Assembly (NCBI GenBank): GCA_032128875.1 | Contig: JAVLKG010000003.1 | Span: 545,008-609,007, forward strand | Direction of reading: 5' to 3' | Source of the DNA: Candidatus Melainabacteria bacterium 17Bon1m | GTDB lineage: Bacteria > Cyanobacteriota > Vampirovibrionia > Obscuribacterales > Obscuribacteraceae | Length of the DNA stretch: 64,000 nucleotides | In this document: positions 1 to 64,000 of the stretch, piece after piece | How positions within the stretch are numbered: position 1 is the first letter of the stretch | How the letters are laid out: each line of letters begins with the position of its first letter | Program-made: the position numbers and the translations under genes | Notes under the pieces: generated by a model | Told to the model about the DNA's origin: nothing | Database searches by the model: none | Seen by the model: the letters and a program-made list of their open reading frames with translations, nothing else

Positions 1-58
1 CCTGCCGCTTATCAAAGCCGGACAGAAGCGCGTCAAAGACTCACTCTCGAAAGTGTAA
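1..58 (+). CDS. 3' end of an upstream CDS (partial, LPLIKAGQKRVKDSLSKV*)
   Basis: Open frame from the window edge to TAA at 56-58, followed by an inverted repeat (AAACAAC...GTTGTTT). Confidence 0.35.
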   Translation, partial: LPLIKAGQKRVKDSLSKV

Positions 59-176
59 ACAACAGAATCGGGTTGTTTGTAACCAGTTACGCCGGTTGTG
101 TAAACGCGGCGATGCCATGCGTCGAGCGCATAAAATTCTCTCGGCGCTTTCGGATATAATGCCTTCCGGATCACCT

Positions 177-264
177 GGAGAGGTGTCGGAGTGGTCTATC
201 GTGCAGTCCTGGAAAGACTGTTTGCGTCAAAAGCGCAACGAGGGTTCGAATCCCTCCCTCTCCG
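177..264 (+). tRNA. tRNA-Ser (anticodon GGA)
   Basis: Acceptor stem GGAGAGG/CCTCTCC; anticodon arm CAGTC-CTGGAAA-GACTG; long variable arm; GGTTCGAATCC T-arm; TATAAT at 155-160; no encoded CCA. Confidence 0.97.
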
Positions 265-703
265 AGTTTTATTTCGCTAAGCGATAGTCTGGCGCTCGTA
301 CGAGTTAAGTCATGCTCATACGTGACGGTTTTTATGCGGACATCTGGCACCGCCTGAAAACCTGTCGTAATATCTAAAGAGAAGTCTCTCAATAAGCTCT
401 GCAAGGAAAGAAAAATGTTGTAGCGAGTCCATGTTCGTCGCCAATCACCGTTTTGTGCGCTCACTGGAAGCCAAACACGGTCGGGTCTCGCGACGCCTGG
501 ACGGCTGGAGATTTCGAGAATTTTTGAAATCCGCATTCAGTCACAGTTTCACCCCGCGTGTTATTGGTCCTTGCTGTGCGTTGAGTTTTCCCGCCTGATA
601 ATCAGTTTTCTCTCAAGCGAAAGTCGTGCCAAGACGCCTTTGATTGGTCTGTCGCCTGACGGCGGCTACAGGCTCACACACTCTCAATTAAGTAGGAAAG
701 AAA

Positions 704-1762
704 ATGGAATCGCATTTTGTTGAAAAACTTGAAGAGATAGAAAAGGTTTACAACGAGCTTCAGGAAAAGCTCGCGGCAAACCCTGGCACGACTCAGGATT
801 ACAGAACTCTGAGAAATTTGGAGAAGACTGTTTCGCTCTTTCATGACTACCAACGAGTGGAAAAGGACATGAAAGGCGCTGAGGATATGGTGCGCAACGA
901 GACCGACAAAGAGCTCAAAGAAATGGCTGAATCCGAGCTTGCGGGGCTGAGGGAGAGAGAAGAAGATCTCTCGCAACGTCTCAAAATCCAGCTCTTGCCC
1001 AAAGATGCCAATGATGACAAAGACATCATGGTTGAAATCAGGGCAGGCGCCGGTGGTGATGAAGCCTCGATCTTTGCCGGCGATCTGCTGCGCATGTATT
1101 TGCGCTACGCCGACAAAATGGGCTGGACTCCGGAAATTGCCTCGCAGAACGAAGGAGAAGTAGGCGGTTTTAAGGAAGTGATCATCGCTTTTAAAGGTGA
1201 TGGTGCCTACAGTCGCATGAAATTCGAATCAGGCGTTCATCGTGTTCAGCGGGTTCCTGCCACTGAAGCGTCGGGTCGCGTACATACTTCGACAGCAACC
1301 GTGGCGGTAATGCCGGAAGCGGATGAAGTCGATATTCAGCTCAACGACAAGGATCTCGAAATCACAACTATGCGCTCGGGTGGTGCTGGCGGGCAGAACG
1401 TCAACAAGGTAGAAACAGCGGTGCGCATCGTGCACAAACCCTCTGGCCTCATGGTTGCGTGCTCGGAAGAAAGAAGTCAGTTGCAGAATAAAGAACGTGC
1501 CAAACAAATTTTGCGCGCCAAGTTGTACAAAATGGAACTGGAAGCGCAACAAAAGACGCTGATGGACGAGAAGCGCGCTCAGGTGGGCACGGGTGATCGT
1601 TCTGAAAAAATTCGCACTTACAATTTCAAAGACAATCGCATCACCGATCACCGCATCAACCAAAACTTCAATCTACAGTATGTTCTTGAAGGTGATTTAG
1701 AGAAGGTTATTGATGCCAACATCATGGCCGACAACGAACGAAAGCTGAAGGAGTCGCTCTAG
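704..1762 (+). CDS. prfA: Peptide chain release factor 1
   Basis: GGQ motif ([11 protein letters not shown]), RF1-type PxT loop (VPATE), [12 protein letters not shown]. Confidence 0.98.
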
Positions 1763-2671
1763 TTGTCGTCTGAAGTTGAGCCAGACTCGCTATCTTTTTC
1801 TGAATGCCAAACCATTCGTGAGGCTCGAGAGAAGGTTGTAAAAACGCTCAAAGATGTAGGAATTGAGCGCGTCGAAGTGCGTCGTGAAGCGGATTTGATC
1901 ATCGAGCACGTGACAAGGCTCAGTGCTGTTGAGCGTGAATTGAAATCTGATGAACCGCTCGCACCGGAGGCTCGGCAAGAGCTGGAAATGATTTTGAGTA
2001 GACGCGTAAAGCGTGAGCCTCTGCAGTATTGCTTGGGCTACGGCTGGTTTATGGGAATGCGCGTCGCGGTGCAGCCGGGTGTGTTTATTCCTCGCACCGA
2101 TACGGAAACGCTTTGCGACTTAACGACCAAGCGTCTCTTGAATATGGGCATCACGGGCGAGCTTCGCGTGCTCGAGGTGGGTGTCGGCAGCGGTTGTATC
2201 TCTGTCGCTATGCTGCGCGAGATTCCGAACTTACAGGTCGTCGGCGTTGATGTTTCACAAGACGCACTCGACGCCGCCCGGCTCAACGCGCGCACTTACG
2301 ATGTTTCCTCCAGATTGACTTTGAGCCATTGCGATTTTCGCGAATTCAGTCTCAGTGGTTTTCATGCGATCGTTTCCAATCCTCCTTATATTCCTAAGCC
2401 GATATTCGACAACCTGGAGCCCGAAGTGCGTGATTTCGAGCCGTCTCAGGCACTGATAGGCTGGGGTGAAGATGGGATGGATTTCTATCGTTTGTTTGCG
2501 AATTTTGCTCTGCCTAAACTAATTCCGCCATTCGGATTTGCTGCAGTGGAAGTGGGAGATGGGCAATCCGAGCCTGTCATGAAGATCATGCGCGGCGCTG
2601 GAATGAACAAAGTCGAATGCATTGAAGATGTAAACGGACTGCCGCGTGTCGTGGTCGCGGGAATTGCGTAA
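1763..2671 (+). CDS. prmC: Release factor glutamine methyltransferase (HemK/PrmC)
   Basis: REPLQY, FIPRTDTE, SAM motif EVGVGSG, NPPY; directly abuts prfA. Confidence 0.95.
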   Translation: MSSEVEPDSLSFSECQTIREAREKVVKTLKDVGIERVEVRREADLIIEHVTRLSAVERELKSDEPLAPEARQELEMILSRRVKREPLQYCLGYGWFMGMRVAVQPGVFIPRTDTETLCDLTTKRLLNMGITGELRVLEVGVGSGCISVAMLREIPNLQVVGVDVSQDALDAARLNARTYDVSSRLTLSHCDFREFSLSGFHAIVSNPPYIPKPIFDNLEPEVRDFEPSQALIGWGEDGMDFYRLFANFALPKLIPPFGFAAVEVGDGQSEPVMKIMRGAGMNKVECIEDVNGLPRVVVAGIA

Positions 2672-2727
2672 AGAGATGTAAAAAATGAGGTTTTACTGCT
2701 AGAATATTTTAGAAAAGCTCTTATCCG

Positions 2728-3615
2728 GTGATGCTTATGGAAGACGGCATACTCAAGGCGATATCCAACGACGGCACAATAAGAGCAGTAATAGCCACCA
2801 CTACCAGCCTGGTAGAGGAAGCGCGTCAAAGGCACAACCTCTCCTTTACAGCGACAGCAGCCCTCGGTCGAGCAATGACTGCGGGCGTTCTTTTAACTCC
2901 GGTTGTTGCGCGAGAGGGACAGGTAACCTTGAAGTTCCAGGGCAACGGACCTCTGGGCAAAGTCATGGTTGATGCGTCACCAAAGGGCACAGTTAGAGGC
3001 TTTGTAGAAAATCCCCAGGTTGAGTTACCACTGAACTCCCTGGGGAATTTTGATGTTGGGGGGGCAATCGGGTCAACCGGATATTTGCACGTCACTATCG
3101 ATCATGGCTTCGGACGCGCTCATACATCGACTGTCGAATTGGAATCGGGTGAGGTCGGTGAAGACATCAACCGTTATCTTGTCGTCTCGGATCAGACCGG
3201 TTCGATTGTTGTTGTCGGCACTCATATGAACGCTCGTGGCGTGGAGGCAGCCGGTGGGCTCATCGTGCAACTATTGCCGGATCATACGGAAGAGACGATT
3301 TGCCGAATCGAAAACAACATAACCACATTTGGCACCTTCACTTTCCTGATGCGCAGAGGCATGAGTCTCGAGCAAATTCTCGAGCGCATCCTGAGCGGTT
3401 TTGAAGTGGTGCCGATTGGCCGTGCCAAACCTCTCAAGTTTTATTGCAAGTGCTCCAGCGAACGCTTTGAAAAAGCGCTCCGCTGGATGGGCTCCAAAGA
3501 GCTGATCAGCATGGCGGAGGAAGATGGGCAAGCCGAAGGGCGTTGCCATTTTTGCAATGCCGTTTACCTGGTCGGCAAAGACCGCTTGCTGGACCTGGCA
3601 AGAGGCGGCAGCTAG
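2728..3615 (+). CDS. hslO: Hsp33 redox-regulated chaperone
   Basis: ATAALGR, GNGPLG, C-terminal CxC...CxxC zinc switch (CKC...CHFC). Confidence 0.95.
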   Translation: MMLMEDGILKAISNDGTIRAVIATTTSLVEEARQRHNLSFTATAALGRAMTAGVLLTPVVAREGQVTLKFQGNGPLGKVMVDASPKGTVRGFVENPQVELPLNSLGNFDVGGAIGSTGYLHVTIDHGFGRAHTSTVELESGEVGEDINRYLVVSDQTGSIVVVGTHMNARGVEAAGGLIVQLLPDHTEETICRIENNITTFGTFTFLMRRGMSLEQILERILSGFEVVPIGRAKPLKFYCKCSSERFEKALRWMGSKELISMAEEDGQAEGRCHFCNAVYLVGKDRLLDLARGGS

Positions 3616-3731
3616 AAGATTAGGAAAATGATCGCGTAGAAAAATCATCGCAGGTAGCCTATTGTTTTTAGGCGCGGGCGCCCGTATTCTAAGCGTCAGC
3701 TCAGCAGCTCATGCACAGAAAACGGCAGCAG

Positions 3732-4307
3732 ATGGCACTTATCAATTACCCGAAGCGTGAAATTGTCTATAAGGTCGTCTATTACGGCACCGGACTTGGT
3801 GGCAAGACTACAAATTTGCGTTATCTGCACGCCAATCTGGACTCTTCTGTCCGGGGTGAGCTTGTGACCGTCGCCACCGAGACGGAGCGCACTCTTTTCT
3901 TCGACTTCATGCCGCTAGATCTCGGAGAAGTCGAGGGGTATAAGGCGCGTTTTGCGCTTTACACAGTCCCTGGCCAAATTGAGTATGGCGAAAGCAGGCG
4001 CATGATTCTTAAAGGCGCCGACGGAATCATCTTTGTCGCAGATTCCAGCGCGGTGCGTCGCCAGGCCAACATCGAAGCTTTGCAGGGAATGATGGATAAC
4101 TTAAAAGAACACAAGCTAAGCCTTACCGGCGTCCCTTGGGTTCTTCAGTACAACAAGCGCGATTTGACCGACGCTTTGCCAATTGAAACGCTTGAGAAGG
4201 ATCTCAATCAGACCAAAGTGCCCTCTTTTGAAGCCGTGGCGACCGAGGGCAAGGCGGTATTCGGGACATTGAAAACCCTCAGCCAAATGGTCGTTCAAAA
4301 ACAATAG
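3732..4307 (+). CDS. mglA: MglA-family small Ras-like GTPase (copy 1, more diverged)
   Basis: [41 protein letters not shown] at 3732 aligns with the start of copy 2. Confidence 0.9.
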   Translation: MALINYPKREIVYKVVYYGTGLGGKTTNLRYLHANLDSSVRGELVTVATETERTLFFDFMPLDLGEVEGYKARFALYTVPGQIEYGESRRMILKGADGIIFVADSSAVRRQANIEALQGMMDNLKEHKLSLTGVPWVLQYNKRDLTDALPIETLEKDLNQTKVPSFEAVATEGKAVFGTLKTLSQMVVQKQ

Positions 4308-4440
4308 ATTTTTGCCGGGCTAAATTTAGCCGGCTGGTCAAAACTTTCTTAACCAGACCTTTTCTGTTCTCTTTTGATGAGCAGTTTTTCAGCGCCGGTC
4401 AGGCTTGTAGGATTTTGATAGTAAATCTGAAAAACAAAGA

Positions 4441-4462
4441 CAGGCGCACCGGGATGCGCCTG
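4441..4462. terminator. GC-rich hairpin between convergent mglA copy 1 and rpmB
   Basis: CAGGCGCA-CCGGGA-TGCGCCTG with A/T-rich flanks. Confidence 0.6.
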
Positions 4463-4502
4463 CAAATTTTATCTGTCACTAAGTCGATGCTTGATGCTCA
4501 GA

Positions 4503-4706
4503 CTAAAGTGCACGCTGGACTTTGCCGGCTTTCAGGCAAGAGGTGCAAACTTTCATCTTTTTGACGGTGTTTTGCAATTTAACTCTGACTGGTTGCAGGT
4601 TTGGCAGCCAGCGTCTCTTGTTGTGTGGGTTCCAGTGAGAACGCAAAAAGGTATAGCTGCGTCCGGTTGACGGACCCTTTTCGCACACATCGCAACGTTT
4701 TGCCAT
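4503..4706 (-). CDS. rpmB: 50S ribosomal protein L28 (zinc-binding type)
   Basis: MAKRCDVC...KRRWLPNLQ...VCTSCLK; ATG at 4706. Confidence 0.95.
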   Translation of the reverse strand: MAKRCDVCEKGPSTGRSYTFLRSHWNPHNKRRWLPNLQPVRVKLQNTVKKMKVCTSCLKAGKVQRAL

Positions 4707-4746
4707 TTCCCTAATTCCCAAATATTGGTTGGTTTGCCATTTTTAA

Positions 4747-4848
4747 CGCTCTGAGATCACCAGCCGATGGCTTCAGAACGCACCCCTGTCTTGTTTCAGG
4801 GGAGCCAGAAGCCGTCGCCGTCGGCATTTACAGCCGAGGTGATGAGCG
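4747..4848. ncRNA. Candidate structured RNA or cis-element (three-way junction) upstream of rpmB
   Basis: Five complementary segment pairs seen by eye (see findings). Confidence 0.4.
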
Positions 4849-5211
4849 GACCGTGAATTTTACCACGAAAGGCTTTGCACGCGAAGTACTTAGGCTGTTT
4901 GTAAGCAGTAAGACCGAAAGGAACATTTACACTAAACCACTCCAACGTCGGCCTTGTACGTGGTAGTCTGTTTTTGGGGTTACAGCTTTGGCTGGCGTTG
5001 TCAGGCAAATAAACCTAACCGGGAAATCAAGCAGCCGTTTTTTGACTGTCTTAATTAACTGTGTCCCCCCCTTCCCCCAGATCGAGATCAATTCTCGTAA
5101 GATCACTTCTAATGCTGTCCCAATCGTGGTATCAATTCCTGTTGTCGCCCCACCGAGCGCTTGAAATCCAAGTGCGTCGTGGCGGAACGGCGTTGGGGTA
5201 GGAAGGCAAGG

Positions 5212-5790
5212 ATGGCTTTAGTAAATTACGCGGCACGCGAAATCAATTGCAAAATCGTCTATTACGGCACCGGTCTTGGTGGCAAAACGACGAATCTTAA
5301 GTACATTCACAGCCAATTGGCTCCGACCACCAGAGGCGAGCTGATTTCTTTGGCGACAGAGACTGAAAGAACCTTGTTCTTCGACTTCTTGCCATTGGAC
5401 TTGGGTTCGGTTCAGGGCTTCAAAACCAGATTCTCTCTTTACACAGTTCCTGGTCAGGTTGAATACAACGCATCCAGAAAACTGATTCTGAATGGTGTAG
5501 ACGGCATCATCTTTGTTGCCGACTCTGACGTCATGCGCTCGAAAGACAATGTCGAGTCCCTTCAAAACATGATTGAGAATTTGGCTGAATACAGCCTGAC
5601 GCTCGACAACATTCCGTGGGTTCTCCAGTACAACAAGCGCGACTTGGCAAACGCAATGCCTATCGAGCGTATGGAGAAAGAGCTCAATATTCGTGGCGTC
5701 CCGAGTTTCGAAGCCGTCGCTTCTGAAGGTCTCGGTGTGTTCGCTACCTTGAAGGCGATTTCCAAGCTGATTCTCAACAGACTTCAGTAA
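5212..5790 (+). CDS. mglA: MglA-family small Ras-like GTPase (copy 2, close to Myxococcus MglA)
   Basis: [62 protein letters not shown]. Confidence 0.95.
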
Positions 5791-5811
5791 TTGGATTCAA
5801 AGCAATTTTGC

Positions 5812-5842
5812 AAGGGGTGCGTAACTGCGCCCCTTTTGTTTT
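5812..5842 (+). terminator. Intrinsic terminator after mglA copy 2
   Basis: AAGGGGTGC-GTAACT-GCGCCCCTT followed by TTGTTTT. Confidence 0.8.
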
Positions 5843-5998
5843 AGGTCCCGTTTCGTTCGCCATGCGATTTGTTTGCGAAAAACCGGCTATCGCGCGCATA
5901 CGTGGCGCATATAAGCGTTTTTTTTCATTGGCGGTTCTGGCGCCGATCTTTTAGTCTTATTGGCATAGGGACTAGTTTTCATTGCCAGGTCTCTTAAT

Positions 5999-8860
5999 TT
6001 GCCAACCAGCACGAGCAACTCAAGACCGACCAGGGAAGCAGAGCTTTCCGCGTTGCGTCGCGCTGTCATTGTAGAAAGGCGGGCACGCTACGCTGACTTC
6101 CAGGGTAAGCGCACGACCTTTTCTACCTTCATGCGCATGACTGCTGAGCGCCTCACCCGAAGGTTTCCAATGGAAACGGTTTGGGTCACGGTTCGTGCGC
6201 TCTTCAGGCAATATCCGAATGTGGATGTGGCGACCAGAATTTCCATTATTCGCCGCACTGAAGAACTTATAGGACCGCTTCTGGAGACAGCTGAGGAGCG
6301 CGAGACGGCGACTGCAGACATCGGTGACATAGATGATGAGTCCGGTGCAATGACCGGGGGCAGTGAGCACGCTGATGAGTCTTCCGGTGACGCTGCTAGT
6401 AAAGCGGTCGGCGAATTGGCAGCGGGAGCTACAAGAATTCGTGACATTAACCGACCCGCTTCCGACTACAGCGATACGAAATCAAGCAAAGAGAAGGCTG
6501 TAAAGTCCTCGCATTCGACGTCAAGCAATCAGTCTTCGACCCAAATATCTAAAAGTTCAGTTACAAACGCAGAGAATTCATCTGAAAAAAAATCGTTGGG
6601 TCAAACCAAGACAAACGGACGTCATGTTGTTTCAGAGCCGGCTCAAACAACTAGTTTTGAGACAGGTGAAAAGCCAAGTATCGTTGCGAGTTCTAGCGCG
6701 GCGGCTGACAAGTCGAAAAAGCACAGCAACGATCCCGCCGAAGTTGGAGTTCAATTTGTAAAAGGTGTTGGACCGAAGATTGCAGCGCTGCTGAAAAATC
6801 TTGGCATCGAGACTGCCGCTGACCTTTTGCGACACTATCCGCGAAAACATTTGGATTTTCAAAATCGCCTTCCCATCCGCCAATTGAAGATTGGCATGGA
6901 AGCCACCGTATTTGCTCAAATCAGGCAGGTGTCTGCTTATCAATCTAAGCGAAGCAACATTTCAATTGTGAATGTTGTCCTTTCGGATGGCACCGGGAGT
7001 TTATCGATTACACGTTTCATCGGTGGCAAAGGCAATAAATATCTGCTTGACCGGTATAAAGATCAGTTTCCAAAAGGCGCAACCGTTATAGCTTCCGGTG
7101 TGGTCGAACGCGATAAGTATTCAAATAAGCTCGCGCTGAAAAACGCTGAAGTTGAAATTCTTGGTGTTCTTGACGAGGGCGGCGGGATTGAAGACCTGCA
7201 AAGCCAAAGCATTCACCTCGGTCGCCTGGTTCCAGTCTATGCTCTTACTGAAGGCCTTAGCCTGCGGTATTTGCGCAACGTCATCAAGAATGCGCTGGAT
7301 GCTTTTGGCGATCATTTAGAAGATCCAGTCCCATCAGACATCAGGCAAAAATTGAACCTGATGGATTTGCGCACGGCGCTCACAAACATGCATTTTCCTG
7401 ATGTGCCTGAGCAGAAAGATGAAGCCAGGCGCCGTCTAGTCTTTGATGAGCTGTTTCAGATACAACTTTTGCTTGCTCGCCGGCGCTACAAATTTGAGCA
7501 AACTGAAAACGCTCTGTCGATTGAGCTTGTTGAAAATGGCTTAGTTAAGGCGCTTGTAGAAAAGCTGCCGTTCTCACTCACTAAGGCTCAGTTAAGGGTG
7601 TTCGGCGAAATCGGTAGAGATTTGGCTTCTCCTAAGCCTATGCATCGCCTTGTTCAAGGTGATGTCGGCTCCGGAAAAACCATTGTCGCCATGATGGCCT
7701 GTTTGGTTGCAGTCGACAACAAGTTTCAAGCCGTGGTTATGGCGCCCACGGAAATTCTTGCTGAGCAGCATTACAAGCAGTTCAAAGAGCGGCTTGCACC
7801 ACTCGGTTTGCGAGTTGGATTTGTGGTTGGAAAACAAGGCGCCAAGGAGCGCCGAGAGGTTTTGCAAGACATTCGCTCCGGTCAGGTTCATGTTGCCGTC
7901 GGAACTCATGCGCTGTTGGAAGATGCGGTTGAGTTTCCCAATCTCGGCTTAATTGTCATTGATGAACAGCATCGTTTTGGGGTAAAACAGCGTGCACGGT
8001 TGAAAGCGAAGAGCATGACGCCGGAGCTTCTAACCATGACTGCGACGCCGATTCCGCGAACACTGGCGCTGACCATGCATGGCGATCTTGATGTTTCTGA
8101 AATCGATGAATTGCCACCTGGCAGAAAGCCGGTCGAGACTAAATTGCTTCGCCCTTCTGAGAAGAAGCAAGCGTATGCGCTGATGAAAGAGCAGATCGAA
8201 AAAGGGCGGCAAGCCTATATTGTCTTCCCTCTCATCGAAGAGTCTGAAAGCCTTTCTGCGAAGGCTGCTACTCAGGAATACGAGAAGCTTAAGGATGGAG
8301 TCTTCAAAGAATTCAAGCTCGGTTTGATGCACGGCAAACTCAAACCGCAAGAGAAAGACGAAATTATGGATCGCTTCCGCAAAGGCGAGTTCCACATTCT
8401 TGTCTCTACAACAGTTATCGAAGTCGGCGTTGACGTCCCCAACTCCACAGTAATGATGATTGAAAACGCGGACCGATTCGGCTTGGCACAGTTGCACCAG
8501 TTGCGTGGACGTGTCGGTAGAGGTGCTGATCAATCGTATTGTTTCCTCGTCGCAGATATGAAGTCAGAACAAACGCGCCATCGTTTGGAAATCATGGAGC
8601 AGACCAATGACGGTTTTGTTGTCGCCGAGCGTGACCTGGAAATCCGCGGACCAGGCGAGTTTACCGGCTATAGACAAAGTGGCTTGCCGGACATGATTCT
8701 TGCTGATCTGGTAAAAGACACGCCAATTTTGGAAGACGCGCGTAACACTGCAATTGAGCTCGTTAAGCGCGATCCGGAGCTAACCGGCTGTCCCGCGCTT
8801 TTGAAAAACATCGAACGCAAAATGTCTTCTATTGAAGGCGATTTAGTAAGGTCTGGCTAA
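5999..8860 (+). CDS. recG: ATP-dependent DNA helicase RecG with N-terminal extension
   Basis: QGDVGSGKT, DEQHRFG, MTATPIPRTL, QLRGRVGRG, RGPGE; TTG start uncertain. Confidence 0.96.
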   Translation: MPTSTSNSRPTREAELSALRRAVIVERRARYADFQGKRTTFSTFMRMTAERLTRRFPMETVWVTVRALFRQYPNVDVATRISIIRRTEELIGPLLETAEERETATADIGDIDDESGAMTGGSEHADESSGDAASKAVGELAAGATRIRDINRPASDYSDTKSSKEKAVKSSHSTSSNQSSTQISKSSVTNAENSSEKKSLGQTKTNGRHVVSEPAQTTSFETGEKPSIVASSSAAADKSKKHSNDPAEVGVQFVKGVGPKIAALLKNLGIETAADLLRHYPRKHLDFQNRLPIRQLKIGMEATVFAQIRQVSAYQSKRSNISIVNVVLSDGTGSLSITRFIGGKGNKYLLDRYKDQFPKGATVIASGVVERDKYSNKLALKNAEVEILGVLDEGGGIEDLQSQSIHLGRLVPVYALTEGLSLRYLRNVIKNALDAFGDHLEDPVPSDIRQKLNLMDLRTALTNMHFPDVPEQKDEARRRLVFDELFQIQLLLARRRYKFEQTENALSIELVENGLVKALVEKLPFSLTKAQLRVFGEIGRDLASPKPMHRLVQGDVGSGKTIVAMMACLVAVDNKFQAVVMAPTEILAEQHYKQFKERLAPLGLRVGFVVGKQGAKERREVLQDIRSGQVHVAVGTHALLEDAVEFPNLGLIVIDEQHRFGVKQRARLKAKSMTPELLTMTATPIPRTLALTMHGDLDVSEIDELPPGRKPVETKLLRPSEKKQAYALMKEQIEKGRQAYIVFPLIEESESLSAKAATQEYEKLKDGVFKEFKLGLMHGKLKPQEKDEIMDRFRKGEFHILVSTTVIEVGVDVPNSTVMMIENADRFGLAQLHQLRGRVGRGADQSYCFLVADMKSEQTRHRLEIMEQTNDGFVVAERDLEIRGPGEFTGYRQSGLPDMILADLVKDTPILEDARNTAIELVKRDPELTGCPALLKNIERKMSSIEGDLVRSG

Positions 8861-9058
8861 AAGCCGGCTGGTTACTAAAATAAAGGGTCAGCTCGTGAGC
8901 AGACCCTCGTAGTCAACATGCAGAAAAAAAACTAGTGTTCCTTCCTCATCGTAGCAATGGACTCTTGCAAAATGCTTGCTCGAAACAAAATGCAGCGACG
9001 CAAGGATTTCGCAAGTTGAATGGTGGCAATAATGTGCCACCACTATGGAGGAATTGTT

Positions 9059-9286
9059 ATGAAGGCAAATGCGTTATTGGTAGCGCTTATGATTCTTGGA
9101 TGCAGTTCTGGTGCTGCTTTCGCTCAGGAATCTGATGCCTCTGCACCGGCACAAACTGAAAGTACAACAACCTCGAGCGAAACGACTACAACCGAAGAGA
9201 AAAAGAACGACGGCGATACAAAGTCTACTGAAAAGAAAACGACTAAAAAGGAGAAGACCAAAAAGAAATCTAAGAGCACCAAGTAG
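9059..9286 (+). CDS. Small secreted Thr-rich/Lys-rich protein
   Basis: GGAGG RBS, signal peptide ending AFA, T/E-rich middle, K-rich tail. Confidence 0.75.
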   Translation: MKANALLVALMILGCSSGAAFAQESDASAPAQTESTTTSSETTTTEEKKNDGDTKSTEKKTTKKEKTKKKSKSTK

Positions 9287-9312
9287 TTACATGGAAAGTG
9301 AGTCACCCGAAT

Positions 9313-9540
9313 ATGAGTAAAAACCTGATTGTGGGCATGATCTTGGGGTGTATCGTGCTCTTGAACGGCTGCGGCCAACAGAGCGGCGAAACCTCAACAA
9401 CCACTACAACTGAAACGGAGCAGACGACCACTGCAACCGATACTACAACTGATGCAACTTCCGACGATAGCTCGGAACAAGCTGCTGACGAAGAGAAGAA
9501 GCCGGAAGAGAAGCCTAAAGCAAAGAAAAAGGCTCACTAA
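9313..9540 (+). CDS. Small Thr-rich/Lys-rich lipoprotein
   Basis: Lipobox LNGC, T/D/E-rich middle, K-rich tail. Confidence 0.75.
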   Translation: MSKNLIVGMILGCIVLLNGCGQQSGETSTTTTTETEQTTTATDTTTDATSDDSSEQAADEEKKPEEKPKAKKKAH

Positions 9541-9560
9541 TCCAGCGTTTAGTCGATCTA

Positions 9561-9596
9561 GAGGGAAGCTGGTTTGGACCGGCTTTCTTTCTTTTT
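9561..9596 (+). terminator. Intrinsic terminator
   Basis: AGGGAAGCTGGT...ACCGGCTTTCTT followed by a T-run. Confidence 0.7.
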
Positions 9597-9622
9597 GTGT
9601 TTAGTAGCTCCGGCCGATCCGC

Positions 9623-10585
9623 TTACCGGAAGCGGAGCTTTAGTTTATTTAAAATGCTGTCGGTGTCGACATGTTGCTTGATGCGATCGGTGAGCCCGCG
9701 CACTTCATCCTTAACTGATTGCGAAGTTACTCCTGCAAGAGCACACGTCATAAGCGAATGTACTTGATACTCATAGTCTTCATTGAGCGCCATCATTAGC
9801 TCTGGAATGTTTTCGATGCGAAAGATACGCCAATCACCGAAGGAATTGTTTGGATACATTCCCAGGTTTACAATAATTTCTTTGCCGGCTTTCGGGCTAT
9901 TGAACTTAAATCCAACAATTGTTCTTGGATATCCTTTCTCGTCTTTGATCGTTTTCCACCCTGTCACGCCACGGAAGTTGTCTTTGGTAAAGCCGTATTC
10001 ATCGATAAGTAATTTTGCTTGAAACCCGATAATCTGCGGTGGAGAACCAAGTAGCTTTCCTGTGATGGTCTTTGGCTGTTGTCTTGCACACGCTGTGAGT
10101 CGCATGTAGGTTTCGTTTTTGAGCCTGCCGGTTTCACGACCAAGCTCTCGTCCTGCGGCTTGAAAAAAGCCTTGTAAATCTCTTGCCTTTGGCACTTCAC
10201 CGGCGATAACTGCATCAGCACCATAATTGAACCGCTGCCCTGTATATCGTCCTTCTTGCGCACCGGTGTTTTGTATTGCACTTCGAATCTTATTGATCAG
10301 TTGCGAGCGTAAACTGTCTTTCGCGAAGGCAAGCGCTTCTTCACCCGTTGCACGTTGAAGTGACGTGAGTCCTGGTGTTGTGCTCGCCGGTTTTATCAAC
10401 AAGTCATCGATCAAATTATCAACAAACTGATCGATATCGACCCGTTTTTCAAAACCTTCTAAATCATGTCTGGCTGCGGCGATACCAGCTTCTTGAATGG
10501 CATACATTGGCGTCGACATCCAGTAAAGATATCCGCCCAGTCCGAGCAGTATCAAACCAAGGCAAACGAAAATTAGAATCTTCAC
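9623..10585 (-). CDS. Membrane-anchored hypothetical protein (DUF2939-like N-terminus)
   Basis: N-terminal TM helix, then TPMYAI...HDLEGFEKRVD. Confidence 0.7.
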   Translation of the reverse strand: MKILIFVCLGLILLGLGGYLYWMSTPMYAIQEAGIAAARHDLEGFEKRVDIDQFVDNLIDDLLIKPASTTPGLTSLQRATGEEALAFAKDSLRSQLINKIRSAIQNTGAQEGRYTGQRFNYGADAVIAGEVPKARDLQGFFQAAGRELGRETGRLKNETYMRLTACARQQPKTITGKLLGSPPQIIGFQAKLLIDEYGFTKDNFRGVTGWKTIKDEKGYPRTIVGFKFNSPKAGKEIIVNLGMYPNNSFGDWRIFRIENIPELMMALNEDYEYQVHSLMTCALAGVTSQSVKDEVRGLTDRIKQHVDTDSILNKLKLRFR

Positions 10586-10589
10586 GGCG

Positions 10590-12677
10590 CTAGTTTCTTG
10601 CTGAGTCGCCTTCAGAGACCTTTTCCATCTGCGGCGCTACGCCAGGGCCGAGAGCTTGTTTGAGCTTATCCAAACTTTCTTTGGCCGCTTGTATATAAGG
10701 ACCATCAGGATCCAATTTCACATATTTTTCGTAAGATGCAACCGCGTCTTGCTGATCGCCTTTTGCTTGATAGATCATACCGAGCGCATAGTAGGCATTA
10801 GCGTAATTAGGATCGATTTTGATGGCGCGATTGTATTCAATGATCGCGTCATCGGGTCTTTCCATGCCCATCAACGCAACGCCCAGATTGTAGTGAGCAA
10901 GCGAATTTTCCGGCTGCATTTGGATGGCTTTCACGTAAGCATCTTGTGCAGCTTGATATGCCTTTTGACCAAGATAGATGTTGCCGATATTGATATTTGC
11001 TTCTACCAAATTCGGATTCATTTCCAATGCTTTCTTGTACTGACCCAACGCTGCAGTCAATTCTTTATTGCGCTCAAGCGCCAATCCAAGGTCGTTATAG
11101 GCATCGGCAGAACGAGGATTGACTTGAACAATCTGCTGATACGCTTCAATAGACTGCGCACGTTTTCCTTGTTGTTCCAAATTCTCTGCAAGCAATTCGA
11201 GTACGGCCACGTCCTCTGGGTTTTTAGCAAGAAGCTGACGGTAAGTAACTTCCGCTTTATCAGCCATACCTGTTTGTCCATTCAAACTCGCCAGTGCAAG
11301 AATTGTGTTTCTGTCCGTGGGAGAAAGTCCGATCGCAGAATCAAGAGCAGAACGCGCACCAGCAAAGTCTTTCAACTTCATGAGCGTGTTGCCCAATTCT
11401 AAAAATGCTGCCGGATCTGTTCCGTCGATACTCAAACCTTGTCTGTAATACTCAACGGCAGTTGGTAGGTTGCCGCCAAGCAAATAGTTTCTGCCCAAGT
11501 TGATCATCGCAGTGCCGTCGTTCGGATTCGCAGCAATAACAGCTTTGAATTCGTTTTCAGCATCTCCCAATTTACCTTGCTTCTGTCTGATGATACCCAG
11601 GTTGTAGTGGGCGTTTACGAAATCTGGCTTGATGCGAACGACTTGCGTGAATGCGTCAGCAGCGCCATCGAGGTCGCCGGTCAATTGCAGAATGTAGCCC
11701 ATGCTGTATGCGCTATCCGAGTCAGATGGATTGATTCTGATCGCTGTGCGATATTCGCCGACCGCTTTGTTGAACTCTTTTAGTTTGGTATAAACATCAC
11801 CGAGCTGGGCATGCCATTCACCCTTATTGTCATTGAGTTGCAGTGCCGCTCTCAACTCATTTGCAGCTTCGGTGTATTTGCCGCGCATCGCAAGAGTGCT
11901 TGCGAGCAAGGCATGCACATCTGGAACTTTCGGATCGATTTTGACAGCGCGTGCAAAGGCATCTGTTGCGCCATCAATATCCTTTTGAGCCAAAAGGCAG
12001 TTTGCCAGGTTGTATTGCATGGAGAAATTGTTCGGTTCGTGCGCCAGAATGCGCTTGTATTCTTGCGACGCGGCAGCGAACTGACCTTTGTCTTGCAGTG
12101 AAGCAGCTAGTTGTGAACGGGCTCTGAGGTGGTCTGGATAATTTTCGACTACGCGTCGAAGCTCGTTGATGGCGCTGTCCAGATTGCCCTGAATGCGGTG
12201 TGCGATACCAAGGTTGAGGTAGAACAATGGAATGTCCGGGCGAAGCTTGATGGCTTCTTCGTATTGCTGAATTGCTTCGTCCATTTCGCCTTGACTTTGC
12301 AAAAGCGAGCCTAGCGACTCACGGGCAAATGCGTCATAGGGGCGAAGTGAGATAGCGCGTCTGTATTCGGCTATCGCGTCATCGACATCACCGTGTTGGT
12401 GAAGAACAGCAGCCAAGCTCAAATGCACCAGCGGATCTTCCGGGCAGTTCAATGCAAGCGCCTTAAACGCGCTGAGAGCATTGTCTAAATCGCCCTTCTT
12501 GAAGAAAGTAACGCCTTGATAGTACTGCTCCAGCATAGGCTTGGACATGCCTGCGCTTTCTTTGTCTGCGGCCACTGCTGCAGTGCCTGCAAGAGCTATC
12601 GAGATTGCCAGAAGGACCGATATCTGCCTCACCTTTTCACTCCTCAGCGCTGATTGACAACGTGGAATCCAAATCAA
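10590..12677 (-). CDS. Exported multi-TPR protein
   Basis: Signal peptide plus many 34-aa TPR units (A..NLG...A...Y..A....P). Confidence 0.92.
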   Translation of the reverse strand: MIWIPRCQSALRSEKVRQISVLLAISIALAGTAAVAADKESAGMSKPMLEQYYQGVTFFKKGDLDNALSAFKALALNCPEDPLVHLSLAAVLHQHGDVDDAIAEYRRAISLRPYDAFARESLGSLLQSQGEMDEAIQQYEEAIKLRPDIPLFYLNLGIAHRIQGNLDSAINELRRVVENYPDHLRARSQLAASLQDKGQFAAASQEYKRILAHEPNNFSMQYNLANCLLAQKDIDGATDAFARAVKIDPKVPDVHALLASTLAMRGKYTEAANELRAALQLNDNKGEWHAQLGDVYTKLKEFNKAVGEYRTAIRINPSDSDSAYSMGYILQLTGDLDGAADAFTQVVRIKPDFVNAHYNLGIIRQKQGKLGDAENEFKAVIAANPNDGTAMINLGRNYLLGGNLPTAVEYYRQGLSIDGTDPAAFLELGNTLMKLKDFAGARSALDSAIGLSPTDRNTILALASLNGQTGMADKAEVTYRQLLAKNPEDVAVLELLAENLEQQGKRAQSIEAYQQIVQVNPRSADAYNDLGLALERNKELTAALGQYKKALEMNPNLVEANINIGNIYLGQKAYQAAQDAYVKAIQMQPENSLAHYNLGVALMGMERPDDAIIEYNRAIKIDPNYANAYYALGMIYQAKGDQQDAVASYEKYVKLDPDGPYIQAAKESLDKLKQALGPGVAPQMEKVSEGDSARN

Positions 12678-12958
12678 AATTCAGTTGGGGTGCCATTCAA
12701 GGCCACAAAAACAATATTATGACCGATGATGCCCCGCTAAGAAACCCATCATTACTAAATCGCATGCTTTTCAAGGGGTTGGCGGTACTCGGCGCAATCA
12801 CCGAAAATGCTGTCCTTACCTGGTTTTGCGAAGATTTCTAAGGATTCGAACTAAGACACATTGCACCACAATTCTAGTAACCCGGAAGGACTTAGAGTGT
12901 CTTCCATAGATCTTGTGACAGCAGGATATGGAAAATGTTTCTGACTTATTGGAATTAG

Positions 12959-13012
12959 AATCAGAAGTTTTAAATCAGGAGTTCCAATCAGGAGTTCCAA
13001 ACCAGGAATTCC
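12959..13012. repeat. Short intergenic tandem repeat, about 13-bp unit
   Basis: AATCAGGAGTTCC twice (12973-12998) with degenerate copies on both sides. Confidence 0.7.
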
Positions 13013-13053
13013 ACCGAAGTCGGCTAGCATTTGTTCGAAGCCGCTCTGATGCC

Positions 13054-15993
13054 TCAAGCGGTTGGCTGGGACTGCTCTCCTGCCTTCTTCTTTCTTGTAA
13101 AGACCATCGCCAGTAAAAGAAGAGAAAGCGTTCCAAGAGCAAGTCCTGACCCTAGATAGAAGCTTAACGGGCGATAAGAAAATTCGACGACATGTTTGCC
13201 TGGTGCTACGGCAACCCCGCGAATAGCATAATTCGTGCACAGAATTGGTGTTTTCTTGCCATCAACCTCCGCTTCCCAACCAGGGTAAAAGTAGTCGGTA
13301 AAAACTAGCAAGGAGTCGCCTGCGGCATCGCAGTCGATGCGAACATTGTTGGGCGAGATGCGTTCTACATGCGGAACAGGCCCGTTGAACGAACCTTCAG
13401 GCAGCTTGTTGTTCGCCAGCTTTTCAAAAAGGCGTTTTTGACCTTCATCAAGAACGTCCATCTTTTGGAATATTCTGCAGAAGTCGGAATCACAGGGCTG
13501 CCACGTTTTGTCGTCAATTTCTACTATTGCAGTTTGGCGTGCCGGGAAGTCCGGCGATAATATTTTTTGTAAGGCTTCCTCACCAGTGCGGGCCGGCACG
13601 ACCTGCCCGACTAGGTAAGCCTGTGGCAGCGCGGTTGTGTTTCGGTAAATGCGAATATGATCTTCGCCAATTTCATGGAGCAATTGAAAGCGTTTTCCAT
13701 TAACAGAATTTGCAGCAGCAACAGTGGCTGGAACAGTCCAAGTGCCAAGGTTATAGACGTCACTAGTAGTCTTTTGTCCATCTTTGAGAGGAAGCAGGAA
13801 TGCAACTTTCGTGGAGTCGAATACTTTCACTCCAACCTGAAATTGTTGATTGGATTTAAGTGATTCCGGCAGTGGTGCCGTGAAGTTAAAACGGGGTTTG
13901 AAGAGTCCCCTGATTGGTGTGCTGCCGCCAAACCAGATTGGGTTGCCCTTTGCATCAGAGATGATCGGGACATAGTTGTACCGGTCAAAGGGTTCTGCTT
14001 TCCCGCGCGGAATCTTGGCCTTAGTACCTTCCTTTACCAGTTTGTTCCGCTTTTCTTCCGCATAGCGCTTAAGTACCGAGCGTCCATTTACATGCCAATC
14101 CAGACTTCCAATCACTTCTCTATTTTGAAAATCGATTGAGACATCCGACGCGTTAAGAACGATGCCGCCTTCGAATACTGCTGGTTTTGACACCTTAATG
14201 CACGTGTCCTTCTCCAACTCTTCGTCAGCGGAAATCGCTGGCGATAAGCCAATCACGTAAGCCACGCTGAATAAATCGAGAAGCTTGGATTGCTCCCTGT
14301 CTTCGGGCAGTATGTTGAAGAAATCGACATGCAGGCGCGCTTTCCGCATGAGGTCGTAAAAGCGTTTGTGAAAGGCTGCATTGTGCTGGGCAAGACTGCG
14401 AATGCCATAGACGGCATTGCTATTTGCCGCTAAGACGGAAAATCCTAATGGTGCCACTCGTTCTCCAGTTTCTTTCAAGAGCTTGTGCGCTGGTGTCAGT
14501 GCGAATTCAAAATTTGGACGAACCGGCAGTGCGTTCCGACTTACAAGCAATTCGCTTAAGAGGCACAAGCTGAGCGCTGCGATCGATAGCTGCGTGGCAG
14601 ATACTTTTGCAAGTCTATAAACCACAATGACGCCTATGAACGCTAGCGATATGAAAAGGTCGGTTAACCAGATTTTGGCTTGCAGTCTGACTTGGGGAAG
14701 TTCTCCTGCGAAACTGAGGCTGCTGAGATTTACGTGGCACAGATTTAAAATCTGAGGCAAACCCAGAGCAATTGCCAGCACCACTGACATTGCGAGCAAG
14801 CACCGTTTTGATTTAAGCGCATCCTGCCGGAGTGCATCGACACCAAAACCCAAACCAAGCGCAATCAGTATTAGAAAAGAAAAGGAGTAATATGCGCCTG
14901 GTATCAGTTGTAGTGGCGTTCTGCTTGAAAGCCAGCCAATTGGACCAATCGAGCACATAACTGGATAGATGAGAACAGCCGATGCTGCAATGCAGTGAAA
15001 GATTTTTTGCTGTTGATCTTTAACGAAAAACGCTGCAGCAAGTAACGGCAAAGCCAAGATACCGAACCACGGAGATTGAGGTCCCAAGCCTGGATGCATC
15101 AGAAAGTAGGGAAGGCTCATCCAGGGGAAGATATCTTGCTCCAAATTGAATTTGTAGCAAGCGCATGCCTTCATAAATTCTATTGCCGGAAACAATATCG
15201 GCGATGCTAAACATGCACTCAAGACGCCAATGCAAGCGATGCCGAGGAATGCGTTACGAACGGTTGTGACGCGCGATTCACCGGAGTGGTAGACAAAGAC
15301 CAATAACAGCACATAGAGAATACTCGCCGCAAAAATGCCTCCAAAAACTATGAGCGGATGCCCAGTAAAAATTATCAGAGCTGTCATTGCGGCAGCGAGA
15401 GCTAGCCGAGGCACACTGTTTTTTTGCGCAGCCCGTATAAATGCCGCAAATAAATAGGGACAAAGTGTGTATGTTGGACCGGCCATTAGTTCCAGGTACG
15501 TCAACTGATATGGTGACAAGGCATAAACAGTGGCCACGAACATGGAGCTGAGGACGCTCAGGCGGAGAATTCTTGAAAGCAAGAAACAGCCGATAGCGCC
15601 GCAAGCTACTTGCAGGAGAAGCACCTGGTTGTAAAACGCGATAGTTGGGCAGAGGCTAGACAATATACGCCACGGCGAAAAAATGCAGGACTGCAAGTCG
15701 CCAATCAATGGAAAGCCAAGGCCCACATACGGGCTCCATAGCGGCAAAATTCCGTCGCGCCAATACTGCCCGATGGTCACAAAATTGGGCGCTTTCAGCA
15801 AATAAAGTGATGTATCCCAGGCAAAATAGGCTGATGGGTCACGGAATTGGCTGTACAAAAGGTCTCGGTTAGCCAGCAAGAAAGTCTTGGAAATTGGCAG
15901 GTGAAGAATGAATGTCTTGTAGAAGAAAGCCAACAAGAACAACGCGATGCCGAAAACGGCAAGCAATTCCTTATGCCGGCGAATGAAATTCAT
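13054..15993 (-). CDS. YfhO-family (GT-C-like) polytopic membrane protein
   Basis: PLWSPYVGLGFPL, many TM helices, C-terminal YFYPGWEAEVDG...RGVAVAPGKHVVEFSYRP. Confidence 0.88.
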   Translation of the reverse strand: MNFIRRHKELLAVFGIALFLLAFFYKTFILHLPISKTFLLANRDLLYSQFRDPSAYFAWDTSLYLLKAPNFVTIGQYWRDGILPLWSPYVGLGFPLIGDLQSCIFSPWRILSSLCPTIAFYNQVLLLQVACGAIGCFLLSRILRLSVLSSMFVATVYALSPYQLTYLELMAGPTYTLCPYLFAAFIRAAQKNSVPRLALAAAMTALIIFTGHPLIVFGGIFAASILYVLLLVFVYHSGESRVTTVRNAFLGIACIGVLSACLASPILFPAIEFMKACACYKFNLEQDIFPWMSLPYFLMHPGLGPQSPWFGILALPLLAAAFFVKDQQQKIFHCIAASAVLIYPVMCSIGPIGWLSSRTPLQLIPGAYYSFSFLILIALGLGFGVDALRQDALKSKRCLLAMSVVLAIALGLPQILNLCHVNLSSLSFAGELPQVRLQAKIWLTDLFISLAFIGVIVVYRLAKVSATQLSIAALSLCLLSELLVSRNALPVRPNFEFALTPAHKLLKETGERVAPLGFSVLAANSNAVYGIRSLAQHNAAFHKRFYDLMRKARLHVDFFNILPEDREQSKLLDLFSVAYVIGLSPAISADEELEKDTCIKVSKPAVFEGGIVLNASDVSIDFQNREVIGSLDWHVNGRSVLKRYAEEKRNKLVKEGTKAKIPRGKAEPFDRYNYVPIISDAKGNPIWFGGSTPIRGLFKPRFNFTAPLPESLKSNQQFQVGVKVFDSTKVAFLLPLKDGQKTTSDVYNLGTWTVPATVAAANSVNGKRFQLLHEIGEDHIRIYRNTTALPQAYLVGQVVPARTGEEALQKILSPDFPARQTAIVEIDDKTWQPCDSDFCRIFQKMDVLDEGQKRLFEKLANNKLPEGSFNGPVPHVERISPNNVRIDCDAAGDSLLVFTDYFYPGWEAEVDGKKTPILCTNYAIRGVAVAPGKHVVEFSYRPLSFYLGSGLALGTLSLLLLAMVFTRKKKAGEQSQPTA

Positions 15994-16519
15994 AAGAAAT
16001 GAACCAAAGACCTTATTTAGTTAAAGCAGTAAAGCAAAATAACTATTGTTCTACATGAACTATAAATAGATGTGCCTGCTTGCGGCGGGGTCGGATTGCG
16101 CTCATTACCAAGAATAAGTTGTTACTATTGGTGGTAGTGGATGGTGAGTAACGCGTGAAACGCTCGAAAATTGCCTCTTTTCAGAGAATCGCAGATGAAT
16201 TTTCTGGTCATAACGTGAGTTTTGCTCCCCAAGAGCCGGTTACAAAATTCAAAGTGTATATAGTGCATATTCCTTGCCCGGTAAGGGTTTTCAGCTGCGG
16301 GATGTCAAGGTTCCCATTTCTTTCTTAGACAGGTTGGCTAATAACTGACGTCGTTTTTTGGACAGGTTGCACATTGTCCTGAATGTGCCATCGGGTGTAC
16401 ATTTAGAGAAGATAGCGGAAGTGAACCGGCATCCAGTGCGCACAAAAATGCGTCCGCATGCGCGTTCATACGTCTATCTAAGGTGACACGGACCAACCTC
16501 GTTAGGGAGCAGTCCTTTT

Positions 16520-16558
16520 ATGCGTAAGCTACGTAAAATCAAAACACCATTCAGTTAG
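16520..16558 (+). CDS. Candidate leader peptide MRKLRKIKTPFS
   Basis: ATG to TAG, preceded by AGGGAG; lies in the leader of the aminotransferase gene. Confidence 0.3.
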   Translation: MRKLRKIKTPFS

Positions 16559-16711
16559 CGTAGCCTGTTGGCGTGGGGCGGCATTACTGCGCCCAGACTT
16601 GGACTTACAACAAACAATGGAGAGAGAGCTCTAAGAGGCTTTCTCCGGAGTTACACACACCAAATACGGTAGCAAGCACAGCTTGTGACCGAGTTTCAGG
16701 AAGGTTTTTTT

Positions 16712-18316
16712 ATGGCTCTGTATCAGAAAGACACTACCGTTAAGCGATTTCCGGTTGTCGATCGTGGACCCAGTCACTATGAAGAGATTGCCGGACGTGC
16801 GCTCGAAAATTCCATCAATCATTTGAACCCATACTTCGCTAACAAGCTTTGCGGCTCGGAAGGTGCAGTCGAGTTTAGAGATGGCGGCGTTTACACCTAC
16901 GACACGCACGGCAAGCGTTACCTCGACTGCCTCGGCGGCTACGGTATCTTCAACGTCGGTCACCGTCACCCGAAGGTCATTGCTGCTGTAAAAGCTCAGC
17001 TCGACCAAGTCTGCCTGCACAGCCAAGACTTGCTTAACCCATGGGCTGGACACCTCGCAAGCCAGTTGGCAGCGATTGCTCCAGGCGATATTCAGTATGC
17101 ATTTTTCTGCAACAGCGGAACCGAAGCAGTTGAAGGGGCTTTGAAACTGGCTCGCCTCTACACAGGCAAGTCTGAAATCATCTCGACGAAGAACGCCTAT
17201 CACGGCGTCAGCATGGGCGCACTCTCGGCTACCGGCCGCGATTGTTTCCGCAAGCCGTTCGAGCCATTGCTCAATGGTTTCACCCATGTTCCGTTCGGCG
17301 ATATCAAGGCACTGGAAAAAGCAATCACCAAGAACACCGCAGCCGTAATCCTTGAGCCAATTCAAGGTGAAGGCGGCATCAACGTTCCTTCTGAAGGCTA
17401 CTTACGCAAAGTTCGTCAGCTGACCAAGAAGAAAGGCGTATTGCTTATTCTTGACGAGGTGCAAACCGGTCTTGGAAGAACAGGCCGCATGTTCGCTTGC
17501 GATCATGAAGGTGTGGTTCCGGACATCATCTGCTTGGCAAAGGCTCTTGGCGGCGGCGTTATGCCGATCGGTGCTTTTATGGCATCTGCCAAAGTCTGGA
17601 AAGTTTTAGAACCGAACCCGAGCATTCACAACTCCACATTTGGTGGCAACCCGCTGGCATGTACTGCTGCTTCTGCCACTATCGAAGTGTTGATGGAAGA
17701 GCACCTTCCAGCTCGCGCCGCTGTTATGGGCAACCACTTCATGCGTCGCTTGCAAGAGCTGAAGAAAAAATATCCGAAGCACATCATGGAAGCTCGTGGT
17801 CGCGGATTGCTAATCGGCTTGGAATTTTCAACACAGGCTTTGCGTGTTGATGTTCAGACCGAACTGTTCCACCGTGGAGTATTGGTTGCTGCCACGATGA
17901 ACTCGAACCGCACCATCCGTATCGAGCCACCTTTGATCATCACTGAGTCACAGATCAATTTCATGATCGACACTCTTGAGTCGATCCTCTCTGAGATCAC
18001 TGAAGTTCCCCAAGACGAGCCGGAAGTTGTAGTCAAACCTGTTAAGAAGCTGGTCAAAAAGCTGGTCAAGAAATCAGTCAAAAAGGCTGTTCGCAAACCT
18101 GCTAAAAAATCAGCGAAAAAACCGGTAAAGGCAAAAACGTCTTCCAAGGCAAAGGCTAAAACAACCGCCAAAGCCAAGAAGTCGAGCACAAAAGCGAAAG
18201 CAAAAACCAGCACGAAAGCCAAAGGTTCAAACAAATCCAAGGCAAAAACCAAAGTAGCTGCCAAAGCAAAATCTGCGCCCAAAGCTAAAGCGAAAAAGGC
18301 GAAGAAAGCTAAGTAA
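16712..18316 (+). CDS. patA: Putrescine aminotransferase-like class III PLP enzyme with Lys/Ala-rich histone H1-like C-terminal tail
   Basis: DCLGGYGIFNVGHRHP, LHSQ, FFCNSGTEAVE, DEVQTG, AKALGGG, STFGGNPLAC, TIRIEPPL; RBS AGGAAGG. Confidence 0.85.
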   Translation: MALYQKDTTVKRFPVVDRGPSHYEEIAGRALENSINHLNPYFANKLCGSEGAVEFRDGGVYTYDTHGKRYLDCLGGYGIFNVGHRHPKVIAAVKAQLDQVCLHSQDLLNPWAGHLASQLAAIAPGDIQYAFFCNSGTEAVEGALKLARLYTGKSEIISTKNAYHGVSMGALSATGRDCFRKPFEPLLNGFTHVPFGDIKALEKAITKNTAAVILEPIQGEGGINVPSEGYLRKVRQLTKKKGVLLILDEVQTGLGRTGRMFACDHEGVVPDIICLAKALGGGVMPIGAFMASAKVWKVLEPNPSIHNSTFGGNPLACTAASATIEVLMEEHLPARAAVMGNHFMRRLQELKKKYPKHIMEARGRGLLIGLEFSTQALRVDVQTELFHRGVLVAATMNSNRTIRIEPPLIITESQINFMIDTLESILSEITEVPQDEPEVVVKPVKKLVKKLVKKSVKKAVRKPAKKSAKKPVKAKTSSKAKAKTTAKAKKSSTKAKAKTSTKAKGSNKSKAKTKVAAKAKSAPKAKAKKAKKAK

Positions 18317-18352
18317 TCGACTCAAGAATCAGAAAGTCAGAAAGGACAAAAT

Positions 18353-18553
18353 ATGATTATTGCCAATAGTTCCAGCATGCTCCGGTCTCAGATTTCGAGA
18401 CTGCAAGAGCTTGGGAAGCACGAAGAAGCCATGGCTGTGCTCCAACGTTTCTTGGAGCTGGAGCGTGAAGTACATGCAACAAATCTCGCGGAAAGCGACG
18501 CCGAGCCGAAAAGCACGATTATCGCTTTCCCGCGGTTAAGGCCAGTTTCCTAA
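18353..18553 (+). CDS. Small hypothetical protein
   Basis: RBS AAGGA, ATG start, helical-looking sequence, followed by a terminator. Confidence 0.55.
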   Translation: MIIANSSSMLRSQISRLQELGKHEEAMAVLQRFLELEREVHATNLAESDAEPKSTIIAFPRLRPVS

Positions 18554-18580
18554 CCACCTGAAACATCACACCTACAAAAC

Positions 18581-18606
18581 GGCCGGCAAGCGATTGCCGG
18601 TCTTTT
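18581..18606 (+). terminator. Intrinsic terminator
   Basis: GGCCGGCAA-GCGA-TTGCCGGTC followed by TTTT. Confidence 0.75.
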
Positions 18607-18709
18607 GATATGTGCTCAATGAACGCTATCTCACGCGCACGAAGACGCACATGCTGAATTTGATGCATAATTGTTGCCCTTGATACCAGTTAACCGACTG
18701 CTGAGTTTT

Positions 18710-20044
18710 ATGCACAAACTTCCTTGGAAACCCTTTTGGAGATACACCCTGTTGCTTGGTCTTTTGGCGAGCAGCTGTCAGGGAAGTGATGCTGCTCCTT
18801 CGGCAAGTCAATTGTCATCTGCCTCGCCGCCATCGCATGCCAAGCAGCCCGCGCCGACGTTGCGCCGTTGGTATACCGTAGATGCGAGCAGCCCATCAGA
18901 ACTGAAGCGAAAGCAGGATTACCTTGCGCGAATTGATAGATTTTGGATTCAGTTCAGAAAGGAGCAAGCACAGCTGAGTTTGAGCGGGACTGGAAAAATC
19001 GATCACGCAGCGTGGGCCCAAAAGTACATAAAGCAGGTTGACCCTGAGATTTATTATGAGTTTGGACCCGGCGACAAGGCCCAGGAGACCAAGCTAGATT
19101 TTTCGTGTGTCGGCACGGATACACTCCTTCCTGTTGTGAAAGAGCTAGTTGCTAGAGCTCCCAAGATTGCGGGTTGGACGTTTTCTCCTTATAAGCGACC
19201 AACTAAATTCACCGCTGTGGAGGAGATGTTCAAAGCGCGCGGATTTAAGAAAGCTACTCCTCAGTTTCGTGCGGAGTTCACCGCCAATGAGTTCAACATT
19301 ATCGATGCCCTTGTTGGCTTTTCTGGTGCAACTGGCGATTACAACAAAGATGCAGAAACAGTTTTGCTTCTATCTGACATGATTCTCGGAGAGGAGGCTA
19401 GCGACATCTGGCTTGGAGAGCTGAACGCAAAGAAATTGGCGACACAGAAGAATTTTGACTATGTGCAGAGCGCAAAAGATTTTTCGAAAGCCTTTTACGA
19501 CAAGAAAAAGCAAATGTTAGCGACGTTGCCGAAGGTTCCGTACTACAAGTTGAAGGAATTTGGAACCTATGGAATGTTTGAGTTCCAGAACAAGGATGGT
19601 CGATACTCTCGAAGACAAACAATGTCAACCAGTGCTCAGAAGCTATGCAGCGCCCTGTCTATGGGAGTGCGTTTTCACTCCGAGCGCTTTTCCAATTTTG
19701 GAGAGAAGTTTGCGTATCTGCAGATTCCAAATGCAGGCGTATACGCTGCACCAAAAGAGCGCGGAAAAGTTGAAGATGCTTTGGACTCCGAACTAAGAAA
19801 AGCCCAACTTGGATGTGTGTTTGCTGCTGGTTTTGGAAAACCAGACATCTCATACATAGACCTCTGCCTTGTTGATGTAAACAGGGCTACGCCGATAATC
19901 AAGAAGATATGTGCTCAGTTCAAACTGTCGCACAAGAGTAATTTGCGCTTCTACGATTCTGACTGGCTTTATGAATGGGTAAAAATGTTTCCCGATACTC
20001 CTGTTCCTGACGACTTAGGAAAGCCATGGTTTTACAGACCATAG
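18710..20044 (+). CDS. Hypothetical lipoprotein-like protein, paralog A
   Basis: Signal ending LASSC; collinear with 20082-21389; start uncertain. Confidence 0.8.
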   Translation: MHKLPWKPFWRYTLLLGLLASSCQGSDAAPSASQLSSASPPSHAKQPAPTLRRWYTVDASSPSELKRKQDYLARIDRFWIQFRKEQAQLSLSGTGKIDHAAWAQKYIKQVDPEIYYEFGPGDKAQETKLDFSCVGTDTLLPVVKELVARAPKIAGWTFSPYKRPTKFTAVEEMFKARGFKKATPQFRAEFTANEFNIIDALVGFSGATGDYNKDAETVLLLSDMILGEEASDIWLGELNAKKLATQKNFDYVQSAKDFSKAFYDKKKQMLATLPKVPYYKLKEFGTYGMFEFQNKDGRYSRRQTMSTSAQKLCSALSMGVRFHSERFSNFGEKFAYLQIPNAGVYAAPKERGKVEDALDSELRKAQLGCVFAAGFGKPDISYIDLCLVDVNRATPIIKKICAQFKLSHKSNLRFYDSDWLYEWVKMFPDTPVPDDLGKPWFYRP

Positions 20045-20081
20045 CAATGTGTGTTCCGGTGCGGCAAAGAGGATTGATTAG

Positions 20082-21389
20082 TTGAAAAGCAAAATTTTGA
20101 ACAATGGAATGCTGTTGGTCTCATTGGTTTTACTTACATCATGTAATTCATCATCGCCGCTTCTCAACAAAGCTAATGGCTCTGCTTACTGCGCTATACC
20201 AACTCGCTGGGCCACTGTGGATGAAAAGTACCCGCCGGAAGTGCGCTTGAAAAAGCAAACCATTGAGCACATTGAACAGTTTTGGAGCGATTTCAAAAAA
20301 GACCAGACAACGCTTAGCTTGGCATTGGATAACCTGCACGGAGAGAGCGGAAAGACGAACTCAGATATTCTTGCGAGCTGGATGAAGGAACATCTAGATT
20401 CGATTGATCCTGTCATTGAATACGAGTTTGGACGTGAAAAGGAAGGAAAGAAACTCGATTTTTCCGCAGCCGGTCACGATGAAGTGGTGCCCATCTGCAA
20501 ACTCCTTGTTTCTAAAGCTCCAAAACTATCCAACTGGCAGTTTTCTGCATATAGACAGCCATTGTCGCCTGCCACTATTGCCACCGGATTTAAAAGGCGC
20601 ACAGGGCGGGAACCGCTTCAATTTGAAACATCTGTGAGTGTTTCGCCGCAAAACAAGTTGGATGTTATGTTCACTTCGCCAGAGTTTGAGAATGACGAAG
20701 AGGATAACATCGAAGCGTGCCGCATCATCAGTGATTTGAGCGTCGGAGAGGAAAACGACGATATCTGGCTTGGAGCCATAACGCCGAAGAAGGGTGCATT
20801 AATGGGGCAGTTCAACTGCGCGAATAATGCAGAACAATATGCAAAAGCGTTTGACGACAAGAAGAAAGAAATTCTCGCTTCACTGCCTAGTACACCTTAT
20901 TTCAAGCAGGATCTCAGCAGGACAGAGGAAGTTCATTTCTCGGGCAAGAAGCGTTTGTCTATGAAGACTGCTTTGAAGAAGCTTGCGGAAACACTAGGAG
21001 CCGGCGGTCGTTTTCATGATGTGCAGTTCTCGAAAAATGGAGAGCATTTTGCGTATTTGAAAGTATCGAAAGCCAAAGACTTGCAGTCTTTGGATAAGGT
21101 TGAGGCGCTGGGAAAGGAATTAGACGCCGAACTTCGTAAGGCGCAAGTCGGCTGCACTTTTGGTATAGGTACAGAATCTCCTGACTCTATCTACATTGAT
21201 GTGGCATTGAAGGAGCTGGATAAAGCTGTTCCAATTTTGAAAGCTTTTTGCGAATCGCACAAATTTGATCATGAGAGTACGCTGCGTTTTTACGACTGTG
21301 TGTGGCGTAACGAATGGGTGGCGATGTTTGATGATACGAAGAAACCGCAGGATCTGCGGAAGCCCTGGTATCTGGTTGAAGAGAATTAG
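20082..21389 (+). CDS. Hypothetical lipoprotein, paralog B
   Basis: Lipobox LTSC; shares YEFG, DIWLG, ELRKAQ.GC, LRFYD and KPW motifs with paralog A. Confidence 0.8.
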   Translation: MKSKILNNGMLLVSLVLLTSCNSSSPLLNKANGSAYCAIPTRWATVDEKYPPEVRLKKQTIEHIEQFWSDFKKDQTTLSLALDNLHGESGKTNSDILASWMKEHLDSIDPVIEYEFGREKEGKKLDFSAAGHDEVVPICKLLVSKAPKLSNWQFSAYRQPLSPATIATGFKRRTGREPLQFETSVSVSPQNKLDVMFTSPEFENDEEDNIEACRIISDLSVGEENDDIWLGAITPKKGALMGQFNCANNAEQYAKAFDDKKKEILASLPSTPYFKQDLSRTEEVHFSGKKRLSMKTALKKLAETLGAGGRFHDVQFSKNGEHFAYLKVSKAKDLQSLDKVEALGKELDAELRKAQVGCTFGIGTESPDSIYIDVALKELDKAVPILKAFCESHKFDHESTLRFYDCVWRNEWVAMFDDTKKPQDLRKPWYLVEEN

Positions 21390-21517
21390 AGATAAAGTCC
21401 GTTGCACAAATAGCGAAATCTTTGAGTGCTTGACGGAAAGTTTCATTGGTATAAAATAGGTAAGTTGTGGGCAAGGAAACCCGGTATCTCGTTTACTGTT
21501 TGTGAGTAAACATTCGG

Positions 21518-23020
21518 ATGTCCTTTGGGGGAAATCCCGAGAGCGACTCGCTCTCGTTGGGCGAAGAGCAGCTTCGCCAAATTATTGACGCAGCGCCAAG
21601 CGGAATGATCATGGTTAATCATTCCGGGAAGATTGTGCTAGTAAATTCACAGATTGAGCAATTGTTCGGTTACGAACGAACAGAGCTCGTTGGTAAGTCA
21701 ATCGAAGTTTTAGTTCCAACCAGCGCTCGCGCACGTCACCCACAATATCGTGAGCAGTATTTTGACGACCCTAAAACCCGAGCTATGGGAGTAGGGCGCG
21801 ACTTATATGGATTGCGTAAAGACGGAACAGAAATTCCAGTCGAGATCGGTCTGAATCCTTTGATGACAGATGGCAGTCGCTATGTACTTGCGTCGGTTGT
21901 TGATATTACTGAGCGAAAACGTGCAGAAGAGCGTTTGAGAATCACGATCGAGGCGGCACCTAGTGGAATGATTATGGTCAATGAACAAGGAAATATTGTC
22001 CTTGTTAACACCCAGGTCGAGCGATTATTTGGCTATTCAAGAGAAGAATTGCTGGGGCAATCGATAGAAAAGTTAGTGCCATCAAAGGTTCGTGATAAAC
22101 ACCCGGAACACAGAGCATCCTTTTTTAAAAATCCTCAAGCGCGTTCAATGGGTGTTGGCAGGGATCTTTTCGGCTTGCGAAAAGATGGCTCCGAAATTCC
22201 GGTCGAAATTGGTCTGAATCCGTTGCAGACGGAAGGCGAGAGATACGTGCTCGCTTCAATTGTAGATATTACAGAACGCAAGAAAGCAGAGGCGCTTCTA
22301 CAAGAGAAAATTTTGGAGTTGGAGCGCTCTAATGAAGAACTTCAGCAGTTTGCATATGTTTGCTCACACGATTTGCAAGAGCCTTTGCGCGTAATTTCGA
22401 ATTACACGCAATTGCTCGCAAAGCGCTATATGGGCAAAACACTGGATGAGGATGCGCACGAGTTTATTGACTTCACCTTGGATGCAACCAAAAGAATGCA
22501 TCAGTTAATCAACGACTTACTCCTCTACAGTCGCGTGGAGACACGAGGGAAGGGGTTTGTAGAGGTGGATGTAAATGAGATTGTTCGAATAGCGGAGTCC
22601 AATCTCAGTTTGGCAATTGAAGAATCGAACGCCACCGTGTCTACAGGAGAATTGCCGACAGTAAAAGGCGACAACTCACAGCTGGTTCAGCTCTTTCAAA
22701 ACCTCATTGGCAATGCGCTGAAATTTCGCTCGGAAAAACCGCCGGAGGTTCATATTTCTGCAGTCGCAGACGGTGACATGTGGCGATTCACCGTATCGGA
22801 CAATGGTATTGGTTTTGACATGAAGCACGCTGAGAGAATCTTCGTGATATTCCAACGCCTTCATTTGCGAGAAGCTTATGAAGGAAGCGGAATTGGTCTG
22901 GCTGTGTGCAAGAAAATTGTAGAACGACATGGTGGTCGGCTGTGGGTGGAGTCGCAGCCGGGGAAAGGCTCATCGTTTCACTTTACTGTTCCAATACGAG
23001 GAGCTAAGTATCACTTATGA
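21518..23020 (+). CDS. Tandem-PAS sensor histidine kinase
   Basis: Two similar PAS/PAC domains; H-box SHDLQEPLR; N-box NLIGNALKF; DNGIG and GSGIGL. Confidence 0.95.
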   Translation: MSFGGNPESDSLSLGEEQLRQIIDAAPSGMIMVNHSGKIVLVNSQIEQLFGYERTELVGKSIEVLVPTSARARHPQYREQYFDDPKTRAMGVGRDLYGLRKDGTEIPVEIGLNPLMTDGSRYVLASVVDITERKRAEERLRITIEAAPSGMIMVNEQGNIVLVNTQVERLFGYSREELLGQSIEKLVPSKVRDKHPEHRASFFKNPQARSMGVGRDLFGLRKDGSEIPVEIGLNPLQTEGERYVLASIVDITERKKAEALLQEKILELERSNEELQQFAYVCSHDLQEPLRVISNYTQLLAKRYMGKTLDEDAHEFIDFTLDATKRMHQLINDLLLYSRVETRGKGFVEVDVNEIVRIAESNLSLAIEESNATVSTGELPTVKGDNSQLVQLFQNLIGNALKFRSEKPPEVHISAVADGDMWRFTVSDNGIGFDMKHAERIFVIFQRLHLREAYEGSGIGLAVCKKIVERHGGRLWVESQPGKGSSFHFTVPIRGAKYHL

Positions 23021-23463
23021 AAACCAAACGGCTAAGTATTTTGCTTGTCGAAGATAGTCGCGCTGATGCTCGATTGATACTGGAAGTTTTCAAAGAAGAA
23101 GATGTAAACGCAACGATAAACGTGGTGCGGGACGGTGAGGAGGCGATGGACTTTCTGTTGAAGCGAAGCCCTTACGCAGATGCGGCTACGCCTAATCTCA
23201 TTTTGCTCGATTTGAATCTACCGAAAAAAGATGGACGCGAAGTGCTTGCGGAGATCAAGCAAAACACTGATTTAGACGGAATTCCGATCATCATTTTGAC
23301 TACTTCGCAATCAGAAGACGATGTCGCAAAGTGTTACAAGCTTCAGGCCAGCTGCTTCGTAACCAAGCCAATTGATCTGGAGAAATTTGTAGAAGTCATT
23401 CGTTCTCTGGATGAATTTTGGTTTTCTGCTGTTAAATTTCCCCCGGAGCCAAAGGTATGCTAG
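23017..23463 (+). CDS. Single-domain response regulator (Rcp1-like)
   Basis: LLVED, LLDLNLP, ILTTS, KP; 4-nt overlap with the kinase. Confidence 0.95.
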   Translation: MKTKRLSILLVEDSRADARLILEVFKEEDVNATINVVRDGEEAMDFLLKRSPYADAATPNLILLDLNLPKKDGREVLAEIKQNTDLDGIPIIILTTSQSEDDVAKCYKLQASCFVTKPIDLEKFVEVIRSLDEFWFSAVKFPPEPKVC

Positions 23464-24545
23464 ACAAAACGTCCATTCTTCTAGTTGAAGATTCCGAGCC
23501 AGACGCGAAGTTCGTTCAAAGACTCCTGCCGAAACAGCGCTTTTCTATCATTCACGTGTCATCACTCTCAGAGGCAGCCTCTCAGTTGGAATGTTCGCCG
23601 TTTGATGTGATACTGCTCGATCTTTCGTTGCCGGATGGAAGTGGCCTTGACTCTTTTCAAAGTCTTAGGGACGTGGGTAAGCTTACGCCGATAGTTATTC
23701 TTACCGGTTTGAATGACGACGAAACGGCATTAATGGCTGTAAAGCTCGGCGCGCAGGATTATATTCAAAAAAGCGACGTGAATGCGAGTTTTCTCGAAAG
23801 AAGCATCAAATATGCAATCGAACGAAAATGTGCAGAAGAGACTGAAAAGAAACTAGCAACGTTCGAGCAGCGCGAAGAATTTATGGCAACACTTACGCAT
23901 GACCTCAAAAATCCGCTAATCGGTACAAATCGTGTGTTGGAGCTGCTGGCTGAACAAGCAATGGGCCCAGTGACGGAAGATCATGCAGAATTGCTTTTGC
24001 AGATACGAGATAGCAACAAAATATTGTTGACGATGATTCAGAACCTCCTGGACGTTTATAGGTTTGAAAAGGACATTGATGCGGTAGTTTTGACAAACAC
24101 TTATCTTAAAGACATTGTCTCCACCTGCTTGAAGGAAATCCTTCCCATTGCGAATAATCGAATGATTAAAATCAACACTGATTTTGCGACGGATCGAAAA
24201 ATGGTTAGAGCTGATGTAATAGCTATGCGCCGCGTGTTTCAAAATCTGCTCGACAATGCACTCAAGTTTACGCCGTCCGGCGGAGAGATCACCCTTTCTA
24301 TTGGCTCAAATAATGGGGATGTTTGCGTTGAAATAGAGGACAATGGTCCCGGAATGTCTGACGAAGAACTATCCAAAATCTTTTCTAGATTTGCCCAAGG
24401 AAGGGCTGGTAGAAAGTTTTCTCCCGGAACAGGTCTTGGACTATTCTTGTGTAAGCAAATAATAGATGCTCATCACGGACAGATTATTTGCTCAAGCAGA
24501 GAAGGAAAAGGAACCAAGTTTACGATTTGTCTTCCTGCCGCATAG
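23457..24545 (+). CDS. Hybrid receiver-histidine kinase
   Basis: N-terminal REC (LLDLSLPD), THDLKNPL, NLLDNALKF, GTGLGL. Confidence 0.93.
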   Translation: MLDKTSILLVEDSEPDAKFVQRLLPKQRFSIIHVSSLSEAASQLECSPFDVILLDLSLPDGSGLDSFQSLRDVGKLTPIVILTGLNDDETALMAVKLGAQDYIQKSDVNASFLERSIKYAIERKCAEETEKKLATFEQREEFMATLTHDLKNPLIGTNRVLELLAEQAMGPVTEDHAELLLQIRDSNKILLTMIQNLLDVYRFEKDIDAVVLTNTYLKDIVSTCLKEILPIANNRMIKINTDFATDRKMVRADVIAMRRVFQNLLDNALKFTPSGGEITLSIGSNNGDVCVEIEDNGPGMSDEELSKIFSRFAQGRAGRKFSPGTGLGLFLCKQIIDAHHGQIICSSREGKGTKFTICLPAA

Positions 24546-24580
24546 AGAGTCCAGTCGCCAGCAACTACGCTCACAGCGAC

Positions 24581-25021
24581 TTAGTTTGTCGATGATTGTT
24601 GAAAAGACTCTTCGTATTGTATTTTGAAATTGTCCATAAGAATCGGAAGCTTCTGCTCAAACGCGTTGTTAATCGGATATTTAAACAACCAAGCAATGAA
24701 TCCGTTGGCTGAAATTGTGAAACGCATGGTGATTTCGCCCGGCGTCTTTTCTGCAAGTTCGTGATAGAAGACAAACTTAGAGCCAAGAACCGACATCTCG
24801 TCGCTGTAGTTATTTAGCGGGTTGAAGGCTGTGACTTTAAGAATATAGTTATGTCCGTCTCTCGATTTCATGTGCCCTATACTACCCGCTTTTAGCGGCC
24901 CGTCGAATTGCAGATCGTCGATGAAGATGTCCCATTCCGGCATGCGCTTCCAATCAACTAACTTTTCCCAAGCGGTCTTAAGATCGCCTTTGAATGTGAT
25001 GCTGTGTTCGACGAATACCAT
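24581..25021 (-). CDS. SRPBCC/polyketide cyclase-like protein
   Basis: AW..LVDWKRMPEW...GPLKAGS pattern; ATG at 25021 after GAGG. Confidence 0.75.
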   Translation of the reverse strand: MVFVEHSITFKGDLKTAWEKLVDWKRMPEWDIFIDDLQFDGPLKAGSIGHMKSRDGHNYILKVTAFNPLNNYSDEMSVLGSKFVFYHELAEKTPGEITMRFTISANGFIAWLFKYPINNAFEQKLPILMDNFKIQYEESFQQSSTN

Positions 25022-25050
25022 GGCTATAACCTCGGGATGCCTGATTTTGA

Positions 25051-27297
25051 CTAGTACCAATATGGAGTTTGTTTAGTCCAAACGTTTCCCTTATATTTCG
25101 AATGGAGAGTGACAAACATCTGTTTAGATAGCTTTGTGGTGGCGTCATCGGTGGCGCCGTAACGCGTGCACTTTATCGCGTAGTGTAGTGCTTCGGGCAC
25201 TCGTGGGTCGGCTGGGTGCTTTTGCGCGTATGCCAGCACAATCTTTGCAAAGTAATTGGGAGCTGTCTCAACTTTGGCGAGTTTTGCCAGCTGCGTGGTA
25301 GCTTGTGCTCTCTGCGCTGACGTTAGAAACAGTGGATCGAAAGGTTCATCATCGGAAGATGAGTCCGAATCATCATCACTGTTGCTCGTTGTGATTTTGC
25401 GAACAGGGCTGGCTCCCCACCACCATCCGCTTGAATCCCCGTAGTCGTCATCCATCAACTGTCCGCTGGCCGCATTCGGCTCCGCAGATGAGAAGTGAAG
25501 CATTAACAGTGCTGCTGCGAATTTTCGATCTTCGGGAGTCGTCGCTGCGAGATAAGAGGTAAAGAATTTAGACTTCGCTTTGTTGAGCGGTGAAGCAATT
25601 GCTGCCAAGTTTTTTGCTTCGGCTTCGTCACCGACTAGAACTGCTCGAACCCAAGATGTCCATGCCACGTTGTTGCGCAAGTTTGCTGGAACTTGCTTGT
25701 TTGTAGCGACTTGGCGCAAGACACTCAGAGGAAATTTGTTGGTAAGAACATTACCAGCCAATGTTGTGAAGGTCGGTGGTGTTTTCCCTTTGCCCTTCAA
25801 ATCATCCTCTTCATCAGGCATTTCCGGAACACCGCCGTCACTGCAAATTGCCAGCGGTTTTTGAATGCCATATTTCAAAAACTCATCCAAGTTTGCAGAT
25901 AGCGGTAGTCGCATCAACTTGAGCGAATTGAGTGCTCCGGCAGGCAGTTCGGCCGGTGGAGCGGAAAGAACTTTGTCTAGTGAGGCTTTAACCGATGCGT
26001 CTTTGCTTTGTCCGGATTCAAGGCGAATGATGTGATAGAAGAGCGTCCACTTCGCATAGGGAGATTTGTCGGCTCGTGCTGCTGCGATTAATTGATTCGC
26101 GTGTTGATCTTCGGCATCCACCCCTGTAATGGCTGCCACCAACCACGCTGTCGATTTCGTTTCTTTCCAGCGGGCAAGAGCGTGTTTTGTGCTTGCCTCA
26201 TCGGTCGCTTGGAAGGTCAAAATCCAGTCGATCATCTCATTTTTTTTGAGGTTTTCCGGCACTTTGCTGTAAGTCACTTCGGTTGCCGAATTGTCGGGGT
26301 CGAGGTAATTGTCTAGGGTTTTGGTGATCTCTTCGATGGTCTGTTGGTCAAATTTCTCCGTAGCCAATTTGTTCAGATGCGCGTCCGGTGAAATTCTAAC
26401 GGCTATAAAATTCGCCAGAGACTGAAGATCTTCCTTGAGGGTCGCATACGATGGATTTGCAATCAGATGCTGGATCTTCTGCCCGGCTTGTTCGAGCAAG
26501 TTTTTATTTGTTTCCTTTGCAAGAGTTGCTTGGCGTATCATCGAACGAGTCGCTAAATATCCAGCCATCTCTTTCCATTTCGAGTTTGCATCAGCTGCTA
26601 TAGCTTCAAAATCTCTACGCGCGGTATCGAAATTTTGCGCATAAAAATTAGCTGCAGCAATTTGATAGGCTCGCTCTTGTTTGCAGGTTGCGTCTGCACT
26701 TTCCGGCAGTGGTTTTGGAATTTTAGCTTCAGGCACCTTGTCGGAATATCTCGGGCTGCCGCAATTTGAAAAAACTTCGTCTTGTGCGGCGACCCATTCC
26801 TTCACTTGCGCAGAACCGATGCCATATTTTTCGATCATGCTCTTAAGCGTTTTGGCGGCAGTTTCGAAAGCGCTTGTTTGTGCATTGCAATAAGACTCGT
26901 ATGAGTTCTCTTTGCTCACTGGTCGTTCTGTATCAATTGTTTCAATCTTGCTGACACCCGGAACGGTGGCGCGCAATTTGATCCAACTTTCTGTATTGCC
27001 GGCGCAGTCTGAAGAAGTTGCTTGGAGGCGTTGGTCCCAAAGTTGTTCAAAACCCTTCTGCTCATCTGTGGTGAGAGGTTTGTTGTTCAAGTAGCGATAT
27101 GCTGCCATCAGGTATGAGCGCGCATATGTGTTTTTCAAAATTCCCAATTGGCCTGCAGCGTATTTATCCATTGGAAAATCAGGATGCAACGTGTAGGTCC
27201 AGTATGGATTGCTGCCAAACGCGCACGTATTTCCTGGCAGCGTGTTTACGTTAAACATGAACGCCAGTGACAGAGCAATTGCAATTGTTTTTTTCAT
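25051..27297 (-). CDS. Large exported alpha-helical hypothetical protein (partner of the DUF3142-like gene)
   Basis: Signal peptide, GQLGIL...YL..AYRYL, C-terminal HPADPRVPEALH...WTKQTPYWY; overlaps the upstream gene. Confidence 0.85.
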   Translation of the reverse strand: MKKTIAIALSLAFMFNVNTLPGNTCAFGSNPYWTYTLHPDFPMDKYAAGQLGILKNTYARSYLMAAYRYLNNKPLTTDEQKGFEQLWDQRLQATSSDCAGNTESWIKLRATVPGVSKIETIDTERPVSKENSYESYCNAQTSAFETAAKTLKSMIEKYGIGSAQVKEWVAAQDEVFSNCGSPRYSDKVPEAKIPKPLPESADATCKQERAYQIAAANFYAQNFDTARRDFEAIAADANSKWKEMAGYLATRSMIRQATLAKETNKNLLEQAGQKIQHLIANPSYATLKEDLQSLANFIAVRISPDAHLNKLATEKFDQQTIEEITKTLDNYLDPDNSATEVTYSKVPENLKKNEMIDWILTFQATDEASTKHALARWKETKSTAWLVAAITGVDAEDQHANQLIAAARADKSPYAKWTLFYHIIRLESGQSKDASVKASLDKVLSAPPAELPAGALNSLKLMRLPLSANLDEFLKYGIQKPLAICSDGGVPEMPDEEDDLKGKGKTPPTFTTLAGNVLTNKFPLSVLRQVATNKQVPANLRNNVAWTSWVRAVLVGDEAEAKNLAAIASPLNKAKSKFFTSYLAATTPEDRKFAAALLMLHFSSAEPNAASGQLMDDDYGDSSGWWWGASPVRKITTSNSDDDSDSSSDDEPFDPLFLTSAQRAQATTQLAKLAKVETAPNYFAKIVLAYAQKHPADPRVPEALHYAIKCTRYGATDDATTKLSKQMFVTLHSKYKGNVWTKQTPYWY

Positions 27298-28100
27298 AGT
27301 ACGCCCAGCAACGATTTGACCGCCTGAATTTTTTTAGGGGTCCACGCTGTTTTGGTGAAAACATAGACCCGCACAGGAATTTTACGCCTCTGTGCAATGG
27401 GGATCATTAGTTCGTTAACGCTGGTATCTTCCAATGACAAGCCAAGCGATCGGTTCGCTCGCTCTTCTAAAAAGTCATGATGTTTCTGAAAGTAGCGCAG
27501 TACCTTCTCCCGTTCGCGCCCAAGGCTGAACATCATGGGCACCGCTTCGTCGATTGGCAAGTCCTTAATCCAGTTGTCAAACAGGCACCAGGATGCCAGT
27601 GCCGTAATTGAAATCGGCATTGTGGACGGGAGCGTCTTCCTTAGGTGTTCGAGCAACGCTCGGTAAAACGGACGCTCTGATTGGAGTGCATCGAAGTCAA
27701 TCTGAAGCGCCGCTGCGTTTGGAACACTCGCCGCTTTCTGGATGTGCCAGGCAACTTTGTCAATTTGTTGACTGGACAATTCTGGCTTTTGGCGCCTAAT
27801 GACGTCGATTCTAACGGTCGGAACCACAACTGTGTGCGGTGGGACCTTGAGTGGTTGATTTCTTGTTTCCCACTTGATCTTGTCACCATCAATAAACACA
27901 TGGCACGCGAGATAAGCGACTCCAAATTGATGTGGATCAATGTCCGAAAGATCTTCCGCTCGCTTCCAAGCCCAGAGGATTTTATTGGGTGTGTTTATCT
28001 GAAGCGAGGGTTTTGAAGCAGATCTTTCCGCAGCGGTTGCTTGCAATTGCAAGAGCAGTGCGGATGCAATAATAGTTGCGAAGACGGTGGGGAAGCGCAT
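27294..28100 (-). CDS. DUF3142-like exported protein (GH18-like barrel)
   Basis: LWAW, LQIDFDA...FYRALL, SITALASWC, DEAVPMMF. Confidence 0.75.
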   Translation of the reverse strand: MRFPTVFATIIASALLLQLQATAAERSASKPSLQINTPNKILWAWKRAEDLSDIDPHQFGVAYLACHVFIDGDKIKWETRNQPLKVPPHTVVVPTVRIDVIRRQKPELSSQQIDKVAWHIQKAASVPNAAALQIDFDALQSERPFYRALLEHLRKTLPSTMPISITALASWCLFDNWIKDLPIDEAVPMMFSLGREREKVLRYFQKHHDFLEERANRSLGLSLEDTSVNELMIPIAQRRKIPVRVYVFTKTAWTPKKIQAVKSLLGVL

Positions 28101-28252
28101 TGCAGTATGAGAGCGAGAGCCATAGTATGATGTCACACTATGCTCAAAATCTCGCGTTTGGCACACTGATTTTGTCGGGAAGATCGTGGATAAATCAGTT
28201 ACATCGCAGCAGAAAATGCTGTGAGATTTCTGCTTCAGTTGGACGAGTCAGC

Positions 28253-28381
28253 AGGCGAGTCGCGCTTCTATTTATCTCGTAAGCTTCGCGCAAAATGTTT
28301 TTTCCGTTTGGTTGGCGCTTGTAAAGATAACGCGGTAAGGCGCCTGGTAAGCCAAATCTAGAAGTGGCTGCCGACTTGCCT
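28253..28381 (+). ncRNA. Candidate structured ncRNA (four nested stems)
   Basis: Nested complementary segments with four G-U pairs that form only on the + strand. Confidence 0.4.
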
Positions 28382-28611
28382 TGGTACGATTACGGCTCCC
28401 CCGGCTGTGTGAGCTCTTGTCGGAAAAACGTGGCCGATAGGTATAGGTGACATTCCGGCTCATGCTGTGGGAATCCATAGCGAAATCTTATCCAAACCAT
28501 AGATTGCAAATTCGCATATCTATACTATAGTTTCTTCTAGGCAACGACAGCAGTCCTATTCGAGTGAGTTAGGAGCTGGCGCGGGCTTCGCGTGGAGAAA
28601 TTTAGCAGGCG

Positions 28612-29013
28612 ATGATGAAGAAGGCCGGCGTAATTTGGGAGCCTCTGATTGATGCGGTTGTCGATGCCAGCTGGAACAACCGCCATGGCAAGGCGGCGAA
28701 GGTTGTAAAAACCTTACTGAAGGCAATGCGCGATACGCGCGGTGCGACTTCATCGCACTCAGAATTGATGAAAGCGTTCTATCGTCTGATCGATTTCTAT
28801 TGCATGGAGAATGACTACGAGAAGGCGCACGGGCTGTGTGAGACACTGTTAAAGGCGCAACAAGATATGTTTGGAACAAACGATCCGCGTCTCATGGATA
28901 CGTTGATACGAATCGCAAAAATCAATCAGTTGCGTAAGTCGGCTGAAATTGGCTCTTCTCAAAAGAGCTGTACAGCATCAGCAGAATTCACTGCGCAAGC
29001 ACTGTCCGCATAG
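28612..29013 (+). CDS. Small TPR-like (kinesin light chain-type) protein
   Basis: YEKAHGLCETLLKAQQDMFGTNDPRLMDTL; GGAG RBS. Confidence 0.7.
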   Translation: MMKKAGVIWEPLIDAVVDASWNNRHGKAAKVVKTLLKAMRDTRGATSSHSELMKAFYRLIDFYCMENDYEKAHGLCETLLKAQQDMFGTNDPRLMDTLIRIAKINQLRKSAEIGSSQKSCTASAEFTAQALSA

Positions 29014-29229
29014 CCGCAAAACAGAATTTCGAAAAGGTTTCTTGACCCCCACAGGCTCGCATTGCCACCACAGGTAGTGCGAGCCTTTTATTTGTCCATG
29101 GTTCTGGAGCTCGCGTGCGGGCTGTCAAGCATCGACTGGTTAAGTTTAAGTGACGTCATTTATAGTTATTCTCTCCTCAACCTGTGGCACGAACTCTTTG
29201 TGACGCCAATCACCGTGGAGGTTTTTCAA

Positions 29230-30045
29230 ATGCGCGCAAGCCTGGCAATGGTATTCCTGAGCAGCTTTATGTTTCTTGCAGGGAATCCCTCACTAGCGGC
29301 TGATAACGAAGCGGCGACAGCAGCTAGTGTCACAAAGCCGGTTGAAGCGGCAGCTCCTCCGGCGGCTACTTCTCCAACCTCATCGCCTCAGACCGGCTCG
29401 TCTCCTGCGGTGGTGCCGAGCGGATCAGCAACCGATACAGCTGCCACTTCCGCGCCCTCAAGTACGCAAAGTGGAACACCGCCTGTAGCAGAGCCGGCAT
29501 CCGCTGCCGCAGGCGCTGCGGCCCTTGAGCCTCACAAAAGGCCTGTGCCGGATGGCTACGCGGCTGCCGCCGAGCTGTTCAAGGCGAGGAAGTTTGCCCA
29601 GGCTCAAAAGGAATTCGAAGCGATTGTCACCACCGGCACAGCAGATATCAACACTCACCTCTGTCTGGCGCATTGCTATCTCCAGCAAAAGATTTATTCA
29701 AAAGCCGTTAAGGAATTCGACCTGCTCAGCAAGCATGCCAAAAACAGCATGAGTCTGCAAAAGAGTTGCGCCCAAACCGCAACTTCCCTACGCAACGCAA
29801 TGAGAGGAATTTGCCCAGCTAATTGTCTTAAAGGGCACGACCCTCGCTGGACGCTCAAAGCGGGCAATAAAGTTATTCTGGTCCCCCATAACGGCGGTGG
29901 CTACGACACTCTGACCCCTAACGACATCGGTCATTTGATTGTCTATGAACACGGTAATGTCGTAGTCAAAGGTACTTGCCCTGTTTGCGAAGGAACGACC
30001 GAAGTTCCTGTGCTCAAAGACGGCGGACCCATGCCACGCATTTGA
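29230..30045 (+). CDS. Exported P/A/S/T-rich protein with TPR and Cys-motif domain, paralog A
   Basis: GGAGG RBS, signal peptide, low-complexity linker, TPR pair, CPANC...CPVCEG. Confidence 0.8.
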   Translation: MRASLAMVFLSSFMFLAGNPSLAADNEAATAASVTKPVEAAAPPAATSPTSSPQTGSSPAVVPSGSATDTAATSAPSSTQSGTPPVAEPASAAAGAAALEPHKRPVPDGYAAAAELFKARKFAQAQKEFEAIVTTGTADINTHLCLAHCYLQQKIYSKAVKEFDLLSKHAKNSMSLQKSCAQTATSLRNAMRGICPANCLKGHDPRWTLKAGNKVILVPHNGGGYDTLTPNDIGHLIVYEHGNVVVKGTCPVCEGTTEVPVLKDGGPMPRI

Positions 30046-30084
30046 TATTGTCCAAATCGTTTTCAAAGAACAAAGGAGACTGAA

Positions 30085-31017
30085 TTGAAAAGGCAACTTT
30101 TCTCTGTGTTACTTTCTTTTTGTTTTGTCGCCGGGAGCTCCGGTTTGGCAAAGGGGACATCGGAGGGCGCGAAGATAACAACTAAGCCGAAGCTGTTGGT
30201 GCCGACGCTTCCCCCTCCAACGGCTGATTGGCCTGAGGTCCCGCCATCAGCGAGTAGTCCTTCTGGCACTGGTCCAAGCTCTGCTGCAAGCCCAAACCCA
30301 GCTCAGAACCCCTCTGAGCCAGCGGCGACGACAACAACTCCTTCCTCTGAAGCGCCCGCAGCTGCTCCAACCAATGTTTCTCCGCCTGTTGTTTCGCCAA
30401 CGGGTTCGGAATTGCCTTCCAGTTCTAACATTGCTCCGCAAACCGATGCTGCTGCCGTTTCACCTCCGGCAGTCGAACAGTCTCCAGCGCAAATGGAGCC
30501 GCACAAACGGCCAGTCCCGGCTGCCTATGCGGCGGCTGCGGAATTATACAAACAGAAAAAGTTTCCTCAGGCGGCAAAGGCATTTGAAGCGATCATCCAG
30601 TCTGGCGTCGCCAACGTTGATACCCACTTGTCTCTGGCGTATTGCTATCTGCTTCAGCGCCTGTATTCTAAGGCGGTCAAAGAATTTGAATGGGTGGCGA
30701 AGTACGGCAAGAACAGCATGACTTTGCAAAGGCAGTGTGGTCAAACGGCGAGTTCGCTGCGTACATATATGGCCGGCGTCTGCCCTGCGCCATGCCTGAA
30801 AGCGAACGATCCGCGTTGGTTTCTTAAGCCTGACGGAAAGCACTGGATCTCTGTTAGTTATTCTAGAAAAGCGACCTGGATTTTTAGCGAAAATCATATC
30901 GGCGAGTATGTTGCCAACGAAAATGGGATTCCCGTTCTTAAAGGCACTTGCCCCGTATGTGGTGGCACTGGTCGTGTGAAAATATTGAAAGACGGCGATC
31001 CCGCACCGAGGATTTAG
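30085..31017 (+). CDS. Exported P/A/S/T-rich protein with TPR and Cys-motif domain, paralog B
   Basis: AAGGAG RBS, TTG start, EPHKRPVP, TPR pair, CPAPC...CPVCGG. Confidence 0.8.
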   Translation: MKRQLFSVLLSFCFVAGSSGLAKGTSEGAKITTKPKLLVPTLPPPTADWPEVPPSASSPSGTGPSSAASPNPAQNPSEPAATTTTPSSEAPAAAPTNVSPPVVSPTGSELPSSSNIAPQTDAAAVSPPAVEQSPAQMEPHKRPVPAAYAAAAELYKQKKFPQAAKAFEAIIQSGVANVDTHLSLAYCYLLQRLYSKAVKEFEWVAKYGKNSMTLQRQCGQTASSLRTYMAGVCPAPCLKANDPRWFLKPDGKHWISVSYSRKATWIFSENHIGEYVANENGIPVLKGTCPVCGGTGRVKILKDGDPAPRI

Positions 31018-31037
31018 CGGTTACAGTTGAGGATAAT

Positions 31038-32366
31038 ATGAAAAGCGAAACTGTTAAAAAGAAATCCGTCCAGAGAATACCCGGACTTGTATTGATTGGT
31101 CACTATTTCGAAGTACCGCTCGATTACGAAAAACCTTCTGGAAAAAAGATCACAGTTTTCGCGCGTGAAGTTCGTTCAACCGAAAATGCTGAGAAAGACG
31201 ACATGCCCTTTCTAGTGTATTTGCAGGGCGGGCCGGGCTTTCAATCTCCTCGCCCTGAAAGCAATGGCGGCTGGCTGAAACGCGCACTCAAAGACTATCG
31301 CGTTCTTCTATTAGATCAGCGAGGAACAGGTTTGAGCACCCCGGTTACGCATCAAACGATGAAAGGGTTTGGTGATGTTTCTGCCCAAGTGGAATACCTG
31401 AAAAATTTTCGTGCCGACAACATCGTGCGCGACTGTGAGTATATTCGCAAATCACTAAATCATGGAAAAAAGTGGTCGGTGCTCGGACAGAGCTATGGCG
31501 GCTTTTGCATTACAACGTATTTGTCGATGCATCCGGAAGGGCTTGAAGGCGCTATCTTGACGGGTGGATTTGCTCCGCTTGTGGATGATCCCGATGAAGT
31601 TTATCGCGCATGCTACACGAGACTAATCGAAAAGAATGAGCAGTTTTATGAGCGCTTCCCGGAAGATGCAGAAATTGTTTCGCGCATAGTAAAACATCTG
31701 CAATCAAATGATGTTCAATTGCCGTGCGGGGAAACGCTCACACCAAGGCGTTTTCTGGAGCTCGGGATTAACTTTGGATTTAAGTGTTCGGGTCATTCGA
31801 TGAACACGATCCACTATCTTCTGGAAAGTGCCTTTGTTCCAAATACGACATTTGAAACTCTGTCGTTCGCGTTCTTACGCGGGATTGAGAATTTGATGGA
31901 TTTCAACACTAATCCTATTTATTCACTTTTGCATGAAGCCATCTACTGTCAGGGGCATGCCTCTCATTGGTCCGCAGACCGCATAATCAAAGAGTTTCCG
32001 CAGTTTGACATGAATTCGAGCAAGAACAGTCAAATCTTCTTTACTGGCGAAATGATTTATCCGTGGATGTTCGACGAGTACAACTGTTTGAAGCAGTTTA
32101 AAGAAGTGGCGGAACAGTTGGCGACGTATTCTGATTGGCCTGCGCTCTACGATATTGAAGCGCTTAAGTCTTGTACCGTTCCATGCGTTGGAACTATCTA
32201 TCATAACGACCTCTATGTTGACCGCGTGATGGCGGAGGAAACTGCGAAGACAATTCGTGGGTGCAAGTATTGGTTGACTAATGAGTTTGAGCACGATGGG
32301 CTCAGAGAGGAAGGCGAGAAAGTTCTAGATCGCTTACTCGCTTTACTCCATGGGTCATGTGACTAA
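31038..32366 (+). CDS. Proline iminopeptidase (alpha/beta hydrolase, S33)
   Basis: YLQGGPG, LDQRGTGLS, GQSYGG nucleophile, D.YV, EFEHDGLR. Confidence 0.92.
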   Translation: MKSETVKKKSVQRIPGLVLIGHYFEVPLDYEKPSGKKITVFAREVRSTENAEKDDMPFLVYLQGGPGFQSPRPESNGGWLKRALKDYRVLLLDQRGTGLSTPVTHQTMKGFGDVSAQVEYLKNFRADNIVRDCEYIRKSLNHGKKWSVLGQSYGGFCITTYLSMHPEGLEGAILTGGFAPLVDDPDEVYRACYTRLIEKNEQFYERFPEDAEIVSRIVKHLQSNDVQLPCGETLTPRRFLELGINFGFKCSGHSMNTIHYLLESAFVPNTTFETLSFAFLRGIENLMDFNTNPIYSLLHEAIYCQGHASHWSADRIIKEFPQFDMNSSKNSQIFFTGEMIYPWMFDEYNCLKQFKEVAEQLATYSDWPALYDIEALKSCTVPCVGTIYHNDLYVDRVMAEETAKTIRGCKYWLTNEFEHDGLREEGEKVLDRLLALLHGSCD

Positions 32367-32471
32367 AGAAAGCGAAGTGATAACTGAGGCTATTGAACCT
32401 TCTTAACCGTTTGGAACATCCAGCCGCTGAAACGGTCATATCACTGGATTGTCATCAAAGGGGTAAGGGGT

Positions 32472-32909
32472 ATGGTACGCGCTCTCTTAAATGGTCTGGT
32501 TGGTTCGTTGGCGCTTACGGCGGCTCATCAATTGCTTCGTCGCTTTGTTTCAGATGCGCCGCGATTGGATAATCTTGGTATGGAAAGCATTGAGAAAGTC
32601 TATGCCGCAGTTGGCAAAGAGCCGCCCAGTGACGGTGTTTTATTTAAGAACGCGTTAGTAAGCGACATTGTTGGAAACGCGCTTTTCTATAGTCAGGTGG
32701 GCTCGCGGGGCGGTGCTGGCACTATAGCAAAAGGCGTTTCGCTCGGGTTGACCATGGGCGCTGGTGCTTCAACGTTACCGGCTCTTTTGGGAATGAGTAA
32801 AGACAATAGTCAGAAAAGTACGAGGCAGGCGGCGATGACGATTGGGCTTTATGTTCTGGGAGGAATTGCGGCAGCATGCGCTGCACAATGTTGTTCTAAG
32901 TCAGAATAG
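32472..32909 (+). CDS. Hypothetical membrane protein
   Basis: Hydrophobic segments, APRLD.LG motif, purine-rich RBS. Confidence 0.75.
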   Translation: MVRALLNGLVGSLALTAAHQLLRRFVSDAPRLDNLGMESIEKVYAAVGKEPPSDGVLFKNALVSDIVGNALFYSQVGSRGGAGTIAKGVSLGLTMGAGASTLPALLGMSKDNSQKSTRQAAMTIGLYVLGGIAAACAAQCCSKSE

Positions 32910-33029
32910 TTGTGGATTTGTATAAGACGTCAGAATGAAAGAACGGTGCGTGCAATTGCGGGCACCGGATATGGTGAACAAGAATGTGTGCGGCAAAGAT
33001 GCCAGCGGCAAAGATGCCTGCGTTCTGAC

Positions 33030-34631
33030 CTAGTCTAGCGGTCCTAAAACAGACTCCACTTTCTCGAGCAATTGGTTGTTCTCGATCAGTTTTTCTGCCT
33101 TATCTATATCGATGTGCACTTCTCTGTCTTCATCCATGTGCGGTATGTTTTCGCGTACAAGTTTGTATGCCGCATCAACACCGCGCCCTGGTGCGAGCCC
33201 GATCGACTGTTGGTCGCATGTTTCGTGAGTGATGGCGTCTCCGCAATTGCCAATCCGGAAGTCGATGCCTTGACACGCGCAGACGAGTTCGATCGCGAGC
33301 GATTTGCGAACGTTTTCCAAAATAGTGCGCGCTTTGCGTGCTGCAATAGAGCCCATTGAGACGTGGTCTTCCTGGTTTGCGTTGGTCGTAATGGAATCAA
33401 CGCTGGCCGGGTGAGCGAGTACTTTGTTTTCAGAAACGAGCGCAGCAGAGGTGTACTGCGAAATCATCAATCCTGAATTGAGACCGCCCTTGTGCGTGAG
33501 GAATGGCGGCAGTCCGTCCGACAACGCAGGGTTAAGCAAACGTTCGACGCGACGCTCGGAGATATTCGCGAGTTCTGCGATGGCAATCGCCATGTAATCC
33601 ATTGCCAGCGCAAGCGGCTGTCCATGGAAGTTTCCACCGGAAAGCGCGTAGCCATCGAACACGAGCGGATTGTCTGTCGCCGAGTTGATTTCTATTTCCA
33701 AAACCTGCCGCACATGCTCGAATGCCTGGCGCGAAGCGCCATGGACTTGCGGCATGCAGCGCAGCGAATATGCGTCTTGAACACGTGTACAGCCGGTGTG
33801 GCTTTTGATGAGTTCGCTCTCGGCGAGCAGTCTGCGCAAATTGGCTGCTGCTTTCGCTTGGCCGCGATGAGGGCGGACTTGCTGGATTACGTCTGCGAAA
33901 GGTTTTTCTGACCCGAGATGCGCTTCCAGAGACATTGCGCCGATGATATCGGCAACTTTTGCCAGTCTTTCCGCTTGGAGCAGGGTGAGGGTTCCGACAG
34001 CCGACATCATTTGGGTGCCGTTAATGAGGGCTAGTCCTTCCTTTGCAGAAAGTTCGATAGCGGTCAATTTAGCTTTCTTAAGTGCGTCGGCGCCCGACAT
34101 GCGCTTTCCTTCGAAAATGGCTTCGCCCTCACCGATGAGGACAAGAGCTAAATGCGACAGGGGCGCAAGGTCTCCCGACGCTCCGAGTGAACCTTTTTCC
34201 GGAACAATCGGATGAACGCCTCGATTGAGCATGTCCAGCAAGAGGTCGACGACCTCGATTCGGATTCCAGAATATCCCTTGGCGAGCGCGTTTGCCCGCA
34301 AAAGCATGATGGCGCGGACAGTCGGCTCGTCGAAAGACGGCCCGACGCCGGCGGCGTGGCTCAGAAGGAGGTTGCGCTGCAGTTGCGACGCGTCCTCTTT
34401 CTTGATGACTACATCCTTAAATTTGCCAAAGCCGGTTGTGATGCCATAAACCACAGCACCTTCGTGGAGAAACTTCTCGACGACTGCGCGGCTCTTGGAA
34501 AGCTGCTCTGTTGCCATCGCTGAAAGCTTAACAGTGGCAGTGCCGCGCGCGACTCGCTCGACGTCCTCCAGGGTCAGTCTGTGACCATCTATCTGCAGGG
34601 TGGAGGAGGATTTTGTTGTTGTTGTGACCAT
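33030..34631 (-). CDS. hutH: Histidine ammonia-lyase
   Basis: YGITTGFG, LLLSH (HAL specificity), MIO motif GASGDLAPL, QDAYSLRC, NQEDHVSMG. Confidence 0.95.
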   Translation of the reverse strand: MVTTTTKSSSTLQIDGHRLTLEDVERVARGTATVKLSAMATEQLSKSRAVVEKFLHEGAVVYGITTGFGKFKDVVIKKEDASQLQRNLLLSHAAGVGPSFDEPTVRAIMLLRANALAKGYSGIRIEVVDLLLDMLNRGVHPIVPEKGSLGASGDLAPLSHLALVLIGEGEAIFEGKRMSGADALKKAKLTAIELSAKEGLALINGTQMMSAVGTLTLLQAERLAKVADIIGAMSLEAHLGSEKPFADVIQQVRPHRGQAKAAANLRRLLAESELIKSHTGCTRVQDAYSLRCMPQVHGASRQAFEHVRQVLEIEINSATDNPLVFDGYALSGGNFHGQPLALAMDYMAIAIAELANISERRVERLLNPALSDGLPPFLTHKGGLNSGLMISQYTSAALVSENKVLAHPASVDSITTNANQEDHVSMGSIAARKARTILENVRKSLAIELVCACQGIDFRIGNCGDAITHETCDQQSIGLAPGRGVDAAYKLVRENIPHMDEDREVHIDIDKAEKLIENNQLLEKVESVLGPLD

Positions 34632-35048
34632 GCTTTGGGTGTCCTAAAGACGTTTGCGAGAAGTTTATAGATTCGTTCGAGAGTCCTTCAGCCTTGGCTG
34701 GCGCATGAGTTGCGCCCCGGCGAACCGGCACGAAAAACGTTCTATGAATGTTACCAGCCCAAAACAACATACAAGGATTTGCTAATTATCGCTGAATCTT
34801 GAGGGACTTCTTGGCATCGGAACAAAACCAGACTGTTAACGTCTTTCAACGTTTACATTCGCTTTCATGAGTCCAGTCCGAATGACCTTATCGGTTTTTG
34901 GAAGTTTTTGAGGGCAAAAGCTAGTGAAAATCAGGGTTTGTGGCACCTAGCCGCATGGTAAGATGAAGGTGCAAAAGTTGTCAAAGCTTTGGTTCGCCAA
35001 TCTCTTTAGTGTCCGCGGGGTTGCCCTTTTCCGGTTTCCCAATTCGAA

Positions 35049-36794
35049 GTGAAAAAGCAAGGTATGACCAGGTCAAACGCCAGTAAATCAAAGGGGAGAA
35101 TGTCTTCGCGCGTCTCTGCTTTGGCGTTTGTGGCTTTGAGCGTTTTTTTAATGGCTCCAGCTTCCTTCGCTGTGGCAGACAATGACGGGAATCTGCTCAA
35201 GCTGGAAGAGAAATTTTTCCAACATACCTATCCGAAAGAGAGTATCGATGCGCGCTTAGACCGTATCGAGAAGATGGTTTTTGGTGAGGCGAAGGACGGC
35301 GATGACGCCGCCCGCTTGTCTGCTCTCGTCCAGGCCGTGCCCAACCTAAATAGTGTTTCTGACTCCGCACCAGCACAAACTGCCAGAAGCGGTGGTTCAT
35401 CTTCAGGCGGCTCGTCAGGTGGAAGCTCAGGTGGCGGACGGCAACCAGCCTCCACACAAGTAGCTGAAGAAGAAGAGTCCGAACCAGCGCCCATCGGGAA
35501 TTACCCAGCGGTTGACGCGATTGAGCGGAAGGCTTTTAACGGGAAAACATACAGCCAAGAACCAGTAAATCAGCGTTTGGCACGCCTCGAAACAAAGTAT
35601 TTCGGTAAGCCATCGAGTAGCACCGACCTGACTGACCGGACCGACAGACTAAAGGCACAGTCTGGAATCGACATTACTAAGAACGCTCCTTTGAATGCCG
35701 ACTGGGCTGACGAGGACGATGACGAGCCTACAAATATTGCGCCACCACAGCCGGTGGCGCGTCGCAATGCAGACAAAGAGTCTTTCAGTGGAAGAAATCT
35801 CGCTGATGACTTCCGCAAGCAAGGATTGATTCCTAAGACCAGCATGGGCGGAAGCGGCATGTATGGCGGCATGGGAAGCAGCGGCACGACAGGCAGTCGA
35901 ATGGGTGCGGGTTCGGGATCGTATGGGGGTGGCTCATACGGTGGTGGCTCATATGGTGGGTCGTCCAGCGGCTCGTATGGAATGGGCAGCGGCGCCGGTA
36001 CTTATGGTGGTCGTTCTACGCCTGCACCGCGTGCAAGACCTCCAATCACCTCGCAAGATTTTGAAGATGATGACGACGATGAGTTGCCACCTCCGAGAAC
36101 TGCGATGGCTTCACCTCGGACTGCACCTGACATTCGCACATCTACTCCACGCGCGCAGGGCATGGGCCTGAACTCTCAAGTCACGCTCATGGAAAACGAA
36201 GTTTTCAACAAGACCTTCCCGAAGGATCCTCTGCCCACGCGCTTACATAGACTGGAACAGTCTCTTTTCCCTGCGGAAAAACCATGGACTGACAAATCAT
36301 TGCCTGACCGCGTCAATCGTTTGGCAAGCGTAATTCAAGTCTCTCCTGGCGGCAGCGCCGGGTCATCACAGCGAGTCGCCCAAAGTCCGCAGCCAGCGCC
36401 GAGTTACAACGACGATGACGGCTACCCGCCGACAGCGCCTAGCATGAGACGCAAGAGTGGCGGACTCGGTAAGATTATCAATTCAATCGGAAACATGATT
36501 GGCGGAGGCTTTGTAGGCGGTTATCCGATGCAGTCCGGCAGCGTGGTCACGGATCCGCGTACTGGTCTTTTACTGGACACGGTGACTGGCAACCTCATAG
36601 ACCCAGCCACCGGCATGGTTGTGCGGCAGTCTGCTCCGAGATATGGCACCGGATATGGTAGCGGTGTCGGCACGTTTGGAAGTGGATTTTCCACAGGTGG
36701 TTTTGGAATCGGAACAGGCGGTGTTCGATTCGGCGGCGGCGGCATGGGAATGCCGATGGGCGGCTATGGCTTCGGTGGGGGCATGTGGCCTTAA
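35049..36794 (+). CDS. Exported protein with three helical repeat modules and Gly-rich linkers
   Basis: Signal peptide; recurring E...F...[YF]..[ED]....RL.R[LI]E...F module; start could be 35049-35100. Confidence 0.85.
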   Translation: MKKQGMTRSNASKSKGRMSSRVSALAFVALSVFLMAPASFAVADNDGNLLKLEEKFFQHTYPKESIDARLDRIEKMVFGEAKDGDDAARLSALVQAVPNLNSVSDSAPAQTARSGGSSSGGSSGGSSGGGRQPASTQVAEEEESEPAPIGNYPAVDAIERKAFNGKTYSQEPVNQRLARLETKYFGKPSSSTDLTDRTDRLKAQSGIDITKNAPLNADWADEDDDEPTNIAPPQPVARRNADKESFSGRNLADDFRKQGLIPKTSMGGSGMYGGMGSSGTTGSRMGAGSGSYGGGSYGGGSYGGSSSGSYGMGSGAGTYGGRSTPAPRARPPITSQDFEDDDDDELPPPRTAMASPRTAPDIRTSTPRAQGMGLNSQVTLMENEVFNKTFPKDPLPTRLHRLEQSLFPAEKPWTDKSLPDRVNRLASVIQVSPGGSAGSSQRVAQSPQPAPSYNDDDGYPPTAPSMRRKSGGLGKIINSIGNMIGGGFVGGYPMQSGSVVTDPRTGLLLDTVTGNLIDPATGMVVRQSAPRYGTGYGSGVGTFGSGFSTGGFGIGTGGVRFGGGGMGMPMGGYGFGGGMWP

Positions 36795-36820
36795 CCACAT
36801 CCGAAAGTTAGAGGTTTTGC

Positions 36821-37720
36821 GTGATTCTCGTTCTTGGCGGTTCTGGTTTGCTTGGAAGCGCTATCTTGAGGCACTTGCATCGGCAGAGATATCCGGCAAG
36901 AGTGTTGACCCGCGGAATGGGGGATTGGAGAAGTTCCAATATCCCCAATTTGAAACAGCAGGGTACCGAAGTTGTCGTCGGCGAAATGACCGACCCCGCT
37001 GTTCTTGCTAGAGCGATAAGTGGTTGCACTGCGGTAATTCATGCGGGAGGCAGCTTCTTCCAATCAAATGCGCAAACGATGAAATCAGAGCATCTCGATG
37101 TAGTCGGTGAACTTGCGCGCATTGCAGAGTCGGGCGGCGTCCAGCGATTTATTCATGTGAGCTGCTTGGGTGCATCCGAACATTCATCCAGCACTATGAT
37201 GCAATACAAATGGGAAAGCGAACAAGTAATCAAAGACACTCGCTTCTACTGGACGATTGTGCGTCCTTCTTACTTCTTCGGAACATCTTTTCCTTTTCTC
37301 AATGCTTTGTTGCCTGTGCTTAAGCTCAAGCCGGTGATACCGATACCAGGAGCAGGGCTTTGTGAATTAGAGCCGGTCTTTGTTGACGACGTGGCAAACG
37401 TCATCGTGCAAAGTCTTTACAACCGGGGCTCAGTAAGCAAAACCTATGAAATCGGCGGACCCGTCACCTACACGCTGCTCGAATTTATTGAATTGGTTAA
37501 GGAGTACATGAAAATCAAGACCGCGATCATGCATATTCCGACAGACAGCGCTGACAAGACCGCGAAAGTTTTTGGCAAGATCGTCAAGAACGTTCACACA
37601 GATTTGATCGGATTGATGTCCGTAGATTCGATATGCAAAAACGAAGAACAGGAGCTGCCTGTCGAATTGTCAGGAATGACTCTTGAAGAGCATCTAGGGA
37701 CAATTATTCAAAATCTTTAG
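36821..37720 (+). CDS. NAD(P)-binding atypical SDR (NDUFA9-like/epimerase)
   Basis: VLGGSGLLG, RFIHVSCLG, WTIVRPS, PVFVDDVA. Confidence 0.88.
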   Translation: MILVLGGSGLLGSAILRHLHRQRYPARVLTRGMGDWRSSNIPNLKQQGTEVVVGEMTDPAVLARAISGCTAVIHAGGSFFQSNAQTMKSEHLDVVGELARIAESGGVQRFIHVSCLGASEHSSSTMMQYKWESEQVIKDTRFYWTIVRPSYFFGTSFPFLNALLPVLKLKPVIPIPGAGLCELEPVFVDDVANVIVQSLYNRGSVSKTYEIGGPVTYTLLEFIELVKEYMKIKTAIMHIPTDSADKTAKVFGKIVKNVHTDLIGLMSVDSICKNEEQELPVELSGMTLEEHLGTIIQNL

Positions 37721-37839
37721 TCTTTGGCGAAGCAACCCAAGCAATGCATAAGGCAGCGCCGGGCGGAATATGCTAACTTTAGGTGTTCTATTAATTTCCA
37801 AGTATTTGGAATACCAAGGCAGCGCGTGAGGGCTTACAG

Positions 37840-38184
37840 ATGATCAGACTCGGCAAACCAGTACAGTTGCTTGAGTGGGGGCAAGGCACAAATACGACCA
37901 ATCAAGTTTGGACGAAATTCGCCGAAGGCACTATAGAAGGCAAGCCGCGCACGGTCGACGGAGTAACAACTGCGATTATTGCTATAAGTGGCAAGCTTCA
38001 GAAGAATAACGGTGGCGATGACCACGTGAAGATAATGCAGCAAGGCGAAGGCATGACGCCGGCATCACAGAAGTGGGGCGAAGTCGCGATGGGCACGCTC
38101 AGCAATGTTGATGAGAGCGGCGGCAAAACACTGGTTCACATCGCACTGAAAGGCGCTATCAAAGTCGGACGCCTGGTGCAGTAA
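37840..38184 (+). CDS. Small hypothetical protein
   Basis: GAGG RBS, 114-aa ORF filling the gap between genes. Confidence 0.7.
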   Translation: MIRLGKPVQLLEWGQGTNTTNQVWTKFAEGTIEGKPRTVDGVTTAIIAISGKLQKNNGGDDHVKIMQQGEGMTPASQKWGEVAMGTLSNVDESGGKTLVHIALKGAIKVGRLVQ

Positions 38185-38193
38185 AATCGATAC

Positions 38194-38862
38194 TTACTTC
38201 AAATAAGATTTTGACAGGGAGACGCTCGGCGTCTCCTTTGTTTTTTCTTCTTTCTCGACGTACTGCTTTAGCTGTTTGACGATTTCATTTTGAACGAACT
38301 TGAGAAAGAAGGCCACCATAGACGGTGGCACCATGGCGCCTGCGTCAACGTGCAAAGTGTAGGTCAACTTTGTCTTGCCGCCGCCTTGTGCAGCGAGTTC
38401 CCACGAGCCATCAACGTGCTTGAAATTGCCGTCGAGTTGTTTCCAGTTGATGCGATGTGGGCTGTCGGCGATGTTTGTAACAGTGTGCTGGACCGCGTTT
38501 TTAACAAACATCTGCGGCTTTAGGTACGTTTCTACGTAGATTAGGTCACCATCACGCTTGATGATTTCAGAGGTCTTTATGCGTTTAAATATCCGTGGGT
38601 AATTTTCGAACTTGACTAGTGCGTTCCAAACATTCGTCGGCGTCGAGGCGATCATAATGTCGACTGCCGACTCCGCCATCCCTTTGGGCAGCTTCTTACC
38701 TGGTTCATAGACCGGAATTTGCTCGTTTGTTACAGTTGTTTCGTCAGCTTTGGTTTTCTGCTTACCGAATGAAGCGGGAGCACATATAGGCGAAGACAAA
38801 AGCAAGGCAGCACAGAGGCTTACGCCAAGCCATGAGGTGAGAAGGGCTCGCTTTATTTTCAC
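38194..38862 (-). CDS. Exported SRPBCC/cyclase-dehydrase family protein
   Basis: VWNALVKFENYP, GNFKHVDGSWEL, TKLTYTL. Confidence 0.85.
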   Translation of the reverse strand: MKIKRALLTSWLGVSLCAALLLSSPICAPASFGKQKTKADETTVTNEQIPVYEPGKKLPKGMAESAVDIMIASTPTNVWNALVKFENYPRIFKRIKTSEIIKRDGDLIYVETYLKPQMFVKNAVQHTVTNIADSPHRINWKQLDGNFKHVDGSWELAAQGGGKTKLTYTLHVDAGAMVPPSMVAFFLKFVQNEIVKQLKQYVEKEEKTKETPSVSLSKSYLK

Positions 38863-38881
38863 CGGAATCTCCGAGCAGACA

Positions 38882-40528
38882 CTACAGTCTATACCACGAA
38901 GTGAAAATGCTCATGTCGTTGACTCTGCCTATTTTTCCAGTTAAGACTTGTGCTTTGCCTAATCCGCAGCGGTCTTGAACTCTGCCAAGTGGATCGATTA
39001 TTGCGGAAGGTCCGGTGTTCGCGGCAAAGACGACATAACGGCGATTTTCAACAGCGCGCATAACAGAAGTGGCGATCATTTGTTCGCCAATTAATGAATC
39101 GTGAAACCATGCTAAGTCGCTGATATTCACCAATACTTGAGCCCCTTCCCTAACCGTGGAAGCCACCTCTTCTGGCGAAATGATTTCGAAGCAGATCAGC
39201 GGCCCAACTCTTGCTGTTGCGAAGTCGAACACCTCTGGTTTGTTACCTGCGTTGAAACCGCCGCCAGCCGGAGTGTTTGTCATGCGGCGCGCCCATTCGG
39301 GAAGCAATTGAAGAAAGGGTGGTGCGTATTCACCGACTGGCACAAGATAGCGTTTGTGGTAAATGTTGTCGACAATCTTGCCACTACTAGTGATGCCATA
39401 AGCAGAATTGTACGGCTTGCCATTTTGATCTTTATCCATCGCTCCGACGACAATGTCGGTGCCTCTCTTCGATGCCAGGTCTTTGAGATTCTGCTGCGTT
39501 CCTCTTTCCATACAAAGGTAGGTAGGTAGCGCACTTTCAGTCCAAACAGAAAGTCCTTTCGGCGCAGACATCATCAAGTCTCTATGAATGCGGAAAAGAT
39601 CTTCAATGCCATAACGCACCGTCGTCTTTTGCATGTCGATATTGATATTCTGTTGAACAACTGAGACCGGAATATCAGCTTTGAAGTTTAGAGTTGAAGA
39701 TTGGTAGAAACCGAAAGCAAGAAGTCCGGTGAGCAGCACAGCCATTGCAAAACATTGATAAACAGCCGCTGTTCGGGAAGGCGCTTGCAGCGAAGCTACA
39801 CCTTTCAATTTCGAGAAGTTCGCAATTAGCGTGGCAAAAACTGTGTTGCACATCACCATGACATAGGATAATCCGATACCGCCGATGATACTAGCGATTT
39901 GGATGAGCGAGATTTGTTTGTACTGCGTGTATTCGAGCATGGCAAATGGCACGCCCAGTGCTATATGTGCGTTGCCGAGCTTGTTGACGATAAGTATCCA
40001 GAGCAAGGGAAGTATTAAAAACGCAGGCAACTTAATGCGTTTTTTTGAGCCTTCTGGGACGAACTGACCAGTCGTCGGAACAAGATATGCGACGGCTGAG
40101 AAAAGCCCGATGATCAGTCCTTGATGAACTGAAATGACCAGCAATGCCAAGCAGGCCAACAGCCATCCTTGCCATTGGTTGAATCCTAGCCAATCTAAGG
40201 GCTGAAGCCCAAGGTACCAATTTTGGTAAACCATGTTGTAGGCGGTGCCGAAGGCAGTACCGCGAAGAAAGGCTTGCAGTATGCTCTTGCTTGATGCTGT
40301 AAGGAGCAGAAGCGGCGCCAGTGCGAACCATGCAAGGAAGGAAAGGGACAGCGGGTGACCGACGCCCGGTGGTGCAGGAATCATAATTCCTGGTGCGGAG
40401 AGTCCAAGGATTGCTCCGCCCAACAACGCCCAACCCAAGTTAGAAGGCCAGCTGAATTTGAATTGCGGCTTCTTGGATTTGCCTTTGGCTTCTTTTTTTG
40501 ATTGACGCTTCTCTGCCGTTTTCGTCAT
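38882..40528 (-). CDS. lnt: Apolipoprotein N-acyltransferase
   Basis: TM N-terminus; nitrilase triad WTESA, YHKRYLVPVGEY, ICFE; ANTGPS. Confidence 0.93.
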   Translation of the reverse strand: MTKTAEKRQSKKEAKGKSKKPQFKFSWPSNLGWALLGGAILGLSAPGIMIPAPPGVGHPLSLSFLAWFALAPLLLLTASSKSILQAFLRGTAFGTAYNMVYQNWYLGLQPLDWLGFNQWQGWLLACLALLVISVHQGLIIGLFSAVAYLVPTTGQFVPEGSKKRIKLPAFLILPLLWILIVNKLGNAHIALGVPFAMLEYTQYKQISLIQIASIIGGIGLSYVMVMCNTVFATLIANFSKLKGVASLQAPSRTAAVYQCFAMAVLLTGLLAFGFYQSSTLNFKADIPVSVVQQNINIDMQKTTVRYGIEDLFRIHRDLMMSAPKGLSVWTESALPTYLCMERGTQQNLKDLASKRGTDIVVGAMDKDQNGKPYNSAYGITSSGKIVDNIYHKRYLVPVGEYAPPFLQLLPEWARRMTNTPAGGGFNAGNKPEVFDFATARVGPLICFEIISPEEVASTVREGAQVLVNISDLAWFHDSLIGEQMIATSVMRAVENRRYVVFAANTGPSAIIDPLGRVQDRCGLGKAQVLTGKIGRVNDMSIFTSWYRL

Positions 40529-40648
40529 CCACTTAGTAATCGATGTTTCCAGCCGATTTCATTATAGATACTTTGGCGCACCCAAACCGTAAATTGTGTG
40601 CAGTTACGACTAGTGCCGCTTTCCCCAACAAATTTCCCCAACAAATTT

Positions 40649-40675
40649 CAAAGGGAGCGTTTATCGCTCCCTTTG
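40649..40675 (-). terminator. Hairpin downstream of recA
   Basis: Perfect 11-bp stem CAAAGGGAGCG/CGCTCCCTTTG. Confidence 0.7.
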
Positions 40676-40726
40676 GATTGAACTGTTCGGCTGTAAGCCA
40701 AATGTTTTCGAGTTATGCGCCCGCGA

Positions 40727-41839
40727 TTATGGCTCTTTCTTTGCCAATTCTGCTTTGACACGTTGCTCGATTTCTTTGAGCATAGCAGGGTTCGCTTCCA
40801 AGAATGTTCTTGCTTGGTCGCGTCCTTGACCGATGCGCTCTTCTTTGTAGCTGAACCAGGTACCGGATTTCTTGACGATTTCCAGTTCGGCGGCTGTATC
40901 GAGCAAGCAACCTGCTGAGTTGATGCCGCGTCCGTAAATAATGTCGAACTCAGCGATCCGGAAAGGAGGAGCTACTTTGTTTTTCACTACTTTGACTTTG
41001 ACGCGGTTGCCGTACTCAACACCGTCTTTCTTGAGTGTTTCGATCTTGCGGATATCAAGACGGACTGATGCGTAGAACTTGAGCGCGTTGCCACCGGTTG
41101 TGGTTTCGGGGTTGCCGTACATCACACCGATCTTTTGGCGCAATTGGTTGATGAAGATGACCATGGTGTTGGTCTTGCTTACGATTGCCGTAAGTTTTCT
41201 CAGAGCTTGGCTCATCAAACGAGCTTGCAGGCCTGGCAGACTGTCACCCATTTCGCCTTCGATTTCAGCCTTCGGAACCAATGCTGCGACCGAGTCGATG
41301 ATGACCAAATCAACAGCGCCGGAGCGAACCAACTGTTCGGTAATTTCCAAAGCTTGTTCGCCGGTGTCTGGTTGCGAAATCAAAAGCTCGTCAACGTTGA
41401 CGCCGAGAGCTCTTGCATATTCAGGATCCATTGCGTGTTCAGCATCAACGATTGCCGCGATGCCGCCCATTTTTTGAATTTCTGCTGCAACGTGTTGTGC
41501 CAGCGTGGTTTTACCGGAAGACTCCGGTCCATATACTTCAATGATTCTGCCGCGGGGCAAACCGCCGACGCCCAAAGCAACGTCTAAAGACAGTGCGCCA
41601 GTAGGCACTACTTCAATCGACTGATGTTTCGAATCGCCGAGGCGCATGATGGAGCCTTCGCCATAGGCTTTCTTGATGGAATCAAGCGCCATGCCGAGGG
41701 CTTTCAATCTTTCCTGCGGTGGTGCGGAATTTTTGTCCTTGTCCTTGCCGTTGTGTTCGGCATGGTTCTTTTTGTCCATTGCTTTTTCCGTGTTTTTATC
41801 GGGAGCGGACTTTTCTTTCTCTTTTGTAGCTACTGCCAT
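40727..41839 (-). CDS. recA: Recombinase RecA
   Basis: [43 protein letters not shown]. Confidence 0.99.
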
Positions 41840-41863
41840 TACTTATTCTCCTTTAGATTTTGC

Positions 41864-41877
41864 TGTACCCGAGCACT
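41864..41877 (-). promoter_or_regulatory. Possible cyanobacterial-type LexA box upstream of recA
   Basis: AGTGC-TCGG-GTACA on the - strand versus consensus RGTAC-NNN-DGTWCB (two mismatches), about 25 nt upstream of the start. Confidence 0.3.
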
Positions 41878-42229
41878 CCACAGCCGATTGTGACGTTGGA
41901 TGGCGGGCTCTGCACTCGTGGGGCCGGTGCAAAACCTAATATTCATGCGGATTGCTTATTCACACACCAATCCAAATTATAGCCGCTACAAGGACGCGGA
42001 GCGTATTAAAAGTGGCTCCGTGACCGGATGTCGACCGTTTTTATGTGTCACTGGGATCGACTGTATATACTCTGGTTGTGTTCGACGCCAGGTTTGTAAC
42101 TAGGTGTTCCAGTTATGTGTTTGAGTTGAGTTTTCAGTTTTCGGTCGAAATAGCGTTTTAGACCGAATTGAGATGCGATCGCATATCTTTCTTTTGGGTC
42201 CTCCTGTGAAATGTGCTTCGTTCCGCAGA

Positions 42230-42279
42230 GTTTCCGTTGAAGACTCGATAGGTTCCGTTGAAGAGTCGATGGTTTCCAT
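42230..42279. repeat. 21-bp direct repeat, about 2.3 copies
   Basis: GTTTCCGTTGAAGACTCGATA / GGTTCCGTTGAAGAGTCGATG / GTTTCCAT. Confidence 0.75.
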
Positions 42280-42505
42280 TTTGGTCGAATTGACGGTGCC
42301 AACCTGCACCCTAATTGGCTTTGTGTTTCAAAGCCTGGCGCGGGGGTATAAAAAGGTTGGCTACCCAACAATTTATATAGGGTGCTTGTTAAATACAGAC
42401 GTAATTCGTCGCCGAAGAGTTCAAAATTCGCCGGCACATTTTATCTGGTGCATTTAAGAACACCTGAATCTGGTATTGGGACTGAATTGTGGAGGCAGGT
42501 GGGCA

Positions 42506-43198
42506 ATGAAGTCGGCGCCAAAACTGTTCTCAATCAGGCAGAGTGACTTGTTCGAGTCGTTCAATCCTGTTGAGTTAGGTCGGCTCTTGGGTATTTTGGA
42601 AGAGCTGGAGCTGCCAAAGCACCATATGGTTTTTTCGCCCGGCGCGCCGTCCGAGGCCATCTACTTTATAGAGAAGGGGCGAGTTCGCCTGACCAGACTA
42701 TCGCCGGAAGGAAAAACGGTGATTCTGGCGCTTTTGGGTCCTGGCGACCTAATTGGTGAAGCGTCGTGGGAATCGGGCGAGCATGACAGTTATGCTGAAA
42801 CGCTTGAAGAATCTCGTATATATCAAATTAGCCGAGAGGCCTTCCAGAACTTCATTCGCGAGAATCCGGAGTTTGGTTTGAGGCTCATCCAAATCATTGG
42901 CGGCAGGCTGAAACAGGCACAGGCGCGTATTGAAGACCTTGTCTTCAGGCAAGTCCCGAGCCGTGTCGCCCGTTTGCTCGTGACTCTGGCTGAGTCGCAT
43001 GGCAAAGTGACCCCCAATGGCATTCGTGTTGAGTTTCCCCTGACACACCAGGAGATAGCAGACTTGGTAGGGTCGTCAAGGGTAACTGTTACTCAAATCC
43101 TCAATAGATTCCGCTCCAGTCAGTGGATTGACATTGAATCCAAGCGGGTGACCATTCACAATCTTGACGCACTGGAAGAAATGGTCCGGCAACCCTGA
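42506..43198 (+). CDS. Crp/Fnr-family transcriptional regulator
   Basis: cNMP-fold (G.VRL...[15 protein letters not shown]); [29 protein letters not shown]. Confidence 0.95.
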
Positions 43199-43221
43199 AG
43201 AGACGGGCTATAATGGGCTTT

Positions 43222-43298
<77 letters not shown>

Positions 43299-43356
43299 AA
43301 TTTTCACTATCGAGATAAACAAGAAAAGCTTTGGCACTACATATGGTGCAGGGCAA

Positions 43357-43671
43357 TTAGTGATTTTGTTTGGGCTTTTGTCTTTTTGAATGCGTGCTGT
43401 GCGCGATTCGTTTGTGGGATGCTTCAGCTTGGCTGGCGTAAACTCGCGGCGCTACGTGCTCTCGGTAGGGCTGCGACGTTGGTTGAAACCAAACCAGATA
43501 AAGGCCGATACCAAGGCAAGTGACGAAAACAGCTGTTCCTAGAAATTGCGTTGAGATGTGGCCGACGTCGAAGTAGCTGAATTGAAATCTATTGAAGACG
43601 ACGAAGAAGAATGCTCCAAGCCCTACAAGCAGAAAGATAAATCCAAAATCGCCCAACGGTGTTTCTCCCAA
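43357..43671 (-). CDS. Small hypothetical membrane protein
   Basis: Two hydrophobic segments and a basic tail; start uncertain. Confidence 0.45.
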   Translation of the reverse strand: MGETPLGDFGFIFLLVGLGAFFFVVFNRFQFSYFDVGHISTQFLGTAVFVTCLGIGLYLVWFQPTSQPYREHVAPRVYASQAEASHKRIAHSTHSKRQKPKQNH

Positions 43672-43798
43672 GAATCGAAATTCAGAATCGAAGTACAGCT
43701 ACAAGGCTGATTTAACCATCCTACATCCGAATTCTTGGCAACTCGCTACTTTCACCAACTCTTAAACATCTAAGAGTTCGAGGTTCTCCACCTCTAAA

Positions 43799-44457
43799 TT
43801 AGCTTGTGACTTCAATGTTCTTATATGGATCGAAGTCAGTTCGCCAGACGGTGGTGTTGAAAATATCCACCGCTGCATCCATGTTTTCCGCAAAGCTTTC
43901 TATTGGTGCACTATAGAACAGGATGTGAATCATTTCTCCATTGCCAAAAACGTCCATGCAGTACTCGATCGTCCTGCGCCCGATATCGGAATTTTCAAAT
44001 TCGAATATTACTGTTTTAAATCCTTTGAAATTTGTTGATCTAATGCCAAGACAAAAACCCTCATCACTTTGCACCGCATGTGGCGCTGCTTCCATGATCA
44101 CATCATCCATCGTTGAAATTCTGGACAACATTCCGCTTTCCGCTGCAGGTTCCTTCGCTTCGCTGCTAGAGGCACGCATAGTTACGTCTTTGTCAAACAG
44201 ATGTTTTTTTCGCTGCAGCTCTTCGTGTCCCTTCAAAATTTCTCCGGAAAAGTATATTCCGACGGAAACCTTTGAGTTGGGGTCTGACAGTGTGATCGAA
44301 GTTTTTAAGGGCATGTCTGATGTATAAACTTGGTGAACATGCTTCCAGTCCAATTGGTAGGGACCGTCATAGTCGCGAGAGCGCCATTAGTCTTAAGGAC
44401 GCCATCTTTGAGTACTAGCGGTTCTGAGGATCCTTGGTTATTGCCCAGGAGTGCCAT
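43799..44457 (-). pseudogene. Frameshifted paralog of 44692-45354
   Basis: ATG 44457 gives MALLGNN...KTNGAL...VPTNW and stops at 44305-44307; the homologous remainder (GIYFSG, HAVQS, RTIEYC, WRTDFDP) is in another frame; span is 659 nt. Confidence 0.8.
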
Positions 44458-44483
44458 CGAATTTCACCTCTACAAGCGCTTGC

Positions 44484-44660
44484 TCAGTCAATAACGTCGA
44501 GTGGAAGTGCTGGGTCAAAATCTTTGCGCCATTCACTTGATTGTTTCGCAGACCAACCATTCGGGACGTTCATTTTCGTCAGGGCACCGTTCGTTTTTAG
44601 CAAGCCACCCTTCAGTACAAGCTCTTCCGATGTTAGATTTCTATGGTCCAATAGTGCCAT
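44484..44660 (-). pseudogene. Internally deleted 58-aa paralog of 44692-45354
   Basis: N-terminal MALLD...TNGAL...VPNGWSAKQSS fused in frame to C-terminal EWRKDFDP; own GAGG RBS. Confidence 0.8.
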
Positions 44661-44691
44661 TGAAGTTTTCCTCAAACCTAGCGGACGCAGC

Positions 44692-45354
44692 TTATTCAAC
44701 CACCTCGAGCGGAACGAACGGATCGAAATCTTGGCGCCATACGCTCGATTGGAAAGCGCTTACTGCAATGTCCATAAACTGTTTGAATTTTTCGATAGCT
44801 GCATGGTAATAGAGAATATAGACAACGCGTCCATTACCGAGAACATCAATACAATATTCTATTGTCCTTGATGAATCGCTGTCATTTTCGAATTCGTACA
44901 TGACCGACCTGAGTCCATTGAAATCTGTTGATTTTATTGCGCGGCAGTATTTTTCTTCACTTTGAACTGCGTGCCTTCCTGCTGAAAGAATATAGAAAAG
45001 CATCTTGGTGTCATTGGCAAGTTCGCCTTCTCCACCAATTAACTGAGTAGCCTCTGGTGTTCCTGCTGTCATTGTGATCTCTCGATCAAAAAGATTTTCT
45101 TTACGAATCTCTCCATCAATTTCATCATCCACGATTCCCGAAAAATAGATCCCAATCGAAAAATCGAGTCCGTCGGCATCTTTTAGGTCGATCAAGGTTT
45201 CTGGAGGAAAGCTTGGCACGATTTTATTTGAGGATTGACTAGCAGACCAACCACTGGGAACGTCCATGCTTACGAGCGCCCCATTGGTTTGCAGAACGCC
45301 GTTCTTTAATGCCACTTGCTTGGTAGTTGGATTTTTATTGTCCAGTAGTGCCAT
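44692..45354 (-). CDS. Acidic partner protein of the giant ORF (putative immunity protein or chaperone; possibly PsbP/DcrB-like fold)
   Basis: Overlaps the 3' end of the 1727-aa ORF by 20 nt; VPSGW motif; C-terminal ILYY...AFQSSVW. Confidence 0.75.
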   Translation of the reverse strand: MALLDNKNPTTKQVALKNGVLQTNGALVSMDVPSGWSASQSSNKIVPSFPPETLIDLKDADGLDFSIGIYFSGIVDDEIDGEIRKENLFDREITMTAGTPEATQLIGGEGELANDTKMLFYILSAGRHAVQSEEKYCRAIKSTDFNGLRSVMYEFENDSDSSRTIEYCIDVLGNGRVVYILYYHAAIEKFKQFMDIAVSAFQSSVWRQDFDPFVPLEVVE

Positions 45355-48300
45355 CGAACGATTCCTCTAGTAAACAATCAAAGAGTGCTTCGAGATCAAG
45401 GTCAAGTTCGTAGCGCCCTTCGCTGTTGAAAATATTGTATTTACCGTTTAGCTGATTATACCTTCCGAGTATGACGTGACCTCCGCCTTCTCCGTGAGGA
45501 TTCAGCTTTTTTGCATCAATTGCAATGGCTGCCGCTCCTCGCTTTTCTTCATAGCGTCTCTGTAATATCTTTGCAAGATGCTCCTTATCACTGACAAACG
45601 TCTGGGTTCTGCTCAGATGTTCAATGAGCTCTGAATCAACATCTTGTGGTGCTGGACCGATTAAAACAAATGTTTCTTCTGGCAGTCCATGACCTGCTGC
45701 TTTGTTGTACATCTGCAGCAGATGTTCGCTTCCAATGTGAGGTCTATCGTCTGGAAGGATTTTCTGCGGAGATAGGCCTGAGTTTTTATTCGTGTTATCA
45801 ACTTGGAATGGCAACCATTCATCGCTATGTTTGTAACAAAGTTGATGGCTCTCAGTCGTACCGAAGAATGCTACTTTGCCAGCCGCAAATTCTTTAACAA
45901 CTGCGCCATCCGTGTTTGGCGATACAATCAAAAGTCCTTTTGGAGTTTCCTTGACGTAGATGCTTCTCTCAACACAGTTCCAATGAGCGTTTATGAGCAT
46001 TGTTTGCATAGCCTTTTCCGTGGGCCTCCGAAAGTGTGGTATATGCAAGTCCTCAGTTGTCTTCCACCTATCGAGTTTGTTACTGTATGCCAGCGTTTCT
46101 AAGTCCGTAGCGTGTGCGCCAAAACTTGATGGCTTCAATCTGGTGCCGTCAGTAGTGACAAAAGTGTCGTAGCAAGAAATATCCTTTGCTATCTGCGCAT
46201 AGCGGTGAGGCGCATTGAATGCAAGTTGTTTTTGCACTACGGTTGCATTACACGTTTGATTCATTCCTTGGTGGATCATTTCGGGATTCGCAAGTTCGAA
46301 TAGCGTCATTTCTCCGCGGTGCCGAAGAGCCTCACCTTTCGGCAGGACATCTAGGTCCAGATCCAGTCCCTCCCTGATCGGACGAAAGAAGTGGGTGACT
46401 TCACGCAATGTTTTTGCAGTTTCCTTGGGATTATTGATTCTTTCCTGCAGTTGGTTTGTATGTTGGATTAAGCGTGTCAGGTTTTCCTTTGGCATGGTGT
46501 CTTTAGCACTTTCAAACAGCGCTCTTTTCGCGAAGTGTAGATTAGCGTGATCTATGGTTTTGCCGAGCAGTTTTCCTGCTGAGCGAAACTCTGCGTATTT
46601 AAGAAGGGCAACAGCAAAGTCGGAAGTAGACTTGATTCCTAATTCGTCGAGCTTGAATTTTTCCGGTTCAAGAACGGCTTCCTTTGTCAGTTCTGTTCCG
46701 GTTTCAAGAGTTGAGGTTTCGCCCGCCTTGTAGAGTTCGTTACGGATTTTTTGCTGCACATTTGATGAGAGTCGTTTGCTGGTTTCCTCTTTGATGAGTC
46801 CAACGAGATAGTTGACTTCATTCGGGTCAGCGCCTTCTTTTACAAGCGACTTAGCGAGTTTATGAACCTCATGTTCAAACTCTTTGGAGCCGAATGCGCA
46901 ATGCGTGAGAGACATCTCCGACATGCCCTTCTGCATGATTTCACGTGCGTCATCTCTGATAAGCGAAACAGTCTTCGCCGTGCCAATCCGCTCGCAAACA
47001 GCGTCCGTTGTTGCTGCTGCAACTTTCGCATCTAATTTCAACAACTTGCTCAGCGGGATTACTTTGTCAGCAAATCCAAACGAAATGTCCATAAAACCTG
47101 AGCCCGCGATCTTGAGGGACTGCGATTCGTCGAAATCACTGCCCATCATTGCGCGTGTCATCTCGAGTTTTACGCCTGCTCCGACAACTCCTGCCGACGC
47201 GAGTATTGCGGCAGTCGCCGGAGGATCTGCAATTGAAAGAGTGACACCCAACAGCATTGTTGTAGCATTAGCGACGGCTTCTGCAGATTCGCGTTTTGTG
47301 GTTACGAAATTGGCTTTCGCAACAAAATAATTTTCTAGTGCAGCTTCAAGTTCTTCTCTCGTTTTCGGCTCAAGTTTGGCAATAGCTTCTTTGTTTTCCG
47401 CGTATACTTTCGCGATTCTAGCGTGTGCGTCTACGGCTCCCTTCATCATCAGCGAATCCGCGGCGCCGTCTTGTTTTACCAGATCCTTTTGAAGGGAAAT
47501 AATTTTTTGTCCCATCGTCAAAGGCGCGTATAGTTCCACTAACTTGCGCCTATCTGCACCACTTGCTGCGTGCAAAAGATCTGCGTTCATAGTTGAGTGG
47601 TACTTGAGATAAGCTTGCTCTATGGCTTTGCGCTCTTTGGGTTTCAAACTGCCAAGCTTTTCAATCACACCTGAAAGTGGTTCGTCAAAGCCGACAACTG
47701 CTGCGCGAATGCGCATCGCAGAGGTAATATCCTTTGGGCTATTCAATTGAAGAACTTCGCGGGCGAGCTCGGCTTGTTCTTTTGATTTGAAGATCTCATT
47801 CTGCAAATACTGCGCTTCTGGCGCTTTCGACATCAACTTCTGAACTTCATCTTTTGAAAGATGCGTCAAATCGTCGATTGAGATTTTCGATTCTCTCCAA
47901 AGTGAAGCTTTGAGGTCTAGTGGCACCGTGCCAGCGTCGAAAGTCTTCTTTATATACTCTTCGTACTGAGCTTCGCGAATCTGCTGACCTTCCGCGTCGT
48001 ACTGCGGACCGCGTCCAGTGTCATCGCAGAAGCGCTTTACCATCTCCTCCAATGATTTGCGCACTTCTTTGTCTTCATCTGATTTTGGATTTTTGAGGAG
48101 GTCGTGGCTCAGACTCGCTAGCGCGATTTCGAGTTTTCGCGCACGTGCTGCATTGCTTCCTTCGTGCAGGTTTGCGAGAAGTGCTTCGCTAATCGGATCT
48201 GCTTTTTCATTGCTTTTGAGTATCTGCTGCAACTTGCGCTTTGCGACAAGCAATTCATCACCTTGCAGTTCTGCAGAAATCAATTTGTCGATTGATTTCT

Positions 48301-50518
48301 GATCCTTCTTATATGCTTCTTTTTCTGCCGGGGTCAATTGCAAAATTCGATCGAGTTTTGATAGCCGGCAATTTTTCTGGCTCATTGCGTTCCAAGAGTC
48401 TTGAGCTACTTCCTCGCGGAAGTACTCCTCGATGGAACGCTTGCCTTTGTCTTTCGACTTTTCGTATGTAAGGCTGTCCTTCGCTTTGTCGCCGACTTTC
48501 TCCGTGAGCATGTGCATTATTTGTGCACGCTCCCCATCGTTCAAAAAGTCTTTCAGATCATCGTTGAGTTTTGCCAGGTGGCTCGGATTCTCTCGCAGCG
48601 ATTGCCAATTTTCTTCGGAAATGTTCTCTACGACTTTCTTCATTCCATTCAAATCATTTTTCTGAAAATTGCCAAAGAAGCCATCGCCGTGCAGTTTTCG
48701 CAAGTCAGAGTAGATTTCCGGCGTACCGGTCATCTTTCTCTTCAGCAAGTCATATTGAGTCTTGTCGTAAAGAGTTGCGGTTTTTAAGGCTTGATCGACT
48801 GTTCGAAAATAGTTGATCAAATCCTTTTGATCTTCTGTTGGATGTTTGAGTTTTGCCAGCGCCTCTCCTTTGGTAAACGCTGCCCGATCGTCTGGATTGG
48901 CGAATTCTACAAGACGCGCCACTTCTTCCTTGTTGGCGCCGAGCCAACCGTACCAACTTGTGTTTTGGTGCAAGCCGGTGACCAACGACTCGTTGCCTCG
49001 TGCAATCAAATCTGATACCGCTTCGCCTTGAAGAGAATATTTTTGAATTACTTCCTTCGCTTCTTTCGATTTTGCGAATTCTTGTCTTGCTTCAGGAGCG
49101 GAAAGTCGCATTGCGTCTTTGAACAAATCAAAGTTGTTGTGGTCGATGGCAAGCCGCACCATCTTAGTGACTGCTTCGGGCTCCTGTGCCCATGCAGGAT
49201 TTTCCAGCATGATCTTAAGTGCTGCGCGAGTTTCGGCACCCACATTGGCATCTGTCGTTAGTTGCTGAAAAAGTTCTCTATGTCCAACCGCCAATTCTGC
49301 AATCGCTTTGGCTGGCATCATCGCAATTGTTTGACGCATTGCGCGCTCTACGTTTGCTACTTGCGGATCGCGAAGTCCGATCTTTTCAGCCAGCTGCGGC
49401 AGGCCTATTGTTCCTGTCGCGACATTGAAGGCAGCCGTTACTCCAGCGCCTTTTTGTTTTAACTCCTTCAGTTTGATCAGGTCATTCTGCAAATCGCCAG
49501 CCCAATCTGTGACGCCTTGGCGCCGCTGGAAAAGCGCTTCAATCTCTTGGACATCGGAGGGGTGGTCTCCGCCTTTCCAGCGCAACTCGCTGAAAAATGT
49601 GGTTTGACTCTGGCTTTCACTGGCGAAAGCCTCTGCAACTTGCTGTCGTTTTTCAAGCGGCAATCCTTCAATAACATCCTTTAGCTGCTTGAAGTCGACA
49701 TGTTCGCCAAATGGCAAACCGAACGGACCCGGCACATGAAGCGCCTTTTCGAGGAGTTGCACATTTGTCAAAGTCTCTTCGTCATATGTTTTTACTTCAC
49801 CGACGACGAGCATCGTTTGAGAAGGCACTTCCTCCGGCGTGTCTTTCGTTTCGCTCGAAGGAGTTTTGGTTTCACTGCCAGAACCATCCCCGCTGTTGCT
49901 GTTAGTCGCTCTCTTTTCGCGCAGACCCTTTAACTCGGGCTCGAGCTGTTCTGCAATCGACTCTCTGAGCGCTTTGTCGGCAGATTGCTTCATGTCGGGC
50001 GGCAGCAATGACTCTTTCAGATTCTTGATCATCGCCATCGCGTGCTCGGCAAAACCTTGAGTCTTGCCTTGTTTGCGCTCTTCGTCGCGCAGTGCTTTTA
50101 GCTCTTGCGTAATTACTTTGGGAACATCGCCGGTGAAGCTAATTATGTTTCGCCCTTTCCATAAAAGCGACTCAAGCTCTTTATCGTGTTTGGAGTGAGG
50201 AAGGTGTTGCAGTTCTTTCAAATCGGCCAAGTCACGACCGAAATGCATCTGTGCGCTGTTGCCCAACCAACGGACGAGCTCTGTGCGAGTTTTCTCGTCG
50301 GTAATTTTGTTTAGTTTGTTCAGCCCCTCGACTATGTCTCTGGCAATCGGGTCCGACTTGCTCCTGTCCAGAAGCTCTTGCAGACGCATGGGTTGCTTAC
50401 CGTTGGCAGCTTCGCTCGCACTCTTGTGAGATTCAAGGGCTTCGGACGCGGCAGCACGAGGATTACGCTCAGCATCCTCGGAACCCCTAGACCCTTGCTT
50501 CTCAGGCTTATCGACCAC
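45335..50518 (-). CDS. Giant effector/toxin-like protein: annexin-like repeats, hydrophobic hairpin, C-terminal papain-like domain
   Basis: 1727-aa ORF; QGMNQTC...GGHV...IFNSEG; no signal peptide. The ORF is solid; the functional call is inferred. Confidence 0.7.
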   Translation of the reverse strand: MVDKPEKQGSRGSEDAERNPRAAASEALESHKSASEAANGKQPMRLQELLDRSKSDPIARDIVEGLNKLNKITDEKTRTELVRWLGNSAQMHFGRDLADLKELQHLPHSKHDKELESLLWKGRNIISFTGDVPKVITQELKALRDEERKQGKTQGFAEHAMAMIKNLKESLLPPDMKQSADKALRESIAEQLEPELKGLREKRATNSNSGDGSGSETKTPSSETKDTPEEVPSQTMLVVGEVKTYDEETLTNVQLLEKALHVPGPFGLPFGEHVDFKQLKDVIEGLPLEKRQQVAEAFASESQSQTTFFSELRWKGGDHPSDVQEIEALFQRRQGVTDWAGDLQNDLIKLKELKQKGAGVTAAFNVATGTIGLPQLAEKIGLRDPQVANVERAMRQTIAMMPAKAIAELAVGHRELFQQLTTDANVGAETRAALKIMLENPAWAQEPEAVTKMVRLAIDHNNFDLFKDAMRLSAPEARQEFAKSKEAKEVIQKYSLQGEAVSDLIARGNESLVTGLHQNTSWYGWLGANKEEVARLVEFANPDDRAAFTKGEALAKLKHPTEDQKDLINYFRTVDQALKTATLYDKTQYDLLKRKMTGTPEIYSDLRKLHGDGFFGNFQKNDLNGMKKVVENISEENWQSLRENPSHLAKLNDDLKDFLNDGERAQIMHMLTEKVGDKAKDSLTYEKSKDKGKRSIEEYFREEVAQDSWNAMSQKNCRLSKLDRILQLTPAEKEAYKKDQKSIDKLISAELQGDELLVAKRKLQQILKSNEKADPISEALLANLHEGSNAARARKLEIALASLSHDLLKNPKSDEDKEVRKSLEEMVKRFCDDTGRGPQYDAEGQQIREAQYEEYIKKTFDAGTVPLDLKASLWRESKISIDDLTHLSKDEVQKLMSKAPEAQYLQNEIFKSKEQAELAREVLQLNSPKDITSAMRIRAAVVGFDEPLSGVIEKLGSLKPKERKAIEQAYLKYHSTMNADLLHAASGADRRKLVELYAPLTMGQKIISLQKDLVKQDGAADSLMMKGAVDAHARIAKVYAENKEAIAKLEPKTREELEAALENYFVAKANFVTTKRESAEAVANATTMLLGVTLSIADPPATAAILASAGVVGAGVKLEMTRAMMGSDFDESQSLKIAGSGFMDISFGFADKVIPLSKLLKLDAKVAAATTDAVCERIGTAKTVSLIRDDAREIMQKGMSEMSLTHCAFGSKEFEHEVHKLAKSLVKEGADPNEVNYLVGLIKEETSKRLSSNVQQKIRNELYKAGETSTLETGTELTKEAVLEPEKFKLDELGIKSTSDFAVALLKYAEFRSAGKLLGKTIDHANLHFAKRALFESAKDTMPKENLTRLIQHTNQLQERINNPKETAKTLREVTHFFRPIREGLDLDLDVLPKGEALRHRGEMTLFELANPEMIHQGMNQTCNATVVQKQLAFNAPHRYAQIAKDISCYDTFVTTDGTRLKPSSFGAHATDLETLAYSNKLDRWKTTEDLHIPHFRRPTEKAMQTMLINAHWNCVERSIYVKETPKGLLIVSPNTDGAVVKEFAAGKVAFFGTTESHQLCYKHSDEWLPFQVDNTNKNSGLSPQKILPDDRPHIGSEHLLQMYNKAAGHGLPEETFVLIGPAPQDVDSELIEHLSRTQTFVSDKEHLAKILQRRYEEKRGAAAIAIDAKKLNPHGEGGGHVILGRYNQLNGKYNIFNSEGRYELDLDLEALFDCLLEESFDGTTGQ

Positions 50519-50726
50519 GGCAGACCTGTTTAATAAATCTGTCTTCGATATACCCGTTTGAGCGGGTTTATAAGATTTTGGGCGCCAGTGGGCGTTCTGG
50601 GGGCTGCCGAACTTTCTAGGCTTCCCAGGGAAAACCCCAGGTCGCCTCCATTGGTTGGGTCGGTGTTTCTATGTTGGCAGAACGTTAAAATCAACCTACT
50701 CGTTTCAAACTTCCTCGGTGCGCGAT

Positions 50727-50996
50727 ATGACCGATTTGCATATCCAACCTGCTTCTAATTTGTCTGCAATCGCTAACAATCACTTCGAGGCGCTGCGAAT
50801 TGTTGTCGTTCGGAAAAATTCTTGTGAGAGAGATGTATCATCGGCGATACCAGTCGAGCACTTGCCACCACTGGTGAGGCGCGTTGTAAAGGCGCATTTA
50901 GAGCGGTTCTTGACTGAAATTGACTTCGCAATTCGTGACACAAAATCGAAGGCGAAAATGCAATCTTCATTCGCGCCCCCCGATTTTACCTACTAG
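50727..50996 (+). CDS. Small hypothetical protein
   Basis: 89-aa ORF from ATG 50727; weak RBS. Confidence 0.4.
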   Translation: MTDLHIQPASNLSAIANNHFEALRIVVVRKNSCERDVSSAIPVEHLPPLVRRVVKAHLERFLTEIDFAIRDTKSKAKMQSSFAPPDFTY

Positions 50997-51018
50997 ATTC
51001 TCCGCGCCGTTTCTGGCA

Positions 51019-51065
51019 ACATACTAGGTGGTGTAATGGCTGAATATATACACCATATATGGTGC
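51019..51065. promoter_or_regulatory. Tandem NrdR-box-like sites
   Basis: ACACCATATATGGTGC (51050-51065) and degenerate ACATACTAGGTGGTGT (51019-51034), 31 bp apart. Confidence 0.5.
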
Positions 51066-51093
51066 GGGTGGCAGAGGCGAGAAAGTCTTTCAA

Positions 51094-52104
51094 ATGGCAA
51101 GAAGACAGAGTTCAGCAGCAAGCAAACAAAACGACGGCATGACCACTCTTCTCACTGGAGAAGAAGCTGATGATTTTTTCGCCGGCACGTTAGAGCAACC
51201 AGAACCCGAGAGTGACTTCGCCGATGGTGGCGCAGCGACGGAACCAATTGATGGCGAAATTGCTCCCGAGCCTAGAGAAGTCGAAGAGGATTCGGTACGC
51301 ATATATTTGCGTGAGATTGCTCGACACAAACTTTTGACAGGGCGAGAAGAGATTGAATTGGCTCGCCGGATCAAGGCGGGTGATGCAGTTGCTAAACGCA
51401 AACTGATTCAATCGAACCTCCGTCTGGTTGTCAGTATCGCAAAGCGCTACCGCCACCATGGACTTGGTCTTCAAGATCTGGTCCAAGAGGGCAGCCTAGG
51501 TCTGATGCGCGCGGTCGAGAAATTCGACCCGGAGCGCGGGAATAAGTTTTCAACATATGCAACCTGGTGGATTCGCCAGGCTGTCACTCGTGCGATTGCC
51601 AATAAGGCGCGCACTATTCGAGTTCCTGTTCACATGAATGAGGTCCTCAACAAGCTGCGCAAGTCCAACACGGCACTATGCCAGGAATTGGGGCGCGTTC
51701 CAACTCCGGATGAATTGTCCGAAGCTTCCGGCGTTAGCCGTGAAAAGGTTCTTCTGGCTTATGATTCCTCACGCAGCCCGCTGTCTCTTGACTCGGCTTG
51801 CGGCGATGACTCTGACGCCACGCTTGCTGACGTGATTCAAGATGAAACGGCTTTGGCGCCAGACGAGGCAACAGCCGCAAATCTAATGGTCACGCACGTT
51901 TTGGACTCTTTGGTTTGCCTCAGTACAGAAGAGCGCGAATTGCTCTCCTTTCGCTACGGTCTGACGGGCAGAACGCCCATGAGTCTGGAAGAAAGCGGCA
52001 GAAATATGGGTTTGACCAAAGAGCAGGCACGAAATTTGGAAGTTCGGGCGCTTAATAAATTGCGTCGCGGCGTCAACTCGAACATGCGAGAATATCTGAG
52101 GTAA
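51094..52104 (+). CDS. RpoD-like (group 2-type) sigma-70 factor
   Basis: [47 protein letters not shown]; diverged region 4. Confidence 0.93.
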
Positions 52105-52184
52105 GAGGCAGTCCGCTGCCCGACCTGTGATCCACGAGCTCCGCTAGTAAAGCGGGCTGTGTTTCTCCATCGCAGACTCGAAGC

Positions 52185-55100
52185 ATGACGAATATCGAAG
52201 TATTCACCGGCCCATATCGCACCGGCAAGAGCGTAAAGCTGCTTGAGCGTTTGCTCGACTATTTGGAGACGAACCGCCCGGGCGAGGCACTTCTTGTTGT
52301 GCCGTCCCAGCGCTACAGAAAATTGATCACTGAGCGTTTGCTGGCGCTTGTCAAAAAGAGGCAGGCTGATGGTGCCGCAGAGCACAGGGACTTTCCCGGC
52401 GTTTTCGGTTTGAAAATCCTCTCTTTTTACAAATTGCTGGAGGAGATACTTCGCAAATTGGGCGTTTCTTTTCGCTTGATGCCCGAGCGAGTTCGACCAG
52501 TTTTGCTGCAGCAAATTTTGCTCAACATGAAAGCCGAAGGGACGCTGAAAGCGATCGATCCAATTGTTGAGTTCAACGGGACATCTCAACAGATTATTGA
52601 ACTAATTGATGAATTCGAACGTGCCGCTTTGTCGCCGGCTGACGTGATTTCGCGGTTGGAGAATAACGTCGATAGCGGTTCGAAGTATATGGAACTCGCT
52701 CGAATATATGAGCGCTACTGGTTGGAGCTGGAGCGGCTTGGATATGTGGATCAGCGTATCGTTTCGTTCAAGCTGCGCGAAAAGTTGACGTCCGAGAAGG
52801 ATTTGGACCTGAACCTCGGCTTTCTGGCTGTCGATGGTTTTGACCGATTCAATCCCCTGCAGTTGCAAGCTGTTCAACTGCTGGCACCATATTGCAAAAA
52901 GGTCGAGGTGTTATTCGACTATTTGCGCCCGGATGAGGACCCGAATAATGACTATCTGTGGAAAGACGATAGCTTTAAAGATTTGGAGAATATTCTCGCC
53001 GGCGACTTAATCATTAACTCGTCTGTCGCTCCGCCAGAGAATGTCGAGGCTCCCGAAATTCCTGTTCTGAAGCCGAAAAAGCGCCGTCAGGGAAGTAGTG
53101 ATAATGCCCTCCAGTTGAGCCTTTTCGCTATGGCTGATTCGCTTTTCATAAAGGCTCCGGGCGATGCGCCCATTGCTGGAGGTCGACCACAGCGAACCTA
53201 CACGGTAGAAAAATTCCGAGCAATGGATCGATATTTCGAAATGGATTTTATTGCGTCGCGAATTAAGCAACGATTGGTTTCTGATGGAATCGAGCCATCA
53301 GATATGCTTGTGGTCATTCGAGACTTAAACCAATACCGAACCGCAGTCCGCAGCGCTTTTGAAGGAGCGGGCATTCCTCATTATTTGGATGAGTCGATAG
53401 AACTTTTGTCCTTGCCTCTTGCGCAGTGGTATCAACAGTTGCTGTCGCTTTCAATCGATGAATATCCACGCGCCGCCACCATCAAGTTTTTGCGCAGTCC
53501 GTTTACTCGATTGTCGGCATTCGGTCTAACGCGCGAAGAAGTCGAGCTGTTGGATAAAAAATCAGCCAATGATTATGCAGTCGTGTCCGGGCGAAATCAG
53601 TGGGAAGACTGTGCGCGTTTGATTGGAACAGTCTCGCTGAAAACTGCGTTGGGCAAATTTCTCGATATGACGACGCCGCCTGCCGAAACCCGGTCACACG
53701 AAAAGTGGGTCGCTTGGGTTGAGGACCTTTTTGAAGAACTTTTCCTCGCTCCTGCTGACGATGAGAAAGACGATGAGATTCCGCTGAATCGATGGCAGCG
53801 AGAGACGACACTATCTGTAGTGCGCCAATCTTTGGCTCTTCTAATTAAAGAGTCGACGATTATCACCGGGCAGTCTTTCGTGTATAAAGAGTTTGTCCGC
53901 AAACTTGTTCATATGCTCGAGCAGTCCACTTTCCGCAGTCCGGGTGAAGGACAGAATCAAGTTCGTATTTGTAGCGCGGAATTGGCGCCCAACAAGACCT
54001 TTTCCGATATCTACTTGGCTGGTTTGGTAGAGGGCGAGTTTCCCCGCCGGGTTTCGCGTTCGGGTTTTGCCAGCCCCGAAGAAGTTAAAAAGTGGAGATT
54101 GTTTGGTGTCGATTTGCACAACCCCCGGCACCATGCGGGTTTTGAATCCGCCCTGTTCAACTCCTTGCTGGAGCGTTCGCGTGATCGCATTGTGATTACA
54201 TGCCCCACTACGGACATTGTTGATGGTGAAGAGCTTATCCCATCTTTCCTTTTGACGGGTGGCAAAGACGAAGGTGTTCGTTCTCTAACGGTCGTAGAAC
54301 CGTTCGCAAGCGCAAATAATCAGCCTGTTTCTGTTCGCGATCACGTTGCGAATAGGTTGTGGCGAAATCAGAATGAAGCCATGGTGGCGATGACGCACCC
54401 TGATGTTGCTGCGTATGCTGAGAAGATTTCTGCTCCAATAGCAATGCTAAAGGCTCGCGAAAGCGGTGCCTCGCATTTGGTTTATAACGGCTGGCTTACC
54501 GACCTGGTTTCCAGCGGTTCGCTCAAGATAAATATGCCGAAAGAATGGAGTCCTTCCAGACTTAACGACTATGGCAAATGTCCATTCAAGTATTGGACAA
54601 ATCATGTTTTAAAGGTCGAGCCGCATGAAGAGCCGACAAACGAAATTCTAGTAACGATTCTTGGGGAGGCGTATCACAAAGCGCTGGAGCTCTTCTACAT
54701 CGATTTGAAAAATCGCAAGCAGGCGCTTGTCGAGCTTGAAGATGACGATATTCGGCGGCTACTGGAAAGCGCCACCAAGAGCGCACTCATATCGATGAAC
54801 AGTTTGCACCAGGTGAAGCGTGGTGAGTTTGCGCAGTATGAAGACCAAGAGATAGCCTTCAGGTTGGTTCGATTTGTACTTGAGGAAAAACGGCGAGCAA
54901 TTAAAGATCAAGGTCGTTTTCAACCATCGCTTTTCGAGCATGGTTTTGGAACCGCGCGCACAGGCGAACAACTTTCACCTCCGCTCGTCATCAAGTCAGG
55001 CAATAAAGAAGTGAAAGTGGTCGGCGTCATCGACAGAATCGACGTCGCTGCAGATATGACTGCTTCTGGCAAACCGAAGGTGCGTGTAGTTGATTACAAG

Positions 55101-55493
55101 TCTGGCTCCACTCCGATTACCGAGCGCGATGCGCTAGAAGGACGTAATCTGCAGATGCCGATTTACGCGATGGCAATTTCGCAGTCGATTATGCCCGGGG
55201 CTGAAGTGGAAGTAGGACAATTTCTCAGCGTTTCCCAAGCAAGCTCCCTTGGGTCACTTGAATTTGTGAAGAAGCCGAAGAAGCCCAAAGAAGGCGAGCC
55301 TGAGGTTGTTGAGGCACCTTCTGAGAGCTTGCTCGAAAAATCAAAGAACTACATTGTTGATTATGTGACGCGCATAGGCAACGGAGACTTTGAAGTACGC
55401 CCGAACGGCGAAGTTTCGTGCCGTGGCTGTCAGCATTCAATGATCTGTCGAATCACCGAGTGCCGTGCTTCCGACGATGAGGATGCAGAGTGA
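52185..55493 (+). CDS. addB: AddB-like nuclease subunit
   Basis: N-terminal GPYRTGKS, VDGF, C-terminal WSPSRL...CPF...GVIDRID...VDYKSG...LQMPIY...CxxCxxxxxC Fe-S staple. Confidence 0.88.
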   Translation: MTNIEVFTGPYRTGKSVKLLERLLDYLETNRPGEALLVVPSQRYRKLITERLLALVKKRQADGAAEHRDFPGVFGLKILSFYKLLEEILRKLGVSFRLMPERVRPVLLQQILLNMKAEGTLKAIDPIVEFNGTSQQIIELIDEFERAALSPADVISRLENNVDSGSKYMELARIYERYWLELERLGYVDQRIVSFKLREKLTSEKDLDLNLGFLAVDGFDRFNPLQLQAVQLLAPYCKKVEVLFDYLRPDEDPNNDYLWKDDSFKDLENILAGDLIINSSVAPPENVEAPEIPVLKPKKRRQGSSDNALQLSLFAMADSLFIKAPGDAPIAGGRPQRTYTVEKFRAMDRYFEMDFIASRIKQRLVSDGIEPSDMLVVIRDLNQYRTAVRSAFEGAGIPHYLDESIELLSLPLAQWYQQLLSLSIDEYPRAATIKFLRSPFTRLSAFGLTREEVELLDKKSANDYAVVSGRNQWEDCARLIGTVSLKTALGKFLDMTTPPAETRSHEKWVAWVEDLFEELFLAPADDEKDDEIPLNRWQRETTLSVVRQSLALLIKESTIITGQSFVYKEFVRKLVHMLEQSTFRSPGEGQNQVRICSAELAPNKTFSDIYLAGLVEGEFPRRVSRSGFASPEEVKKWRLFGVDLHNPRHHAGFESALFNSLLERSRDRIVITCPTTDIVDGEELIPSFLLTGGKDEGVRSLTVVEPFASANNQPVSVRDHVANRLWRNQNEAMVAMTHPDVAAYAEKISAPIAMLKARESGASHLVYNGWLTDLVSSGSLKINMPKEWSPSRLNDYGKCPFKYWTNHVLKVEPHEEPTNEILVTILGEAYHKALELFYIDLKNRKQALVELEDDDIRRLLESATKSALISMNSLHQVKRGEFAQYEDQEIAFRLVRFVLEEKRRAIKDQGRFQPSLFEHGFGTARTGEQLSPPLVIKSGNKEVKVVGVIDRIDVAADMTASGKPKVRVVDYKSGSTPITERDALEGRNLQMPIYAMAISQSIMPGAEVEVGQFLSVSQASSLGSLEFVKKPKKPKEGEPEVVEAPSESLLEKSKNYIVDYVTRIGNGDFEVRPNGEVSCRGCQHSMICRITECRASDDEDAE

Positions 55494-55515
55494 TGCGCAA
55501 TGAGAAGAGGTCGCA

Positions 55516-58500
55516 ATGTCTCAACTAACTGAACAGCAAAGAGAAGCTGTTTACAGCATCGACAAGAACGTCTTGGTGTCTGCTGGTGCAGGCTCCGGCA
55601 AAACGCACGTTTTGGTTGAGCGTTACATTGAAGTTTTGCGCAGCAATCCTGAGCTCACTGTCGCCGACATTGTCGCGGTTACGTTCACCAAGAAAGCCGC
55701 GAGCGAAATGCGCACAAGGCTGAAGGCTCGCTTTCAAGCCTTGAAAGACGAGAGTCAAGGGGAGGAAAGTCAGCGCTGGTTGTTGTGTGTCGCCGACATC
55801 GATTGTGCACGCATCGGCACGATTCACAGCTTGTGCGACAGCATACTCAAATCTTTCCCGGTCGAAGGGGGAGTCGATCCCAAGTTTGAAGTGCTCGATG
55901 ATATCGAGCGGGCCGAGCTGTGCGAAGACAGTATTAGCGAAGCTTTGCGAGAAGCGATCTCCAGTCGTGGAGTAGAGCACGATTTGCTCGATCTGTTTAG
56001 CATTGATGAAGTGAAAGGTTGGTTGCTGGATATTCTCAATTCGTCGCTTCAATTTAGTGAAGTCATCGACAAGATGGGTGACACTAGCGACGAGGCAATG
56101 AAAGAGCGCTTTGAGAAACTACTACTCTGGGCGCGCAAACGAGCGATTTGTCAGATTGTGTCCGATTCGCAGTGGAGCGTGGCGCTCGCATATGTCTTGG
56201 AAAACCCGTGGAAGCCCGGTACCGATCTCGAAGACATTCGCCAAGCTTATGCCGCCTTGGCAGAGGGAATTGATCGCGCTTCGCTGCTGGAAACAGTGAC
56301 CGAAGAGTCCTGGTCGTATGTGTACGGTTTGTTCGAGCATCCGTCACCTGGCAATAAGGGTGGCAAAGATGCAATGGACCTTCGCCACAGAATGAAGGAT
56401 TTGAAAAACGCCGTAGACAAAGCCGTGAAGAAGGTTCCCACCGGCTTGAAGGAAAGTGATACCGAAGCCTTTCACTTGATTCGCGCGTTTGTCTCTATGG
56501 CGAAGCGAACCATCGAGATTTATGAGCGCAAGAAGAAAATTGTTCACAAGCTCGACTATGACGATTTGATTCGCTACACGTTTGATGCTTTGAATCAACC
56601 CGGCTCCCCGGCGCGCCAGCATTTTAACGATTCGTTGCGAGCGATTCTCGTAGACGAGTTTCAAGATACGAATGCTACTCAAGCTCGTTTGGTCGCTTCG
56701 TTGGCGGGTGAGAAAACCAGATTATTCCTCATCGGTGATGATAAGCAATCAATATATAAGTTCCAGGGTGCGGATGTTTCTAATTTCAATGAGTGGAAGA
56801 ACGCTCTGAATGGAACACCTAGTAGTGTGTGCATTGATTTCTTGCAAGGCGAGAAAAATGTCATTCCGTTGAACAAGTCATTTCGAAGTCATCCTGACCT
56901 CGTGCATGGCGTGAATGCCATATTTGCTGACCTTCTCGATCCTGGCGCCGATCCTCAAATCTACCGTGCGTCATTCGAGAGTTTAAACCCCCATAGAGAA
57001 CGCATAGTCGATACGGAAAGGACGGAAGTTCTTTATTTTGATTCATCGATAACAGAGAATGTCGAGCAGAAGAAGGCATTCGAGACTGAGTTGATCTGTC
57101 AGTGGATTGAAGAGAAAGTTCGTCTTCAAATGCCAATACAGCTCAAGGATGGCTCTGCTTCGAGACCCGCGAAGTTTGGTGACTTTGCAATTTTGGTTCA
57201 GAAGAATGACCACTTCGCGTCTCTGGAAGAGTCCCTGACACGACATGCGATACCCTTCGTGACGCTCGGTGGAAAGAGCTTTTTGATGCGCCAAGAAGTT
57301 TTCGACATTGAAAATCTCTTGCGTTTTCTCGACAACGAATTTGACAGCCACTCTTTACTGGGAGCGCTACGTTCGCCGCTCTTCTCAATCACTGATGACA
57401 TCATTCATCAGTTGGTCACAGACGAGGGCAACCCGCGCAATCCAAACATCTGGGAATTGCTCTGCCGAGTTTCCGATCAGAAAAAGCCTGGATTTGAGGT
57501 TTGTCGTCAGGCTGTTGCCCATCTTAGAAAGCTGAAAGAGAGCGCACAACTTAGAACGCTTGGCGAACTCATTCGCGAAATTCTGACATTGACAGACTAC
57601 GATACGGTTCTGCTTTCATCGAAAAACGGTCGTCAAAGATCAAGGAATGTTTGGAAGCTTGTTCAGCTTGCGACCGCGAATGAAAGCCTGTCTCCGGGCG
57701 ACTTTGCGCGTCGACTTTCTTTGATGCGCGAGCATAGAGTAAAACAAGCCGATGCGCCTTTGCAAACCGATGATGTGGTGAAATTGATGACAATTCACGC
57801 ATCGAAAGGGCTGGAATTTCCGGTCGTGATTCTGCCATTCCTTTCTTCTAAAATTGATCCGCGCTACAAGAAATTGCTTTTCCATAAACAATATGGAATC
57901 GCCTTAAACACTGATCGCAGCGTGTCCGCCAGTAAAGACAAAGATCAAAATACGCCGTCATGGTTTCAACTTGTGAAGCTTGTAGACACAGACATGGAAG
58001 CCGAGGAGAAAAAGCGTCTTCTGTACGTAGCGATGACTCGTCCGCGCGACTACCTTGCACTTTTTATTGATTCAAATCAAACTGCTAAGTTCAACTCCTT
58101 CTCTACTTGGTTGTACGACCACCTGGTCCCGGCTGACTATGCGGGAGATGAGAGAGTCACTTTTGACCTGTCTGACGGTTCAAAAGTTGCACTGCGTCGA
58201 TATGAGCCTGTTCCGAAGCTTCCGGCGGAAGTCGAATCGCTTGCCCTCATTGAAGAACTGGACGAGGCAAAGAAAGTTCTCAAGCTCGATCTTATCGAGC
58301 CCATCTTAGATTCGGAAGCAACTCTGCGTGCACCGACAAGCCGCAGAATCACTCCCGGCAAGCATGGCGTTCAGTTAGATGCGCGTCTGGTCGGTACATA
58401 TTTCCACTCCTTAATGGAACATATGTTGGTTCGGCTTGAAAAACCGCAGCGCTGGCTGTTTGAGGAAGTGGCTTTGTCGCAAGGTGATTGGGCTAGTCAC

Positions 58501-58881
58501 CCTGATGTCGTTGAGCATTTAGTTCGGCAGGGCGAACGCTGGATCGACAAATTCTACGACAGCGATTTGTTCCTTCTGATGAAGAATGCACGTCGTCGCT
58601 TACATGAAATTCCGTACTTCAGCTATGTTGATGAAGGGCTTGAGGACAAACGTCCCGACTTGCTGATTGAAGATAAAGATGGCGAGTGGCATTTGGTCGA
58701 CTATAAGATCGACAGCTTTCCGATCGCAAACCTTGATGCTCAGGCTGCAGAACACTTACCGCAAATGCTTGGATATGTTCGCGATTTGAGATCCATCACT
58801 GGTATTAATTGCACCGCGCATCTGTTTTTCGCGAATCATGGTCTGCTTCATAAGCTGAAAGCTGAAGTGCTATCGACTTGA
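55516..58881 (+). CDS. addA: AddA-like UvrD helicase-nuclease
   Basis: AGAGSGKT, TFTKKAA, VDEFQDT, GDDKQSIY, MTIHASKGLEF, LLYVAMTR, C-terminal RPDLL...VDYK. Confidence 0.92.
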   Translation: MSQLTEQQREAVYSIDKNVLVSAGAGSGKTHVLVERYIEVLRSNPELTVADIVAVTFTKKAASEMRTRLKARFQALKDESQGEESQRWLLCVADIDCARIGTIHSLCDSILKSFPVEGGVDPKFEVLDDIERAELCEDSISEALREAISSRGVEHDLLDLFSIDEVKGWLLDILNSSLQFSEVIDKMGDTSDEAMKERFEKLLLWARKRAICQIVSDSQWSVALAYVLENPWKPGTDLEDIRQAYAALAEGIDRASLLETVTEESWSYVYGLFEHPSPGNKGGKDAMDLRHRMKDLKNAVDKAVKKVPTGLKESDTEAFHLIRAFVSMAKRTIEIYERKKKIVHKLDYDDLIRYTFDALNQPGSPARQHFNDSLRAILVDEFQDTNATQARLVASLAGEKTRLFLIGDDKQSIYKFQGADVSNFNEWKNALNGTPSSVCIDFLQGEKNVIPLNKSFRSHPDLVHGVNAIFADLLDPGADPQIYRASFESLNPHRERIVDTERTEVLYFDSSITENVEQKKAFETELICQWIEEKVRLQMPIQLKDGSASRPAKFGDFAILVQKNDHFASLEESLTRHAIPFVTLGGKSFLMRQEVFDIENLLRFLDNEFDSHSLLGALRSPLFSITDDIIHQLVTDEGNPRNPNIWELLCRVSDQKKPGFEVCRQAVAHLRKLKESAQLRTLGELIREILTLTDYDTVLLSSKNGRQRSRNVWKLVQLATANESLSPGDFARRLSLMREHRVKQADAPLQTDDVVKLMTIHASKGLEFPVVILPFLSSKIDPRYKKLLFHKQYGIALNTDRSVSASKDKDQNTPSWFQLVKLVDTDMEAEEKKRLLYVAMTRPRDYLALFIDSNQTAKFNSFSTWLYDHLVPADYAGDERVTFDLSDGSKVALRRYEPVPKLPAEVESLALIEELDEAKKVLKLDLIEPILDSEATLRAPTSRRITPGKHGVQLDARLVGTYFHSLMEHMLVRLEKPQRWLFEEVALSQGDWASHPDVVEHLVRQGERWIDKFYDSDLFLLMKNARRRLHEIPYFSYVDEGLEDKRPDLLIEDKDGEWHLVDYKIDSFPIANLDAQAAEHLPQMLGYVRDLRSITGINCTAHLFFANHGLLHKLKAEVLST

Positions 58882-59093
58882 GCTTGCCTTGGTTGAAAAT
58901 GTTCGTTTGCGTTCAAGCTATGGCTGCTGTCTCTTAAAGCCTTCTTAACCCTTACAGGCGAGAATTAGCCTCAGGTAGCTAACAACACAGAACTCGGCAA
59001 AAGGGTGGTATCTAGCTCTTTGTCGAGGCACCTTGCTTTTGCGTTGACAGTGTCGAGCGCAATTCCAATTAAACACATCCGAATTGAGGACTC

Positions 59094-59867
59094 GTGTCAA
59101 TGGACAAGAACCTCGTTAGAGTTTGTACGGCTTCTTTCCTTTTACTATGTTCTATCTTCGTTGTTCCGCAAGCTGTGAATGCTGAGATTGTCGATCGAGA
59201 CAATGGCTATTGGGCGCCCATTATGCTAAGAGCGCCAATTTACAAAAAGTGGCAAGCCTCGCTCGAGTACCAACCGCGCTGGCAACAGGCTGCGGATAAG
59301 CATCTGACAGAGTCAGTTGTAAGATTAGGTGCTGGCTATGAGTTCAATAAAAAACTGTCTGTGTTTGGAGGAGCATATATAAGCTCTCACTTTAACGAAG
59401 AGCTTGATTGGGAAAATCGTCTCTGGGAACAAGCGACTTATACATCGATGATCGGGCGCTTTTCGTTGCAGAACAGACTTCGATTGGAGCAAATTCAAAA
59501 AGAAGAGTTCGAAAGGAGCTCGTGGCGCTTGCGTCATCAGTTGCGGATCACCACTCCTTTTCCAAAGTTCAAAAATTGGTATCTCGTAGCATCTGAAGAA
59601 CCATTTTTCAATTTGAATTCTGCAGAAAATGGGCCAAGGCAAGGTTTCAATCAGAACAGGTTGTACTTCGGAATTGGGCGACAGATCAATCGATGTACAA
59701 GAATTGAAGTTGGATATTTGCATCAATATAAAAACAACCGCGGCAAACCCGACCTCTCGAACAACCTGATATTGACTAGCTTGACCATAGACTTGAATGC
59801 GTTGAAGCGGCAGCCCAAACCTTGCAATACCAAGCTGGCTACACTTCCTGTCGTGCGAAATCCATGA
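59094..59867 (+). CDS. DUF2490-like outer-membrane beta-barrel protein
   Basis: Signal peptide, ENRLWEQ, RLRLEQ, RLRHQL, GFNQNRLYFG, EVGYL. Confidence 0.85.
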   Translation: MSMDKNLVRVCTASFLLLCSIFVVPQAVNAEIVDRDNGYWAPIMLRAPIYKKWQASLEYQPRWQQAADKHLTESVVRLGAGYEFNKKLSVFGGAYISSHFNEELDWENRLWEQATYTSMIGRFSLQNRLRLEQIQKEEFERSSWRLRHQLRITTPFPKFKNWYLVASEEPFFNLNSAENGPRQGFNQNRLYFGIGRQINRCTRIEVGYLHQYKNNRGKPDLSNNLILTSLTIDLNALKRQPKPCNTKLATLPVVRNP

Positions 59868-59887
59868 GAAGAACCCTTGAATTACTT

Positions 59888-60595
59888 TTATGGCTCGTAT
59901 GTTCGTGGATAAATCAGCGAGTCGCGCAGAATTTCGCTAAGTGAGCGAGGCAACTTATTTGGAAGATGCTGCTTTCCAGAACCTTCCTTGTTGTTTAAAA
60001 ACTCACTATTTCTTGGTCCGATGTTGATTACACCGTCTTTGATAATTACCGGTGGTAGGTTTGAACTGTTCTCGCTTGGCGTATTTGCGCGCTTCCGCGG
60101 CATCGTCGGAATGTCGCTAAGACCTGAGCCACTGCCTATTCCATTTGCGATGGTATCTGCAATTGTTCGTCCTACAATGACGCCAGCCTCGTAGCCGCTG
60201 GAGTGACTTCTTCCTGCAGCGCTGGCTCCTTCGATCGCCGCTTTTCCTGCAGCGCTGGCTCCTTCGATCGCCGCTTTTCCTGCAGCGCTGGCTCCTTCGA
60301 TGGCTGCTTTTCCTGCGGCGCTAGCTCCTTCGATGGCTGCTTTTCCTGTAGCGCTGGCTCCTTCGATGGCAGATCTGCGCGCTGTAGCTCCTGCTCCAGA
60401 CGCAATGGCACCGCCAATAATGGAGCCCGCGATGGCTCCACCCGCGCTGCTCTCTTGCGCAACAACTTGCCTGCTCGCGTTCAACATAATATCGAGTGCT
60501 TGATTGGCCAGCTTGTGGTCTAAATCAGCTGTTTTTCCAGCAGCGCTGTTAATTTCAGTACTACTGCCGGGGTGTTCAAATTGCCTATGGCTCAC
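59888..60595 (-). CDS. Hypothetical protein with 11-aa tandem repeats
   Basis: GGAG RBS, GTG start; (AIEGASAAGKA) about five times. Confidence 0.7.
   Translation of the reverse strand: MSHRQFEHPGSSTEINSAAGKTADLDHKLANQALDIMLNASRQVVAQESSAGGAIAGSIIGGAIASGAGATARRSAIEGASATGKAAIEGASAAGKAAIEGASAAGKAAIEGASAAGKAAIEGASAAGRSHSSGYEAGVIVGRTIADTIANGIGSGSGLSDIPTMPRKRANTPSENSSNLPPVIIKDGVINIGPRNSEFLNNKEGSGKQHLPNKLPRSLSEILRDSLIYPRTYEP
60211..60370. repeat. 33-bp coding tandem repeat, about 4.8 copies
   Basis: Unit TTCCTGCAGCGCTGGCTCCTTCGATCGCCGCTT; variation is mostly synonymous in the - strand ORF. Confidence 0.95.
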
Positions 60596-60717
60596 GATGC
60601 ATCTCCCTGTCGTGCGACTGCGCTCGTGTGTGAAGGGGGAGATTAAGCGTGTATATTCGGCTCTGCGAAACTTTGGACGCTCGGAAGATTAATTCGATTG
60701 AGAAGGTCCAGAAGTGG

Positions 60718-61494
60718 CTATGCTACCAGGGCTTGAAACTTATTCCAGTAAAAATTCAGTCTTCGAGCGATGCGGTGGCGAGTCTTCTTGGCCTTTTGGC
60801 GCGCAATTTTGATGCAATCGAAACCGTTGATTCTTGGCAGATTAGAACATCCCATTGCTGCCTCGGAGGGAAGAGTATCTATGACGGGATTTCTCCAATG
60901 AGTAATAACTGTGCGATCAAACTCAATTCCAATTACGATGTGATCCCGAATGTATTCATCGGCATCACGTCCGCGCAAACCAGCTTTCCATGCATCGACG
61001 CCAATTTTTCTTCCTACTTTGTTATTTGATAAGTCCCGATGTCTATCGCGTAAATCGCGCTCTGATACTCCGTTTCTATCAAGCAGCCATTCAGTGAATT
61101 CATTGGCTACGAATAGTTTGTCCGAAAGGTAGTCTCCCAGCTCGTAGGCTGCAAGCGCAGAACCATAGCTGTGCTGGAAACCATTAATCTTGTCACGCCA
61201 AACAGGAAAGCTGAGCGTTTTGTAGTTTTGCACGAAAGTCTGTGCAAAATAGGAATCAATTGTCGGTGGCAAATTGAATTGTTTGTCGGATTTGAAAACG
61301 TGAAGCATCAAATCTTTTCCCATTACTTCATGCTCTGCTAATGACACGCGCACCAGAATAGACAAGACGTAGCCGCCTAGTATTGTGCCGCTCAGAATCA
61401 TCAAACAGAGTGCAGAACTAGCAATCCTTACTTGATTTGGAGTTAGTAATCTCTTGTATTGCTGGAGCGACTTCAACTTCGGAATTGATTTCAT
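60718..61494 (-). CDS. Membrane-anchored hypothetical protein (DUF6973-like motifs)
   Basis: TM helix; NGFQHSYGSA...E...DLSNNKVGR. Confidence 0.7.
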   Translation of the reverse strand: MKSIPKLKSLQQYKRLLTPNQVRIASSALCLMILSGTILGGYVLSILVRVSLAEHEVMGKDLMLHVFKSDKQFNLPPTIDSYFAQTFVQNYKTLSFPVWRDKINGFQHSYGSALAAYELGDYLSDKLFVANEFTEWLLDRNGVSERDLRDRHRDLSNNKVGRKIGVDAWKAGLRGRDADEYIRDHIVIGIEFDRTVITHWRNPVIDTLPSEAAMGCSNLPRINGFDCIKIARQKAKKTRHRIARRLNFYWNKFQALVA

Positions 61495-61612
61495 GTTTCC
61501 AACCTCATGGAAGCCATGCTAGCAATTCATCACATTAATTGGATTAATCAAAGTTACTTTGTCTTGCGGAACATCCGTAGAAAATTGACGTCGGGTCGAA
61601 GTTCGCCAGGCG

Positions 61613-62311
61613 CTAATCAACCTTCAGTCGATAACCCACGCCTGGTTCTGTAATCAGATATTTCGGTTGCGCAGGGTTTTTCTCCAGCTTGCGCCGCAAT
61701 TGCGCCATGTACACGCGCAGGTAGTGTGTTTCCCCTGAATATTCCGCACCCCATGCTTCGCGCAGCAAATGATTGTGAGTGACCACGCGTCCAGCGTATT
61801 TGATCAATGTAGAGAGTAGTTTGTATTCGATTGGCGTGAGATGCAGCTCTTCGCCATTTCGTGAGACCTGTCGTTTTATGAAGTCTACTTCCACGTCTCC
61901 GAACTTGAATGTCGATTGCGTTTCTCCGTTGGAATTAGTCATGGTTCTGCGCAGAGCTACGCGCGCTCTGGCCATCAACTCAGCAACTCCAAATGGTTTC
62001 GTCAAATAGTCATCCGCGCCCGCATCAAGCGCTTCCACTTTGTCCTTCTCTTGGCCGCGTGCAGACAATACGATGATTGGAATGGGTGTCCACTCTCTCA
62101 GTTGTTTTGTGACTTCTAGCCCATCCATGTCTGGCAATCCAAGGTCGAGAATGACGATATCCGGCTTTTCCGAAGCGACTTTGAGCATGCCTTCCTGCCC
62201 AGAAATTGCTTCCGAGAAATCGTATCCCTGACTCGTCAGTGTCATCTTGAGAAAGCGCCTGATTGGTGCCTCATCTTCTATTACTAATACCGAGACTTTT
62301 GACTTTGACAT
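61613..62311 (-). CDS. kdpE: KdpE response regulator
   Basis: LDLGLPDMDG, ALDAGADDYLTKPFG, HLTPIEYKLL, YLRVYMAQLRRKLE. Confidence 0.93.
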   Translation of the reverse strand: MSKSKVSVLVIEDEAPIRRFLKMTLTSQGYDFSEAISGQEGMLKVASEKPDIVILDLGLPDMDGLEVTKQLREWTPIPIIVLSARGQEKDKVEALDAGADDYLTKPFGVAELMARARVALRRTMTNSNGETQSTFKFGDVEVDFIKRQVSRNGEELHLTPIEYKLLSTLIKYAGRVVTHNHLLREAWGAEYSGETHYLRVYMAQLRRKLEKNPAQPKYLITEPGVGYRLKVD

Positions 62312-62320
62312 GATTGCCTC

Positions 62321-63838
62321 TTACGCTTTTGTAGCGCTTACTTTCTTTGGCTGCTCTTCGTCCATATCGGATATTTCGATATTCGATTTGTCGACTTCAG
62401 ATTTGTCGATTGGAAGAGTAAACCAAAAAGTTGCCCCTCCACCTTCTCTAGCTTTGATGCCAAGCCTGCCACCATGAGCTTCTACGATGCCCTGGCATAT
62501 TGCGAGCCCGAGACCAGCACCACTGGCACTGGATTTGTTTTTTGCGCGCACAAACTTTTGAAAAATTTGAGTGTGCATTTCCTCTGGAATTCCTGGTCCT
62601 CTATCACTCACTTCGATTGTGATAAACTCTGGTTCTGATGCGGATTGCGATGCTCTGAGTAGTAGCGGTGAATCCGGTGGGGTATATTTGAAAACGTTCT
62701 CCAAGAGATTGATCATCAGCTGTTGCAGTAAGACCGCGTCACCGGAAATCATTGGAAGATCGTCTGGAATATCTGTTTCGACCTGGCGGGATTCTAATTG
62801 TTCTTCGAAGTAAGAAATTGCGGCTCCGATGATTTCGTCGACTGGCTGTGGTTCTTTTCTGATCTCCAGGGCTCCGGACTCGACTCTGGTCATGTCCAGT
62901 AAATTGCCTACCAGTCGGTTAAGGCGGCGCGATTCGTTGAAAATCTCCCCTGCAAGTTCTTTGCACTCTTCCAAGTTGACTTCCGCGCCAGCTTCCATGA
63001 TTCCACTGGCGGCACCGGTAATAGTGGCAAGGGGTGTTCGCAAATCGTGAGAGATAGAACTCAAAAGGGAGCTACGAAGTTGCTCTGCCTTTACTTGCAC
63101 GCGAGCTTGTTCGTTCTCCGCGGACAGCCTGATGCGCTCGCAAGCTGTAGCAAGCTGTGTGGTAAACGCTTCGAGCGTGCTCAGTCTTTCCGAATCACAG
63201 TGCGCTAAGCCTTCTGAAACGTACACAAATCCGAGTGGTGCGTCGGTTGCAATCGAGCTCTTTAATGGAATTGAAACAGATTTGGAGGTGCCGGATGGCA
63301 GTTCTGGAACTTCGCCTGGTTGTGCTATGAGAACATCAACGTGCGTTTCAACCAACTCCTCAATATGCCGGCGGGCAATATCAGCGAGTGCCGCCAAGTC
63401 TCGCCCTTCGGCAAGTTCGCGGCTAAAGGAGTAAAGCAATGAGGTCTGATGTTCTTTGCGCGTAGCGAGCTCTGCTTGATCATGTGCCGCTGCCGTCAAG
63501 TTGCTAATGACTAATGCTGTCGTCAGCATCACTCCAAAGGTCAAAAGATATTGGGAGTCGGATACGGCGAAGGTGAGGTAGGGCGGGATGCAGAAGAAGT
63601 CGAAGATGCAGACGCTCATTATCGATGCCATGATTGCCGGACCCTTGCCAAACTTTATGGCAGCAATCACGACTGCCAGAATGTATAGCATTACCAGGTT
63701 TGCGGCGGCAAAGTGCGGCACAAGCAAACGCGCGATAAACGTCGCCGCCCCGACAAGCATCAGGGTGTAGAGGTACCGCATTCGGTTTTCGTGATTCATA
63801 TGATGACCCGGACCGGGCTCAATCCACCCGACGTTCAC
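62321..63838 (-). CDS. kdpD: KdpD-like sensor kinase (membrane plus transmitter part only)
   Basis: Four TM helices with FDFF..PP..TF; RSSLLSSISHDLRTPL; GAGLGLAIC; no N-terminal KdpD/Usp domains. Confidence 0.85.
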   Translation of the reverse strand: MNVGWIEPGPGHHMNHENRMRYLYTLMLVGAATFIARLLVPHFAAANLVMLYILAVVIAAIKFGKGPAIMASIMSVCIFDFFCIPPYLTFAVSDSQYLLTFGVMLTTALVISNLTAAAHDQAELATRKEHQTSLLYSFSRELAEGRDLAALADIARRHIEELVETHVDVLIAQPGEVPELPSGTSKSVSIPLKSSIATDAPLGFVYVSEGLAHCDSERLSTLEAFTTQLATACERIRLSAENEQARVQVKAEQLRSSLLSSISHDLRTPLATITGAASGIMEAGAEVNLEECKELAGEIFNESRRLNRLVGNLLDMTRVESGALEIRKEPQPVDEIIGAAISYFEEQLESRQVETDIPDDLPMISGDAVLLQQLMINLLENVFKYTPPDSPLLLRASQSASEPEFITIEVSDRGPGIPEEMHTQIFQKFVRAKNKSSASGAGLGLAICQGIVEAHGGRLGIKAREGGGATFWFTLPIDKSEVDKSNIEISDMDEEQPKKVSATKA

Positions 63839-63842
63839 GGTT

Positions 63843-64000
63843 CTAGCCTACCAGGATTCTGGGGCGTCGCGACGGGTCGCGTTCAATTTGGCGCAAGATT
63901 TCCCGTGTAAGTGGCGCCGTTTCACCTTCTCCGAGGAAAACGAATTTGAACACATACCTTAGCGGATTGCCTTCCGTCCAACCAAAGTAGGCGTGTGGCA
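63843..64000 (-). CDS. C-terminus of an APC-superfamily (putative K+) transporter, partial
   Basis: My translation PHAYFGWTEGNPLRYVFKFVFLGEGETAPLTREILRQIERDPSRRPRILVG* resembles, from memory, the tail of kdp-associated amino-acid-transporter-like proteins. Confidence 0.65.
   Translation of the reverse strand, partial: PHAYFGWTEGNPLRYVFKFVFLGEGETAPLTREILRQIERDPSRRPRILVG

Follow-up and report, generated by a model that had tools for sequence, protein, structure and literature searches.

The locus described here, from an Obscuribacterales (Melainabacteria) bacterium, is probably (we put the probability at about 0.6) a polymorphic toxin-immunity locus in which a giant carrier would end in an exchangeable papain-like module and be paired with an inhibitor of the PsbP/Mog1 fold. 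It lies in a stretch of 64,000 nucleotides, hereafter the window, whose relevant features are listed in Table 1. An effector with an immunity cassette had been proposed in a sequence-only reading of this DNA, and models of the fold and catalytic triad and of the complex, together with the co-varying tail and partner of the relatives, lend support to that proposal. Because 12 full-length homologues of the giant protein (P0001) and 21 homologues of its partner (P0002) exist, the locus is beyond chance.

Table 1. Coordinates of the giant gene, its partner genes, and associated features in the window.
Feature	Position	Strand	Remarks
P0001 gene, 1727 aa, GTG start	45335..50518	-	hydrophilic N-terminus, long mostly conserved body, hairpin, predicted papain-like C-terminal module
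Hydrophobic helical hairpin, residues 1081-1116	47171..47278	-	two Ala/Gly-rich segments flanking an invariant S-I-A-D-P-P-A turn
Exchangeable C-terminal module, residues 1379-1727	45338..46384	-	predicted papain-like cysteine peptidase domain
Gln1417	codon 46268-46270	-	
Cys1423 (in QGMNQTC)	codon 46250-46252	-	
His1681 (in GGHV)	codon 45476-45478	-	
Asn1698 (in IFNSEG)	codon 45425-45427	-	
Junction repeat copy 1	45335-45369	-	last toxin codons, GAGG, 9 nt, partner ATG; 35 nt
Cognate partner gene P0002, 220 aa, pI 4.49	44692..45354	-	PsbP/Mog1-like fold; predicted to inhibit the C-terminal module as its immunity protein
Orphan copy 2 with junction repeat 44641-44675	44484..44675	-	in-frame remnant, ATG 44660, stop 44484
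Orphan copy 3 with junction repeat 44438-44472	43799..44472	-	full length, frameshifted; runs 44457 to 43799
tRNA-Arg(CCG)	43224-43299	+	fixed downstream boundary of the locus

The 1727-residue open reading frame (ORF) was found as claimed, and so was its overlap with the acidic 220-residue gene: the start of P0002 lies 20 nt inside the end of the P0001 gene (45335 to 45354), through which P0002 is, judging from the sequence, translationally coupled to it. An overlap of 17 to 20 nt is present in 8 of 8 related loci from metagenome-assembled genomes (MAGs) that reach that 3′ end, all of them syntenic with the window; a ninth related locus is a fragment without the 3′ end and stands outside this count. 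The locus occupies a fixed core-genome position, in single copy in every genome found, with a sigma-70 gene on one side and tRNA-Arg, Crp, and recA on the other. The tRNA-Arg gene is convergent with the partner array, about 500 nt beyond the end of the array, and is found at the same place in 8/8 related loci. It had been correctly placed beside the locus by the sequence-only reading; as a constant syntenic neighbor, it is therefore no mark of an island.

Residues 1 to 1378 of P0001 form the conserved part that precedes a divergent tail. A Kyte-Doolittle scan (19-residue window, cutoff of >1.2) gave a sole hydrophobic stretch, starting at residues 1079 to 1103 and corresponding to the hairpin, and neither an N-terminal hydrophobic segment nor a signal peptide, in agreement with the hairpin and the missing signal peptide that had been read from the sequence. 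In 13 sequences, S1095 to A1101 of the hairpin do not vary, nor do many of the residues flanking them, and the region falls within stretches common to the distant relatives P0060, P0050, P0042, and P0045. P0001 was assigned to no family in Pfam, NCBIfam, or PADLOC at an E value of ≤1, and the same searches were blank for trafficking domains (RHS, haemagglutinin, PAAR, LXG, RTX, MuF, etc.), as had been stated earlier for the first five of these. Haemagglutinin/RHS or CdiB/VgrG/PAAR-type Pfam domains were also absent from the neighbors of P0001, and a scan of the 36 larger ORFs in the window recognized no secretion-system genes; an RHS repeat match was present in P0052, a distant tail relative. 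With no signal peptide, trafficking domain, or secretion gene in the window, export is therefore unsupported, and the earlier suggestion that the export route may be new reduces to this alone, that a known route is not recognized. The protein may leave the cell, and the hairpin may aid membrane crossing. Only tentatively do we suggest that the 1378-residue body and its near-invariant hairpin might be a previously unrecognized, self-contained delivery scaffold that would export a papain-like toxin from the producer and bring it through a target membrane without known secretion-linked domains.

The tail of P0001 is predicted to be a clan-CA-type (papain-like) cysteine peptidase module. Cys1423, His1681, and Asn1698 were located at their codons in the three motifs that had been singled out (Table 1). 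Among 13 family sequences, no substitution occurs at Gln1417, Cys1423, or His1681, and Asn1698 is kept in at least 90%. Nine distant relatives could be aligned around the cysteine; DQGxxxTCN is present in five of them and Cys is kept in two more, while one lacks only Gln and P0045 lacks both Gln and Cys. In the seven that aligned through the C-terminal part, Cys, G-H-[VW], and N-x-[WH]-G were found in 6/7, 6/7, and 5/7, respectively. The window protein has Glu at the family's Trp position in N-S-W-G, a motif following the Asn that presumably resembles papain's own.

A papain fold had been expected in the last ~330 residues. The AF2 model of the last 348 residues is an alpha+beta domain (pLDDT, 78.8; pTM, 0.81), in which Cys1423 is predicted at the start of a helix (44 to 56) and His1681 and Asn1698 on successive strands (301 to 309 and 314 to 319). 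In the model, the tail thus has the clan CA layout of Cys at a helix N terminus, His and Asn on strands, and a preceding oxyanion Gln, and it shares with clan CA peptidases the N-S-W-G-like motif after the Asn. The best eight Foldseek matches in the PDB were all to Alr0975, the papain-like phytochelatin synthase of Nostoc (E values of 0.027 to 0.086; probabilities of 0.98 to 1.0), which is the nearest solved fold; CcbD, CtaG, and AvrRpt2 came after it, and papain-like enzymes were the only coherent matches. The likeness is weak (TM of 0.19 to 0.31 over ~107 columns; best E value, 0.027; 0 PDB matches at an E value of ≤0.001), and the tail differs from clan CA peptidases in this, in the absence of a match to Pfam (E value of ≤1) or to PDB sequences in a profile search, and in the 258-residue spacing of Cys1423 and His1681, with a sizeable beta insertion and a hypervariable loop. 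An Atlas feature match (0.94) was named "Peptidase C39-like." The order Gln-x5-Cys…His…Asn is common to the tail, to clan CA, and, in the available portion of PMC3482391, to the papain-like toxin domains, Tox-PLC39 and Tox-PL1 among others.

Comparison with relatives revealed a mosaic in which the module and its partner form the exchanged cassette. The nearest genome, L001, is collinear with the window over 56000 to 46385 and again over 43768 to 38002, with ~91% of nucleotides identical. Similarity breaks at 46385 (residue ~1378), and between 46385 and 43768 the only match is that of the window's cognate partner to the second partner of L001 (81%). At the amino acid level, identity to L001 is 94% in the body, 49% in the tail, and 46% between cognate partners. 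Likewise, the metagenomic homologues P0004 to P0006 are 91 to 100% identical to P0001 over residues 1 to 1300-1400, and their tails are 42 to 54% identical over residues 1501 to 1700 (1401 to 1700 in P0006). The body has a dS of 0.52 and a dN of 0.042 against L001; in the tail the dN is 0.45 and the synonymous difference, 0.83, is saturated. Since tail synonymous sites are saturated against this body dS, the tail appears to have been imported rather than to have arisen by local drift.

Divergence of the tail was matched by divergence of the partner in nine genomes (Mantel r of 0.76; 0 of 20,000 permutations as high), also when the body was controlled for (partial Mantel, 0.77; 0 of 20,000), against a Mantel value of 0.28 for body and partner. 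The tail family is one and the same in 12 of 12 protein homologues and 8 of 8 loci, which rules out swapping between unrelated toxin domains. Of the variable C-termini that the sequence-only reading had anticipated behind a conserved N-terminus, the conserved body and the divergent C-terminus travelling with the partner were found; all variants belong to a single family as divergent alleles and are not unrelated domains.

The proposed pairing with the 220-residue protein was upheld in complex models. The tail and P0002 scored 0.82 as the median of three runs (0.82, 0.85, 0.79), against 0.01 for the highest-scoring of three controls; of solved complexes, 116 of 157 attain the mark applied to this score, whereas of mismatched pairs only 2 of 215 do so. 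At least 86% of contacts were common to the runs, and the partner pLDDT was at least 87. The predicted interface comprises tail-model residues 38, 40, and 42 to 45 (Gln1417 and Cys1423), 296 to 303 (His1681), and the loop at 198 to 220, and the partner is accordingly modeled as covering the active site of the tail. Variability is higher at interface positions than elsewhere, both in the partner (1.57 versus 1.18 bits; P value, 0.002) and in the tail (1.57 versus 1.22 bits; P value, 0.008), a difference that may come partly from surface exposure alone.

The partner itself matched no Pfam family, including DUF1795, at an E value of ≤1. Its model (pLDDT, 91.4) matched PsbP chains in a fold search (E values of 7.5e-4 and 8.8e-4), as well as EagT6 with the Tse6 N-terminus (6xrf_H; probability, 0.98; E value, 0.017), PA0094 (1tu1; probability, 0.92), and the immunity protein Tsi3 (3wa5_B; probability, 0.85). 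Like Eag chaperones and Tsi3, it is a small protein of the PsbP/Mog1/DUF1795 fold encoded beside a toxin gene; unlike them, it has an invariant set of its own (His128, Cys137, Glu166-Tyr-Cys168, and Asp170). The fits to EagT6 and PA0094, and the hydrophobic hairpin of the giant protein, would suit an Eag-like chaperone or adaptor that shields the hairpin or readies the giant protein for a secretion machine such as a type VI secretion system (T6SS). PsbP/MOG1-like genes by T6SS toxin genes are indeed described as adaptors in the available portions of PMC3482391 and PMC12419801, the latter terming them "diagnostic" of T6SS. We nevertheless consider such a role distinctly unlikely, since the partner co-varies with the tail and not with the body, the hairpin hardly varies, in contrast to partners that diverge by as much as 60%, and the interface is predicted over the catalytic Gln/Cys/His rather than over a transmembrane segment. 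Moreover, Eag genes lie upstream, whereas the partner gene is downstream and overlapping and is followed by orphan copies, like immunity genes; the partner lacks a DUF1795 sequence match and P0001 lacks prePAAR/PAAR (Pfam; E value of ≤1); and Tsi3 is itself an immunity protein.

Two further, decaying partner copies, each with its own GAGG, had been described from the sequence; both are present, and both are broken. Copy 2 retains family residues 1 to 42 and ~199 to 220, with ~155 codons gone through an internal deletion, and among alleles it is closest to P0025 (87% over 39 residues at the N-end and 87.5% over 16 residues at the C-end). Copy 3 carries a frameshift between ~44310 and ~44350 and is nearest to the cognate partner of locus L005 (57 to 59%). 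Alleles matching both copies are thus found elsewhere, as cognates or otherwise. The 35-nt junction repeat occurs three times, the other two occurrences being 80% and 71% identical to the reference copy, and each orphan copy retains ~12 codons of the big gene's tail together with the GAGG. No orphan toxin-coding cassettes or toxin fragments longer than ~12 codons were present in the window or in nine loci. Since both orphan partners of the window are broken, they are not kept as protection; L001 has one second partner gene, which is intact and likewise carries a toxin tail of ~12 codons.

Collectively, these findings suggest a mechanism in which residues 1 to 1378, including the hairpin, would serve as a conserved carrier and residues 1379 to 1727 as an exchangeable, probably toxic clan-CA-type (papain-like) cysteine peptidase. 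The PsbP/Mog1-fold partner would bind over the Gln/Cys/His site and around the hypervariable loop of the module, and by this binding the producer would be kept safe. Fresh tail-plus-partner cassettes would enter via homologous recombination, with one crossover in the conserved body and the other at the conserved junction (toxin tail, RBS, and partner start) or at conserved partner ends. Every incoming cassette would shift the older partner gene downstream, where it would decay.

The decay of both orphan partners could also fit an intracellular giant toxin-antitoxin or defense system, in which the body senses infection or stress, the papain-like tail is the effector, the partner is the inhibitor, and phage or another intracellular conflict, rather than strain-to-strain attack, drives diversification. 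The fixed core-genome site and the lack of an export signal or secretion domain (Pfam, NCBIfam, and hydrophobicity scan) point the same way, as do FHA domains, of a cytoplasmic signaling type, in 5 of 22 scanned proteins from the tail search. We regard this as unlikely: no PADLOC defense model matched at an E value of ≤1, the second partner of L001 is intact, and the hairpin would suit sensing less than membrane insertion. A leftover partner typed as another strain's cognate (81%) is, in the available portion of PMC3482391, the pattern of exported polymorphic toxins. An effector whose target would be a eukaryotic cell (host or prey), with the acidic partner as secretion chaperone and a host arms race diversifying the tail, seems highly improbable. 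Papain-like effectors such as AvrRpt2 are among the weak fold matches, the partner is acidic, and annexin-like signals were obtained for residues 876 to 996 of P0001 (annexin VI; E value, 0.013) and, in Pfam, for the relatives P0040 and P0050, these annexin signals being weak and below or at threshold; Vampirovibrio, of the same class, is described as predatory in the available part of PMC4451040. However, a secretion chaperone needs neither to co-vary with the catalytic site nor to cover it, orphan partner copies would have no role, and no type III or type IV secretion system (T3SS/T4SS) genes were seen in the window.

Polymorphic toxin systems (Rhs, CdiA, etc.), with their C-terminal toxin/immunity cassettes and orphan modules, were defined by Zhang et al. 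2012 (PMC3482391). Going by the available portion of that source, the toxin-immunity reading shares with them a large protein whose C-terminal module diverges sharply behind a conserved body; an immunity-type gene directly downstream, here overlapping in 8/8 loci and matched in allele to the tail; joint replacement of tail and partner by recombination; and displaced partners left downstream. Within the same limits, the locus differs in being without a recognized trafficking domain, RHS/haemagglutinin repeats, or processing peptidase, in having alleles all of one tail family, in orphans that hold ~12 toxin codons and not toxin fragments, and in having one copy at a constant core position in each genome found. 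Pfam domains of the kind found in CDI systems (CdiB/CdiA/CdiI) and Rhs toxins were absent from P0001 and its neighbors.

In Melainabacteria, interbacterial toxin systems have hardly been studied, and no description of them was found in the literature searched. The locus offers a clean natural experiment in cassette exchange, with one fixed site, sharp breakpoints, and matched alleles of tail and partner, and its putative toxin and inhibitor families are named by no curated library. The partner is evidence that a PsbP/Mog1 fold encoded beside a toxin gene does not by itself indicate a T6SS chaperone, which bears on current genome annotation rules as given in the available text of PMC12419801. 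The carrier has no recognizable export domain and, if exported, could reveal a new delivery route. Were the body and hairpin a delivery scaffold, the distant relatives that share body and tail, in proteins of up to ~6000 residues, would form a wider unnamed carrier superfamily, and the locus would define a further trafficking class, new among polymorphic toxins, in the nonphotosynthetic sister lineage of cyanobacteria, neutralized by a PsbP-fold immunity protein.

Re-examination of the locus fully confirmed what the sequence-only reading had described: the ORFs, the 20-nt overlap between big gene and partner gene, a hydrophobic hairpin, the motif positions, and two extra partner copies (see table). 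The big protein (P0001) comprises a body (residues 1-1378) and a tail (residues 1379-1727). It has no hydrophobic segment at its N-terminus, and its sole hydrophobic stretch, residues ~1079-1120, corresponds to the hairpin quoted earlier (1081-1116). Its cognate partner (P0002) is acidic (pI 4.49). Both orphan copies downstream are broken, and the proposed decay of the partner array was borne out as one internal deletion (copy 2) and one frameshift (copy 3). On the coding strand, each copy of a 35-nt repeat holds the final dozen codons of the big gene, including GAGG, then 9 nt and then the partner ATG; each orphan partner therefore has a toxin-tail stub. The second partner gene of the nearest genome (L001) likewise has such a stub just before it, and neither the window nor any related locus contains a longer orphan piece of the toxin. 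A promoter and terminator scan against shuffles gave no excess of sites (7 versus 7.4 and 13 versus 10.5).

Coordinates of the locus and of other features in the window
Feature	Window position	Strand	Remarks
Big gene (P0001)	45335..50518	minus	ORF, 1727 codons
P0001 Cys1423 codon	46250-46252
P0001 His1681 codon	45476-45478
P0001 residues 1696-1701	45416-45433	minus	IFNSEG
Cognate partner gene (P0002)	44692..45354	minus	220 codons; ATG 20 nt within big ORF
P0002 residues 128-170	44845-44973	minus	span of the invariant partner set
Orphan partner copy 2	starts ATG 44660	minus	family residues 1-42 fused in frame to ~199-220
Orphan partner copy 3	44457 to 43799	minus	full length; frame changes at ~44310-44350
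35-nt repeat, 3 copies	45335-45369, 44641-44675, 44438-44472	minus
104-aa ORF	43357-43671	minus	two hydrophobic segments; between partner array and tRNA
Small Ras/Arf-like GTPase ORFs, two	3711-4307, 5161-5790	plus	Pfam Arf, E ~1e-7
Aromatic amino acid lyase	33030-34631	minus	Pfam Lyase_aromatic, E 3.5e-206
NmrA-like reductase	36821-37720		near aromatic lyase
Polyketide-cyclase/START-like protein	38194-38862		near aromatic lyase
Nine ORFs without Pfam family	9623-10585, 18671-21389, 24581-27297, 29062-31017, 35049-36794, 59888-60595		at most 748 aa

Of the 7999 candidates scored in the protein search, 12 matched at E<=0.001; these homologues of P0001 span 1634-1778 aa and are 49-89% identical over 92-100% coverage, and one is named as from a Candidatus Obscuribacterales MAG. 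A genome scan matched 73 stretches, 10 of which encode relatives, in nine loci that all belong to Melainabacteria/Obscuribacterales MAGs. In all eight loci that reach the 3' end, big gene and partner gene overlap by 17-20 nt, the ninth (L007) being a 2.5-kb fragment that stops short of it and was left out of these counts. The same eight share one arrangement (big gene, partner, tRNA-Arg(CCG), Crp, recA), and the locus is flanked by ordinary chromosomal genes (recA, a Crp-type regulator, a sigma-70 factor, AddB/AddA). Because this arrangement is kept in 8/8 loci, the tRNA, the only Rfam match, is a fixed neighbor and not a mark of integration. Conserved synteny and tRNA rule out a tRNA-linked island, and the locus occupies one fixed position in the core genome. 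Among loci with downstream DNA, the 104-aa ORF beside the tRNA occurs only in the two closest genomes, L001 and L002 (74% each); its sole PHROG match is weak (E 0.002, a family of unknown function), and it may encode a small membrane protein or represent filler from cassette turnover. Elsewhere in the window, two small GTPase ORFs lie near each other, and an aromatic amino acid lyase has a cyclase-like and a reductase-like gene nearby (see table).

Within this fixed site, the big gene is a mosaic. Identity to P0001, taken in 100-residue bins, is 91-100% up to residue 1300-1400 in its three closest homologues (metagenomic proteins P0004-P0006); between residues 1501 and 1700 (1401-1700 in P0006) it is 42-54%. 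Nucleotide comparison of the window with L001 shows a collinear stretch of ~91% identity from 56000 to 46385, the latter position corresponding to residue ~1378 of P0001, and 91% identity resumes from 43768 to 38002. In the gap between, similarity is nearly gone save for 116 nt around the Cys motif (71.6%), and a single pair matches strongly, the window cognate partner gene and the second partner gene of L001 (81%). The corresponding amino acid identities are 94% for the body, 49% for the tail, 46% for the two cognate partners, and 81% for the window cognate versus the L001 second partner. Nei-Gojobori rates for this genome pair gave dS 0.52 and dN 0.042 for the body, a saturated synonymous difference of 0.83 and dN 0.45 for the tail, dS 1.0 and dN 0.13 for the window cognate versus L001 second partner, and dS 0.28 for recA. 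Since synonymous sites are saturated in the tail, against a dS of 0.52 in the body, the tail was imported as a distant allele and did not evolve in place; saturation together with the sharp breakpoint rules out fast in situ evolution of the tail. Chimerism of the MAGs was also ruled out as the source of the mosaic, as the same identity step appears in several independent assemblies. From these alignments, L001 looks like a window-type locus that took up a new tail-plus-partner cassette, its old partner gene shifted one place downstream.

Tail and cognate partner vary together. Across nine genomes (36 pairs), tail identity follows cognate-partner identity (Spearman 0.72; Mantel r 0.76, with 0/20000 permutations as high), and a partial Mantel test controlling for the body gave 0.77, again with 0/20000 permutations as high; the body correlates with the partner at 0.28 and with the tail at 0.11. 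The window orphans resemble alleles found elsewhere: copy 2 is nearest to the partner-family allele P0025 (N-end, 87% over 39 aa; C-end, 87.5% over 16 aa), and copy 3 to the cognate partner of a related locus, L005 (57-59%). The two broken window orphans count against maintained cross-protection, the intact second partner of L001 notwithstanding.

Searches of Pfam, NCBIfam, and PADLOC gave no curated family at E<=1 for any of P0001-P0003, and with PHROGs included returned noise only (rhamnose dehydrogenase, E 0.1; Mu Gam, E 0.0046, 0 stretches). Gln1417, Cys1423, His1599, and His1681 are invariant in the family, and Asn1698 is present in at least 90% (13 sequences). Papain itself has the same order, Gln-x5-Cys...His...Asn-Ser-Trp-Gly, and in papain-type enzymes a Trp follows the catalytic Asn. 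P0001 has IFNSEG against a family consensus of IFNSWG, Glu replacing Trp; as this position is also Gly in L005 and Asn in another related locus, L006, the Trp is not fixed in the family. An exhaustive search with residues 1330-1727 retrieved 25 proteins at E<=0.001, five of them at <=1e-10 and three at <=1e-30. In an alignment of the family tails with nine shorter distant relatives, DQGxxxTCN was kept in five, two more retained the Cys in an altered motif, one was without the Gln only, and P0045 was without both Gln and Cys; G-H-[VW] was kept in six and N-x-[WH]-G in five of the seven aligned through the C-terminal part. Another relative, P0040, is also without Gln and Cys. Both P0040 and P0045 have the body and first half of the tail in common with the family and end before the His strand; each probably represents a catalytically inactive form of this architecture.

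In the AlphaFold model of the tail (20-row alignment; pLDDT 78.8, pTM 0.81), Cys1423 opens a helix, and His1681 and Asn1698 lie on successive strands. Foldseek gave no match at E<=0.001 in the PDB, where the top eight hits were all Alr0975, a papain-like phytochelatin-synthase homologue of Nostoc (E 0.027-0.086, probability 0.98-1.0, TM 0.19-0.31), followed by CcbD, CtaG, and AvrRpt2. It gave none at that threshold among viral models, where an "AvrRpt2" phage protein ranked 26th (probability 0.66). An Atlas feature match for the tail (0.94) was named "Peptidase C39-like." Querying PDB sequences with P0001 alone, with the family profile, and with the tail profile gave only annexin VI (E 0.013), DNA polymerase IV (E 0.3), and one match at E 0.55, and a word-based search of the tail alignment against longer proteins recovered the 12 family members again, without any named distant relative. 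Motif and predicted topology thus support the papain-like assignment of the tail well, and the global fold score supports it weakly.

Besides P0002, the partner family comprises 21 proteins (199-221 aa, 41-80% identity to P0002). The confident P0002 model (pLDDT 91.4, pTM 0.88) resembles PsbP proteins (E 7.5e-4 and 8.8e-4), with weaker similarity to EagT6, a T6SS chaperone, and to Tsi3, an immunity protein; because all three match, the fold alone cannot decide between chaperone and immunity. In the literature, PsbP/MOG1-like genes located next to T6SS toxins are regarded as likely adaptors (PMC3482391), the PsbP/MOG1-like fold is termed diagnostic of T6SS (PMC12419801), and Eag/DUF1795 chaperones are described (PMC12881460). 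That the partner is an Eag-type chaperone, as its likeness to EagT6 might suggest, is quite unlikely in our judgment.

Prediction of the tail-partner complex scored 0.82 (median of 0.82, 0.85, and 0.79), against 0.01 for the best of three controls; the score mark was reached by 116/157 solved complexes and 2/215 mismatched pairs, counts that are only rough here, where our own alignments were used. The runs agreed in at least 86% of contacts, with a partner pLDDT of at least 87. The predicted contacts on the tail take in Gln1417 and Cys1423 (model residues 38 and 42-45), His1681 (296-303), and loop 198-220 (model numbering). This loop varies more than any other stretch of the tail and is disordered when the chain is modeled by itself. 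Variability is higher at interface positions than elsewhere in the partner (1.57 versus 1.18 bits; P = 0.002) and in the tail (1.57 versus 1.22 bits; P = 0.008), a difference for which surface exposure alone may account in part. The invariant partner residues, His128, Glu134, Cys137, Glu166-Tyr167-Cys168, and Asp170, partly adjoin the predicted interface (129-134) and look like a metal site or disulfide. In the predicted complex, the PsbP-fold partner would be an inhibitor that caps the active site of the tail.

The body matched no family, and its best Atlas score (0.78) was under the chance line; its hairpin is nearly invariant. Five of the 22 tail-search proteins reported by phmmer (P0040, P0060, P0050, P0045, and P0042) also share parts of the body, and the common region spans the hairpin in four of these. 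Of the 24 tail-search proteins that are not full-length family members, Pfam covered 22 (all but P0039 and P0042, both >5000 aa) and identified FHA in five, a weak annexin in two, an RHS repeat in one, DUF3106 in one, and no family in 14, a total of 23 because P0050 has both FHA and annexin. Annexin domains are listed as accessory parts of some toxins in PMC3482391. The annexin likeness of P0001 itself is marginal (E 0.013), and clear annexin-type repeats in the body were dropped after a sliding family HMM scan (best off-diagonal score, ~7 bits). No known trafficking domain in P0001 or nearby secretion gene was found among the scanned window ORFs, which counts against export and leaves room for a purely intracellular toxin-antitoxin or defense system, a reading that we regard as unlikely; an unrecognized secretion component may be present among the nine window ORFs that lack a Pfam assignment at the thresholds applied. 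A host-directed effector is highly improbable.

Collectively, these findings are best explained, with a probability of about 0.6, by a polymorphic toxin-immunity locus composed of a carrier, a swappable papain-like tail, and a predicted PsbP-fold inhibitor, and every computational test proposed in the sequence-only reading supported its interpretation. The conserved body would serve as a carrier for the tail, an exchangeable papain-like cysteine-peptidase module and putative toxin, and cassettes would be exchanged through recombination, with one crossover in the conserved body and the other at the conserved junction or in the conserved partner ends. Zhang et al. 2012 (PMC3482391) catalogue several clades of papain-like toxins, Tox-PLC39 among them, and the open-access literature searched on Melainabacteria polymorphic toxins and Obscuribacter secretion systems gave no description of this system. 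The polymorphic-toxin type itself is already known; what is new is the tail family, the partner family, and the unrecognized carrier, and the most interesting question raised by the locus is its putative export route.
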